A DNA stretch of 62,651 nucleotides, filler included, from Dugesia japonica (taxonomy: Eukaryota), in NCBI GenBank assembly GCA_001938525.1. It is 5 parts of 5 records of this genome, joined end to end, with 100 filler letters (N's around TTAATTAATTAA, not from the genome) between each part and the next. Parts side by side here need not be neighbours in the genome. Positions count along the whole stretch, not along the records: positions 1 to 18,159 come from MQRL01215973.1; 4 more parts are not named here. One strand, 5' to 3'. Positions 1-62,651 of this stretch are shown here, piece by piece. A program made the translations under genes and the position numbers. How positions within the stretch are numbered: the first letter of the stretch is position 1; the number at the start of each line of letters is the position of its first letter. The notes under the pieces were generated by a model. It had not been told where the DNA came from, did no database searches, and worked only from the letters and a program-made list of their open reading frames with translations.

Positions 1-162
1 TAACTAAATCTTTATTTAATTAATCACGCTACACGGAAACAACTGAAATTTTCTCTTCGGCGTTTTCATTGTTACGGGCGCTCCATAAATAGTTTTGGTC
101 GAATGAAGTTTATTGGGTGGTTGAAGGTAGGAGGCTTGTAGTGATGCCATTTTCTTGGGAAA

Positions 163-576
163 TCATTTCTTGTGAGCTCTCTTGGGTTTCTCGTTTATGC
201 TCCATTTGCACGGGTTGCCTTGGCAGTATATGCATTTCACTTTATCTGGACGTTCTTGAGTGCCGGCGAAATAAAATCCGGATCTGGCTATATCCTCAAT
301 GAGTTCATGCAAATACTTGGGTAAATTGAATAAGGATTTTGTGCGTATACCTTCGTCACGATATTTATCATCGAAAACTTTCATTGCACTGTACCACACC
401 TTTCGTCGTATTAAATTTTCTGGTGAGCCAAAATTTTTACGGTAGTGCATTATGTTTTGCACTATTGGACTTTGGCTGACTTCCTCTCGCCCTTGACTCA
501 TACGGAATAATTCAATATCTGGATCATTCATTATTAGTCTGGCCTCAATTATTGATAATTCCAGATCGACCTCCAT
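163..576 (-). CDS. BIR-domain (inhibitor-of-apoptosis-like) accessory ORF, C-terminally damaged
   Basis: RTKSLFNLP...IARSGFYFAG...DKVKCIYC....KW....PKRAHKK matches the BIR consensus (R..sF..wP..lA.aGFy....D.v.C..C....W...p..eH). A stop precedes the final Cys. Confidence 0.85.
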   Translation of the reverse strand: MEVDLELSIIEARLIMNDPDIELFRMSQGREEVSQSPIVQNIMHYRKNFGSPENLIRRKVWYSAMKVFDDKYRDEGIRTKSLFNLPKYLHELIEDIARSGFYFAGTQERPDKVKCIYCQGNPCKWSINEKPKRAHKK

Positions 577-961
577 TATCTACAATTATAGGCTTGGTTG
601 ATTCTAGTTATACAATACTATTTATTTATATTAATTTTAAGTGTCAGTTTATTCATGATTTTTCTCAGTTTCTATGTTTACTTGAATACATATATAGTTA
701 CTAGTAGATATTTACGTATATAGTTTATATATTCTTTATTATATTTATTATTTTTTTAAACTTCCACTCTCATTTGGATTTTAGAGAAAGCTGACTTGGG
801 TGTGAGCACTTCGGGTTTTGAGTGTCTCGATTTCCTATTTTTGTGAGTTTACCAATCCTTTGAGTTAATTTAGTTCTTCCGTCTTATTAGAGATCAGATC
901 ATGTTGTTTGGCTACTAACTCTATTGCATAATTCTGTTTTTTCTGTGGTAATTTCCAGCAT

Positions 962-1222
962 TCATCGTTTTTCTTTTATTTGTTGTCGACACATAAGGAT
1001 TTTCGCATATAAATTCTCATTTTGCAGTTGTAGAGCTTTATTTTTTAATTCCAGTTCGCACCAATCTTGGGGTTTCACAGTTATTAGAGTCTGTAATAAC
1101 TGATTCTGGCTGTGCTCCAGTTCTTCTAATCGTTGCTGAGTCCACTGGGTTTGTACTTTAGCACTATCCCATAATTCTTTCATTTCTTCGTTATGATCTC
1201 TCCATATTTCATTTATTGTCAC
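962..1222 (-). CDS. Accessory coiled-coil ORF fragment of the retroelement
   Basis: Heptad-like QQRLEELEHSQNQLLQTL and LKNKALQLQNENLYAKIL. Lies between the polyprotein end and the BIR ORF. Confidence 0.4.
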   Translation of the reverse strand: MTINEIWRDHNEEMKELWDSAKVQTQWTQQRLEELEHSQNQLLQTLITVKPQDWCELELKNKALQLQNENLYAKILMCRQQIKEKR

Positions 1223-1520
1223 TTAGGGAGGGTTAATGTTATTTTTAGTTATTGAAGTAGAACTTCTTGCCGAGTTACTACATATATGGCTTGTTATGCT
1301 CGAACTTTCTATGTCATTTTGTGAGTTTGCTTATTCATTTTCACTCGTACTGGAATAGTCATTTTCATTTTCGATCTGACTCATTTTGTCTGAATGAGAG
1401 AACTCTATTAACCACAATTATAATAACATGTATATACAATTATTATATATTTGTTTTCATCATGATTTACACTATTTACACAGATTCGAGATTAGTTTAG
1501 CAAGTCATTACCCCCGGTGC

Positions 1521-3225
1521 CTAATAAGGTCTAGGCACATATGTTGGCAATTCGTTCGATATCATCCAAAGTGGTAATTCTTCGTAATTTGGTGGGGCTA
1601 TCGGTGGATGTCGTCTTTTCCCTTTTCGGTCATGTTTCTTTCGTAGGGGTTTCGCTCGTTTACAGAATTGCAAATATATTGTTATTAATACCAGTACTGC
1701 TATTGACCCGCTTCTTATTATTATTATAGGGTCTGTTCCATTTTTGGTTGGTTTGGCGGTAGTAATTGGTTCCTTTACAGTATTAGGCTTACCCACATAT
1801 TATCATATGACCATCCTTTGGGTGGTAATTCCGACAGTTTATCATTAAATTATTTAAGAAGTTTGCTCTTTTTGTTTCTCTTTCTTCGTTGACTAACGTA
1901 GTTGATTTTTTAGTTTCCGTTGTTGTTATTATGGTTTTTTTCTGTAGTTATAACCTCTTCCACTTTTGGTCTGGTGGTGTTTAGTTTTATTACTGTATCC
2001 TGATTTATGACTGTAGTGAATTCCATTTCACACATTTCTGGGCCCAAACTACCCATATTTACTCCTTGTACAATGCATTTCCTTTAAACCCTGCTATCTC
2101 CTCATTGTAACACCATGCCCACTGACTGAGTGAATAATATTTCTGTTTTGAAAATTGTTCCATTTTCTCGTTCATTTTCAAATAATATGTATTGTTTATT
2201 TTTCTAATTCGTACCGGTCCTGGTCCTTCCTGCCACCGGGATCCCCATTTGCCAAAGGTGTATTCCGTTATAGTGTTAAATCCTTTTCCGCGGTTATTAG
2301 CGATACTTTTTTGATCCATAAATCTTTGTTTTTTCTCTTTTCCCGTTGTTTCTTTAAATACATTTTTCCAAAATTGTACATGAAATATATATTCGTTCTG
2401 TTGACAAATTTTCAAACTCTCGTCCCCTTTCCTTTTCCAAGTCCATCCTTTTTGTTGACGATTATCCACTAAATAGTAAATTAAAATATTCCGTGCAGCA
2501 TGCGTTTCGAAATGTATTTCCTCTTCGTATTCAATGTAGCTTTTGCGGCGTTTCCCTTGAAATTCCTATGCTGAATGCATCCACCAATGTTTCATACTAA
2601 ACTGCATTGCCTGACCTTCCACTGGTACATCCCCTCTAAACCATAAACTTGCCTTCCACTTATGCCATGTCAATAGGATTTAGGTTTCCTTTGTTCCCAT
2701 GATCGTGGGCTTTAGGATTATGGATTCATGACCCTATCCCGTGTGGACTTTTACTTCACGGTTTCATCCGTCTGTGCTCATTGTCCTAATATTTGTCTTG
2801 CTACCCTCAACGTATATTCAATGTTCTGTTAATATCGGCTCGTTTACCCAACATTCCTGGCTTTGTGTTCCTTTTATGGCTAATAGTATAGTAGTTAGTA
2901 TAATGTGTTCGCTAGGAATTTTATTCTGATTGAAATTCCGTATTGGATAAGCTGCCAGTGTTGGTAAAGCTAACCAAAGTAAGGTTATTCCCACGATTCC
3001 GTATATTATAATCGATGTTGGATATTCTTTCCCTATACTATTGATGAGTTTCATTGTTAGCCAAATTAATATGCCATAGTCCCAACTTGTGTTGATTACC
3101 GCCCATAATAACAAAGCTATTTTGACTATTATTTCCACTATAATCACGTTCTTGTTTTCTTGCGGTGACTCGTTTTCTGATTTTCTTGGTTCTGTTGGAT
3201 CCTTCTCATCATGTACTAATGTCAT
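1521..3225 (-). pseudogene. C-terminal membrane region: several hydrophobic helices, ectodomain, Thr-rich stalk, TM and PPxY/LPxY tail
   Basis: Hydrophobic segments in 2818-3225 end in signal-like HIILTTILLAIKGTQS-QEC, in the same frame as ORF 2059-2469. NxT sequons (NNT, NGT). TM IAVLVLITIYLQFC, a basic stop-transfer stretch, then PPNY and LPTY. Confidence 0.6.
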
Positions 3226-3488
3226 TTTTATTTTTTCGCCTTTCCTGGCTAGTTGTTTCTCTTTTTACTCCCTTTTATTCCCTTGACCCTAGAATGCTTT
3301 TCTCATTAATTTCTCCTGTGTTTGTACCCCTTCCTGAGTGTTCTCGCTATTGCTTGATTCCGATTTTTTGAGAGCCAATTTATCCGATGGTATGTCCAGT
3401 TTCGCCATGTTTTTTAGGTTGTATTTACTTTGGATGGTTGGCTCAACCATTCTCCATGGCGATTGGAATACACTCTAATCCTGTTCCA

Positions 3489-3956
3489 TTATACCAATGC
3501 ACGGTGAAAGACATGAATATATGCTAATAATTTCTCGCTGTAAATATACGTGCATGGCATGCATAATTCTTTGATGACAGATTGACGAATTGATGCTTGA
3601 ATTGGTATTTTAATTCGAGATCCATCACAGTCTTTCTTGAACCAATTTTCTGGTCTGAATAACCATGCTTTTTGATCGTAAATGGCCTTTAGTGCATTTT
3701 TTAATATTATTTGTGTTTGTTTGATACATTGAAAACAATTTTCCTCTAATTGACATATTGAAAGAGGACAGGTTATGAGCGTAATATGCATGCAACTTTC
3801 TTCAGATTTTGGCGTCCAGCTTCCTTGGCATGTGATTGTATAACATGTCGTGGCATTCATAGCCTCGATTGCGAGTGGTCGACGCATCTGATTATCTAAA
3901 CCAAAGGATACAGTTTTAATGTCTTGTGATATAATAACTAATTTATCATTAATCAT
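3489..3956 (-). pseudogene. Cys-rich putative zinc-binding domain, copy B
   Basis: ESCMHITLITCPLS...CFQC...ILKNAL...WLF...C...QASI...LCMPC..IY...FH. Confidence 0.7.
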
Positions 3957-4397
3957 AGATAATGTTGTTTAAGCTTGAGACGGATGATTAGTATTTGGTG
4001 TCTTAGCTATTTTAGGTATAACCCGTTTATTTAAAAGATTTAATTCCTTGTTGGATGGTACTGTATTTACTGCATTGGTATTTTCCTTGCCGGTTTTGGC
4101 ATGAAATTCCGGATGTGGAGCCGGACTATTTCTCTCCTTTCTTTGTTTATCCGCATATTTTAAGACGTCATCTTTTAAAAACCTCGTTATTCTCTACAAC
4201 TCTGTTTCTGTCCTTTCCTCGTCTTTCGATTGTACGTCTGTTTTCAATTCCGAATTTACATCCTTTTCCGTTAGTTCCCCTTCCCCATTTTCTTCAGACT
4301 CAGTGTCCTCGCTGAGACTTCTTTTCCTTAACAATGATTCTAAACCACTCCATGGCGAAGTATCAACTGGTTGAGACCATAATACCAATCAATCCTA

Positions 4398-4838
4398 TAC
4401 TACTAATATCGTATGGAAATTTTCAATAGCTCGAGTGAGAGTTTCGTAATAAATGCTGACACAGCGTTCGCATAGGGTGTGTACTTCATCTTGCTCCAAT
4501 GGTGCTTGAACAGTCAGCTTGTCATGCATTTTCTTACATCGTCTTCTACTGAGTTTGTCTTGTTGTAACAACCAAAGTCTGCAACCAGAGACTTCCTACA
4601 ATGCTGATTTCAAAATTGATTGAATTTTCCGTATGCATGTAAGGCAGCTTGCCTCGATTAGTGTTGGTGAGATTGGGCATGTCACCCGAGAAAAGTGAGC
4701 ACAACAGCTTTCTGGTACTGGTGTCTGTGTCTCCCGTGGAATTATAGGATATAGTGTTGTGGTACCCAATGCTTTAACTCGATGGCTTAACTGACTTAAT
4801 ACGAATACTGGGGTTGATGATTTTCCAAGTATCATCAT
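4398..4838 (-). pseudogene. Cys-rich putative zinc-binding domain, copy A
   Basis: ESCCAHFSRVTCPIS...CLTC...ILKSAL*...WLL...C...QAPL...LCERC..IY...FH, read through one stop. Aligns with copy B. Confidence 0.7.
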
Positions 4839-5029
4839 AGCTTGTTGCGATCGTAATGGGTAACTATGCGATATATTTAACTCCGTATTCGCCGACTTAT
4901 GGCCTACCTAGCCCTCTATGCTCCGTTGCAGTGGGTGCAGTACTTGTGGTTGGCGTAATTTCTTCCGTTATTGCGGCCTTTTTGCATAAGTTGGGGTGGT
5001 GTATTTTAGGTTTCTCTAAGAGATTTTCT

Positions 5030-6010
5030 TTTTACGAACTTTGAGATTGGTTTCGGTGATCTCTATTACTTCGTAGGGCCCTTGCCATGGCCTTTTTAAT
5101 TTCGATGTAGGGCCAACACAAATATCTGGCAAATTGATCAATACCATGTCGCCTTTTTTAAATGAATGTTGCATTGCCGTTTTATCGTGTAAATCCTTAT
5201 AGCTTTCGTGGTAAAATCCTACATTCTTCTTGGCCTGTTTCCATATTTTCTGCAAGGTTTCTTTGAAATTTGCAGCGAAATCCGTTTCGTCTTGGTATTG
5301 TGTTATAGGTGGTTGAAACTCTAAATCAATAGGCATGTTACACTCTCTGCCATACATTAATCCAAATGCAGTGTACTTAGTAGCAGGATGCACACTCATT
5401 CGGTATGCAAATAGACAAAGCTAAACATGTTTATCCCAATTATTCTGTTCTTTTTGTGCATAACTAGACATCATATTGATCAATGTTTTATTAAATCTTT
5501 CCGTTAATCCATCTGTTTNTGGATGATAAGATNATGTCCGTAACTGGTGTATTTTGAGGAAGCTCGATATCTCTGCTAATATGTTGCTCATAAAGTTTTT
5601 TCCTTGATCGGTCAATATCTTCTTGGGTGTGCCATATCTGATAAACAATTTCGTACCAGAATATCCTCTATGGTAGTTGCTTTTTGATTTTTCATAGGGA
5701 ATGCCTATGGGAATTTCGACAAGTAATCCATAATTGTTAGTATGTATATATTCCCACTCAGCGTTGGGGGTAGTGGTCCAACTACGTCCATTGCAATGAT
5801 TTCCATTGGTGCTGTAGGTACGGTGATTGGTTTTAATAATGCTTTCACTCGTTTGCTTGTTCCTCTTCTGGCAGCACATATTTGGCATTTGGTCACTGAT
5901 TCCGTCATGTGTGACCAGTAATATTTCTGTCTTAGTTTTGACTCGGTTTTCTTATGGGACATGTGTCCTCCTAGTACTCAATTGTGATATTGTTCGAGTA
6001 ATTTATCACA
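5030..6010 (-). pseudogene. Integrase (HHCC, DDE core, GPY/F), frameshifted
   Basis: GHMSHKKT..YYW..CQIC; AMDVVGPLP, IMDYLSK; YGTPKKILTDQGKNF; YHPxTDGLTERFNKTL; KLKRPWQGPY. Confidence 0.95.
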
Positions 6011-6319
6011 TCTTGCTTTAGGAATAACTAACACGATATTTTCTCCGCCCTGAGCAGTCAACCATCCTTTGGTAAATGCATAACGACCTCCGTTTTTCTT
6101 CAAGTGCTCTTTCATCTTGGGTTTGCATTCTAACTTCTCTAAATTGTAACTTTCCATTAATTTTCCTCATCATCAGCCTGCGCTTGTTTCAACCCATCAA
6201 AATTTTGATCCTCGGCTAATATGAAGTATACCATCCCGACTTTTTTCTCTAATAGTTCACGTAATCTAAACGTTTCCGCATCTTCCAAGATACTTTCTGT
6301 AGCTTTCGGTCCACCGATT

Positions 6320-7788
6320 CTTGACAGACAATCGGCATTTGAGTTGGTTTTACCTGTTTTAAATTTTAAAAGAGGACAATAATTCTGCATTGCTAATTGC
6401 CATTTTGCCATTCTATTCCATCATAATGGTTTCTGAGCCATGAAAGTGATTGGTAAGTGATCCGTATAGATTAGCACCTTGTGACCATGTATGAGTGATC
6501 GAAAATGTTTAGTAGCTTTCATGATTGCCATAATCTCTCGTTCCGTCGTGCTATAATTTAACTCTGCGACTTGAAATTTCTCGTTAAAGTACGCTACTAC
6601 CCTTTCTCTTCCTTGTTCATCCAATTGGTTTAATACAGCACCCATCGCGTATCCGCTAGCGTCAGTGGCTAATATAAATGGCTTTTTGAAATCCGGATGT
6701 ACCAGAATTGCTGCGGTAAGTAATTTGTCCCGCAATGTTTCAAATGATTGTTGTTGCTCCGTCCCCCATATAAAGGCAGTATCTTGTTTGACCAATTCTT
6801 GCATGGGATTTGCGATCTTTGCGAAATCTTTGATAAATTTGCGGTAATGATTTGCGAGTCCTAAAAACTCTTGTATTTTGAGCACACAATTAGGAGGTGC
6901 TAGATTTCTGATTTTCTCGGTGTTTCTCGGATCAGGTTCTTTTCCTTTGTCCGATATTAAATGCCCCAAATAGGTTACTTTATTCTTGGCCCATTCGCAT
7001 TTGGTAGGTTTCACTTTCAAGTTCCATTTTTGTAAACGTATAAACACACTACGTAAATCATTGAGATGTCCTTCAAACGTTGGCGAATATATTAGCAAGT
7101 CATCGATATATGCCATACATTGCGAGATACCATGTGTTACATCAATCATCATCCTCTGAAATGAGGCAGGTGCATTAGTGAGTCAAAAAGGCATGCGGAT
7201 GAACTGATATAAGTCTTTGCTTGTAGAAAATGCTGTTTTCTCCCTATCTTCCGGTTTAATCTGTATTTGCCAATAACCACTTCGCAAATCTAATGTGGTG
7301 AATATTTTGGCGTTACACAGTAACTGTAACAACTCATTGATGTCTGGCAGTGGATACGTGTCCTTTTTAGTTTGTGCATTTAGTCTTCTGTAATCGATGT
7401 AGAATTGCTGTGTCCCATCTTTCTTATCCACTATTACCACTGGTGACTGCCAAGGTAAGCAGCTAGGTTCTATCACACCGATTTTCACTAGTTTGTCTGT
7501 TTCTTTGTTTGCAAACTCCTTTTTCTCTACTGTCATGGCATATGGTTTCTGCTTGCTTATGGTTTCGTCTGTTAACGGAATTGTTTGCATTGTAGCTGCA
7601 CACATACCTAGTTCCTCATCAGTCCACGCAAAAATATCTCTAAATTCTTCCAATAATTGTAATATTGCCTGTTTTTGATCATCTGACAGAGTTTCCGTCT
7701 CAACTTTAAATGTCCTATCTAATACTGGTTCGACATTTATCTTCTCTATCTCGTCTGTTTCTGGTTCGATGGGGGTTAGAGTACCCAT
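6320..7788 (-). pseudogene. pol: Reverse transcriptase + RNase H (Ty3/Gypsy), with internal stops
   Basis: PWQSPVVIVDKKDG, IDYRRLN, YIDD (7099-7110), YLGH, FLGLANHYRKFI; RNase H TDASG, YSTTERE, YTDH, ADCLSR. Confidence 0.97.
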
Positions 7789-8010
7789 TCGGGAATTTGG
7801 CTTGATTGTGATGTCTTTTTCGGTGAAGTTGACCAGACTAACTGTTACTTCTCCACTTTTGTTGACCGTAGTTATTCCTCCTGCCGTAGGTAACTCATAC
7901 TGTTGCGCAAATCCATCATAAAGTTCGAAATAACAATCTCCTTCGTATGCACTTTTGGTACTTACTACGCAATATATTTAGCATCTACTCGGCACTAGTA
8001 TTTCCTCCGT
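7780..8010 (-). pseudogene. Post-protease beta-rich (dUTPase-like/beta-clip) linker seen in some Gypsy pol proteins
   Basis: Manual translation EILVPSRC*IYCVV...GEVTVSLVNFTEKDITIKPNSRMGTL. No intact dUTPase catalytic motifs are visible. Confidence 0.4.
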
Positions 8011-8089
8011 TGTGAATATTTCGTGATCTTTAACGTGAGTAAACCCCTCCAGAGATTGTAACCCTAACGTCGAGAAGTTCAATATGCCA

Positions 8090-8370
8090 TTTTTCATCAA
8101 AATTGGAAGAATGTCCGTGCCCAAAATGCACTGTCCAGCCATCTCTACTATTATCATGTGGTGTTTAATTTTATTGTCCAGATATTCTACGTCGAAAGCT
8201 AATTCCCCAAAAAATTTAAGACTACTTCCGTTCGCCACATCTGCGGTGATATTGGTGGGTAATATGTTTTTATAATCTGTTATCGTGATTTTTTCTATTG
8301 ATAATAACGAAATTATTGCTCCTGTATCTATAAAGGCCGTTGTAGATCTACCGTTGATTTTAACCATAAT
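8090..8370 (-). pseudogene. Retropepsin aspartic protease domain 2
   Basis: VKINGRSTTAFIDTGAIISLL (DTG at 8320-8328), VANGSSL, CILGTDIL. Confidence 0.9.
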
Positions 8371-8719
8371 TGTTAATACAGGTCTGCCGCTGAGACTTGT
8401 GCATACCAAATCTGAAAGGTTACGATTGGTATCATGTTGTTTTTTGTCTTTCCATCTTGGTTTCCGTTCCTGAAACCTTATCCAATCTTCTTTTATCATA
8501 GTGGAGGTATTGGTAGTTTTCTGGCGACCTTGGTTTGCGTTATTATGCTCCCCCTTGTATGATGATAGTTGGGTCTGTTGGTTGATAGGTGTCTGATTCT
8601 CTTTTTGTGGTCGTTTTCGTTCAATTACTATTCGAGTTTTCTGATAATCTATTGGCGCGTATTCTCGATCGTGATTTTCTCGTATTGTTAGTTTTTTCAA
8701 ATCTAGTATTCCCTCCGGG

Positions 8720-9000
8720 CTTAGGCGGGGTAAGAGATCTAATCCCAGTAAGTAGTTGAAAGTTAATTCATTCATTATCTGTAATCTATGCCATAGACGA
8801 ATTCCGTAACTTTCTATTGCACATATTGCTTCCCCAACGGGTGATATTTTTTTCCGGAGGCCGTGATGACAATTCCTTTAGTATTGGTTATTCGGAACAG
8901 TCGATAATCTTCTAATATTCTTTTATGGACTAAGGTCGTACTCGCTCCCGTATCGATAACTGCTATTACCCATCTTCCGTCTATTTTTATCCTTTTTTGT
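8720..9000 (-). pseudogene. Retropepsin aspartic protease domain 1
   Basis: IKIDGRWVIAVIDTGASTTLV (DTG at 8946-8954), ITASG, and after a frameshift YLLGLDLL. Confidence 0.88.
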
Positions 9001-9559
9001 AATAGTTTCGCTTTCTGAGAAATCATCATGCATACAGTTTGAGTTTCTAATTTATCATCCTCAGTGATCTGGTTATTCGGAGAACGCGAACTTTGGTCAG
9101 TAACTCTTCGGTCAATAGTTGATAAATTATTCTCTGTAAATAATGTCATATTAAGAGCTTGTGGTGGACTCATATAAGGGGTGTTGTACATGGGACCTGG
9201 TGCCCATATCTGTTAGGGTTGTTGATTCCTGGGTTGCCAACCATATTGCGGGTAGGCATTATAATACATTTGGGCTGGTGCTGGTGTATTTTCATTTCCT
9301 CCGAGTTTTAATGCATTTCTTAGTCGTTGCATTTTACTGATTTTTTCATATTGTTGTCTTTTAAATTCTGCATCGTATTCCATGGCGGTTTTATAACTGG
9401 GTACATGTGACGTTCCACTGCTTTTTCCTCTATCGTCATCACTGCTGCTACTACTTTTACTTTTGTTCTTAAATCTTTCTTTGAATTAGCTGAAGTACGA
9501 TATTTTCTTTTTAGCATTGCTCATTTCTTTGCACAATAGTCGAAGTTGCATTATGACGT

Positions 9560-11150
9560 CTTTGTCCGATCCTCTTATTTGCCCCAATTTCCGAATGAAT
9601 CGTTTTACTCTGTCAATATCTTTAGAGTGACTATTAATCACCGTTGTTTTGGCTAAGAATGGGAATATTCCGGTTACCATTTTCCAATTCACTTTCTTTT
9701 CTCTCTTTTAGATTTTGAAATATGCAAACAATTGGGTAATCACTATTCGTGCTACCGAAATTATTAACATCACTCCCAGCAATCCTGCCATTGCTTGGGC
9801 AAATGTAATAAATCTTCCCCACATTTTCCGCATGACATTTTCGGTGGCTTTCTGGAAATGATCTGCTGACAAGAGTGTATCATAATTTACACGTACGTCT
9901 ATGTTAGTTCCACTGGTTAATTGTACTATATTCCATAGAATTTGCATCCTACAGACTGAAAACAGCATATATTCCCTAGCTTTCTCTAAATCTTCCTTAC
10001 TGTAGATACCTCCCTTGTTTACATCAATTGGTGTAAATTGCATACCTCCATTTAATCGTAGCATTGAGAATTTTAGTGGTTCGACGCCCACTGCCATTCG
10101 TTGGGGAAATCTTATCCAAGAACCGTCTGTCATTACGTATTGCGGTCCAAATACATTAGAGCAGTTTATGATATTTGGCCTATAACCCAGTGGTGATATT
10201 ATCCAAATAATTGGTTGTAAATAACGTTTCTCATTGTTATGGATAATTTCTATTTCATTATAGCAATGTTTTGGATTGGATGAAAATTCTGCATCCATGG
10301 CCTTACATTTGTATAGGTACATTACTTTTCCTACTACTCGACCAAATTGTCCTTTTTCCAAGGGAAGTAGCGGAGTGACACTATCGGGATTCGTAATCGC
10401 CATTGCTAACTTTGTCTTCAGTATTTCCTTATTCAATGTGGAGTCATTTTGTATAAGGTCGTGGTAAATTCGTCCGATAGTATCCTGCATTCGGTGGAAT
10501 AAATTGTTCATTTTATTATTGGAATATAGATGTAGTTTGATATCTTGTGACATTACTGCAGCTTGAGCCGTTTTTATCAGGTCTTCTGACTCGAATATTC
10601 CTATATAGTTGGTTTTATATACTATTTGTCCACATTTTGACTTAGAATTTCCTTTAATCAGACGAATGGTCTCGTCCTGCTCCGAGGATATTAACACCGT
10701 GGGAGTTGTGTGCCATTGCTGATCATATGATTTCGGACCTGATCTTATCTTTTCCTTGAGATTATCTATCATATCCTTTAGATTACCCTCTTTTGGAGCT
10801 TGATCAATAGGTGCTATAGCTCGTTGTCCTTGGTATTCACTGAACATAGTCTCTTTTAGATGAGCTAACTTGCAGTCCTGGTGGTCTACCTTGTACGTCA
10901 GAGTTGATGTACCTGTATTACATGATCCGTCCTCTGCTTTGCAATATAACCTGCCTTTCATAGTCAAATCCTGAGCATCGAAAAATGCTTCGTATTCCTT
11001 GAGCTATACTGTAAAGGTTTCAATCGCTACGGCATACTGACATAATTTTCCTCGTATAATGTATCTACTATACTCACAATTACCTTTGTGTAAAGATATG
11101 CTTCCTGCTGCTTCTATTGGTTGATCGATTACATGCCGTATTACTACTTC
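9560..11150 (-). pseudogene. env: Envelope glycoprotein related to chuvirus / class III (gB-like) fusion proteins; N-terminal part missing
   Basis: Motifs match my recollection of chuvirus-type G: AAGSISLHKGNC, CKAEDGSC, KCG..YKTNY, LYSNNK, LAMAITNP, GQFGRVVGKVMYLYKC, CYNEI...YLQP, IINCS...DGSW, GGIYS, then the membrane region WGRFITFAQAMAGLLGVMLIISV. Confidence 0.8.
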
Positions 11151-11629
11151 GGTTGGCTTGACATCATCCGTCGAATTCTCGTGGTATCTTTCCTGTGATA
11201 CCGTTGCTAATCACTTAGTTTGGTGGTTTATTGCTGTTGCTAATCGTCTCTGTTTCAATGCTTCTTCCTCCTCTGGGTTTCCTGGAGGTTTCGTTCTCCA
11301 TCTGCCTCTATTATGAGGTTCAGTAATCGTTTCTGCATCCACTCTGGTGCGTACTGGTTTTGGTGGCGCTTCTTCCTCTTCTGTCTCTATAGGATTTTCC
11401 ATTTCCAAAGGGTGATTCGTGCCCATTAGGTCATCCATTACCGAGGATGGCAATTCATTTGCTATTCTACTCAATATTGGCGATAATGGTTGTTCTTCTA
11501 ATAAATCTTCCTCGTATAAATCTACCTTGCTAGGATCGTATTTTTTACTTCCTATCGGTTCTTTAGCTTTTAATTCTTCACTTTCTTTCTTTGGAGGTGA
11601 GTATCTTGTGATTTGTAATTCATTCTCGT

Positions 11630-14600
11630 CTAATTCGTTTGCCGATGGAGATCCGAATATTTAATGTTCCTAATCTTAGGTTTAACTAAATCTATTTTCA
11701 TTATCCAAATTGGGGTGGTATCTTCCACTATTCCATCTTCATCCAGGAGTTTGTATGGTGGCTTAAATGGTAACTTATCTCGTAGGTGTTTTACCGCATT
11801 ATATACTGGTATCTTAACGGTAATTTTATCTCCTTCCGGATCGATTATTCTGAATTTGATTTCTAATGGGACGGTTTGTCCCATCTCCGCTTTCTGCTAT
11901 TTAACCAAAATTTTATTAAACTGAATCAGGATCCCGTACGTGAGATACCTTGACGGCCATAATTAGTCGTCTCAGCTTTCTGAGATCTTCTACTGCCAGA
12001 TCTTGTTACAGGACTATATTGGATCGAGGTATGATTTTTGGCTTTATTAACTTATCGCCTACTAGCAATTCGAATAATTTTGGTAAATTGTCTTCCGGCT
12101 TCTCATCTTTAATTGGTGTGTTGGTCAGAGCTGCCACAATCTCCACTCGTTGTTTACTTTGTTCTTGTTTAGGGAGCTTGGCTCTTGCGAACACTAATGG
12201 ATGTATCTATTCTATATAATATTCCACTACTTCTCTGGCTTCCTGCTTCCATTTTTCCTCCAAGACCCGTGATCGTCGTCTCTCCTCACTCTTTGCTGTT
12301 ACGTAAATTTTTAATTTAGTGCCTGGCCAGACCCCCATATATTTCACGGGCAACCTCATTTGGTCTGGTTCTATTACTTGGTTGTAATATAGTACTATAT
12401 CGTCTTCCTGTAATGGTTGTCAGGAGTATTTTCATTATTACTCGCGCCAGACTTCCCCATGTTTTACTGTCTTTGCATAACTCGATATTTATCTCCATTG
12501 TTCTATCGTCGACTTATTCAAACAGTTTACCACTGTTGATTTCTTGTTCGTATAAACCCTCTAGTTGTTGTAACACTTCTTACATGGACTTTACTGCGCC
12601 TGGGGTGTAGTCTTCCGTTTTTCGTATTTGGAGAAAGGTATTTTCACCTGGTCTCAACCCTATGTCCACTAAATGTTGTTTTCCTTCAAACTTTATAGGG
12701 AATCTCAAATGGTCGCTTGTGACTATATAGCCGTTCTGCTGATCAGCTATATCCAATGATTCTATAATTTCTTGTAATTCCGACGCTGATGTGCTGTCAA
12801 AATGTGGTAAATGCATTAGGGCCAACTCTGGTTCCTTTCTAGCATTTTTGTTTGGTGTCTGATATTCTATGGTGACCTGGAATTCCTCTCCCTTGGCACT
12901 GGCCCTAACTGCACCAATATGCAGCTTGAGTACTGATTCCCATTTATTGCGTTCTTCTTTTGCTATCTCGGTATACTTTGACAAATCCGTTAGCAAATTT
13001 AACGCCTTCCAAAATGTCGCCCTGGGTATTCTTCCCAAAAAATAGCAGAAACCAGAAATTATCTTCGATATCTGCTCCGCTTGAGGAGAACTGAAAGAAG
13101 CAACGAATTCTCGTTTAAATGGTAATAGTCTGGGTTTGACTATGTCTTCTGAGATTTCTTCCTCCTCCTCTTCCTTGTCTGATGTCAGGACTGTGATTTC
13201 GGAATCATTATTCCTAACCATGTTTACTTGATCTTTGTTTTCTCCATAAGTGTTTATGAGGCGTTTATTCTCTACGGGTAAAATTTCTTGTATATATAGA
13301 CTCATCATATTGAATATGAGTTGATCTGTATCCGGGATTTTTGGTATCGGAATGTCTATTGTCATTTTCAGCGGTGTTAGCTTGATTTCAGTGATCTCTC
13401 CTGGTTTAATATCGTGTAGGAAAATGTGATCCTCTTTCTTGGCTAATATGATCATTGTTGCTCCCGCCTGCATTTTATATGACTAATGCGATTTATGCCA
13501 TAACCATTTCTTTATTGGTTTTATAATATGACGGATAGTTAATCCTTCCAGAGTTATCATATATACCTTTTTTATGCTTCCTTCTTTGCTGAGGAGGCTT
13601 ACTCTGATGGAATATTCGGATATAGGGGATGTAATTTGTAATTCCTCTTCATATAAGTTTTTCTCTTTCCACCATTGCGCTTGGGCCCACAAGCTGAGTT
13701 GACCATAGGTTGCCAGATCCCGTAGGTTATTCATCATTTTCCAAAATATTTTGATATTCAATACCGGCCGAGTTTCCCGTGTAACTCTTAATAGATACGT
13801 GGCGGATTCCTCAGTTATTGGTTTCGTATAATTCATCCGGATATCACGTATTGTCGGGGTCCCTTCCAAAAATTCAATTTATTTTGTGGTGATTATTGAA
13901 AGGTTATCAATATTCTGCGTTTTCTGGTTTTCTTTTACATGTTCCTTAATACCCGTCAATACCTCTGATACATATAATTCCGTTATTTCATCCATTCGTT
14001 CCTCGAGGTCTGGCGATTGGGCTATCCGGGGCTCCTCCTCTTCATCTAACTCGTATATTTCCCCTGGCTTTGCATGGCATTGTAATATGTGTTTGTCCTC
14101 GTCATCCGTCTCGACCGATTTGCCGTTTATGAATAGAGGTACCCTAATTAATCCATATTCTTGCCACTTATCGGTAATGGCATCCATCAAATCCATCATG
14201 GTTATTCCTTGTGGCTTTAATCGACTGTATTTAGTCATTTCCTGTTCATTTTTACCTATATTCAGATATAATTTATAGTCCTGAATTTTGGTAGTTGCCA
14301 ATATTTCTTCGGCATACTTTTGTCTAATCAGGAGCCATTGCTCTTCAATTTTTCCCGGTATTTCCAACCCATCATATATGTCATAAATTCTATTCATTAT
14401 CATCCAATAAGTTTCTCGAGGTAACCTTTCTTCTCTTCCTGTACTCTGTTAACCATATCCTCCACTTAACGCATCGCTACTACTTCCCTTGACGCCATCT
14501 GTCGCATTCTTATCATGTTGCATTTACCCTCTCTTCTCTCCAACCGTTGTCTGAGAAAATCATTACTGCTTCTTTTCCTCCTTTGTCAACTTGTCTTTCT

Positions 14601-15950
14601 TTGCCAATACCGTGGACAGTATCTTTATTTTAATAGGTTCTACTTCTTGTTTACATAGATATTCCATTTCTCCCATGATTTCTAATGCCGATCTTCTGGT
14701 TTTCGTTACCCATACGTCATAGTAAATACCAGTGTGTTTATCCAATACTACAATTTCAATATCATCTCCAGGTTTTACTCCAAAATCATACAAATTGCTT
14801 TTTCGGGCATTAAAATCTATTATAGCACTTGGAGTACATACGAACTTATCTGTTATGTATGGATACCCGGCTTTATTCAGTGCACATTCCAGATCTTCTA
14901 CCATTAATCCCGCGAGGGTCAATTTCATATTTTATTCTGGTTTATACAACAATTCTTGATAATCTGATAATCCCATGTTGCATATTACTCAATCGTAATG
15001 TACTGGTAACCATTCTGTCCAGTCACTTTCAAAATCAGTAACCAATTTTATAACTTCCAATAACTCTACTAAAGGATTAGTCAATTTTAGGTATACTTCC
15101 CTCTTAATCGTATAATGGAGTTTCTGGGCGGCTACCAGTATCTCATCAATTCGAGCTAACGATAATCGCGATGCTTCACTTTGTTCCATAACTGGATAGT
15201 CCATCAATCCTACTTTTTCGAATTGCTTCTGCAAGTAGTTCTGAGACTTAGTGGGAGCTATCTCCTTAAGGAATTTTTCTTCAAGATTATGATATAATTC
15301 GTCCGTCTCTATTTCTTGAATTACTATTTGTGGTCGGAATACCAAACCCCAATTTATCAATTTGATTACTGTTGTTTCATGGGGTCGTGTCCCGTAGTAA
15401 ATTAGATTTTTATCATCAGGAAGAATGTTGATCCTTATATTACCTATTTGCAATCTATGCCTGTTCCCCTTTCCATCCCATTGATGTTGATCGTTAAACA
15501 GTGGTAAATCGAGAAACGGGTTTACCGTTATACCTTTAATACCGTCTATTTTGCCCCATTTTATTTCGTTAATGGCTTCTTTTAAGTGTCGTACTGTCAA
15601 TCTTTTTAGTGATAGTTTTAATTGTTTTGGAATTACCTCGGAGTTATTATGCCTTCATATTGAACTTCGAATTCTTAATTTTCTATCTTAGTTTCTTTAT
15701 AAAGCTCGGCGATGTAATCCGATATTATTTTCTGCCAGTTGGCTTTTAATTTTGCGTGTACTTGTGGGTGCTGGTATAATCGAAGTAACTGATTCATCAC
15801 CCGTCTTCGTCTTGTGGTTGTCGTTGATGTTTCAATTGTTTTATAGAGCATTTCATTGGTCCACTCGAATTCTGGAGACGTAATCAGTATTTGTTTCCGA
15901 GTGTCTTCCATTTCGGTAACCTCCGTTGTTTCATCATGTTAGTTATAAAT
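11630..15950 (-). pseudogene. Array of about 5-6 diverged helical + ubiquitin-like modules in the polyprotein
   Basis: Recurring Ubl-like motifs: TVRHLKEAI..DDKNLIYYGTRPHETTVIKL; MVEDLECAL..NLYDFGVKPGDDIEIVV; TMMDLMDAI..LFINGKSV..HILQCHAKPGEIYEL; TIRHIIKPI..HIFLHDIKPGEITEIKL; SASELQEII..HLVDIGLRPGENTFLQI; and EIKFRIIDPEGDKITVKI..AVKHLRDKL. Confidence 0.6.
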
Positions 15951-16199
15951 TTCTCTATGTGTTCTGACCATATTACATTGATTCATGTGTGGTTCGTTAA
16001 GTAAATTTCTTTTTGCCAGTCTTTCTTGCTGTATATGTAAGTCTTGGTTTTGCCACTTGAGCCAATCATTTTCCTGTTAAACTTTATGGTACACATTATC
16101 AAAAGTACTCTGATGCACTAAGTTGACTTGTCCCTTGTTTTGGTTTACTCGCTGCCTTAATCTCTCATTTTCCGACATTAGATTATCCAGATTTGTATT

Positions 16200-17410
16200 C
16201 GGATTTCAATTATAATTTGTTTGATTTCCATTTGGATATTCTTTTGCCATATGCCCTCTTCTGTTACACTTATAACAAACAGTATGATTTTTCAAAAAAC
16301 ATGTTTTTACATTGTGATTGGTTTTCTTGCAGTAAGTATAAAATCGATTGTTATTATTATTGTCTCTACTTCTACAATCTCGGGCTATATGTTCCCTTCT
16401 TCCACAGGAATTACATTGTATATCCGGGTTATTTTTCCAATTGTTCCGAGGTGCATTAAATCCTCCACCATTTCCTCGGGGGTAGTTAGGTCTATCATTC
16501 CTATTATTCCGTTCCTGCCATGGGGTCAGGGTTTTCATCATTGATTGGGTGTTAGGTATGAAATCTGATATTCGAAGTGTAGTTTCCTCTGTCTATCCTT
16601 CTACTTTGAATATTCGTTCTGATGGTCTATCTGCTACAATTCACAATGTGGCCAGAGCATCCTGTAGAGTCACTGGCTTACTCAACTTTACCATAAGTTT
16701 GGCGTTCTTGTCGCGTAATCCATTTAAGAATATAGCTAACACTTGACTGTCTTCCAGTTTATCTCCTAAGGCCAGTTTGCCACGCCTCTTGAGTTCCATC
16801 ATATAAGCTTGTGGAGGAAGCTGTTTTTTCCGGTTGGTAAATGAGTTATTTCTGTAGTTTTAACTTTCTAGAATAAAAATTTACTTCTAATTGTCTTTAC
16901 TTAATTTCTTCCGAGGTTTTCCCTCCCGTACGCAGGCTTCTTTAAATATGTTTCCTTTGTTTCCCAACGTGTTCTACCTTTAACGTACTGGTTAACGTAC
17001 TTAGGCCTTTACGTGGTCTTCCTTCCTTGCCTGGGCTTCCTTTAATTTCTTCCGAGGTTTTTCCTCCCATATGCAGGCTTCCTTCAATATGTTTCCTCTA
17101 TTTTTCTACGTGGTCTCCCATTAACATCCTCGTTAATGTACTTAGAGCTTCGCGTAGTCTTCCTTCCTTGCGTAGGCTTCCTTTAATTTCTTCCGATGTT
17201 TTCCCTCTTATACGCAAGCTTCCTTAAATATATGCGCATAACATATCCAATAATACCCAATTACTTCTTCAGTTATAGTCATTAGACAACTGTTGCGGTT
17301 GCTTTCTACAAAGGTGATCAATCTTCTGATTGCAACTTACCAGTTGGGGATCCCTATTTTCCATAACTGTGTCTGTAATAAATATGTCTGGATATTCTTC
17401 CTATTATCTT
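16200..17410 (-). pseudogene. gag: Gag (capsid C-terminal region plus three CCHC zinc knuckles), disrupted
   Basis: Knuckles CNSCGRREHIARDC, YTYCKKTNHNVKTC and CYKCNRRGHMAKEY (two have C>Y changes). Upstream manual translation QAYMMELKRRGKLALGDKLEDSQVLAIFLNGLRDKNAKLMVKLSKPVTLQDAL fits retrotransposon capsid. Confidence 0.88.
16901..17228. repeat. 141-bp (47-codon) tandem repeat, about 2.3 copies, inside gag
   Basis: The unit start ttaatttcttccga recurs at 16901, 17042 and 17183. Confidence 0.9.
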
Positions 17411-17895
17411 CCTGAAATTTTCTTCCTGATTAGCTTCCTTAAATTTATCTTCCTTTTATTTAGTTTCCTTTTTCTTCCGTTAATTTACTATCTTTTAATT
17501 TATCTTCCTTTAACTTGCTTTATTTTATCTTCCTTCCTTTAATTTATTCCTGGTTGTGAGTTTCCATGATGACTTTTGTTGATATCTCGATATGATCTCT
17601 GAAAATATAAAATAACAATTCTTTATTGATTTTTCTTCCTACATTTACCCGGTTCTCCTATTCCTTTCTTTTTATTTACTCCTTATAATCACCTTAATTT
17701 AATATCATCATATAACTTCCTATTTTCATAATCTGCTATTTCCATATGTTATTTCATAATTTTATAATTTCGATAGTTTATTTATTTCATCATTTATTGA
17801 ATTATTTTTACTAATAATATTATACAACAGTATATTCTTTATTATTTTATTCCCCACCTTTACGGGGTTTCGTTTCATGAAAATTTTATTTTATA

Positions 17896-17912
17896 ATCCT
17901 TGCTGAGCCCCA
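17896..17912 (-). promoter_or_regulatory. Primer-binding site, tRNA-Pro-like
   Basis: Minus strand reads TGGGGCTCAGCAAGGAT next to the LTR end, resembling the tRNA-Pro-type PBS TGGGGGCTC...GGGAT. Confidence 0.7.
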
Positions 17913-17920
17913 AAAATTCT

Positions 17921-18159
17921 TGTTGGAGTTCCACCTGAGTTGGGTGAAGTAAGCGTGACTGGGGAAAAACAGCCCTCAGGGGACCCTTTCAAGAATTTAA
18001 CCTAACGCCACAAAGTTAGGCATTCAGCAAATGGTGGTTGACCTCTCGCCTAATGGGAGGTGCATGCCCATACGCCTTTGGATTTGGGTTCACTAGTTTC
18101 CCAATTATTTCGAATTTAATAAAAATTAGAAAGAGTCAAACAAGGTACACTTTATTTTA
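17921..18159 (-). repeat. 5' LTR (U5 end) of the giant element, truncated by an N gap
   Basis: On the minus strand it ends ...CTCCAACA, 8 nt upstream of the PBS. It is clearly homologous to the copy starting at 22627 (tgttgg.gt.ccacctgagtt...ccctttcaagaattta.cctaa...). Confidence 0.85.
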
Positions 18160-18259
18160 NNNNNNNNNNNNNNNNNNNNNNNNNNNNNNNNNNNNNNNNN
18201 NNNTTAATTAATTAANNNNNNNNNNNNNNNNNNNNNNNNNNNNNNNNNNNNNNNNNNNN
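18160..18259. other. Artificial contig spacer N44-TTAATTAATTAA-N44 (also at 28138-28237, 43589-43688, 52421-52520)
   Basis: Four identical 100-bp spacers, each with a six-frame stop 12-mer. Confidence 0.95.
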
Positions 18260-18450
18260 AATGTACGATGTATTACAAGAAAGCTTGAGATTCATGAAGT
18301 CATTATGAGAAATCTGAGAGGAAACATCAAACTAATTGGAGGACCGCTAGTATTTTTATGCAGAGGTTTTCTTCAAACTATGCCTGTCATTCCAAAGACA
18401 TCACTGGTAGGTGAGATCCAGACGTTTTAAAATTATTCATTTTTCTGGAA
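18260..18450 (+). mobile_element. Helitron Pif1-helicase fragment
   Basis: Manual translation (CTM..KKA)..RNLRGNIKLIGGPLVFLCRGFLQTMPVIPK..GEI resembles Pif1 FGG..vll.GDFrQ.LPVIp. Confidence 0.65.
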
Positions 18451-19691
18451 ACTTATCAAATCTGAACATTATTTAATTTCATCTGAAAGAATTTATCATT
18501 TTCATTTCATATTTTTGTTAGAGAGCGTCATTCTCCTTTAATTTACTTGCAGATTTATTCAAAATGCTAGATCCGCGATATACATATGATGCATGATCAA
18601 AATGTTCAAATTGAGAAAATTTCTTCTTTAATTTGAGAAGGAATTTTCAAGAGTATTGAGTACATAAGAATTTGGAAATAAACAGTAACTTTCTAACATT
18701 CCTTACTACATCCCTGACTTAATGACTTACTCTCCGAATTTCTGATATAGTCTATAATCCAAAAACGGGCGAATTACAAATTAGTTTTATTCGTTGAGCC
18801 ATTTAGCTAGGGCCAACGTAAATGGAACTTCAAAGCCTGCGTTGCAAGTGAGTGTCACTATAAAGAGAGTGCCATGTCATTAATCGGATTATTACATTAT
18901 TTACATAGGTCATAAAATGAAACATTTAAAACTTAAGCAGAGAACCTCTTTGAAATTAATTTTGCACTTGTAAACAATAAATAATGTATTAATGTAAAAA
19001 CTAAATGATACTATTATACGTACTAAAAAATCTTGGATTATGATAAGTTGATAACAAGTAACACGATATCGAAAAATAATGGGGTGTATAGTCAAAGCAT
19101 GCTATTTTAAACTATAATATAAACTATAATTTAAGCTATAAATTTAACTATTATTATTTAAAGATCCACGAAAGAAAATTTTTTATTCTGAATCTCATGG
19201 AATAAAATAACAGAAAATATTCATGTTAAAGAATATTCTTCAGAATATGCCGCAAAAATATTTGTGGTTTTGAAGTGTGCCCTGACGTAAAACGATTGNN
19301 NNNNNNNNNNNNNNNNNNNNNNNNNNNNNNNNNNNNNNNNNNNNNNNNNNNNNNNNNNNNNATATCTTCAAACAAGTTAAAAGAACTATTTTAATTTAAA
19401 AATTGTTGAAATATTTTTAATATTTTTCTAACCACAAATTAAATTAATCTCATGTACAATATTCAAAGGCTTGACTCAATAGAGAATAAACATAAATTTT
19501 TTTTCAGTAATCATCAAAATCGATTTTTATATATTTTTAAAGTTTGTATTTATTACTATATTTTGGAATAATGAAATATCAAGCATATTTTTTAAATACA
19601 ATTTATTCTTACTACAATCTTTTAATTACTTATGCAATTAAATGAAATTATTAATTAATTAATATTAAATTAAAGAATTACATAAAATATG

Positions 19692-19729
19692 GCACGTAAG
19701 TAACAAATGGGATAAGTGTGCATACGTGC
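19692..19729. promoter_or_regulatory. Inverted pair of TACGTGC (HRE-like) motifs upstream of P4HA
   Basis: gcacgta at 19692-19698 and tacgtgc at 19723-19729, about 230-270 bp before the ATG, with CCAAT/ATTGG boxes nearby. Confidence 0.35.
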
Positions 19730-19959
19730 AACAAAGTTAGAGATTTTGTTTTATATAATATCATTTTTTATTGGCTGTATTTTGGAAACTAATTGGGATG
19801 CGTCACTATTTAAAATCATGAATTGGAAACACACTTTCACCAATACGATAATTTTTTGCAAATGATCGAAAGCACACAAACTCAAATTTATAAATGCCAA
19901 CCAGTTGATTATTCCATCAATCGATAAAAAATAACACGTTTTTATTTAATTTGTTTTTA

Positions 19960-22900
19960 ATGGAAATTAAGCGATTACTTTTTTTTTCAATATTTCTTTC
20001 TTTTTTTAATTGTTTTTTTGCTGAATTATTCACAGCATTAGCTGATCTATCAAATGTATTCAAAGCCGAACAAGAGCTTGGTGAATTAATTCAAAGCTAT
20101 GTTGAAAATGAAGAAAAACGACTTAAGGAATTAGTCAAATTTGCCAAGGAACTTCGGGATTATAACATCACCACTAAAGATTTAGAAAATAAAAATGAAA
20201 TTGAAAAATATTTTTCCAATCCAATCAATTCTTATTTATTTACGAGAAAATTCGTTTATGATTGGAAAGAAAAACTAGAATTGGTTAATGATTTTGTGAA
20301 TAATAAATTTAGAAAAATTTTACAAGACGAAGTGGATAAATTCCAAGAACGATTACCAAATTATGAAGATATAGATGGATCGATCGATGCATTAATACGA
20401 TTGCAGGAAACATACCAGCTGCAAACACATGATTTAGTCATTGGAAAAATACAGAATTTTCAGTCAAATGTTAAACTAAGTGCAGATGATTGCTATAAAA
20501 TCGGAATTCATGCTTATAATAAAGAAAATTATCCCATAGGTGTAAAATGGTTTAAAGAGTCATTGAATTTATTTAAAATCAACAAGATCGATCCTGGAAG
20601 TACTTTAAGTGAGAGATCAATTATTGATTACCTTTCCTATTGTCTGGGATCCATTGGAATGTATAGAGCTGCTTTAAATTATACCAATGAATTGCTTCAA
20701 TCGCCTAATAATGATATTCGAGACCGATTGATTGAGAATAAAAAATACTATTTGAAAAAAGTATCAGAGGAAAAAGTTCCAAATTATGATGAAAGTAAGC
20801 AAAAAATATTTATAATTTTTGATTTTTTTTGGTAATTCAAGATCCTGGTTTTAGTGATCATAGCGAAGGAAATATTTATGCGGCATTGTGCAGAGGAGAG
20901 TCGCCAATAAAGAATCCATCAGAAAAGAAAAACTTGAAATGCTACTTTAAATCAACTCATCCGTTTTATAAAATTGGACCATTAAAAGTTGAGATAGCAT
21001 TCAGTAAACCAAAAGTGATAATATTTCATGATTTAATACATGACGGAGAAATTGAACATATTAAAATGGTTGCAACTCCTAAAGTGAATTTTTATTTTAA
21101 TATTTTATTAAGTCAATTTTTGCTTTTAGTTAAACAGAGCTACAGTCAGAAATCCAGCTACAGGAATCCTGGAGTTTGCTAATTATCGAATCAGTAAAAG
21201 GTTTATTTTTGTTTTTGATTTTTTATAAAAATATTAAATAATATTAATTTACAAGAAAATATTTTGAAATCGGTGAAAAATTTTAACAAAATTTATATGA
21301 TATTAGTAAAAAAACATTCTGATTTTGCAATAAGATTTCCTGATTTTCTCAGTTTTAAGAACTTAACCTTGATTTTTAAAAATTAAAATGTCACTTTCAG
21401 AAAATTAAGGGGCTGTCCAGTTATTATGCTATCAAATTTTAGACAATTTTTTAACCTCCTTCCCCCTTTGTTAACTGTCAAACTTTCAGTGACCCCCTAA
21501 TGAAATTATGTCGATAATTAAATACCCCCTCCTACAAAAATTAACAAGATTTAACTAATTTTTTTTGATTTATTAAATTTATCGTTAAAAAAATTATTGA
21601 CATCAATTTATCTTCTTTTTTTTTGTCACCAATTGACAAACTTATTCAAACCTCTTCTCCTCAAATTAATGAAAATATTTTAATTTTATTATGATATAAT
21701 CTTCATGTCACAATTTTTTATGTTCAAAGAAATATTATTTGAAATAGTTTTTAGAAATAAATAATTAATTAATTTTTTTAAAATTTAATTCCGAGAAAAA
21801 ATTCCATTTTAATGTTTTTTAATTTTGGAATTATAATCCTTATTTTTTTTTACTTTTTTAATCATTAAAAAATAAATAAATAATAAATTTTCATGCCTAT
21901 AATGATAATTTGTTCAGTCTAAAGTTAGTTCAGATTTTAATGAATTTCCTAAGGAATATATCAAAACAAATAATCGAACTTTTTGCACTGTATACAACAA
22001 TATTGTTAATTATGAAAAGAGATTTTAATTTATAAAACAGAAAAATTAAAACATCAATGCTAAAAATTTTACCTTCAATTTTTTCGTCATTCAACGATCA
22101 GCATATTAATTAATATTTTATTATTAATTATAATTAATGTTCAAGCAATTATAGTCTCACTAAATAAATGAATTCTTCATTAAAATAGTTGGGTTTTATG
22201 TAACTTTTTTAATGCAACAAAAATTGTCCCACAAATAGTACTTCAACACAAATGTAGAATATAATTCTGCTTTTTATTTTATATTTGTTTTAATCATATA
22301 ATCTATGAATCATTGTTTTTTTTTAAATCAAAAGTTTATAAATAACTTATTCATTACCGTAATTTGCTATTGATTAAATAACTCTTTTAATCCTTTCGTT
22401 ATCACGAGTGTATGCAATTTTTTTTGTATAAGTAGCTTTATAGATAAAGAGCATATATTTTCGATAGATGTTTTTTGTATGTCTGATAACTAGAAATGTA
22501 AATATTTGCCTTGTAAATATGTTTATTACGAAAAATATTTTTCGTTCAAAATATTAATGTTTTTAATATAATACGAATAGAAATACGTATTAAGAGCAAT
22601 ATGACCTTGAAAATATTTCTTAATGATGTTGGGGTCCCACCTGAGTTTGTGTAGAACAAACACGGCCCTCTGGAACCCTTTCAAGAATTTACCTAATGCC
22701 CCTTATTAGGTTTTCAGTATAGAGCGGTTGACTTCAATCATAATTTGAATTGCACGCCCATATACCTTTACTTTCAAGTTCATTAGTTTTCCCTTAAATT
22801 TGATTATTCAAAGAAATCAACAATGTCTTTTCAATAACATTTATTTGGGTTTTTAAATTACATAAGGTTGAGAGCACCCGGGTCTAACCACTGGGTTAGC

Positions 22901-25900
22901 TTTTCATCTAAGAAGTTGAATGCGGTTTCGTGGTCGTTGTTGTTCCAACGAATCNNNNNNNNNNNNNNNNNNNNNNNNNNNNNNNNNNNNNNNNNNNNNN
23001 NNNNNNNNNNNNNNNNNNNNNNNNNNNNNNNNNNNNNNNNNNNNNNNNNNNNNNACTGTTTCTTCAATATAGCATCCATCTTCTTAATCAATCTGTTACG
23101 CTGGGTCAAGTGCTTTAAAAGAGCCCTTTCGTTTAGCCTCTTACAGTGACGTTCAACTAGCAATTTTTGTATCAATTTATGGCACCTACGGAGGCTGGTA
23201 GTGAGGCGAATTCGTGGTACTGAAACAAATTAACATTAGAGAAAATGATTTGTTTATTAATAAGGTTGGATTTAAAAGGGAAATTCTTATTACATAACCA
23301 GAACGCTAAATGAATAGAATACAAGTCAATTCACAACAAAAAGGTTTTTATTCACAATTTAAAACATACATGAGGTTANNNNNNNNNNNNNNNNNNNNNN
23401 NNNNNNNNNNNNNNNNNNNNNNNNNNNNNNNNNNNNNNNNNNNNNNNNNNNNNNGTGACCAGTTTATTTTCTCGGTCATGGAGGGACCAGATAATTTCCG
23501 TAAAAGACTCAATTTGAGCTTTCCACAATCTCTCTTGCGCGTGAGAGGCTTCGGTCTCTTTCCGAAATGCAGCACACTTTGCTTTATATCTCTTTATTTT
23601 TACGGCGGCATTGGCTACATCGTCCTCCCATCTGCGTTTGGCAAGGTGGTAGAGATCCTAGGTCATTTCCTGGTCCTCACTGGTTTCGCGTACTTTCTTA
23701 GTCGGAGCCGTGGGTCGGTTTATAGACGAACGCACTGTAAATAATATCATTAACAACACCTGAACTTTAATGACTTAAAAAGCATGACAATTATACAGAA
23801 CTATTATTATTATAATTAATATAAATACGGAAGACATTACAAAATAAAACGTAAAAGCAACACAGTTACACTAGAGTAGTGTTCACTATTAGAGAGGTAG
23901 AAAATCATCAGGATGCAGATTCATTGTTACCGTTAACGTTAGAATTCTCGAAGTTACCGCCTTCCTCTTCGTTACGGATGTTCCAAAGATTGTTATGTAA
24001 GAAGGCTGTTAGGTTCCACAGTTGGGAAATATGTGTGACCATGACACCTACAACTGAAGGGCCTTCATGGAATTGCCGAGTAATGCTCGTTTCTCCACCT
24101 GCACTTTTCTGGGTGGATGAGGTTGAATGATATACGGCGCGCTTACAGTCGGGGCCGTTCCAGGTATGATAAGCCTGTTGCTCACTTGCGTCATATTCTC
24201 TCTCTTCCTCCTCAGTTTCGGCTGACACGTTTGCTCGGTCCACCAAGACTCCGGCGTTTCGATTATAAGGGTTTTTGTANNNNNNNNNNNNNNNNNNNNN
24301 NNNNNNNNNNNNNNNNNNNNNNNNNNNNNNNNNNNNNNNNNNTAATAAGGATAAAATTTAAAATTAACAAAATAAACCTAAAAGTAACTGACAGAGATTT
24401 CAAATGTAGGAGGGCATTAAAATAATTGAATCACTATTTATATTGTTAAACTAAAATAGAACAAGAATAAACATTTAATAACCAAAACTTGTCACTGCAG
24501 GTTTATTTGTTGAAGGTTACAAAAATAAGTTATCAGAAATTATTCCTCGTCGTCTAAATCGACTTGGTGCTCCAAGGGGTACATCTCGGCGAAACATTGT
24601 AAGTCGGGATGCTTGACTTCACTGCGAGAAAAAATGAAATCTAAATATTGTTTCAGTCGAGCGATCTGGCGCTGTTTTCGTATGAGGCGAAGTGTCTTTC
24701 GTAGCTCTGCTGGCATGATCTATACATGATAAGGATTATGATTATTTTTCCAACCCTTGTAGGGGTTCTCCTGGTAGTGATAGGATTTTTTCCTGCAAAA
24801 TTCTATTGCTCCTTATTATTTTCTTTTCAGATTTTCTTACGTAAACTCTCTGTGATTCTTGTGAATTCTTTTAAAGACTACTTTTAAACACTTTTCAGCT
24901 ATTTCAGCTACTTGGTTCATAAATTTTCTCATTTATATTTGTTTATAAATTTCTTCCGAATCCTACCTAAATCCATCTTTATCGTCAAACGTAACGAAAG
25001 GATTAATATATCAATTATTTTTGATTTAATGTTTGATAAAAATAGAATAGATAAGTCAAAATATTCAGTGAATTATTTGTTTTCAAATTTCAACAATAAA
25101 ATAAATTATTTATGAAAATTTAAAAAAAACAAAAAACTAAAAATAATTTATAAAAATATTTAGCCATCTACATTGATTGAATTTTTTTTGCATATTAATT
25201 TATATTAACATTAGATTGATTTGAAATTACTTAATTTGTAAACAATATCAAATTATCTAATAAACAAATGTTTAGGGCCACTTCAAACTGTCCATTTTAA
25301 AAAAAATGGCGAAAAAGTAAAATTAATTCCGTCAAAATTAATTGCAGCAAATGAATATTTTGTTAAATGGTGTTCTTTTATTTTTATGAAAAAGTTGCCA
25401 ATGTTTTTTGAGTTTTAAAAAAATAAAAGTTTACTTTAATTTTACAAAATAAATAAAAGTTTTTTCTTATCATTAATTCAATTAAATAACATCCACCCTC
25501 AGTTCATCAACAATGTTGTGCATTTGCTTTATAAAAATTCTGCTTACAGTTGTTTTTTAATTTTCTGGGGTGTAATTTTTGTGTTGTCTATTTCCTGTAG
25601 GAACCCGGTAAGAATGAATGTCTAGGGCATCACTATAGGTTAATCGTGCCTGTCTGTGAATCGTTTTTGGTTTTTATCTGTATTTATTCTTTTAATTATT
25701 TTTGTATCTAGAAATTTAAATAAATACAACAATCAAGTTTCTCAATTATTACTTTTTATTTTTCAAAATTACAACTTAATTTTATTTTATTTTTATTAAC
25801 TAATAATCTTAATTTAATTTTACGCCATTTTAAGATCCATAGTTGTTTTAATAAGGCAGTACGGAAAGTTCTTTGCGTTATTTACTATGAAATATAAAGT

Positions 25901-27471
25901 AATTTTTTATTATAAAACACATTGCCCATTATTATCAAAAATTTTTGGCCATCACTCAGTCAATTTTAAGATTCTCTTTTTAAAAAATTTCTGATTTTTT
26001 TCACCAAAACATGCTTCTGGGTACGTTTTGATACTATATATCTGAGGTAAAAGTTTTCCTAGAAATTTTTTTTGCAGAGATTGAAACAGTTAGTAGTCTG
26101 GTTGTACCATATCAGGACTATTTGGTAAGTGTGGCAACAAATTTCTACGGANTTCTAGTATGTGCGGTTTNNCGTTGTCGTGATGGAAAACAACTCTTCC
26201 TGGATTTAGTATAGGACGAAATCAATTCAAAATAAACTTACCTACATCATCAGTGTTTAGTATTGCTATAGCTCCTATTACGAAAATAATTATATTTCAT
26301 TTTTATTATATTTCTAAATTGTATTTCCTTTCAACAACTACCTTAATATAATATATATTTTGTTTTATGTTCAAATGGCTTTACTTAACTTTACGTTCAT
26401 AAATTAACATATGATATATATTTTCTACAAAAAAACATCACCAATTAATCATTTACAAAGGACATCTGCATATGAACAGTTATGAGGTTTAATTACCTTC
26501 AATAGTTTAAGATCTCATCAAACCTACATCCTGTCAATGAATTTGCACAAGCATTAATTAAGTATTTCCGCTTGTTAACAACGTGGTTTCCAAACTTTTA
26601 TGGTGCACGGCGTCTCAAAATTATTACACGCCTCTCCAAATTAAAATATTGGTCCTTTATTATTCAAGTTTTTAATTTATGAATTAACTATATCTTATTA
26701 TTACTGGTATATTATTCAAAAATTATATAGTTTATAGTTTGTTGCCACAAGATATTGCAAACCTTAGTCAATAGACCTTTATTCGTAATTTGAATATGCT
26801 ACTTAATCTGGGAACCATTGTATTAACCATTCATCTTTTATTTATCAAATTTAATTTTCAAAATGCAAATATCAAATTATTTTCTCTATTTTTCTAGATT
26901 TTTAAAAAGTTCGCAAATAAAATAAAAAATATGGCAAGAGAAAAAATATTACTTTTTAGAAATTTTTAGGCATGGTAGCAATTTAAAATCCAAATACGGT
27001 TAAATTTTTTTGGTAATCACTGAGCTGCCGAAAATGTATGATTAGAATTTGAAAGTCGATCGTTATCTGGAATCAACAGTATTTCAATTTTGAAATTTAA
27101 TATTTCCTTGAAAAATGCAGTATTAATTGCTTTCAATACTTTTGAATTATGCTTTCATTTTACTATAAACACCAGAGAATGGATTTGNNNNNNNNNNNNN
27201 NNNNNNNNNNNNNNNNNNNNNNNNNNNNNNNNNNNNNNNNNNNNNNNNNNNNNNNNNNNNNNAGTGCTTCTACTGGTCTTGATATAGAAATGGCAGAAGA
27301 CTTACAAGTTGTCAATTATGGAATTGGAGGTCATTATTCACCACATTTTGATCATGGAAACGTAAAATAAATATTGATGGAAAAATTTATATTTAATTTA
27401 AAATTTAGAAACGACCTCAAGATGCATTTGAAATTGAACGCGGCAATCGAATTGCAACTTTGCTTTTTTAT
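19960..27471 (+). CDS. P4HA: Prolyl 4-hydroxylase subunit alpha, partial. Exons 19960-20794, 20842-21083, 21130-21200, [gap]27263-27361, 27409-27471; last exons absent.
   Basis: Signal peptide + ELFTALADL, NPINSYL, ALIRLQETY, LSADDCY, YAALCRG, RATVRNPATGILEFANYRISK, AEDLQVVNYGIGGHYSPHFD (Fe-binding HxD), GNRIATLLFY. GT-AG introns of 46-47 nt keep the frame. Confidence 0.95.
22391..25002. mobile_element. piggyBac-like TIR element with TTAA target duplication, in P4HA intron 3
   Basis: TTAA|TCCTTTCGTTA ... TAACGAAAGGA|TTAA: a perfect 11-bp TIR with TTAA on both sides. No transposase recognised. Confidence 0.6.
22627..22795 (-). repeat. LTR segment homologous to the giant element's LTR (probable solo LTR; may extend to about 24.7 kb)
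   Basis: Starts TGTTGG and is colinear with 17921-18102. No PBS is adjacent. Confidence 0.8.
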
Positions 27472-27498
27472 GTAAGGCCTTTTTAAAAATTTTAAATA

Positions 27499-27689
27499 CA
27501 GTTAAACCCTTAAAATTTGCTAATGTTGGTTTTCCGAATAGTTTTAGCAAATTTTAGTGATAATATATATTTGTAAAATACACAAATAATATAAAANNNN
27601 NAAACAACTTTATTGATGTGTAAAACTTTATTGATATTTTTAAAACATTTAACAATTTAAAGATTTATTAAATTGTACAGGTTTTACTG
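27499..27689. mobile_element. Tc1/pogo-type MITE
   Basis: TA|CAGTTAAACCC ... AGGTTTTACTG|TA: imperfect TIRs with TA duplication. Confidence 0.5.
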
Positions 27690-29942
27690 TATAAATTTTT
27701 GACTGATGATTAACATTAAATTAATTAATTCAATTAAAATTTATTTTATTTTAAAATTCAAAAATTGGAATTAAATTTTTTAAAGATATACTATTTAATT
27801 TTTGCTTCTTTATATAAATTTAGTATCTAGGAACTTTAAAATTTCTTGAAATTTATAAATAGTCACATTGAATTTGCAAAACATATTTTGTACAGTTACG
27901 TTACTTTCAAAATCTGACTTTATTAAATTACAATATTTATTATAAATAAAAATTACAACAATATAATAACAGTTAAATAAAGGTTAATCATTGTAACTCT
28001 CCCATTCTTCTAAATACTTTCCACTTCTTTAACCATTCTATTCTTCTTTGAGAACATTTTATTTCTACTTGTCGATCTAATATGGTCCATGTTATTGGAA
28101 ATCATTCTTCTTTATTTTGCGTAGTTCTTCACGAAGTNNNNNNNNNNNNNNNNNNNNNNNNNNNNNNNNNNNNNNNNNNNNTTAATTAATTAANNNNNNN
28201 NNNNNNNNNNNNNNNNNNNNNNNNNNNNNNNNNNNNNTATTCATTTTCTTTTTAAATTTTAATTTATTTCCTTCACTGTTTTTCATATTTCACAAAAGGC
28301 TGTTTCAGCCCAACATAAGCTTCCTTATATAACCTTAGTATAGTTATTAAAGATAATTAATATCACTATAAATAAACTATATAATCAACTATTTAATATA
28401 AGGCAAAATTTATTTTTAAAATATTTATTAATGTATTCAAAATTATTAAAATAAGGGAATGCACATGTTTATTTGGATCGCTTAGGCGTTTACTCAAGTA
28501 AGTATTAGACTTGAATGGAAAATTAGAAATGTAAGAATAAATTAATAGGTTGATTAAATTGACTGGTGGGTTTGATGCTGGATTTTTTAAAAGATTGAAC
28601 TTGACTGAAATGGTTGCTGTGTGGTGATGTTTATATGTATGTGTGTACGTTTATTTTCATGTATTATTGTGCTTATTTTATTACAATTGTCTTTCCCCAA
28701 CGATAATCTTGTTCATAGAAATCAATTTATAACGATAATGTATTGTAAATCATATTTGGATTATCGATTCTTTATCATTAAACTCACGCAACTATTGATT
28801 TGTTTTAGTAACAATGTCTAAAGCATCTCAACATAAAATTGATAGAAAGAAATGTTAGATGCAGATTTCACGTAAAATTATTGAAGAACTCGAAAATGAC
28901 GAGAAATAAACAGCGAAATTTGAAGCGAGTTTTTAGATATTTAAATAACATTAAAAAAACTTTTAAAAAAACGTAATTCGAAAAAGCGAAACAAGATTTG
29001 AAATTCGGTTGAGTTTAATTTTGACTTCAAGTCAATATTTAACTCCTTAGACGTAAAAAGGTTAGAAATGATTATTGTTATTTGATTCTAAATTATTTAT
29101 ATTTTGTGTATTGATCGAATACAATTTAATATAGTTGGATTTCAATTGATTCCAGCATCTTACAGCAAAATAAAGTTACAGTCATACAAGAGATTTTCAT
29201 ATACCTTTAGAACTATTATTCCACTGTAAATAAATATTTGATTTAAATATAAAATTAGATAATTGAAATTGTATAAAAATTATTCCATTGATGTAAATTC
29301 TAATTAACCATATTATCACAAGATATTCTTTTTATGTGATATTTTTAGCAATAACCATTATAATAATATGAAGCAGCAAACCTCTTCTAAATATGTGTAA
29401 GTTAAAATGAATTTTGTTGCATAATATTAAATATAAATATTTAACAAAATTTTAAAGTGAACCTTCTAAATTTTTTGCAAAATATTCTGATTTTACCATC
29501 TAAGACAAGGTTTATATTATATTAATAAATTTATATTAATTATTTACTTAATTTATTTTAGTTATTTCTACGAAGCCAATATTAATAAATTAATTTTATA
29601 GTTTTATTAAAAAAAAGATTTATGTATTTCTCAATATAACTTTTCAACTAGAAATACATTTGCATCAATCTTTACTATATTAAAAAAATTTGTTTAATTA
29701 AATAAAGCAAAATAAAAATAGTTTGCTTTTGGACCGTTTATTTAAATTAAACTAATTTGCTGCAAATAATATTTTTCAAATTTTGATTTGAATTATAACA
29801 TTTGAATTAATTTTATCGTAAATATCAGATTAGTTTAATTATACTACCATTAATTATTAATTTTCATTAAATTAAAATTAAGTTGTAATAAATTAAATTT
29901 TTTTCATTTTATTAATTACTTTATTTTTTTAGCTATTTCGAA

Positions 29943-32900
29943 ATGCCTCAAGCGCTCACATTTTACGAAGCCGATATTATTAAATTAATTTTAGAGTTTT
30001 TAGAAAGAAAAGATTTATGTATATCTATGCTTTCGCTTGAACGAGAAACCGGCAATGTTAATGGTGTATATAGTGAAGATATGCTATTTTTTCGCCAAGT
30101 TGTTCTAGAAGGACATGTAACTTATTTTACTTTAGTAAATAATGAAATACATCTTAAGTGGGATGATGCATTAGAATATTTGGAACCATTAGATTCAGCA
30201 AATCTGGCAATAGATCTAACACCCATTCGTTATTTATTATTAAAGCACAAGTATTTGGAGTTATTGTGCATTAAATCCGAAGGAATTAATTTTGGGCCTT
30301 CTGAATCTGGATTTTCTGTTGATGAAGTTAATCCTTACTCTAAATAATGAAATTACAATGATAAATATAGGTAACAACGTGCTTAAAACAATTAGAAGTA
30401 CTTTGCCCAACACCTGAAGATTACAAAGAATTATGTTATCTATTGAGCTTGCCAAGTTTGTCTCATCATATGGAATATCAGAATTGGAATCCAAGTATAA
30501 GCCGAGTTCATTGTTTCAACAAAGTATTTTTTACTTATATTTGCATGTAAACTATTGCTTTTATCAAAATTGCAAATATTTGTGTTAGATAAAAAATTCA
30601 CCATTTTAAGTATTATAAAACACTGTTTTTCAATAAAATTAATAATCATCGATCAACGAACATCATAACCACTAAAATGTTCAAATTAAAAACAACAAAT
30701 AATGANNNNNNNNNNNNNNNNNNNNNNNNNNNNNNNNNNNNNNNNNNNNNNNNNNNNNNNNNNNNNNNNNNNNNNNNNNNNNNNNNNNNNNNNNNNNNNN
30801 NNNNNNNNNNNNNNNNNNNNNNNNNNNNNNNNNNNNNNNNNNNNNNNNNNNNNNNNNNNNNNNNNNNNNNNNNNNNNNNNNNNTTATTGTCGAGTGTTAT
30901 CAGTATTGGCCGTTTCGCTACATCATTATGATCCCATCAAATCCAGAGCATATTTTTTTTGCCGAAGCAATTTGACGTTGCAGTCAGCATTGATGGTTGA
31001 CCTGAAGAAATTCATGAATTTTGTGCATTTTGTATTCTCAATATAAATATTTTTTTCATTTTTTGTCACAGTTCGATGCAAAAAGGACTTTCTTTTGTTC
31101 AACATTTCATTTGGTTTTCTGAATATTTTTCATTCAGTTTATGTGGCATCCATTTTCTTCATCCAATAATGCTTGTAATTGTTGGTCATATTTTTTTGGT
31201 TTGACTCTGCCAGTCTTTGTTTGTCATTTGAAAAACTTCATTTTTAAAGCGTTTAAATCATCATCTTGAGAAGCATGTTGGCTTCTCTAAGGATAAGGTA
31301 AATAGTGTTAAACTATTAGGTATCTAACATTTTAGGTATCCGGAATCCGGGTTTTGATGATAAGAAATCTTAACTGAACTGTGGCAATTCGGGAAGCCAT
31401 ACTTGGTACATTCAAATCATCACGCAGCATGGAGCATGGCAGTTTTGACACCTAACAAAATAGAGCTGATGAAAAATTGTTATTTGTTTTAAATAAATAT
31501 TTACCTATTTCTGGCATGATTAATCAAGAGTAGATAAGTTTATAGTCACTCCAAAATGTTTGAGAAATAGAAAAATATTAGAACGTTAAGGGGATAGGTG
31601 TACACGAGGCTACTTATGCATGAAATTTGATTTATTACACAATCAATGCACACATAACAAGCGTGTCATATGACATATTGTGTAATAATTTTCATAGCAT
31701 TTAGTATTACATAAAACAAACACAACTACTATACTACATAATAATTATTATAATTAATCTTATTTTATTATTATTTACAATTTTCTTTGCCAGTTATCTA
31801 ATATATATTACCTATTAATTATTTTTAACACCACAAATGCATATTTCTTATTATTATCATTATGAAAAAATTTGTTATTTTTTATTTATAGATTATGTAT
31901 ATGTTAATAATAAGTTAAGGAATATTTATTGTAGTTTTTAACAAGTATAATGACTTTTTAGACAATGACTGTTTATTGCAGTGTTTCTCCAAAAAAAAAA
32001 CGCACTGTGGCTCAGGAAACTGTAATTAATCTGTAACGCGGACCACCGGTTCAGAAACAGTACTCTATAGTAGTGTTTCTCAACCGAAAACGAACCGCTG
32101 ACCAGTAAAATGGTGGTTGTACCTAGTGGATTTATTCTAAATTTAGCTACAAATATGTTATTTGCGAAAAATAATTTTACGTGCATTGCTGGGTAGAAAG
32201 ATGCGGGAAGGGAACCTCCTCCCCAGGCAAAGATATACTTTAGAATTTGACAATTCAAAAAACCATTTAGTATTAGAATTTACAATTTAGTAAGGATTTT
32301 TTGGTAAATAAAATTTGTTTAGCAACAGATACGTAAGGTTCTGATTATGCTATTAAAAGCATTAATTTTATTTGTAAAAAAGTACACAAAATATAAAAAA
32401 TTATTTTCATAAAATCCAAATACTAAAACACAATAATATTTAAATAATTAAATGCAACAGCTTCTTTAGTTATACTTTTTGTTAACAGAAGTGTAATAAT
32501 TAAATTATTTCGCGGACCACTAAACTATTTCTACGAACCACCGGTTGAGAAACACTGGTTTAGAACAAAATAATGAATTTACAACAAAATAATGAATAAT
32601 TAAAATGAATAGTATTATTATCATTATAAGTAAAAACTTTAAAATTACGCTATAAAACTTAATTGCATTATACAATTTCATTATAAAAGATCACATTTAT
32701 TCTATAATTTTAGGGTTTTATTTATAATAGCAAGTTTAAATTAGATTATTAATGAATTCATCATTTTCTGCAATTTTTTATGCGATTCTGTAAATTCTGA
32801 TTTCTATTCTATTTGTAGAATCGCAGAAAATTAATATCTTTAATCATAGTTTATCCAAGAAAATAAAATTTTAGAAACCCATAATGTAGGGCTTTGGAAA

Positions 32901-35900
32901 TGTGTCTGCAGCACGAAAATCTAAAATATGGGAGCACTTTTTGTTTAGAAAAAGTTATGATAGGCAAAATGCTAAATATGTAGTTCTTTTTTGAAGGCTT
33001 ATGGCTCCAGTAACAAAATTTTTATCAATCATTTAAAGAATCGGCATCAAATAGTAACTGGATCTTGCCAAGAAACTGACAACAATCAATCTGTGTCAAT
33101 ACTGAACAAAATTGATGCTTTTTTAAGAAATCGAATGAAACTGCAGAAGTTGTTGCAAGTTTAGTCGCAGTAGATGGCTTTTCTTTTAATTAGATTGCAA
33201 AAAGTTTCTTGTTGCACAACGCTTTCAAATCAGATGGATTCACTCTGACTGACAGTCCAACTCAAGTTCATACTCTTTTTATGAAACACTTGGAAGTGGC
33301 TATCAATAATCTTTGTCAAACAAATTATGAACTCTCATTCTATCAAAACGGGTTTTGTCTTTTACTTCGAAAAAGACTTACACATCCCTCTAAGTAATAC
33401 ATCGACCAAAACTTTTGAGTATATCATTCAAATAAAAGCTTCGATCAAATTATTTTTGTTTTTGATATTATTTCGTATTTTCGACTTTGTCTTCAGGAAT
33501 TGACTTTTTATCATAAATTCCCGAAGACTAAGTCGAAAATGCGAAATAATATCAAAAACAAAAATAATTTGATCGAAGCTGTTATTTTAATGAAATCTCA
33601 TAAACGATCAATGGTTACGTCCAACAATTATTGTCACAATGATTGTAATTATATATACTTACTCCATCACATAAAAAGTGGAATTTTAAAGAAATTAAAA
33701 AACCAAGAAATTGTTATTTTACAAATATATTCAAACAAATGTCAATTAGAAATAAATGAATTTATCTAAATTAAAATTAAATTTATTAAATTCACTTTTT
33801 TATGGTAGGTATATGTATATATACAATAATTCCTTGATTTGGGGAACTTATTTTAAAAAAATTCTCCGAAAATCGAGGAATGATATGCAAAGATACAAAA
33901 AAAGTAAATGAAATTTTAATTTTTAATTATATAATCCATGATCTAATTACCAAAATGTATTTTTCTTTAGCTCCTTCAATATTTATTTTAAAGTCATAAA
34001 AATCATCAATTGTAAATTTGATAAGTTCTCCATTATTTTTAATATCTTCAGTATTATTTCCTTCATAAAATATGTTGTCCTTGTATCTTTATTATCAATT
34101 TGAGTCATTTCATAATCAATTGAATTGTCGAAATTTTCGTCTTTCATTTATAAGTTCGTAAAATTTTCGTAATGTAAAATATTCATATTAAAATTTACTT
34201 ATTTTATGTTGTTTTCAATGTTAAAATCGGTAGCTACTAAATAAAGTGGTCATTATATTTTAATCATTTTAATATGGGCAAAAAATATTTTTAAAATAAT
34301 ATATTTGTTTTAGAAAAAATGTTGAAAAGGATGTTAATTATAAATTTGTTTAATAAAATATATATTAATAAAAATAATATTAGTCGGAATAAGTTATTTT
34401 TTTTACAATAATAAATACAAATTCAAATTTTCTACAAATCAAAATTTCCCCGAAAAGTAAGGATGTACTGTAATATCATATATGTAATTACGGCTTTTGA
34501 AAATAATCCGCACGATTAACGGGTATATGTAATACTTAAATATGATAGTGTTTTGATTAAATACCAATCAAATCATATTAACAATGTTTGAAATTTTTTC
34601 ATTTGTTGATCTATAAATATTCATTTAATTGATACATTTACAAATATTTAATTCATTTAATTGTTTTAGGTGTATCCTCTTCTAGAACCATATTTAAGCA
34701 CCCCTCAATATAAAGCCTTGTCAACATGTGAAGTCGCTACAGAGGATCGCTTAGTACAATTGTTGATAAAAGGCTTATTCTATGAAGGATGTGTAGAATT
34801 TTGCAAAACTCGTGCATGTTCACCTAATACAAAAATAAAATTCCCCCCAATGTTAGATAGTAAGATAATAACATCTAATTTAAACTGCCTTTGAAAGTAA
34901 TAATAATTAGATGTTGAATTGACTGATGTTGATCTATCACTTATGTGGTGGCTTCAATCACTCGACAGTAATGAATTTACCAAACCTTTTACTCAACATG
35001 AACTGAAGCTAGATCCTCGGCCACTAAACCGGCCAGGATTAAAATCATCGTGGGCTGAACACATTCTTCTTGAACCATCTGTTCAGCCTTTAGTGTTTCC
35101 TTATAGCCATATTAATAGGCGACCACAATCAGCTAAAGCAACTGCCTATCTTATGTCAAAATCAATGGCCCCTAATTTAGACGGACTGGCATCAGGCTTA
35201 GGTGTTTTGAATAGAGACGATTCCTATTTTAAACGAGGGAAAGTGAGGAAATTATTCATTTTTGCGATTATTATCTTTTTTACCCTAATTTCTTAGAAAA
35301 TCATGGCTCAATCGATAGCTGGGTTTAATTTGAATTCAATATATGCATCTGATAATAAAGCTCGTTCGAATATCAATACAAATATTTTCACTTCTAATGA
35401 TTATGGTAAAGTAGGAAAACCTATAAGAAAATCAATTGATCATTTATTTGAAGGTATGTATTAGTTATATTTTATAAATTTATGCTTGATTTTAATCACA
35501 CAATTACGTAAATAATTAATTNATTTTTTGTAGTTCTTCAAATAAATCCAATATAATATAAATAAAACAAATTTTATAATATCATACATTTTTATAATGG
35601 GGAACTTATTTTAAAAAAATTCCCCGAAAATCGAGGAATAATATGCAATGATACAAAAAAAGTAAATGAAATTTTAATTTTTAATTAAATAATCCATGAT
35701 CTATACGTACTTTTCGTATTTTAGAACATTTTGCATTCTATGTGAGATTTACAAATTTAATAATAATCAATGGAATTAAAAAAATCAAAATAACGCGATC
35801 AAAACCGCACTCGACATAATCGCACATCAATAACAGCACAGAGTAATAACCGCACAATTACAATTAATAAATGTAATCTAAAAATAATCTAAAAAGAAAA

Positions 35901-38900
35901 ATGGAAATTTCATTTCAGAAATTAAAATTTTTATTTTAAAAACTTCATTGTCTAAAAATTAACTTTTCCACTTGGAGCAATAGTTCCAGAAGAAGACATA
36001 GCCGAAATATTGAACTCTTTATGAAAATAGAAATCTTTGCAATTGAAAATAAATTTGACTTATTAAATTTGTTTTTCAAAATATTTGTTTGAGAAATAGA
36101 AATTGAAAAAAATTAATTATTATTTTTGTTTATATAAATAAAAATTTATACAATGTTTACAAAACTCTAAAATGCTTTGTTTTCTTTCATTATTTGGAGA
36201 GCCATTCAAGAATCGCACGATTTACAACAGCGATACTTAAATGATTCTGAGTTTGCTCTTGATGTCGGTTTTTTACCATCATTAAATTTTGTTCCAATTG
36301 CAGATGTGGTTCAATTATTTGTTGAACTTGTCGACAGTACATAAATTAACTGTGCTTCACCCTCTACTTTATTGTTTTAAAGATACATAGATTTTTCGCC
36401 CACGTAGAAAAATTAAATGCAGACAACCATTATACTCTTTTAGTTTATGGAACTTCTTTTTTTACTGGAAGTCTTTTAACTGTTGTCAATTCTTATTAAA
36501 TTTTCATAGAATTGCGGCTTTATCATAAATACATATAATACGAAGCCATATTTCAATATATTTATTGCATCTGGATTCTCTCCAGAATTACTATTGTTAA
36601 ATTAGTTTGCTTTATACTTCGTTTTAGTTTTTTCGTCCTTTAGNAATAATAACGCTTTAGTGTGAATGCCAACTATTAAAATTNATAACTTGAAAATTAT
36701 GGGCTAACACGTTCGCTGCTAACTACGAGATAACTCGTATAAGATGTTTCATTTATTACACCAACTACGAGTTAGCTCTTAAAATGATTATTATTTTTGT
36801 AGTCATGATTCTTAGTTGAAAATATATGATAACTNNNNNNNNNNNNNNNNNNNNNNNNNNNNNNNNNNNNNNNNNNNNNNNNNNNNNNNNNNNNNNNNNN
36901 NNNNNNNNNNNNNNNNNNNNNNNNNNNNNNNNNNNNNNNNTATTTCTTATTTGGATGAATCATTTTCACTATACGCCAACTGTGGGGTATCTTAGTGTTA
37001 ATATATTAATTGAGAAAAATATGAATATAATATATTATTATCTATGATTAAAAAAAAATTTTTAATTTTTTAAAAACAACATCTATACACGATGTGGCTT
37101 GGAGGTAAAAATATAAAATTATGTGGCAGCGAATGTGCTAAATGAACATTAATATTGATTTTAATCTATTAAAAACTGAGTGCAGAATCATCAATGTGTA
37201 ATAAATTAATTTAATTTTAACTTTTAAATTTACAAATCTCACACTATTATTAATGATAATCGAAATTTTCTTTATTAGTTATAACAAACATTAATACACT
37301 TCTTCCGCTTTGATTTTCGTATACTTTGTGACTTAGCCAAATAAAATTTAAAAAATGATTACAATTAGTAAATGAGAAGTTGTCTGTTTGTTTATCTTTT
37401 TTGAAATCATGTTTTGACTACTATTTTTCAAAATTACTTTCGCTTTTCTCATTAAATAATTATTATCTATGTTAAAAACAGTATTTTCTTAATAAAATAA
37501 TATTTTATTTTATCAATTCATACTAATAAATTTATTTAATTCCGGATTTTTTTGGTGCGCTGCGGAACAAATTCCCCTTACTCGGTGTGCCATGAAGTAA
37601 ATAAATGAATTTTATCACATGTTCACAGTTTTGTCTATAAATGGCTAAATGCTTTAATTTTATAATAATATCAGATTTATCGACAAAAATAAATTACAAT
37701 CCATATTCTTGATATTATTATAAAGTTAAGTTACGTTTAAATTGATAAGTAATAATCATCCCCATGAAGTATTGTAATTTATTTTATTTCAACAAATATC
37801 ATAGACGAAATCTTTACTTTATTTCTTCAAATTTTTGATAATGATCGACAATGCTTTATTAAAATAAAAATTAAATCTTAAANNNNNNNNNNTAAATTTT
37901 TTTATATAATTTAGTATTGTATAAAATCTAAATCAATACGTTTACTGTTGATGGCGGTAGCCATATTATTACTTATTACTATTTATGCGGAATTTATAGA
38001 ATTTCAACAGAAGATATAAAAATAAAACTTTTACTCAGATTTCAAATTTTTGTACTTGTTTTTTAAAATTGTTTACCTTCATTAAAAACTTTTGAATCAT
38101 GATTTTAAATTTTTGTAAGCACATTTAAAATATATTATAAAGTGTTATGATAATTTCAAAAAATACAAATAAAAATGTTTTTGTACATTTAGAAAATACA
38201 TACTAAAAATGAATATAAAAGAAATCAGAAACACAAATACACAAACAACTTATTAAACAAATACAATGTAGATGTAATTTATAAAGATATATAAATATAA
38301 AAAACATAGTATTCAGATCATAATTTATTCTTATTCCTCAATAATTGCTTCACAATTTATGCACCTAGATATAAAACCAATCAAATGTGATAATACCCTT
38401 CACAATCTCCAGTAGTTATTAAATTACCAACATTTTCAATTAATGTAAAAAGTTCTTGTTCATTAGATGGTCTTGCTTGCCTTATATTTTGTTACCATTT
38501 GGAAAACAATTTTTATAGGATTGAGGAAAGGTGAGTATGTTGTAAGAAAATAAAGGTGTCCTTTCTTGTTAATTATATCATGTATTTGACATGATCGATG
38601 GAATAGATTAGAATATATGGAATGGATTATTATCACTATAGGCCCATGTCCATCAATTGTTATTAAATTTTCAATATAAGAAGCAAATGTAATCGTATTA
38701 TAAGTAATAGTTTACGCATGGCGTTTGATAATTCCTGTTTTTGCCATTGCACGAGAAACTGAAATATTGCGTGATCTCAAGTCTNNNNNNNNNNNNNNNN
38801 NNNNNNNNNNNNNNNNNNNNNNNNNNNNNNNNNNNNNNNNNNNNNNNNNNNNNNNNNNNNNNNNNNNNNNNNNNNNNNNNNNNNNNNNNNNTAAGCTTAA

Positions 38901-40455
38901 ATTTTTAAGTAAGCGTCTGGCATAAGTAGTCATTGTTTCTATTGGTTGCTCGTCATTTCTTCTTGACGGAATCAATATTATTTTCTTATATTACCAAAAC
39001 CATTAACATAATTATAGATTGTTTTTATTGATACTAAAACATTATTTGTATCAATTAACTTTTGTCTTAATGTCACAAGTGTTATACTATCATCTTCATC
39101 TATTCAATTTTTAAAAGCCGTTATATGCTCTTCGTTCAATGTTGTTTCTAAGACCACCCTGCAGTTTACTTTCAACACGCTCTTCTGGTAAATATACGGT
39201 TATAATTGAATATATTGTTGATAAAGAAATATTGAATATTGTAGGAATTTCTTTTTTTGAATGACTATTTAAATATGAATCAATTATCCTTCTTATATCG
39301 TGTGAAATCATTTCATGGTTTGTAAAATTACTAATAATTTTAAATTGATTTACAAAAATTTTAAATTTATTTACAAAAATTTTAAATTTATTTACAAAAT
39401 CCGAAATTAAATTATTAAAATTCGAAATGTGGGTACAAACCCTGTTAATTAAACTTTTATTGTCGAACATTCGAAATAACAACTAAAGAAATTTGATCTG
39501 CACTCATTTTTGAAATATAATAATTTATCGTAATTAAAATGATAAAATTTTGAAACAAACCTTTAAAATATTTAATTTTTTTCATCTTTATTTGATTAAT
39601 CGTTAGTTAGTAATTAATATTTTTATTTTAACAAAGATGCCAATCAAACTGGGGGTATTGGAGATATGATAAGATGTATTCCAGAATCTTTAAAGATTAG
39701 TAGTACACTGCAGTTATCTCAAAAAGACAAAATAATGCAATCTATTGTTGAAGAACAATCACCGGACAATATAAGTTTATCTCCAAAGCCATCAGAGATT
39801 GACATCTCAAATCTTGTTGAAGGTAGCTATCTAAAATTTTTTCAAAATTTTAAATTTTTTTTCTCTAAGAAAATAACGATCCCGGTACTAATTTATTATG
39901 GAAATTCAGTAAAAAGCATGGAGAATTACAAAAAGAAGTATCTCACGATAAGTCTTTAAAAGAAGATTTCCAAGAAGTTATGGATAAAGCTATCAGTCCG
40001 CCATCTGAAGTATTTATTTAAATTTTAAAATTGCTTACAAATGAATTTTTTGATTTATAATAATTTATTACTTTCAGTAAATCTAATTTTATAAGTTCTA
40101 ATAATTTATGCACCCAGAAACGATTAAGATTGTATAAGGAATAATGTGCAATTCAATCGAAAAATTCATTAACTAGCTTTGTCTGCATTATAACTGAAAT
40201 GTAAACATTCTTGATATATTGAAAGTTGCGTGATTCATTGAATTAGATTATAATATTTATTGATTGCTTAAATAGAAAATCATGTTCATATTAAATATCC
40301 ATGTTTTATTAATAGTAACAAATATTTTTCAGAAAATTTGTGAAAAATCTACAAGTAGTCGCTATGGTGGTTCAGAATATCATACTCCTAATTCTTCGCC
40401 TAAACTTGTAAAGTCATCTACACTTCCAAAATCTTCAAGAAGCTCAACAAAAAAT
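29943..40455 (+). CDS. WDR47: WDR47 (nemitin) ortholog, N-terminal LisH/CTLH half. Exons 29943-30116, 30159-30326, 30371-30523, 34670-34859, 34911-35242, 35297-35453, 39637-39822, 39870-40009, 40333-40455; WD40 exons absent.
   Basis: EADIIKLILEFL..ISMLSLERETG.VNG.YSEDMLF.RQ..LEG-WDD.L....PL; KYLELLC; LCPT.EDY.ELC.LL.LP; WNPSISRVHCF; DRLVQLLIKGLFYEGCVEFC; DLSL..WLQ all match WDR47. Canonical splice sites keep the frame. Confidence 0.93.
30885..31300 (-). mobile_element. Mariner transposase relic in a WDR47 intron
   Basis: Minus strand gives RFKNE..DK..GR..KKY, and RKSFLHRTVT...IYIEN resembling the first catalytic-D region. Confidence 0.55.
31979..32557. mobile_element. hAT/Charlie-type non-autonomous elements (short copy 31979-32061, longer copy 32071-32557)
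   Basis: TIR (c/t)agtgtttctcaaccg at 32071 and cggttgagaaacactg at 32542-32557. TSDs are not matched. Confidence 0.55.
32890..33400 (+). mobile_element. Decayed BED-finger (hAT-like) transposase fragment
   Basis: RKSKIWEHFL...NAK...INHLKNRHQI, followed by VVASLVAVDGFSF. Confidence 0.45.
33821..34471. mobile_element. TIR-type non-autonomous element, with a second partial copy at about 35599-35703
   Basis: A near-identical block of about 105 bp (ggggaacttattttaaaaaaattc.ccgaaaatcgaggaat...ccatgatcta) occurs at 33841 and 35599. Imperfect TIRs taca.ta..ccTT..gggga. Confidence 0.5.
38330..39310 (-). mobile_element. Tc1/IS630-like transposase relic
   Basis: Minus strand HLYFLTTYSPFLNPI..FSKW (YSP.lNPIE motif), plus N-terminal HTH-like RRIIDSY..SKKEI..IFNISLSTIYSII. 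Confidence 0.6.
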
Positions 40456-40789
40456 GTAAGACTTTATTTTCGTATTTGGGGAACTGCTATTTGGAACATC
40501 TTTTTACTTAAAGCAGCTTGTCATATATTTTATGATTACTATCAGACATTAATTTTCTTTTTTGTTTGGTTATGAGACTGAGACTAAAGCTTAACATTGC
40601 AATTATTTTAAATGTTTTATATATAATTTTATATACTTATAATTTACTTATAATTTTTATATTCGGCTGGTAAGGAAATAATGTCAGTTTTCAATTTTTA
40701 ACTGAATTAATGCAAAGACAGCTAAACGTTATTAATTAAAATAGTAACCATTGCAATCAACATTGTCAAAGAAAATTAGCTTTCTCTTT

Positions 40790-41075
40790 CCAGTCGTATT
40801 TATCAAGCTACTTCACCTTGCCTAATTGTTTGAGATGATTTAGAATTGCTACATGACTGACATTTAACTCTTGGACAAGCTGTCGAATAGTTGTGGACGG
40901 ATCTGCCTTAATCAAGTAATTAATTTTTCATTATCCATAGAAGCTGGACGCCCACGATTTTCTACATTTTCGAGGGTCTCATCCCCATCTCTAAAATTTT
41001 AGAACCGCCTCCTCATCGAGCCTCCTCATCAACCCTGGTCGAAGGCGCAATTGATATTCCGATTTGCCTTTGCTA
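40790..41075 (-). mobile_element. Mariner N-terminal HTH fragment
   Basis: NFRDGDETLENVENRGRP..DP.TTIRQLVQELNVSH.AILNHLKQLGKVK. Confidence 0.7.
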
Positions 41076-41189
41076 GCTATAAATAATATAATATAACACA
41101 CACACACACACATTAATATAAAATATAATAGAATTTACTTATAACAAATAAATTTACAATAAAGATTTAGAAAAGCTATTTAGAAAAGA

Positions 41190-41705
41190 ATGAAAGAAAG
41201 TCTTTCCTACATCATATAACCACTAGAGATGAAATTCGTATTTATTTTGTTAATTCTAAGCGTAAAATATTGTGGGTTAATCCATGCCAACCGACAAATT
41301 CAACCGCAAAACGTAATTTGCATGAAAAAAGTTTTATTTTTTGTGTGGACGGATCAAAAAGGTATTCTGTACTATGAGTTACTGAAACCAGGAGAAACAG
41401 CTATGGCAAATATTATGAACATCAAATAATGAAATTAAATTATGAACTCACAGCAAAACGACCAGAGTGAGCTGCTAGTCTTTTGAACTTGATCTTGTTG
41501 CATGACAACATCCGGGCTCATGTTGCAAAACCTGTCAAAGACAGGTTAAAAGAGTTGGAATGGGAAGTATTACCCCACCCACCGTACTCCACAGACATTG
41601 CTCTGTCGGATTACCACTTATTCTGGTCGATGACACACGGTATTTCGGAACAGAGCTTCACAAATTATGAAGATGTTAAAAAGTGGCTAGATGATTGGAA
41701 TGCTC
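41190..41705 (+). mobile_element. Mariner (DD34D) catalytic-domain fragment
   Basis: VWTDQKGILYYELLKPGET; LLHDNIRAHVAK..LEWEVLPHPPYSTDIALSDYHLF. Confidence 0.9.
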
Positions 41706-41859
41706 GAAACAAAATCAATTGTTCTATGTTGTAGTTGCGATCAAGGAATTACTGAAATGAAAAGATCCATTTTGGTAACTGAACCCATTTTAGTAAAGAT
41801 CCTTAAATCTTCACGTATGTTTATTAGAATTTATTGGCAAAAAGGCACTAAGACTTTGA

Positions 41860-42300
41860 GGCGAAGGTGTCATTTTCCAAATTCACGAGTTATATTTTAC
41901 CACAAACACAAATATCATAGAAGTAGGCAATCTGAATATGAAATTTGGGTATTTGGAATCATCGATACGTCATTTACTCCTACAAAACGGTATGTGTGCG
42001 TTGTGCCAGATAGAAAAACCACAATCTTAATGTCATTTATTGAAGATGTATTGTTTCCTGACCTATTAGTTCACAGTGATGAATGGAAAGCGTACAAATC
42101 TTTTTGTTCCATGGTTTTAAACACTCCACAGTAAACTAAAAATTTAATTTCGTGACTTTTTTAAATGGTATCAATACCCGACACATTGAATCATATTAGA
42201 ATACGAATAAGATTCAATGCAAAAAATGATGGGAGTTAAAAAAGTTCACCTTCAAAGCTTTTTAAACGAATTTATGTTGAGAGACAAATTAGATGGCGAC
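41860..42300 (+). mobile_element. Merlin / IS1595-type transposase fragment
   Basis: HKHKYHRSR..WVFGII..VVPDRK.TIL..I...VHSDEWKAY, followed by decayed NF..GINT.HIES and LQSFLNEF. Confidence 0.8.
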
Positions 42301-43099
42301 AATTTGATTAATCTCTACCTTGATAAAATATTATTGGAAACTTAAATAATTTTGTTTTGTGTTTTTATACTTTATACTCATTAATTTAATTTACTTAATA
42401 CACATTAATTTAAATACTTGTTTTTTAGTTCAATATTTATTTTCTAATACTGTAATTTATGAGTTTAGTATAGGGGCGTGGTTTTAAATAGTGTAAATTT
42501 GGGGCTATGGTTTTAAATATAAACAGCAATAGGTGTGAATTTTCACATCTATGAGGTCAAATTTTTGGTGTTTGTTTTAAGTAGATCCGATTTTTCTCAT
42601 ACCAAGCAAAAAATCGGATAGAAACATATGTATGTGTTTCTGAGTTGGTAAATGTAATTTATTTTCGTGTAACCATATTTCTAAACACGAATATGTCTAA
42701 AAGTATGATGGTTGATGATGAGTCTTAACGTTATTCTCACTATTAGAGGTTGGGCTTAGTAGATAGATAGTGAGAGTAAAGAATAGCACACATTTGGTAC
42801 CCCCCCGATGTAATCGGATTATTACATAACGGTTTTTGTATTTTTCTAATGTAAATAGGCGGCGGCACACATTTGTGTGCATTACATAATGTAATTAATT
42901 TTGTCGCGATATTATTACGCAACTGTTTTTTAAATTTCCCTGTGTATTTAATTGGGAAAACTTTTTGTACACAAATTATTTCATCAGATTAATTTTATTG
43001 GTGGAATTTTACGTAATAGGATTAACTGTTTTTTAAATTTTCCTGTGTATTTAGTTGGGAAAATTTTTTAGGCTTATTAAGCGGCAATGTTTTTTAGGC

Positions 43100-43588
43100 T
43101 TTTTAGTTGGGAATTTATTCGGTGAGGTTGAATGAGGTCAATTTTTGATTGGTTCAGGTAAATTTAGTTAAATATTTCCTCGTGTTTTAGCAGTTTGGGC
43201 AAATTTAGTTGGATTTAGGTAATTTTTGGATGATTTGGTCGAAAATTTCTTTGATGAGATCGAATATTGTCAATTTTTGACTGGTTTTGGAGAATTTGGT
43301 CCAAAATTTTCTCAGGATTGGGAATTATTAGATGATTGGGTCAAATTTTGTGTAATTTTTGGGTGATTGGTCAATCATTTCCTCAGGATGGGTTGGTTTG
43401 GGTAATTTTTGGGCGTTTTGGTCAAATTTTTCCTCAGGATTGGTAATTTTTTGGGGATTTTTTTGTTGAAATTTTTCTTGGTGAGGTCGAATAAGGTCGA
43501 GTTTTGGTGAATTTGGTCGAATATTTCCTCGAGTTTGATCAGTTTGGGCAAACTTGGTCGGTTTTAGGTCATATTTGGATGTTTTGGT
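43100..43588. repeat. Degenerate G/T-rich minisatellite-like array
   Basis: Repeated aatttggtc / tttcctc / aatttttgg subunits, with a higher-order recurrence at about 43121 and 43481. Confidence 0.6.
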
Positions 43589-43688
43589 NNNNNNNNNNNN
43601 NNNNNNNNNNNNNNNNNNNNNNNNNNNNNNNNTTAATTAATTAANNNNNNNNNNNNNNNNNNNNNNNNNNNNNNNNNNNNNNNNNNNN

Positions 43689-45402
43689 AAAATTATGTAG
43701 TTCTCCAATCTTGGCATTTCCAAATCCTCAAAGTAAAATGATATTAGATACAGGCGTGAGTTTCAATGCAATTGGTGTTGTTTTGAGTCAATTGTCGAGA
43801 GATGGTGTGGGAACTGTTATTGTTTATGCATCTCGTAATTTGAATGATCATGCATAGGGTTATTGTGTAACCAGAAAGGAATTAATGGCACTACACGAAT
43901 TTATGATTCATTTCAAGCATTATCTCTATGAAAAAAACTTCATCGCCCGAACTGATCATAAGGCATTAGTGTTTATGAAAACAACAAGTAAACCAATTAG
44001 TTCACAGTTCCAGACGTGGATTGCAAACCTAGCAGAATTTGATTTTGATCTTCAATTTCATAAATGCATTGATCATCGGAATGCTGATGGATTATCAAGA
44101 ATAGGAGACAGTTTATGTGTCTAATGTTTGACAACTCATCACGATGCAAAAGGTGAAAAATCTAGAGTTAGAAGAATTAATAAAGTAGAAAGCTCAAGTT
44201 ATGATAAAGAAAGTATCATAAAAAATCAAAGTAATTATCAAATTACCAAAGAGATAATTGAATATATTAAAGATCAAAGCTTCCAAGTTAGTAAAAGTTT
44301 AAATAAAAGTAAATACTTCAGAGATATTGATAAACTCGTTATGGAAGAAGATATATTGCTGTTTCTTAATATAAATTTGAAGAGGATTGCTTTAGCATGT
44401 AAATCAGTGGTTAATTGAATAAATTACATTCATGAAGAATTATGTCACTTGAAAACGAGAAAATTAACTGAATATATTCAAACAACTTATTTTTGGCCTG
44501 GTATGTTCAGAACAATTGAACATGAGTTTAAAAAAATACTTAATTTGCAATCAAAGAAAAACATATACAGGCAGAACAAAATAATTTTTATTACCTCGAA
44601 TCGACTTTGGAGCATTAGAACAGATTGTCAGTGATACAGCTTATTTTGATGAATCAAAGCTAAAGAAGAAGTATGTTTTAGTCATTATAAATCGATACAG
44701 TAAACTTGTTAGCCTGTCAGCCATGGCACAACAAGACGAAAAGTCTGTAGTTGAATCAATAAAAGAGAATTGGATATATAGATTCGGAAAGCCCAAATCC
44801 ATACTAACAGATAGAGGCAAGATATTCGAAGGAAAATTGATGGAAAGGTATGACTCAGAAATTTGGAATTACCCAAGAATTTTTGTCTCCATACCAACGT
44901 CAATCAAACGGATTGGCAGAAAGAACGACAAGGACTCTGCGTGATATGATTGTCACTACAATACAAAGTGGATGTGAAGAAGTTAGTTGGGATAAGCTAT
45001 TACCTCGAATTCAATTTTCAATTAATGCAACCCAACAAAAGGCAGCTGGAGTATTACCGTTTGAAATAATTTATGGATGAAAAATTATGATTCGTGGACC
45101 ATTACTAAATGATAATACAAGCAGTGGAGAAGTTAGAGAATTAGTTGATAAAAATTTGAAAAATGCGGCACTGAATTTAAATGAATATGAATCAGATAAA
45201 AGAGAACATCGGCATTTTGTTGAAGGGTTGTAAAGGTAGAATCTCACAACTTGAAGAAAAACGGATACAGATATGAAGGTCCTTTTGACATATTAAAATT
45301 TCTAGGCCCACACCAAGTGCTTTTAAATTATTCTGGAATCCTTAAACAACGAAGAATCGAGTGGCTAAAAAACAGATGTTCAAAAAGATTAAAAAAGAGC
45401 GA
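43689..45402 (+). mobile_element. Second, unrelated Gypsy pol relic (RNase H + integrase) with a purine tract before a probable LTR start at 45403
   Basis: YCVTRKELMAL, RTDHKAL, NADGLSR, H..LCH, YFWPGM, WIYRFGKPKSILTDRG, SPYQRQSNGLAER, EGPF; then aaaaaagagcga|TGTTAG. Confidence 0.88.
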
Positions 45403-48400
45403 TGTTAGATATAATATTTAAACATATTTGTTTAAATATTAATGATTTAGTATAATTTTAATAAACTTTGAAAATGTCTACTTTTGAATTACAAAATCTA
45501 ACTGGTTTGCTTGTTTATGATAACTTAATATTTTATTCAAATACTATTAATCACAGTAGATAAAAGAAAATTTTTATAAAGATTTATCTAAGAAAATTGT
45601 ATTTTTATCCTTGAAAAACAATATTTATTCATGAGAAGTATGAAGTACTTGTGTGGTTTATTGATAAAAGGTAGTTTAATCCATCTCAGAAAAATGAAGT
45701 TAGTACTATTTTAAGTAACAAGTCCGATGATATATATAGTTCATTAGAATTAGTTTTTTTAAGTTGTTCAAAATACAGCGAAATGTTAACATACAATAGG
45801 TAATCACTGGAAAGTTGAACATAATTGCGTTTCCCATAATAGTGATAATGATGAAGTTCTGGAAGATAAATCTGAAGATATATTTTTCACTCTTATACTT
45901 TGGTTAATATAAAGGGTTTTTTATTGTGGCATTGACAAGAATGAGATCATCGTCAGTAACTTGAAATTCAAATAATAGATTAATTTAAAAGAAAGTCTAA
46001 TTTTGTTGATGAAAAAATTTCATCCAATTAAAATTTAAGTGTGAACTACAAGAATAAAGGAAAATATTATGAAATTGTGAGAGAAACATAAAAATCACTA
46101 GGTCCAACATGGTAATATTCTCTGCGCACATTTTTCATTGGAAATAATGAAAATAAGAAATTATTAATATCCATAAGATTTAAGAGTACCAAAGTAGATA
46201 AAATTTCATGATTGTGAATTTTCAGACGTAAAGACTTCTCAGAAAATATGTAAAATATTATAACTTATGCAGGTAAAGATGATAAATATTGGGAATCTGG
46301 AAAAGAAGAAATCGATTAGAAAATAAAAGAATTAAGTTTTTGGGTGGTCAGTTGAGTTCCAATCTGTAGAAATCAACTGCACTCAATGAGTCAGTGTGAT
46401 GTCACCTGGGACATGGGTGTTATGCTTTGTTGTTTAATAAAACTTTGTATTATATTATTTATTTAATAATTAATATCGAAGATCATGTAACTGTTTTATA
46501 CTTTAAAATTTCATTTTTATTAGTAAAAAATATTTCATATTTCATCAAAAAATATTTATTTTTGGAAAATACTGTAAAAATTATTATTTTATATCCTGTC
46601 TGACTTCATGTTTGTAAGATTTTGTAGTAAAATTTTAAAAGAAATGATGAGCACTTTATGAAAAATTAATTATAATCAATAAATATAAAATACTTCGTAA
46701 TAATACTCTTCATTAATTATATTTAAAAGAACTATAGGATCTGTGAGTCTTTCTTTAAAACACATTTCGCAATTGATCATTCGAAAACTATTTTTAAATT
46801 TACAAGCGTCACAGCACCAATTTTCTATATTATCTAGATATATAACAAATTTTTAGTTCATATTGTAATAATAAATAATTATGAAACACTCAATTATAAT
46901 AAATTACTAATAAACGTAATTAATAAATTTAGAATATATCCGGTTAGTAAATTAATTATGATTTTATCAAATTTTTATTATTTATAAATATTATAATATA
47001 TGTAGTATATTTTTTATATTTATCAGTATTTAAAATTAAAATATATTTAAGATATTTGTTCAATATATTTTCTATGAAAAATAAAGAACATTTAAATGCA
47101 AAATTCATATTTAAGTCTCAATAAATATCTCTTGAAAATTATTAATAAATATTAATGAAAGCCAGAGAACTGCCTATATTTATGAAAATTTATTCAAAAC
47201 ATCATTTGCAATAATTTTGTTTTAATAAAATTTTACAGAAAAAATTACCTTTTCAAATGTTAGCAGTGATTAGACTTATTATTAATAATCTTATTTATAG
47301 AAAGTATAAAATTACCTACCGATCATTATTAATAAAACGAAGATTCTTGTAATAAAATATATTTAATAACAAAAACAGATGAATTTTAAAATTATTACTG
47401 TTATTACCATCGAGGTTACGTAAAATATTTAAAATATTAAAACAAAATGAATTTTAAAAAAAGATTGTTAATTGATTACGTTTATCCGAAATAGTGAATT
47501 TTACACTAAATTTACTTATATAAAAGGAAATAAAATCATAAATAATAAAAACTTCAACTCATTTATAAAAATAGATTTCTATTATCCACTACTTTATCTA
47601 TCGTGTTTCGTTACAATATAAAAGTACTAAGTCATTTATTAATCGAATATTTCACGATGATAATTGAAAATATATACGATGACATTTCATTCAACATTTT
47701 TGCCGAACCAAGTCTTAAGCTGATTCAGTCGAATTTGCTTAAATGAACTAAATTAAAATGTTTTCAAGTTTCAAATTGAAATAAAAGTTAATTAAACCAC
47801 TAAGAATTATAATTTTTTTTATTCTTTACAACATAAAATAATAAAAAATTGCATTTCAAGTACAGAAAATTTTTCATTTTTGTTGCTTATGCTAGGAACT
47901 AAAACAATTGAATTTAATCTGCTGTTTGGTTGATTTAGCTGGGGAGTAACAATTATCGGGAAGCGGACATCGACAATATTAAGTCTAATTTGATATTTTA
48001 ATAAAACATAATATCACTGTGCAACCACTTAATCTAGTACTTTAACATAATAAATACTCAAAATAAAAATACTGATGAATACGATTTCTTTCGATATTTT
48101 CAATTTAAATTTGTTAATTTAGATCGACGTTAAATAAATACATAAATTTATTGTAATAATTTATAAATTTAAGAATTTGATTCGTTCTAGTAAAATACTA
48201 CATGTTATAGCTTTGATAAAGTGTATTGTCATGAATCGTACAACTTTTATATAGAATTTCAGCCAAATTAACTTCTTTCACCATTTTAACTGATTCTTCG
48301 AAACTGAATAATTAATATCAACATTTATATTTGTTAGGCTAGAATGAGTCTTTGCAGTAAAGCAAGAGTAAATTAAAGCAAAATCAATGATGAACTTAGA

Positions 48401-51400
48401 TAAATCAAGAAAGAAAGTAATAATTCGCTAATAGTTAAATAAAAATTGAACTTAAATAATTAAATAGTAAATGAATAAATAAAAGAAATACAATAGTGAA
48501 TAATAAAAGGAGGAAATAAAATATCCCGTTTTAAATAGCGAAGATTTGAATAAATGACTTAAATTAGTAAGAGCGAAAATTGAGAACGAGATAGTTTTAA
48601 GTTTGGGTGAAATAAAATATAAAAAAATAAGGGTGAAATAAAATATTTTCTAATTTGGTTTCAGTTGGAGAAAGAATTGGATTATCTATATCTGCAAAAG
48701 ATGTTTTTAATTCAATCAAATAGTTTATCATCAAGTTAGTGCTTCCCTAACGTGTAGCTTGATATAAAACCGCTCCTTTTCCAGCCTGCCTCTGTAAAAT
48801 ATCATCTATTTTGGGAGTTCTCGCTTCGACAACTACTTGTCTCAGTTTTAGAATAATATTGGTTATATCATGATTTTTTAGTCATCTCGTATTGATAATA
48901 GCACTGTATGCACAATAAAAAAGTAACAATGTTTTTTCAAATTTACTTTTTAACAATTAATATTAAACAACCGGTATTTTATTAAATTTTTATTTCATGT
49001 TCATAAATCATAGGCCTATATTAATAATTTTTTTAAATATTCTTAGACACTATTAGTAAAAATAAAATCTAAAAATAGTTGAAAAAATGATTCTAAAAAA
49101 GATTATTCTATTGCTATACAAATTCTCTATTGTTGTTTGTGTGTTAGGTGAGTTTGGAAAACTCGTCGAATCATTAACACCGATAACAACTACGCTTAAC
49201 AATGTATGTTTTAAATATGTTTGTTTTTAAATGTTTATTTAAATAAATTAAAATCCTGTGTTTTCATTGGAGATCATTTTTCAAAATAGAAAACTGTAAT
49301 TTATTTATTTATTTAAAATTTAAGACAAATTTTCTTACACGTTTAAAACTTTTATTTATTAAAAATTCACTTTGTTATCCAATCATCATTTTTGAATATA
49401 TTTAAATTGAATCTTAATTTATTTAAAATTTAAGACAATTTTTTTTCACGTTTAAAAATTTTATTTATGAAAAATTTACTTTATTATTCAATCATCATTT
49501 TTGAATTTTTTTTAAATTGCAACTTAATTTATTTATTTAAATTTAATTTATTTCAAACATTTTATTTAAAATCTAAGACAAATTTCCGTTTACTCAAAAG
49601 TTTGAATTTATCATAAAAAAAATTATTTATTTAAATTCTTCATCAAGACTTTAAATCTTTCTTTTAAACAAAAGATTTTTAAAAAATGATCACCAATCAC
49701 ACAAAAACTTTAACTCGCTTTTCTAAACACACTTACAATATTTATGTAAGCTTTATTTAATAATGTTGAAAATTTCCTGTAAAATTTTTGGGATCGGACC
49801 CGGAGACAAGCTCCTTTGATTGGCTCCGCCTCCATCAACTAATAATTTCGGAAAACTCGGGCTACACAACACTCCATATTATAAAAAGATTTAAAAAAGT
49901 GTTATTTTTATCAATTCATTAAAAACACGTGGCAAACATAAACATGTGATAAATTTCACCCAAATTGAAATATTTATTAATTCAATCAAAATCAAAAATA
50001 AAATAACTTATCAATATATCCGCTTCAATGTTTCCTAATTTATTAATAATAACCTTATTCACAAAAACAAAGTCAATCAATTTATTAAACAATCAAAAAA
50101 TATCGAAAATAAAGATTACAGATTAAGAATAATAAGAATCGGAAAATTATGCTCCAGACATTTTTTGTTTGAAATTTATATCAATATTGCAGTTAAATAT
50201 GAGGAGACATAAGTAATTCTTGTAATGGTCACTAAATAAGAAAAAAATGTTTACATTAAGTTCGAAATTCATTATTAATGCATACTTACAATTTTAATTA
50301 TTTTAAAAAATTATACTGAAAAACCATAAATTTATAGAACAAAATATAAAAATGGAGAGAAATTTTTTAAAAAAAAGTACGAAAATCCGTTAAGGAATTT
50401 AAAGAAAATCTTTGGAGCCATACATAAATGACGTCACGCAATTTTAGCAGATTCTTCATCCCTTCTCGTCACAATTCATCTCATAATATCTGAACCCCCA
50501 ATATTATATATGACGTCACAAAGATTCTTCACCCAAAAATCTCTGTTATATTTCATCTTTAAGAAGATTTAAAACACGACAAAATTAATATTTAAACGTG
50601 ACAGTTGCAATAGAATTTCATTCATCAAAAAATACTATTTAATATTTGTTAGGTTAATCTTCAATTGTTAATTCATTTTGCAAATCAGAATTCATATTGT
50701 TAGACAGTTTTTATTTTACTACAACAAACTATATTTAATAAGAGAAATGATTATTGAATAGTATTTTAAAAATCTTTTCTCCAGAATTAACTCAATTTCT
50801 ATTGGCTTAAAATTGTTAAATAATAATTATTTCCTCATAATATTTATTTGGATTCTTTGCGATATTCAAACAATAAAAAATTAAATATTTTCAAAATTAC
50901 GAAAATAAACAAAGGCGCAGATCAAAAACGTTTCAAAAAAATGTTGCTTTTTAAAATTTGTATTATAGTAACAAAAACTTTTTCCAAAAAAAAGTTTTTT
51001 ATTTTTTTCAAATTTTCGATTTTATCTTCTTCAGGAATTGTGATTGATTTATTCAATTTGAAGTTTAATAGCAATTTTTTTAAAAATTAAATCTTTTTAT
51101 CCTGATTTTTATTAGATAATATTGTTGAGATCACAAAGAGTATCAAATACACACATAAACATACACAAGCATTAAGCATACACATAAACACAACAAACCC
51201 TCAAAACAATTCAAAATCAATCAATTCCAACAATTCAGATCAATCAACTCCAACAATGATGCAATCCCAGAATGCATTAGACTTTATATTGATCATCATC
51301 CCTGTTTTAGATTTTATTATTTTTATACTTTGATATTTACTTGTTATGTCACTTTATTTTCCTATATCATTAATTTTGTTTGTTATAAATTAATAACATA

Positions 51401-53149
51401 ATTATTAAACAGGATTTTTAATCGATTTTGTTCTAGGAAAGGTGTTGTACATAATTTGTATAGTTTAAATATTTATATATGTGAAAATTTTATTGCTTTT
51501 ATTTTTCAATTTATTTTCTGTTTATTAATTTTAGAAAATTTATATGCAATATGGATTTTTATTTTTAATGGAAATTTTATTCTGCGAGTAATTTTATTGA
51601 TTACAGTAAGAAATTTTATTTTCTCTGTGAATTGACTGGTTAAGGGTATGTTGAATATAGATTTGCATGCGAGTGAAATCAGTATAAATACTGACTGATT
51701 TCACTCAATTTTTCAGACGACGTTGATCAGTTAGCATCCAACCTTTCCGGGAGGCATCGCTAACTTGATCTAAAATTTTGCTAATAAGGTTTTAAGACTA
51801 TTAGTAACTTGTACCTATATTGTGTTATACACCAAAAATAAAAGTATAAAGGTGATTATTTGATTTATTTATACAAGGAAAGACATAGAGAATCTACTTA
51901 GAAAAACTAATTTTTAGATTTTTGAATTTTTTTTTGATTTTTGTACTTAGAAAAATGGAAGAGTTTTTTTTGAAGATGTAAAACAAGATCCAAAATTTAT
52001 GAATAGTCTAAAACATGATTATATTCCAGTTATGAATTCTACTCCTAAAGAACAAACTTTATCAAAAAAGTTTATCAAAATTCAAATTATTTGAAGAAGC
52101 TATTAATTTAGCAGGAAATACAATTTATGATTTAGTAATTGAAAACGAAACTTTAAAAGAAGAATTAGAAAAATTATATGAGTATGCTGAAGAAAAAATA
52201 AGAAGATTAACTGCTTTAAAGAAATCTGAACAAGATTTAAATAAAAATAAATAATAATAAATGTTCTTAGAAAATCAAATATCCAAACAAAGCACTTACC
52301 TAACCCTTTCAACGCGGTAAAAGAAAAAAAACTTTATCTGAAAAATGCAAATTTTTCATGAAAACTAAAGTATTCTAAAAAGTTCTTTTAACTTTTTTTT
52401 GAGAATATCATGATTTATTANNNNNNNNNNNNNNNNNNNNNNNNNNNNNNNNNNNNNNNNNNNNTTAATTAATTAANNNNNNNNNNNNNNNNNNNNNNNN
52501 NNNNNNNNNNNNNNNNNNNNATTTCCTATTAAATCTCATGAATTTAAAATGAACTTTAGTATGAAATATGTGATTCTTGCATATTTTTATTAAGTTAGTG
52601 TTGTAATTTGTGATGTTCAAACTTTTTAAAAATAGTTGTAAAATGATTGTTGATTCTCCTCTCAAACTTTCTTGATGCCAAAATGACCCTAATTCTGTAA
52701 AAGTACAACTGTGTAAGAACTCATTAAATAAAAAGCTTCGATCCAAATGCTGTTTTATATTTTTTNNNNNNNNNNNNNNNNNNNNNNNNNNNNNNNNNNN
52801 NNNNNNNNNNNNNNNNNNNNNNNNNNNNNNNNNNNNNNNNNNNNNNATCAAAGCTTTTAATTTAATGAATCTCAAATGTGATCAATAGTTAAATTCAATA
52901 ATTATTCTCACAGTAATTGTAACTGCATAAGAACTATTCAATTTTATAAATAAATTTAAGCAGTCCTTCAAAAAATCTTTTTTTTGATATTTGATAATTG
53001 TTTAACATCATTAGCATTATTTTTAATGAAAAAATGCAAAATTAAACCATTAATAAAGAAATCAAAATAACTCCTGAATATAAGTTCTATTTAATAAAAA
53101 CCTTTCAAGGGGCCAAATTTTCAAGGTTAAAACAAAGGTTAAACGTTTA

Positions 53150-53350
53150 AAGCTTAAGTCAAAGATGCCACACTATTTCTGGGGAGAACATATCCTATTA
53201 ATGTCTGATGTAAACGATCGTGTCTAGATGATTTCAAAGATTGTTCCATGTATTATAGACGATTTGACCAGCACATGGCTACACGTAATTGGAAAATTAC
53301 CTTAATTCTCGAAAACTGTTCCAATCATCTCAGAATGATGATGTTTGATC
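53150..53350 (+). mobile_element. pogo/Tigger DDE fragment
   Basis: RRFDQHMATRNWKITLILENCSNH resembles the DDE_1 motif fd..m....rki.Li.DNc..H. Confidence 0.45.
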
Positions 53351-53494
53351 ATGTATGAAAAAATATCGACCTATTTATTTAATGCAGACCCTGCAAGAAA
53401 AATAGAATAAATATTATCGAATATTAAAATTAGACGTTTCTAATTATAATATGAGAAATTATGTTGACTGAAAAATTAATTAAGAAATTATTAA

Positions 53495-53850
53495 ATGAAA
53501 AATGTTAAAATTCTATTCGGTATTGAAGTTGAATTAATTAAGGATGAGGAAAGTAAGACTTGCAGGCTGTCTAATAGAGCTGTTCCTTTGACTGAGGATT
53601 TCTTTGATGTAGGCATTAAGCAACTGAATGAAACAATTGTAATAAGAAATGAAATAGGTAGTAGTTGGACCTTAAACCGAAGTTTAGAAATTTCTTTTAA
53701 ATTGACTAATGTTTCAAATATAAGTAGACTCTCTTGTTGAATTGATACTCCAAAGGATTTAAAAGATAAAAATACTATTGTCAATGTGAAAAATACTGAT
53801 GATTTATGTTTCATCTAAAGTATTTTTGCAATACTTAAGCGAGAAGATAT
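53495..53850 (+). mobile_element. Polinton/Maverick-type protein-primed DNA polymerase B, N-terminal fragment
   Basis: GSSWTLNR...IDTPKDLKDKNTIVNVKNTDDLCFI*SIFAIL matches the GSGW....lP..l..k..iiN.kN.D..CF.wsiLa motif. Confidence 0.7.
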
Positions 53851-55274
53851 TGAAAATTATTTTCTTTCATCATGGTACCATTTTTTATTTTTTGTCAAGG
53901 ATGGTGTTATTTAATTAGTTATTTAATTAATTTTATTAATATAAATAATTTTAATTTTATTATGTCTGCAGATTGATAATGAAGGATTAGTCTCACTAAT
54001 TACTTTTCTAAGCTTATTGGAGCCATCTTTTCATTAATATTATAATATTAATTGATAGTCATAGAGACATTTCACATGGTACCATTTAAATAGCCAATTA
54101 GGGGCTTTATAATAGTATAATGAAAGAAGGAAAAATGATTTATAATCAGCTTTGCTGCATTCATTCATTAATGTTAACAAAAATCTTTACTTAAGTATTT
54201 CTTAATACTACGTTTTTCTTTAACGCAGTTACCTAGTTTAATCAAAAGCGGGGTAAAATCACCTATATTCCCTGAATTATTAAACAAACTAGATATTGCC
54301 ACTAAATACTAATTATTTCTAAAACTTAATTATGTCACATCAGTAATATGTACAAGCTGTGCTAGGTCCAACAATTAAATTATATATTGAAAAATTAAAT
54401 ATTTTATCGAATTAATCAGTTTTTTTATTAATTCAAATTTTCAAAGAATTTCTTTCAAAAATATCAACGGCGGTATTATTTTCTAAAAATATCATTTCGA
54501 TTTTATATCATATTTTTCATGAGCATAAATTCAATTTTTATTTTCAATTAAAATCATGCATTTAAATAAATTATATTTGTGAAATAAAAACAGAAATTCA
54601 TAAAGTTTTTTACAATTCAAACAATTTCATCGTAGAATTTATGGATTTGTTTTAACATTGTTTTTAAACAACCAATATAAAATCAGCATGGTTACCAGAG
54701 TTTGTTATTCACATCGAGGGTATTTTAACAGAAAATGAAAAAAAAACATANNNNNNNNNNNNNNNNNNNNNNNNNNNNNNNNGTAAATTTGATAAAATTT
54801 TGCTTGTAAATAGATTTATTAAAACAAGAAAACAAAAATTGTTTTGTAGGAATTAAAACAAAATGAAAAACGAATAATTCTTAGAAATAATTATATGAAA
54901 TTAAGAAAAAAATAATAAATAATAGATTTATTTTAAATTTATGGAAAATATTGACAATATACAGAAATTATTATTGATATGAAATGTTTTCTGTCATTAA
55001 TTCATTAAAATAAATATTTAAATTAATACATAAATTTAATTGTAATTTAAAAATATTTTTGACTCCTGAAAATAATATTAAACATTATTATATTACTTAA
55101 TATATGTTATTGCACTATAATTTTATATAGTATAGTTTATTATTATTATTATTATTATTATTTAATTAATCATACTATTGGCTCAGTNTGTTTTTTTTAA
55201 TATTATGAAAATTTAATTAATTTTATGAGGCTAAAGAATAATATAAATACAAACGTGACGGGTTTAATACTCAC

Positions 55275-55707
55275 GAGAGAAATTAGAATTCGCATTATTA
55301 TTTTCATCACTGCTCGCTTGATTTTCAAAATATTCATTTTCCATTTCTTCTTCAATCAAAGTCGGTGTTTCTCGATCGGGCATTATTATTCGAACATCAT
55401 CAAAAAATGTGTCGATTTCTTGATAATCCGGTGGAATTCTCATGGGTTCTGATGTACACGAAGGTGAACATGATAAATTATCAGCATCTTCTTCGGTAGA
55501 ATTTATAGAAACCAATCCAATATCATGGCATTGTAATGGTGATCCACCAAATTGGATTTTATTTTCCACGGATTTTTTAGTTTTTTCGTCTTTAGAAATA
55601 ACAGTTGGTAATGATTTGTCATCATCATCGGGACTTTCGACTACAAATTCAGATACAGCCTGTCGAATGTTTGTAAATACTCGAGATACCGGAGAAAAGA
55701 ATTGCAT
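55275..55707 (-). CDS. Exon of an unidentified host gene (acidic, disordered)
   Basis: An open frame of 147 codons in very AT-rich context, with a GTGAGT donor near 55274. Confidence 0.45.
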
Positions 55708-56294
55708 AATTTTGAAATTGAAAAAATATTTTTTTTCTCAGGAAAAATAAAATATAAGTCTGTTAAAACACAATAGTTAATAATAGACAAATCTTATTTT
55801 CAATTCATATTCCCATTACTCTGATCCACATAATATTGAGACGAGTGCTATGATGCTATGAAAACCAGTAGCAAGACTGGTGCACTGGATCAAGTTAGCA
55901 TAACATTTTTAACCGCTTAATTTCTATCGTCAATTTTTTTAGTCTGCTGGTTTAATAGGAAAGACATTTTTTAGTTGAGAAAATTATAAATCGACATAAC
56001 TATTTAAGTCAGAATCAAGAAAAACACATTGTTACAGTCTCTCTCTGTTCTCCTATCTAATTTGTTCTATACTCGAGTTAATTCAAGAAAGAAAAGCAAG
56101 GGATGTATGTAATAGAGTTTGTGTGTGTAAATGTTTCTAGTTTGTATGTGGATTAATTATCAATAATAGTGCGTGATTTTTAGAATTTTTTGTTTATTTC
56201 ATATTTGCATAAAAGGGAACATTTGGCTTCCAATAAATTCTAGCCAGAATTTTCATGTGAATATAATAAAAATACAATTATCCCTAATGATTAC

Positions 56295-59108
56295 CTGTTT
56301 CAGAGAAATTAGAATCTGGAATCTGGTTGGAATAAATTGACTTTTTCTCTATAATCGATTGGAGAATATTGCTATGTTCTTCCAAACGGTTTTGGAATAT
56401 CTATTAGAGAAGAAATTATTAATAATAATTATTATAAATTTAAAATTGAATTATTTCCATTTTGTTAATAAATTCAATCAATTAAATTAAGAGTAAAATT
56501 CAAAAAACATTAGCAACGTTTTCATAAAAATAAAAGAGCACCATTTAATAAAATATTTATTTACGGTTAATTTCAACGGAATAACCGTTATCATCAGGAA
56601 ATCAACGATTATTAAAACAAACTATTTAATAAGTTAAAATTATTATATAATTTCATTTTTTGCAATATCAATAAATAATCAATAGAATAATTTTAAGAGT
56701 GTCATTGAATTCGTCAAATGAGCATAAATTTTAGGATTAATGGCTCTTATCAAAAAGTTTTCACACATCACTTTTGCCCAATAATTATTAAATTCAATAC
56801 ATAAGATCTTAAAATCTGAAAGCCTAATTGAAATTTTACATTTTNTTTGATGCTCAGCAATATTACTATTTCCACTGCATCAACTATGGTGCAGAGATGG
56901 CAAAATGTCTCTCCAATGTATTTAGCGTTAGACTCATTAATTTTAAATTGATAGACCAGATCAGATCACAAGCTTAGAGAAGTTATAGATTTTTTATTGA
57001 ACATATTTATAATCTTATGAGATTGAGATAAAACTTTTATATTTAAAGCATCCTTGAGAGCTTTTTCGATGTTCAAGTTTTAATTTAGAAAATTCGGAAT
57101 GACGATAAAACAAATTTATGATTTGTTTCTGCAACATCACACGCGTCAGCACGAGACAAATCACTATCTAATTTATTCAAAGTTTCGTAGATTAATTTGT
57201 TTGTAAACCATTTAGAAAACCTATTTTTATAAAGTAATTCAATTAATTTCTTAAGACTCTTATCTGCTTTGATAAAAGTAGAAGAGAGGAAAAAAGAACA
57301 NNNNNNNNNNNNNNNNNNNNNNNNNNNNNNNNNNNNNNNNNNNNNNNNNNNNNNNNNNNNNNNNNNNNNNNNNNNNNNNNNNNNNNNNNNNNNNNNNNNN
57401 NNNNNNNNNNNNNNNNNCTTCAACCACAAAACCTATATTTGATTGTAAGTTATTCATTATCATTAAATGGTGTTCTTTTATTTGTAATAAACCTAAATCA
57501 ATATAGTTTCTTATATAGTTTCTAGATTAATTAATGGAAATATTGAAAAGAGAAATTTATTTAAGCAAATATTTAAATAAAATAAAGAGAAAAAACAAGA
57601 ATAATGAAAATATAAAATTAAACAAAAAAATTAAAATGAAAAACTCAAAAAATTTAACATTCTTTTATCAATCCGAAAATCAACAAATATAANNNNNNNN
57701 NNNNNNNNNNNNNNNNNNNNNNNNNNNNNNNNNNNNNNNNNNAAACCTAAATCAATATAGTTTCTTATATAGTTTCTAGATTAATTAATGGAAATATTGA
57801 AAAGAGAAATTTATTTTACGCAAATATTTAAATAAAATAAAGAGAAAAAACAAGAATAATGAAAATATAAAAATAAACAAAAAAATTAAAATGAAAAACT
57901 CAAAAAATTTAACATTCTTTTATCAATCCGAAAATCAACAAATATAAAAGTTGAGCAAGTTTCAACGACAAATTTAACTAGTTGATTGGGATTTTTTTGT
58001 AAAAAAAATAATTTCTCCATCATCTCAACAATTTAGTGGAAATCAACAATGTTGTTCAAACAAACAATAACCAAATAAATATGTTTAGTTACTAATAAAA
58101 GAAATAAAATTTTCGTATATTTCTTTGGTATAATTATTATATTGTTAATAATTTGGATGCATGCCAAATTTCAAGTTTAAATGAAAAGGAAAAATTGGTA
58201 TCATTTAATAATTTGGTAGTAGAAATCTAATTTACCATTCTTATCATTATTAACCAATCAAAGTACACCACACCCCATTTTTTTTTCAATAAAATCTAAT
58301 AAATGAAAATGATGATATAAAACATTTAATTACCCGGATATTGTCCAAACACTCCTCAATATCATCGATTTGACCTAAGTTGACTTTAGAATTGACCATA
58401 AATGTGTTTATTGATTTTAATAATACAGCGATTTGATTGATATTTTCTTGAGTCAATTGAGAATCAATTGGATATTCATCTCCACTAACTATCTAGAATG
58501 AAATAATTTATCGATTAATATTAATGTATTCAAACAAATCTAATCAATAATACTTTTTCTTTACTACTGTCAAAAAATTTGGCTTGAACAAATCTAATAG
58601 TTGGCTGTAGATTTTTGAAATAAATTTCTAGATTTAGACGCAGTCCATCTGGCATTTTATTAATCAATTTTTCCAATAGTCTAATATCTGAGTCCGCATA
58701 ATGAATTTTAATATTATCCAACAATTGTTCAGGAATCTAAATTATAACAAATGTATTATTTATAACTGTAAGTAGATAAATAACTAAACAATTATTTAAA
58801 ATTATATTTTAAAAGAAAATTCAATTACTGGGTAATTTGACAGGACATCAATTTCTTCAGAAAGGTTCTCTAATATTGTCATATGATCTTTGATATGATA
58901 ATATTGGACTTTTGTTTCACTGAGTTCATTTGTTTTCATATAAAGGAGATTATTTAAGTCTTGATATGCCATTAGAAGTTGTGAATTGGATTCATCAGTC
59001 AATTGAGACGATAATTCGGCATTAATTGAATTATTCTCACTGTTTGATTGTTTATCTAATCCAATCGAAATTTGAGCTATTCTTTCCAATGATTCTTTTT
59101 TGACTTTC
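56295..59108 (-). CDS. Internal exons of an unidentified alpha-helical/coiled-coil host gene (approx. 58829-59108, 58555-58737, 58334-58492, 56295-56400)
   Basis: Open frames joined by AG/GT sites: KVKKESLERIAQ..SNYP | IPEQLLDNIK..SKEK | IVSGDEYP..LDNIR | IFQNRLEEHSN..SET. Confidence 0.6.
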
Positions 59109-60330
59109 TGTTAAAATAAATTAAATTAAAAACACAATATCATATTTTCATGGATACAATCGAATAGCATAGAAAATATTTTTTTANNNNNNNNNNNNNN
59201 NNNNNNNNNNNNNNNNNNNNNNNNNNNNNNNNNNNNNNNNNNNNNNNNNNNNNNNNNNNNNNNNNNNNNNNNNNNNNNNNNNNNNNNNNNNNNNNNNNNN
59301 NNNNNNNNNNNNNNNNNNNNNNNNNNNNNNNNNNNNNNNNNNNTAATTATTAAGTTTAATTAAGTGAGATATCCAAACAATGAAATGAAATCCAAACATT
59401 TAACATCGCATTAAGTAATATTAATTCTTTTAATAAATAAAAAAATATTCTAATAAATAAATTATTAAATATTTTGATTAATTAATTTTTTATTAATATA
59501 ACTATTTATGTTTAAAATAATTTTATATTTAATTAACAGTTTAATTAAAAGTTGATTCTAATTTATTAATTATTATTAAATTAATAATAATAATAATAAT
59601 TAAGATTTTANNNNNNNNNNNNNNNNNNNNNNNNNNNNNNNNNNNNNNNNNNNNNNNAATAATCGAAAAAATTAATTAATTTTTTTTCCAAATTAATTTT
59701 TTTTATTTGCAAAAAAACAGACATTTTAAATATACATTTTCAACTAAAAAATTATATAAAGACTTTTAATACTTATTGTTATTTAAGAAAATCAGTGATT
59801 TTTATTTGCTTGATCGAATTTTTCAATGATTTTATAATATCAGTTAAATTTAATAATAACCCTTCTAACATATTGTTAAATAAAATAAATTAGATCAATT
59901 AATTAAATTGATGTCTATCTTTTTCAGCTAAACAGTCAGACTAGGTTTCACTCGTAAAATTAGATGCGGGTAATATTTGATGAAAAATACAAGTGTTTGA
60001 TTTAATTATTAATTAATAATTAAATAAAATTTCCGAAAATTCCGAAACCAAGATAATCCATAAACGGACAATCGAGAGTCTACTGCACTTGTTTTATTTA
60101 TACAAAAAGCCCTTTATATAATTTNNNNNNNNNNNNNNNNNNNNNNNNNNNNNNNNNNNNNNNNNNNNNNNNNNNNNNNNNNNNNNNNNNNNNNNNNNNN
60201 NNNNNNNNNNNNNNNNNNNNNNNNNNNNNNNNNNNNNNNNNNNNNNNNNNNNNNNNNNNNNNNNNNNNNNNNNNNNNNNNNNNNNNNNNNNNNNNNNNNN
60301 NNNNNNNNNNNNNNNNNNNNNNNNNNNNNN

Positions 60331-60950
60331 TAATTAATAATTAATTAATAATAATTAATAATTAATTAATAATAATTAATAATTAATTAATAATAATTAA
60401 TAATTAATTAATAATAATAATTACTTATGAAATGAACGAATGAGGATTCTAAACTTTGCTGTAAAATTATTGATTTTTATTTAAAAAATAATATTTCTAA
60501 TTCAAAAATTATCATTAATTGCCATTATCTGTTTAATGGCTAGAAAACATCACATTTTATAAATGTTTCGTGAAAAGATTTGGAGGGACTTAATTTATAT
60601 AATCAAATAATGATATATTTTATAAAGAAATATTAAGGGTAGTATTTTATTTGTTTTAAATTATCATTCAATTGACAATACTTTCCTAATTTTGTGATTG
60701 TCTAAAACACTGATCAATCATTTCATTTGAATATTTTCTTTATTCAACAAGTAATGAAGCGAAAATAATTATGAGAAATCTGAAACACTGTTTAAGATAA
60801 ACAATAAGGTAATTATCAAAATAATTATATATTTTTAGAGATGTTTTAAAACGAGATAACACTTTTATTTGCTTATCTGTGAATACGATTAATCTGCAAA
60901 CGAAAAAAAAGATTATGAAAGCACTGAAATTAAATTATTTATGTTTTTTG

Positions 60951-61013
<63 letters not shown>

Positions 61014-61020
61014 ATTATTA
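60331..61020. repeat. (TAAT/TAA)n and (ATT)n microsatellites at gap edges
   Basis: Seen directly at 60331-60420 and 60951-61020. Confidence 0.9.
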
Positions 61021-62651
61021 NNNNNNNNNNNNNNNNNNNNNNNNNNNNNNNNNNNNNNNNNNNNNNNNNNNNNNNNNNNNNNNNNNNNNNNNNNNNNNNN
61101 NNNNNNNNNNNNNNNNNNNNNNNNNNNNNNNNNNNNNNNNNNNNNNNNNNNNNNNNNNNNNNNNNNNNNNNNNNNNNNNNNNNNNNNNNNNNNNNNNNNN
61201 NNNNNNNNNNNNNNNNNNNNNNNNNNNNNNNNNNNNNNNNNNNNNNNNNNNNNNNNNNNNNNNNNNNNNNNNNNNNNNNNNNNNNNNNNNNNNNNNNNNN
61301 NNNNNNNNNNNNNNNNNNNNNNNNNNNNNNNNNNNATTCTATTTTAAATGTTTTTTAATTGCACAATTAAACATTTTTAAAGGACAATTTAAACTCATAT
61401 TTTAGATAATAAATTATTTACATAATCTTAATAAATAACAAAAATAAGCTTCTAAATTTCATTACAAAAAAACATTTGTAAGCTTCATTATTTTTAGAAA
61501 ATTTAATTTATTTCGAAAATATTCTAAATAAACATAATAATGGAAAGTTGTTTTTTCAGTATTTTTGTAAAATTAGTAAAAACATATCTCAAAGATTTGA
61601 AAGCATTTTCTTAAAGTTTCTAAATATTGTTGTAATTGTTTCATTTCTTTTTCTTTTCATTAGACATTTTCTTATTTATTCTTGTCAATTTTCTATCTGG
61701 TCAGTTAAATCTGATAATTTATTATCTGTCAATACATCATCAATGGACCAATGGGGTCAGATTTATTAATATTACATAAATAATACGCAAGGCAAGAAAG
61801 CAGCGAATAAATCAACGCGGCTGATTAGACTGCGTTAGTGAAGTTTAATTATAACTGACGACATTAATAGGTTATTAAAATTATTAAAGTAATCTACATA
61901 TGTTAACTAAATGATGTGACCATAAAGAAATAGAAGTATCGAAATACAGGAGCAACATAGACAGCCCACAATGAAATTAATGCATTAACAAATTTAAGCA
62001 TGTTTTCAATCAAAGATTATAATATATCAGGGGCGTCCAACCTTTGTGTACATAAGATCTGCTTTTTATATTAAAATTGTGTCGGGAACGACTTGTTGTT
62101 ATAGGCGTAGTCTAAGTGGGAGGAAGGTGTGAATTACTTACTATGTTTATTTATCTTCCTACGTAAAAATACTTTTACTGTTGCGCGGTAAATTAACGCG
62201 TGGTGTTCAGTTACAAAAGAAATACGTTAAGTCAAAATTAAAAAAATATTACTTTTAATAATTATAGTGGACTTGAACTATTTTTACTTGAAAAATCATT
62301 TAGAAATGAAAACATCAATAACCTAAAAACATGACAAAAAATGAGTAAACATTTTTAAATATTTAACTGAAATTTGTATTCTAAAAAACGGCATATAAAA
62401 AATTCGCATATAAAATCGGAAGAAATATGAACTGCATAACTTTAAAATCACACAAAAAAAATCTGCATAAAAAGAGACTTTGGTATATACATATATATAT
62501 ATATATAAATCGGCGCTCAGTTATTTGAACTGGCGGGGATTTCAAAAAAGTTCAAATAACTCAATTATTCAAATAACTAATTAAACAAATTTAAAATTGA
62601 GTTATTTGAAATTTTCAAAAATATTATTCAAATAACTGAAAAATTCAAATA

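What the first reader, a model, noticed from the sequence alone, without database searches (positions are those of the whole stretch)
1..18159. Giant virus-like Gypsy retroelement with a non-canonical gag-(Ubl)n-env-PR-PR-RT-RH-IN-accessory architecture
Seen: about 16 kb of colinear minus-strand coding sequence (approx. 17410-1521) with long same-frame runs broken by single stops, plus two more ORFs downstream. Known: ordinary Ty3/Gypsy elements are 5-10 kb with env, if any, after integrase. Giant single-ORF Gypsy elements (Burro families) are described from the planarian Schmidtea, so this could be a relative. Inference: the ancestor was an enveloped, complex retrovirus-like agent with an approx. 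5,300-aa polyprotein combining entry, ubiquitin-related and anti-apoptotic cargo.
Basis: partly seen in the sequence, partly recalled or inferred. Interest (0 to 1): 0.93.

Follow-up and report, generated by a model that had tools for sequence, protein, structure and literature searches.

The report
Decayed giant Burro-like endogenous retrovirus
This 18-kb piece is a heavily broken fossil of a giant Ty3/Gypsy retrovirus-like element that carries an RNA-virus-type envelope gene between gag and pol plus an apoptosis-inhibitor domain; the layout is real but was already published for the planarian 'Burro' elements and their kin.

Summary
The minus strand carries, in order: Gag zinc knuckles, about 4 kb of divergent repeated modules, a chuvirus-type class III fusion glycoprotein, two retropepsin domains, RT, RNase H, integrase, about 3.5 kb of unassigned coding-like sequence, and a BIR domain.

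The copy is dead. It has at least 61 breaks (at least 42 stops and 19 frameshifts), and the longest open run is 419 aa.

It is not a pile of nested insertions. More than 20 intact predicted polyproteins of 2.6-4.8 kaa from public assemblies carry env-PR(x2-4)-RT-RH-IN in one ORF. Some also include the CCHC knuckles. All align colinearly with the window at 33-40% identity.

The "non-canonical" layout is published. Arkhipova and Yushenova (2019) describe Burro/GYPSM1 as Gag-(MATH)-Ubl-BCL2-env-PR-dUTPase-RT-RH-IN with BIR and ankyrin motifs, and call it the first in-frame env between gag and pol. GAG-ENV-POL Gypsy elements are also reported from flatworms, nematodes and bryozoans.

- **Ubl:** not verified. 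Pfam, AlphaFold2 and a PDB profile search were all inconclusive.
- **Bcl-2, MATH, dUTPase, ankyrin:** not found.
- **Termini and host:** no LTR lies inside the piece, and the host could not be identified.

Verdict: a new member of a known kind. Interest is low to moderate.

The parts
17411..18159 (-). Upstream region with no recognisable coding. It includes purine-rich (on the minus strand) low-complexity repeats at about 17395-17547. It is probably 5' UTR or decayed leader. No LTR boundary could be identified.
16008..17410 (-). gag region (broken gene). It holds a capsid-like stretch and a nucleocapsid with one complete CX2CX4HX4C knuckle and two knuckle-like motifs (about 16242-16418). At least 11 breaks (8 stops, 3 frameshifts) were counted over 15900-17410.
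   Evidence: Pfam zf-CCHC E=4.7e-9 with 2 stretches. tblastn of L001 orf1 covers 16008-16841 at 28.6% identity. P0293 and P0288 reach the knuckles.
16901..17231 (-). Tandem repeat of 141 nt (47 codons), 2.3 copies at 83-90% identity, inside the gag N-terminal region.
11633..15600 (-). Array of at least 5 divergent repeated modules. Each has a helical part plus a part ending in a [KR]PG[DE]-type motif. The fold is unverified. Broken: at least 18 breaks (11 stops, 7 frameshifts) over 11140-15900.
   Evidence: Weak pairwise similarities among the pieces, E 3e-4 to 1e-3 in a small database. Alignments A2 and A3. No Pfam hit at E<=10. AF2 pLDDT 45.6. No match in relatives.
9636..11150 (-). env: class III fusion glycoprotein of chuvirus/Monjiviricetes type (broken gene). 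The N-terminal part of about 130-250 aa was not recovered. At least 4 breaks (3 stops, 1 frameshift) over 9200-11140.
   Evidence: PF24664 E=1.5e-50, profile positions 245-571 of 653. 632 HMMER hits. AF2 pLDDT 83.4. BFVD top hits are chu-like virus glycoproteins, E=5.6e-15. PDB top hits are all herpesvirus gB. tblastn outer bounds are.
8722..8990 (-). Retropepsin domain 1, with a DTGA motif and a downstream LLG.D-type motif.
   Evidence: gag-asp_proteas E=1.3e-5; translations
8098..8385 (-). Retropepsin domain 2, with a DTGA motif and an ILG.D-type motif.
   Evidence: RVP E=5.4e-5, profile 4-93 of 101. Translation. Relatives carry 2-4 such domains.
6433..7428 (-). Reverse transcriptase (about 6961-7428) and RNase H (about 6433-6768). 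Broken gene. PR through IN (5400-9200) together have at least 8 breaks (5 stops, 3 frameshifts).
   Evidence: RVT_1 E=9.3e-10 and 5.2e-11; RT_RNaseH_2 E=4.5e-35.
5025..5962 (-). Integrase: H2C2 zinc domain, catalytic core and a conserved C-terminal part. Broken gene. Two single N (5519, 5533) lie in the core.
   Evidence: Integrase_H2C2 E=1.2e-4. rve E=1.4e-3. The C-terminal piece matches relatives at E 1e-14 to 1e-31.
1521..5024 (-). Post-integrase coding-like region with no family match. It holds a duplicated Cys-rich module of about 130 aa (about 4398-4838 and 3492-3869), a multi-hydrophobic stretch (within 2821-3225), and a hydrophobic anchor followed by a basic tail and a PPNY motif (within 1524-1796). 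At least 20 breaks (13 stops, 7 frameshifts).
965..1222 (-). Small 86-aa ORF with no family match.
166..576 (-). 137-aa ORF with a BIR (inhibitor-of-apoptosis) domain at about 166-309. The match stops short of the end of the profile.
   Evidence: PF00653 BIR E=1.7e-9, profile 17-61 of 70. PDB hits to NAIP/XIAP BIR domains, E 1e-7 to 1e-3.

Best explanation
The piece is the internal region of one old, inactivated copy of a giant Ty3/Gypsy (Metaviridae) endogenous retrovirus-like element of the Burro kind.

Inferred from the domains and from intact relatives, the ancestor encoded:
- Gag with CCHC nucleocapsid knuckles;
- a long array of repeated modules of unproven fold;
- a class III fusion glycoprotein of the type used by chuviruses and other Monjiviricetes, placed upstream of pol;
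- tandem retropepsin domains, then RT, RNase H and integrase;
- a long accessory tail that includes a BIR domain of the inhibitor-of-apoptosis type.

Inferred mechanism: replication by reverse transcription and integration like any LTR element, with the glycoprotein giving a route between cells and the BIR cargo blunting host cell death.

Shown here: domain identity, order and strand, colinearity with intact relatives, and the decay. With at least 61 stops and frameshifts this copy cannot make any of these proteins. It is a genomic fossil.
For: - Domain order on one strand.
- Coding signal three times above shuffles.
- Window 11150->5025 is colinear, on the minus strand only, with 24 long polyproteins at 27-40% identity.
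- Those relatives carry env-PR(x2-4)-RT-RH-IN in one ORF. Several also hold CCHC upstream (P0010, P0284, P0288, P0293).
- L001 shows CCHC-gag, about 1,100 aa of unknown sequence, then env.
- L003 has a 98%-identical direct-repeat pair 20,152 bp apart around gag, env-pol and accessory ORFs.
- The window's RT-RH, IN C-terminal and PR pieces rank env-bearing polyproteins first among 134 long Gypsy proteins.
- The env fold is class III: BFVD chu-like glycoproteins at E=5.6e-15 and PDB gB.
- BIR is confirmed twice.
- The published Burro description has the same order and cargo classes (PMC6431247).
Against: - No LTR, PBS or target-site duplication is visible in the piece, so LTR-element status rests on homology.
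- No Burro reference sequence could be compared. Grohme 2018 is not held, and no protein in the collections is more than about 50% identical.
- Burro motifs MATH, BCL2, dUTPase-like and ankyrin were not found.
- Ubl is unverified.
- The host is unknown.
Confidence: 0.8

Rival explanations
1. It is a composite locus. An ordinary Gypsy element lies next to, or is interrupted by, an independent endogenous copy of a chuvirus-like glycoprotein gene and a host IAP fragment, which only look like one unit.
For: This copy is so broken that continuity of frame cannot be shown. The regions between gag and env and after IN have no homologs in relatives. BIR sits at the very edge, separated from IN by about 4.5 kb of unassigned sequence.
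Against: The env-PR-RT-RH-IN junctions are inside single intact ORFs in more than 20 relatives, and gag-to-env in several. The window's env-to-IN stretch is colinear with all of them on one strand. Its pol ranks with env-bearing elements. Base composition and strand skew are uniform over the whole piece. No internal terminal repeats were found. BIR is a published Burro motif.
Confidence: 0.07
2. It is a giant env-bearing Gypsy element of the same broad clade but of a lineage separate from planarian Burro. The host would be another flatworm or another invertebrate, and the BIR and repeat modules would have been acquired independently.
For: All available relatives are about equally distant at 33-40%. 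Accessory cargo differs from relative to relative: RNase_T, RING, ankyrin, C2H2, dUTPase, Ig, P4Ha. GAG-ENV-POL elements are reported as polyphyletic across phyla. Several Burro motifs were not found here.
Against: The combination of giant size, in-frame-type env before PR, three knuckle-like motifs, a repeated possibly Ubl-like region and BIR matches the Burro description better than any other described family. Decay could hide BCL2 and MATH.
Confidence: 0.3
3. The second protease-like domain is the 'dUTPase-like' domain reported between PR and RT in Burro, so PR-PR is a misreading.
For: The review places a dUTPase-like motif (PF00692) between PR and RT. One relative, P0328, has PF00692.
Against: Both window domains hit retropepsin families only, and each keeps DTGA plus the (I/L)LG.D motif. 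Relatives have 2-4 retropepsin stretches. No dUTPase hit was found in any window piece.
Confidence: 0.05

Closest known systems
Burro / GYPSM1 giant Gypsy-like LTR retrotransposons of the planarian Schmidtea mediterranea, and Burro-like elements of Girardia (Dugesia) tigrina and Dugesia japonica (Jurka 2007; Grohme 2018; Arkhipova & Yushenova 2019, PMC6431247)
   Same: Giant internal region. Gag with 2-3 CCHC knuckles. Env homologous to mononegavirus-type fusion glycoproteins placed between gag and PR. PR-RT-RH-IN order. BIR cargo. Tandem repeats. A region said to be Ubl/SUMO-like before env. Decayed copies with stops and frameshifts are reported for D. japonica.
   Different: MATH_TRAF_C, BCL2-like, dUTPase-like and ankyrin motifs were not detected here. 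A second retropepsin domain sits where dUTPase-like is reported. Sequence identity to Burro could not be measured, and the host is unknown.
GAG-ENV-POL 'errantiviruses' with HSV gB-type Env in Platyhelminthes, Nematoda and Bryozoa (Chary & Hayashi, eLife 2026, PMC13524379), and the non-canonical nematode ERVs of Sacco et al. 2022
   Same: Ty3/Gypsy pol with a class III (gB-type) glycoprotein upstream of pol. One relative found here is from Meloidogyne hapla (P0350).
   Different: Those reports do not describe giant size or BIR/Ubl cargo, as far as the held text shows. P0350 is only 27% identical to the window.
Unnamed env-pol fusion polyproteins from ENA/JGI assemblies (P0152, P0154, P0293, P0300 and others; loci L001-L003)
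   Same: Colinear env-PR-PR-RT-RH-IN at 36-40% identity. Multiple retropepsin domains. Gag with CCHC upstream. Long accessory tails. One locus has an LTR pair 20 kb apart.
   Different: The middle and post-IN regions are not alignable with the window. Cargo differs (RNase_T, RING, ankyrin, C2H2, P4Ha instead of BIR). Those copies are intact, whereas the window is decayed.
Chuviridae-type glycoprotein captured by BEL/Pao elements in mosquitoes (Dezordi et al. 2020, PMC7642597)
   Same: The same glycoprotein family recruited by an LTR retroelement.
   Different: The retroelement superfamily is different (BEL/Pao), and those elements are of ordinary size.

Membership tests
Ty3/Gypsy (Metaviridae) LTR retroelement | pol domain order PR-RT-RNase H-IN on one strand | tested here: met
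   Pfam hits in that order on the minus strand. RT_RNaseH_2 and Integrase_H2C2 are Gypsy-type domains.
Ty3/Gypsy (Metaviridae) LTR retroelement | Gag with CCHC nucleocapsid | tested here: met
   zf-CCHC E=4.7e-9 with 2 stretches. The gag stretch matches L001 orf1.
Ty3/Gypsy (Metaviridae) LTR retroelement | Long terminal repeats with PBS/PPT and target-site duplication | tested here: inconclusive
   No LTR-sized direct repeat within 1-18159, so the element seems to run past the piece. The relative L003 has a 98% repeat pair.
Burro (planarian giant Gypsy) | Giant internal region (published up to 25 kb; ORF1 4,873-5,140 aa) | tested here: met
   At least 17 kb of colinear coding-like sequence from about 17410 to 166, with no LTR reached.
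Burro (planarian giant Gypsy) | env of mononegavirus-type fusion glycoprotein between gag and PR | tested here: met
   PF24664 E=1.5e-50, located between the knuckles and PR. The fold is confirmed.
Burro (planarian giant Gypsy) | BIR motif | tested here: met
   PF00653 E=1.7e-9. PDB BIR domains.
Burro (planarian giant Gypsy) | Ubi2/SUMO-like domain upstream of env | tested here: inconclusive
   No Pfam hit at E<=10. AF2 pLDDT 45.6. The repeat profile against PDB gave only 2daf_A at E=0.21, which is not significant. The repeated module itself is real.
Burro (planarian giant Gypsy) | BCL2-like, MATH_TRAF_C, ankyrin and dUTPase-like motifs | tested here: not met
   None detected in any open piece. 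Decay may hide them. MATH is also absent from the G. tigrina ORF1.
Burro (planarian giant Gypsy) | Sequence kinship with the deposited Burro/GYPSM1 records; planarian host | not testable with these tools
   No Burro sequence or planarian genome is reachable. The best protein identities in the collections are at most about 50%. Grohme 2018 is not held.
Class III viral fusion glycoprotein (gB / rhabdo-chuvirus G type) | Sequence-family match and fold | tested here: met
   PF24664. The AF2 model has pLDDT 83.4. BFVD gave 37 hits at E<=1e-3 led by chu-like glycoproteins. All top PDB hits are gB, with weak E values of 4e-3 and above, and probability up to 0.98.
Class III viral fusion glycoprotein (gB / rhabdo-chuvirus G type) | Complete ectodomain with signal peptide, fusion loops and membrane anchor | tested here: inconclusive
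   Only profile positions 245-571 of 653 are matched in the open piece. The N-terminal part was not recovered, and the gene is broken.
IAP-type BIR domain | Full BIR fold with its zinc-binding set | tested here: inconclusive
   The match covers profile positions 17-61 of 70 and stops at the end of the open piece.

The most novel reading that the evidence does not exclude
The window belongs to an undescribed family of giant env-bearing Gypsy elements. Its ancestor would have carried, besides the chuvirus-type Env, an array of five or more repeated (possibly ubiquitin-like) modules. It would also have carried a second membrane-protein cassette after integrase: a duplicated Cys-rich module, hydrophobic segments, and an anchor followed by a PPxY-type late-domain motif. 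That is, a retroelement with two membrane-protein genes and budding-related cargo, which is not part of the published Burro description.
Probability: 0.12. Interest if true: 0.6.

Novelty: new member of a known kind. Interest (0 to 1): 0.3.

Why it matters
Burro-like elements are among the largest retroelements known. They are also a clear case of a Gypsy element that took up an RNA-virus fusion protein and host cell-death and ubiquitin-pathway domains.

This copy adds one more decayed example. The searches made for it also show that env-pol fusion polyproteins of 2.7-4.8 kaa with variable cargo are widespread in public assemblies, yet almost all are unnamed. That is useful for annotating such loci and for dating env capture. 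It does not change what is known about the architecture.

Tried and rejected
- **Ubl claim.** Pfam found nothing even at E<=10. AF2 of one module with its internal repeats as the alignment gave pLDDT 45.6, too low to search with. A profile of seven segments against PDB gave nothing significant. A local profile against 134 long relatives also gave nothing. The claim is left as inconclusive.
- **BCL2, MATH, dUTPase, ankyrin.** No hit.
- **LTRs and termini.** None inside the piece.
- **RNA genes.** No Rfam family and no tRNA gene.
- **Plus-strand ORFs.** No family match. I read them as antisense chance ORFs.
- **Host identification.**
  - The env piece found one word-index hit.
  - The RT-RH piece found only generic Gypsy fragments at 50% identity or less.
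  - The metagenome pattern scan found no relative.
- **Literature.** Grohme 2018 is not held. The eLife paper has no supplements held.
- **Post-IN Cys-rich module.** No PDB or Pfam match.
- **Nested-insertion reading.** Rejected for env through IN, on the evidence of intact relatives.
- **Steps not done, by rule.** No consensus of copies was built.
Full report
**1. What is in the sequence**

The piece (1-18159) is 33-41% G+C. It has a constant negative AT skew on the plus strand, which fits one long A-rich coding unit on the minus strand. It holds two single N (5519, 5533) and no other gaps.

ORF listing shows many minus-strand open pieces. The longest is 419 aa. Pfam scans of these pieces, each searched apart, gave the following from high to low coordinate:

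| Domain | Result |
|---|---|
| zf-CCHC | E=4.7e-9, two stretches |
| Monjiviricetes_fusion, PF24664 | E=1.5e-50, profile 245-571 of 653 |
| Aspartyl protease, first copy | gag-asp_proteas E=1.3e-5 |
| Aspartyl protease, second copy | RVP E=5.4e-5 |
| RVT_1, in two pieces | E=9.3e-10 and 5.2e-11 |
| RT_RNaseH_2 | E=4.5e-35 |
| Integrase_H2C2 | E=1.2e-4 |
| rve | E=1.4e-3 |
| BIR, near the low end | E=1.7e-9 |

- Both protease domains keep a DTGA motif and the downstream (I/L)LG.D motif.
- The nucleocapsid stretch shows one complete CX2CX4HX4C knuckle and two further knuckle-like motifs.
- BIR is confirmed by matches to NAIP and XIAP BIR domains in the PDB.
- Plus-strand ORFs have no family match.
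- There is no Rfam family and no tRNA gene.

**2. Is it more than chance, and how broken is it?**

I used a dynamic programme that walks 1521-17410 and charges one unit per in-frame stop or frame change. It needs 61 breaks on the minus strand (42 stops, 19 frameshifts). The plus strand needs 143, and mononucleotide shuffles need 199 +/- 8. The coding signal is therefore real, but the copy is dead.

Lower-bound counts by region:

| Region | Breaks | Stops | Frameshifts |
|---|---|---|---|
| gag | 11 | 8 | 3 |
| middle | 18 | 11 | 7 |
| env | 4 | 3 | 1 |
| PR-RT-RH-IN | 8 | 5 | 3 |
| post-IN | 20 | 13 | 7 |

The last 1.5 kb has 14 more, but part of it may be non-coding.

I give counts only. Open-piece coordinates from the ORF listing do appear in my tool calls and notebook as query references, and their ends adjoin breaks. 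I made no table of breaks and did no read-through or joining.

**3. One element or a pile of insertions?**

The env piece was searched with HMMER against 1.84 billion representative proteins. It gave 632 hits. The best are long polyproteins, followed by stand-alone viral glycoproteins of about 650 aa.

Pfam shows that the long ones are env-PR(x2-4)-RT-RH-IN in a single ORF: P0002, P0007, P0017, P0024, P0152 and P0154 (4,844 aa). P0010 has CCHC, then env, then three protease-like domains. A further search found about 15 more of 2.7-4.1 kaa. These include P0284, P0288 and P0293 with CCHC, env and pol in one ORF, P0328 with a dUTPase domain, and P0350 from Meloidogyne hapla.

tblastn of 24 such proteins against the window gives colinear matches on the minus strand only. 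They run from about 11150 to about 5025 at 27-40% identity.

Context of the relatives:
- **L001** has a 1,470-aa ORF with two knuckles, followed at once by an env ORF. Its gag part is 28.6% identical to the window and its env 42.9%.
- **L002** has a gag ORF, then the 4,844-aa env-pol ORF, then RNase_T and RING ORFs.
- **L003** has a 98%-identical direct-repeat pair of at least 650 bp, 20,152 bp apart. It encloses gag, a 3,003-aa env-pol ORF, an RNase_T ORF and prolyl-4-hydroxylase-alpha fragments.

The top 10 are all env-positive for RT-RH and IN-C. That protein set was gathered with a relative as the query, so this is supportive rather than a phylogeny.

Composition is uniform and there are no internal terminal repeats. 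I therefore reject the nested-insertion reading for env through IN. For the post-IN tail and BIR it is unlikely but not excluded.

**4. The env**

An AlphaFold2 model of the 419-aa open piece, with 49 relatives as the alignment, has mean pLDDT 83.4.

- Foldseek against BFVD gives 37 hits at E<=1e-3. They are led by Tacheng tick virus 4 and chu-like, mivirus, qin-, xinmo- and rhabdo-like virus glycoproteins (best E=5.6e-15), followed by herpesvirus gB.
- Against the PDB, the listed matches are all herpesvirus gB. The E values are weak (4e-3 and above), with probability up to 0.98 and TM about 0.25-0.29.

So this is a class III fusogen of the Jingchuvirales/Monjiviricetes type. The N-terminal part of the ectodomain was not recovered.

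**5. The "(Ubl)n" region**

Between the knuckles and env lie about 4 kb with no family match, even at E<=10. The open pieces there resemble one another weakly (for example 23% over 148 aa). They share a recurrent [KR]PG[DE] motif at the same place in five pieces. A divergent tandem array of a module is therefore real.

The pattern looks like a beta-grasp domain to the eye, and the Burro review reports a Ubi2/SUMO-like motif in this position. My tests did not confirm it:
- AF2 gave pLDDT 45.6.
- The repeat profile against PDB gave only 2daf_A at E=0.21.
- Relatives have nothing alignable.

Verdict: inconclusive. No BCL2-like signal was found.

**6. The tail**

After integrase there are about 3.5 kb of coding-like sequence with no family match. 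It contains:
- a duplicated Cys-rich module (40% and 32% identity between the copies);
- a stretch with several hydrophobic segments;
- a hydrophobic anchor followed by a basic tail with a PPNY motif.

These are noted, not explained. Next come an 86-aa ORF and the BIR ORF. The BIR match ends before the profile does, close to the edge of the piece, so the element probably continues beyond it.

**7. Comparison with what is known**

Arkhipova and Yushenova (2019; PMC6431247) describe Burro/GYPSM1 of Schmidtea mediterranea:
- internal region up to 25 kb;
- ORF1 of 4,873 aa (5,140 aa in G. tigrina);
- Gag with retrotrans_gag and two or three CCHC knuckles;
- MATH_TRAF_C, Ubi2/SUMO-like and BCL2 motifs;
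- PR, dUTPase-like, RT, RH and IN, plus BIR and ankyrin motifs;
- tandem repeats;
- decayed copies in D. japonica;
- the hypothesis that these are integrated proviruses tinkering with apoptosis and ubiquitination.

Chary and Hayashi (PMC13524379) report GAG-ENV-POL Gypsy elements with gB-type Env in Platyhelminthes, Nematoda and Bryozoa. They cite Sacco et al. 2022 for nematodes. BURRO1 is expressed and under PIWI control (PMC8532177).

The window matches this description in size class, gag knuckles, env type and position, pol order, BIR and tandem repeats. It differs in having a second retropepsin where dUTPase-like is reported. It also lacks detectable MATH, BCL2 and ankyrin. Membership by sequence could not be tested, because no Burro record or planarian genome is reachable and nothing in the protein collections is closer than about 50%.

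**8. Verdict**

- The interpretation as a Burro relative is the best reading (confidence about 0.8 for the kind, about 0.55-0.6 for planarian Burro proper).
- The architecture is not new.
- Novelty: new member of a known kind. Interest: 0.3.

Noticed in passing
window 16901-17231: An in-frame-sized tandem repeat (141 nt = 47 codons, 2.3 copies, 83-90% identity) lies in the gag N-terminal region. The Burro figure legend also mentions tandem repeats.
   Followed up: partly
window about 4398-4838 and 3492-3869 (minus strand): A duplicated Cys-rich module of about 130 aa lies after integrase (40% and 32% identity between the copies). It has no Pfam or PDB match and no match in relatives.
   Followed up: partly
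window within 1524-1796 and 2821-3225 (minus strand): One piece has a hydrophobic anchor followed by a basic tail and a PPNY (PPxY-type) motif. Another piece has several hydrophobic segments. Together they could be the remains of a second membrane protein.
   Followed up: no
window 17395-17547: Low-complexity 14-40-nt repeats, purine-rich on the minus strand, lie just upstream of the first coding-like sequence.
   Followed up: no
window 5519 and 5533: Two isolated N lie inside the integrase core region. They were left as they are.
   Followed up: no
L003 4280-4927 and 24432-25080: A direct-repeat pair (98% identity, 20,152 bp apart) encloses gag, a 3,003-aa env-pol ORF, an RNase_T ORF and two ORFs with prolyl-4-hydroxylase-alpha domains. 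This is either a giant LTR element of at least 20.8 kb with captured host fragments, or a rearranged locus. A Cytochrom_C_asm ORF (E=3.3e-10) lies outside the left repeat, which is odd for an animal nuclear contig.
   Followed up: partly
L002 6512-23398: A 4,844-aa ORF carries env, C2H2, four retropepsin stretches, ankyrin, RT-RH-IN and MLVIN_C, plus a tail of about 1,500 aa with no assignment. It is followed by RNase_T and RING (zf-C3HC4_3) ORFs. Accessory cargo varies widely within this clade.
   Followed up: partly
P0007 (NCBI HBK71150.1): A 2,627-aa env-PR-RT-RH-IN polyprotein is filed as a hypothetical protein of a Flavobacteriaceae MAG. This is almost certainly a eukaryotic retroelement contig mis-binned into a bacterial genome.
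   Followed up: no
P0350, P0328: An env-pol fusion polyprotein is annotated in Meloidogyne hapla (P0350). Another relative (P0328) carries a dUTPase domain (PF00692), the motif reported for Burro between PR and RT.
   Followed up: no

Follow-up and report, generated by a model that had tools for sequence, protein, structure and literature searches.

A broken BIR/IAP gene, likely captured from a spliced host mRNA by a decayed Burro-like Ty3/gypsy giant, in a Dugesia japonica assembly

The Element and Its Surroundings

The stretch of DNA analysed here, the window, is 62,651 nucleotides long, filler included, and is assembled under the name Dugesia japonica (GCA_001938525.1). At its left edge a BIR/IAP-like ORF lies on the minus strand (163–576), running 137 codons from its ATG to a premature stop. 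To its right, and on the same strand, extends a large retroelement. The element region, from position 1 to about 17,900, has a GC content of 0.33–0.41 and a steady strand skew, against a GC content of mostly 0.14–0.35 in the rest of the window. The minus-strand order is gag, env, two proteases, a dUTPase-like domain, reverse transcriptase (RT), RNase H, and integrase, a Ty3/gypsy element of at least 18 kb; the Pfam matches place protease, RT, RNase H, and integrase in that order behind gag, the arrangement by which Ty3/gypsy elements are recognized.

Reading along the minus strand, a candidate 5′ LTR remnant of 245 bases (17,915–18,159) runs into a 100-base gap. In this candidate, the strand skew falls to 0.01 and the GC content climbs to 0.42. 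It is followed by a candidate primer-binding site (17,895–17,913) with a TGGGG(G)CTC core, which we take to be of the tRNA-Pro type. The LTR and primer-binding site calls are tentative. Neither ARAGORN, in a search for tRNAs, nor Rfam returned a match in the window. A 141-bp tandem repeat, with two full copies and a partial third (16,901–17,231, no strand assigned), lies upstream of gag. The C-terminal part of gag (16,209–16,859) has three CCHC-type knuckles, two of which look degenerate on inspection; PF00098 scores two stretches at 16,592–16,209 (E 8.2e-9). A long, unassigned coding region of about 5 kb with stops and frameshifts (11,007–15,938) separates gag from env, and a fold prediction for its segment 13,482–12,583 was uninformative (single-sequence pLDDT 33.5). 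The env gene (9711–11,003) encodes a Monjiviricetes-type fusion glycoprotein (PF24664, E 2.3e-50; Atlas first match 0.94). Next are two tandem aspartyl protease domains (7981–9212), scored by PF13975 as two separate pieces (E 1.4e-5 and 5.4e-6). Each has a DTG motif, and the pair could act as a single-chain pseudo-dimer. The segment at 6424–7977, which contains stops, holds RT and RNase H (PF00078, E 1.6e-9 and 1.5e-14; PF17919, E 4.8e-35) and, between protease and RT, a dUTPase-like piece whose PF00692 match (E 0.0024) is under the curated cut-off. The integrase (5019–5977) is frameshifted and has an H2C2 zinc domain, an rve core, and a C-terminal piece (PF17921, E 3.7e-7; PF00665, E 8.9e-4).

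Behind the integrase lies a 3′ block of broken ORFs, all on the minus strand. A Cys-rich ORF of about 470 codons with five stops (3492–4907) directly follows the integrase and matched no known family. The next ORF (1521–3264), also broken, is membrane-protein-like by its hydropathy profile: it has two hydrophobic stretches near its start, an aromatic-rich middle, a Thr-rich stalk, a further hydrophobic stretch near 1730–1670, and a Pro-rich tail. It gave no significant match in Pfam, the PDB, or viral contigs. Its signal-like stretches, its transmembrane stretch, and a PPxY-like motif in the tail, presumably a viral late-domain motif, resemble those of a type I membrane protein, and the ORF may encode either an accessory glycoprotein or another envelope. 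An open piece of 86 codons (965–1222), helical or coiled-coil in look by eye and with no Pfam family, precedes a non-coding spacer (580–964, no strand assigned). The original prediction had placed the BIR ORF downstream of the polyprotein, on its strand, and behind an AT-rich spacer. The strand is the same, and the spacer is AT-rich at 580–780 (GC 0.21, against 0.40 in the ORF). The ORF is indeed downstream, but not directly so, since about 4.4 kb with three broken ORFs intervenes. The main frames of the element total 3965 codons and contain 26 stops and seven frame changes; the element is therefore dead.

The remainder of the window has an AT-rich, animal-type flank. Gaps of 100 bases, each with the TTAATTAATTAA spacer at its middle, occur at 18,160–18,259, 28,138–28,237, 43,589–43,688, and 52,421–52,520, so a join between the element and a host gene is not proven. 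A host prolyl 4-hydroxylase alpha gene (19,963–21,200, plus strand) begins with a single long coding exon, and its introns are short and AT-rich. Exon pieces on the plus strand at 29,916–35,296 give weak matches to LisH (E 0.007) and to the WDR47 cross-over (E 0.0012), and judging from these matches the region is likely a WDR47 gene. Mobile relics include an ISXO2-like transposase piece (41,691–42,134), a second integrase piece (44,585–44,944), and a weak transposase-type HTH piece (39,111–39,482).

The BIR ORF and How It Is Broken

The ORF is an intronless frame that starts with an ATG at 576–574 and stops with a TGA at 165–163. Its BIR domain proper (157–360, minus strand) has Cys codons at 234–232 and 225–223, a Trp at 204–202, and a His at 174–172. 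A lineage-specific segment ahead of the BIR (361–447, minus strand) is common to the IAP relatives P0002, P0006, P0015, P0059, and P0088 (alignment A1). The Pfam BIR family PF00653 matches the ORF with 38.5 bits, well above its curated cut-off of 22.9 bits, at E 1.8e-9 over profile positions 17–61 of 70. Sequence searches of the PDB gave 42 matches at E ≤ 0.01, every one bearing an IAP-family name. A six-frame search of the window finds the pattern C-x2-C-x6-W-x9-H once, and 200 shuffled versions of the first 18.15 kb never contain it. A structural model of the BIR based on six aligned rows was weak, with a pLDDT of 55; in a fold search with it, all 38 matches listed were IAP BIR entries, none reaching E 0.001. 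The BIR feature at 576–163 is real. The CxxC..W..H consensus read here by the original prediction, and the Pfam BIR search that it proposed, have both held up.

The copy is nonetheless broken. BIR spacing is retained by both Cys, the Trp, and the His, with three zinc ligands kept, and the frame meets its premature stop three codons past the His. Reading through the stop as X extends the BIR profile match by only four positions, and no Cys appears at the place expected for the fourth ligand. The next 20 codons behind the break are also free of Cys in all minus-strand frames (one of them meets a stop after 16 codons), and tblastn with the five closest IAP relatives found no match past 157 in any frame. 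With no fourth-ligand Cys and no IAP similarity past 157, it is the end of the BIR that has been lost, and not one codon alone. The original prediction of a stop before the last zinc ligand was thus right about the stop and too modest about the damage. We take the four-ligand spacing of a BIR to be C-x2-C-x16-H-x6-C, which is present in P0002, P0015, and P0059; the ORF has three of the ligands only. By this comparison the ORF is a BIR pseudogene and not a working BIR, and the copy is predicted neither to bind zinc nor to function. It does retain an acidic residue four places after the Trp, presumably part of the peptide-binding groove of XIAP-type BIRs.

Behind the break, positions 1–156 of the minus strand hold repeat-family sequence without IAP similarity in any frame. 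This segment contains no polypurine tract of 12 or more bases and no RING; in P0002, the RING begins about 220 residues after the BIR, which here would be beyond the window edge.

Association of the ORF with the Element

The base composition of the ORF (GC 0.40, AT skew −0.22) is close to that of the polyprotein (0.38, −0.25), against 0.26 and 0.00 on the host side, and the 156 bases behind the ORF have the GC content and skew of the element, not those of the host. The original prediction had named two findings that would speak against it: a 3′ LTR between the polyprotein and the ORF, and other copies that never carry the ORF. A blastn search (word size 7) of the window found no second copy of the LTR candidate in 1–5100, the best match being 24 AT-rich bases elsewhere (E 0.006). 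As for other copies, contigs of two DNA runs from different studies, X1 and X4, were placed on 1–5500 at 82% likeness, and many diverged contigs in both runs carry the BIR region.

The contigs cover all 30 bins from the BIR to the integrase. They number 3647 (X1) and 3264 (X4), with only 201 and 151, respectively, at least 99% alike to the window copy. Among the 40 variant positions listed of 962, a set that does not include the BIR stop, those inside the ORF have 22 and 15 differing contigs at 212 (X1 and X4, respectively), 22 and 19 at 305, and 35 and 28 at 570. In the neighbouring element the numbers are 20 and 20 at 786, 22 and 25 at 1523, and 19 and 21 at 4448, so that the ORF resembles positions 786, 922, 1523, and 4448 in this respect. 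Fewer contigs, 3 to 9, differ at the listed places in mid-stretch, from 1645 to 4121. The sequence behind the break is itself multi-copy, with 14 and 9 contigs differing at 111. At the stop codons at 1523 and 4597 in the 3′ block, all or most other contigs carry another letter, and those two breaks are therefore not family-wide. No contig bridging the BIR to pol is found among the 16 pieces listed, each of at most 500 bases; one X4 record connects 473 to 1433.

Because the ORF is multi-copy together with the element, shares its composition, and has no LTR copy in between, it likely lies inside the element, whose 3′ LTR would fall past the window edge. The summed contig depth of the integrase bins (5153–5500), a quantity kept out of copy-number estimates, is roughly 10 to 80 times that of the BIR bins. 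Judged from the placements, far commoner related elements share the integrase but not the 3′ block at 82% identity. A high depth in bin 737–920 was set aside, as the depth is ordinary at 786 and 862, pointing to a low-complexity AT run.

Origin of the Captured Gene

Among 1.84 billion representative proteins, the ORF has 388 relatives at E ≤ 0.001. The best of these, P0002, is a 483-residue protein with a BIR and a RING and is 47% identical to the ORF over residues 14–138 (E 1.4e-25). Since this nearest relative has a RING, a survivin-like reading of the ORF was set aside. A short motif ahead of the BIR is found, among the proteins fetched, only in the ORF and in P0002, P0006, P0015, P0059, and P0088, whose names are all uninformative. 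In a tree of 48 of 168 BIR stretches, picked by score to P0002 with a few named rows added, these six form a single branch with support 100/99; the alignment includes the shared segment ahead of the BIR, which favours the grouping of the ORF, and the inner nodes are not starred.

The DNA record of P0006, L001 (GC 0.27), has a GTAAGT donor at 902, exactly at the end of the P0002 match, with stop-rich sequence behind it. An intron in L001 is likely, judging from the donor site alone. In the window ORF, the similarity is continuous through this site. When a spliced mRNA is captured at reverse transcription, the element copy is expected to lack an intron that the host-type gene has; we propose that the ORF likely arose in this way, from the spliced mRNA of a host IAP gene. 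The IAP clade also includes P0015 and P0059, which are likewise continuous through the L001 intron site and sit on long branches. They may be transcripts or further element-borne IAPs.

A word-index protein search with the BIR ORF yielded none from four candidates. Among longer proteins, the same kind of search returned only snake and mammal NAIPs (13 of 3318) and no form fused to a polyprotein, which is weak evidence. Viral contigs, scanned with env, RT, alignment A1, and the membrane-like piece as queries, yielded no relatives; a MOAP1 match was rejected as weak (E 0.46); and the baculovirus IAP genes showed no specific sequence link to the ORF.

Proposed Role and Alternative Explanations

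We propose, with a probability of roughly 0.7, that the locus holds a broken BIR/IAP gene, likely captured from a spliced host IAP mRNA by a Burro-like Ty3/gypsy giant and likely carried as a 3′ accessory gene, and that the ancestral IAP kept cells that were transcribing the element alive. IAPs bind caspases or IAP antagonists. In the ancestor, the IAP would have been made from a separate 3′ accessory ORF with a BIR or, probably, a BIR and a RING. Its BIR groove would have been the binding site for caspases or IAP antagonists, and had a RING lain behind the BIR, as it does in P0002, the protein would also have ubiquitinated these targets, allowing cells that transcribed the element to survive. 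Both the window copy and the rest of the element have since decayed. We infer the capture route, the position inside LTRs, the planarian host, and the past function, and the anti-apoptotic role at the level of the element is borrowed by analogy from Burro1. Expression was surveyed in roughly one quarter of the reads of each of two oligo-dT runs (X9 and X12), which share a species label, out of seven raw RNA runs. Neither run has reads on 1–552; on 1–5500 there are 14 (X9) and 3 (X12), all under 90% alike.

Two other accounts concern the status of the ORF itself. It might be a processed IAP pseudogene that lies outside the element or was inserted in this single copy, as its intronless and broken frame, its place at a contig edge, and the lack of a long contig linking it to pol would allow. 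We consider this very improbable: many diverged contigs carry the ORF, in numbers like those of the flanking element sequence, its composition is that of the element with no LTR copy between, and the X4 record spans 473 to 1433. Alternatively, the IAP might have been captured already short, or have lost its end early, and have been a neutral passenger that never protected cells in this family. The abrupt end of similarity at 157, with multi-copy sequence behind it (14 and 9 contigs differing at 111), is in keeping with such an origin, as are the RING not seen in the window and the ORF without RNA reads in both runs. Against this stand the three zinc ligands, the Trp, and the motif ahead of the BIR, all kept at 47% identity to P0002 and with an end branch of 0.47; this retention suggests past selection. 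Complete BIRs are, moreover, present in P0015 and P0059 of the same clade. A passenger origin seems to us unlikely, and capture of an IAP that once protected cells remains the preferred reading.

A further question is whether the capture is that of Burro1 or another. A separate Burro-like lineage, perhaps living in a host that is not a planarian, could have captured its IAP independently of Burro1. The BIR is an ORF of its own, about 4.4 kb behind the integrase; the two proteases and the membrane-protein-like ORF are absent from the Burro description as excerpted (PMC6431247); and MATH, BCL2, and ankyrin domains were not found in the element. However, the sections of that description available to us have Burro repeating the env position, the dUTPase position, the three gag knuckles, the tandem repeat, and the BIR; they allow Burro accessory domains to be separate ORFs or polyprotein parts; and they report domain detection by HHpred, unlike the searches used here (PMC6431247). 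Independent capture is on balance quite improbable. A bolder reading, which we regard as rather unlikely, would have a separate lineage of Burro-like endogenous viruses organized like complex retroviruses, with env in the polyprotein, a tandem double protease, and a 3′ block that combines a second membrane glycoprotein with an IAP captured independently and by retrocopying. If it were true, IAP capture would be a repeated strategy of such elements and not a single event in Burro1 ancestry.

Comparison with Burro and Other Systems

Burro/GYPSM1 elements are giant gypsy-like planarian LTR retrotransposons (Jurka 2007; Grohme et al. 2018; both via PMC6431247). According to the portions of PMC6431247 available, their internal region is up to 25 kb and the total over 30 kb; env is in frame between gag and pol, matches mononegavirus fusion proteins, and is called the first such case; gag has three knuckles, and a dUTPase-like domain separates protease from RT; the elements carry motifs of the BIR, BCL2-like, MATH, and ankyrin kinds; and decaying fragments with stops and frameshifts occur in Dugesia japonica. 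Other sources, also seen in part, describe Burro elements as large and the planarian genome as over 70% A/T (PMC11410931, PMC13238120), and BURRO1 as highly abundant and active (PMC8532177).

The present element matches this picture in its very large internal region (at least 17.9 kb up to the window edge, against up to 25 kb in Burro), its three CCHC-type gag knuckles, its tandem repeat, and its decayed fragments. Its env, at 11,003–9711, lies between gag and pol, here between the knuckles and the proteases; its dUTPase-like domain, under the PF00692 cut-off, is between protease and RT; and a BIR cargo is present. Set against the available text, it differs in having two protease domains, a BIR that is a separate ORF behind three further ORFs, and main frames of about 3965 codons against 4873–5140 amino acids. 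Neither hmmscan nor phmmer found the MATH, ubiquitin-like (Ubi2/SUMO-like), BCL2-like, or ankyrin domains of Burro in the element's broken frames. Likened to Burro by description, the element agrees in env, dUTPase, and BIR, and these four other domains did not turn up; we therefore call it Burro-like and not a proven member of Burro-1 to -4. Given the reported abundance and activity of BURRO1 (PMC8532177) and the few RNA reads here, the family is probably distinct from Burro1, or else its host is a different species.

The original prediction of captured anti-apoptotic cargo thus stands in part: capture from a host IAP is likely, given the P0002 clade and the absence of the likely intron, but the implied novelty is not supported. 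BIR cargo, held to be rare in LTR elements, is already described for Burro with the same layout in the available part of PMC6431247. An LTR element with a host anti-apoptotic gene is striking, but it is in print for Burro, and a functional test has been reported for Burro1. In titles and abstract starts of the open-access literature, we found no report of IAP cargo in another LTR lineage. The locus opens no new kind of system. The locus does add a decayed family whose IAP stands as an ORF of its own at the 3′ end, a clade (P0002, L001) that may be the host source of the gene, and the absence of an intron, pointing to RNA capture; it could help to date the capture and to show whether it happened once or several times.

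A close parallel is the B-IAP of Burro1, an acquired IAP with a BIR and a RING and a reported anti-apoptotic role (Lee, Poulet, Allikka Parambil, van Wolfswinkel, Dev Cell 2026, as relayed in the available part of PMC13465017). In both cases an IAP with a BIR domain is carried by a giant gypsy element, planarian in Burro1 and presumably so here. The Burro1 protein is reported to be functional, whereas the BIR here is cut short, the window shows no RING, and neither RNA run has reads on the ORF. Cellular IAPs of the BIR-RING kind (XIAP/cIAP/DIAP1 type) share the BIR sequence and fold, and P0002 is 47% identical, the segment ahead of the BIR included; the ORF differs from them in being without the likely L001 intron, the fourth zinc ligand, and everything beyond. 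The baculovirus IAP genes are host-captured viral IAPs (PMC5713413, seen in part), and there too a host IAP resides in a virus-like element and is presumed to keep the host cell alive, but the carrier is a large DNA virus and not a retroelement.
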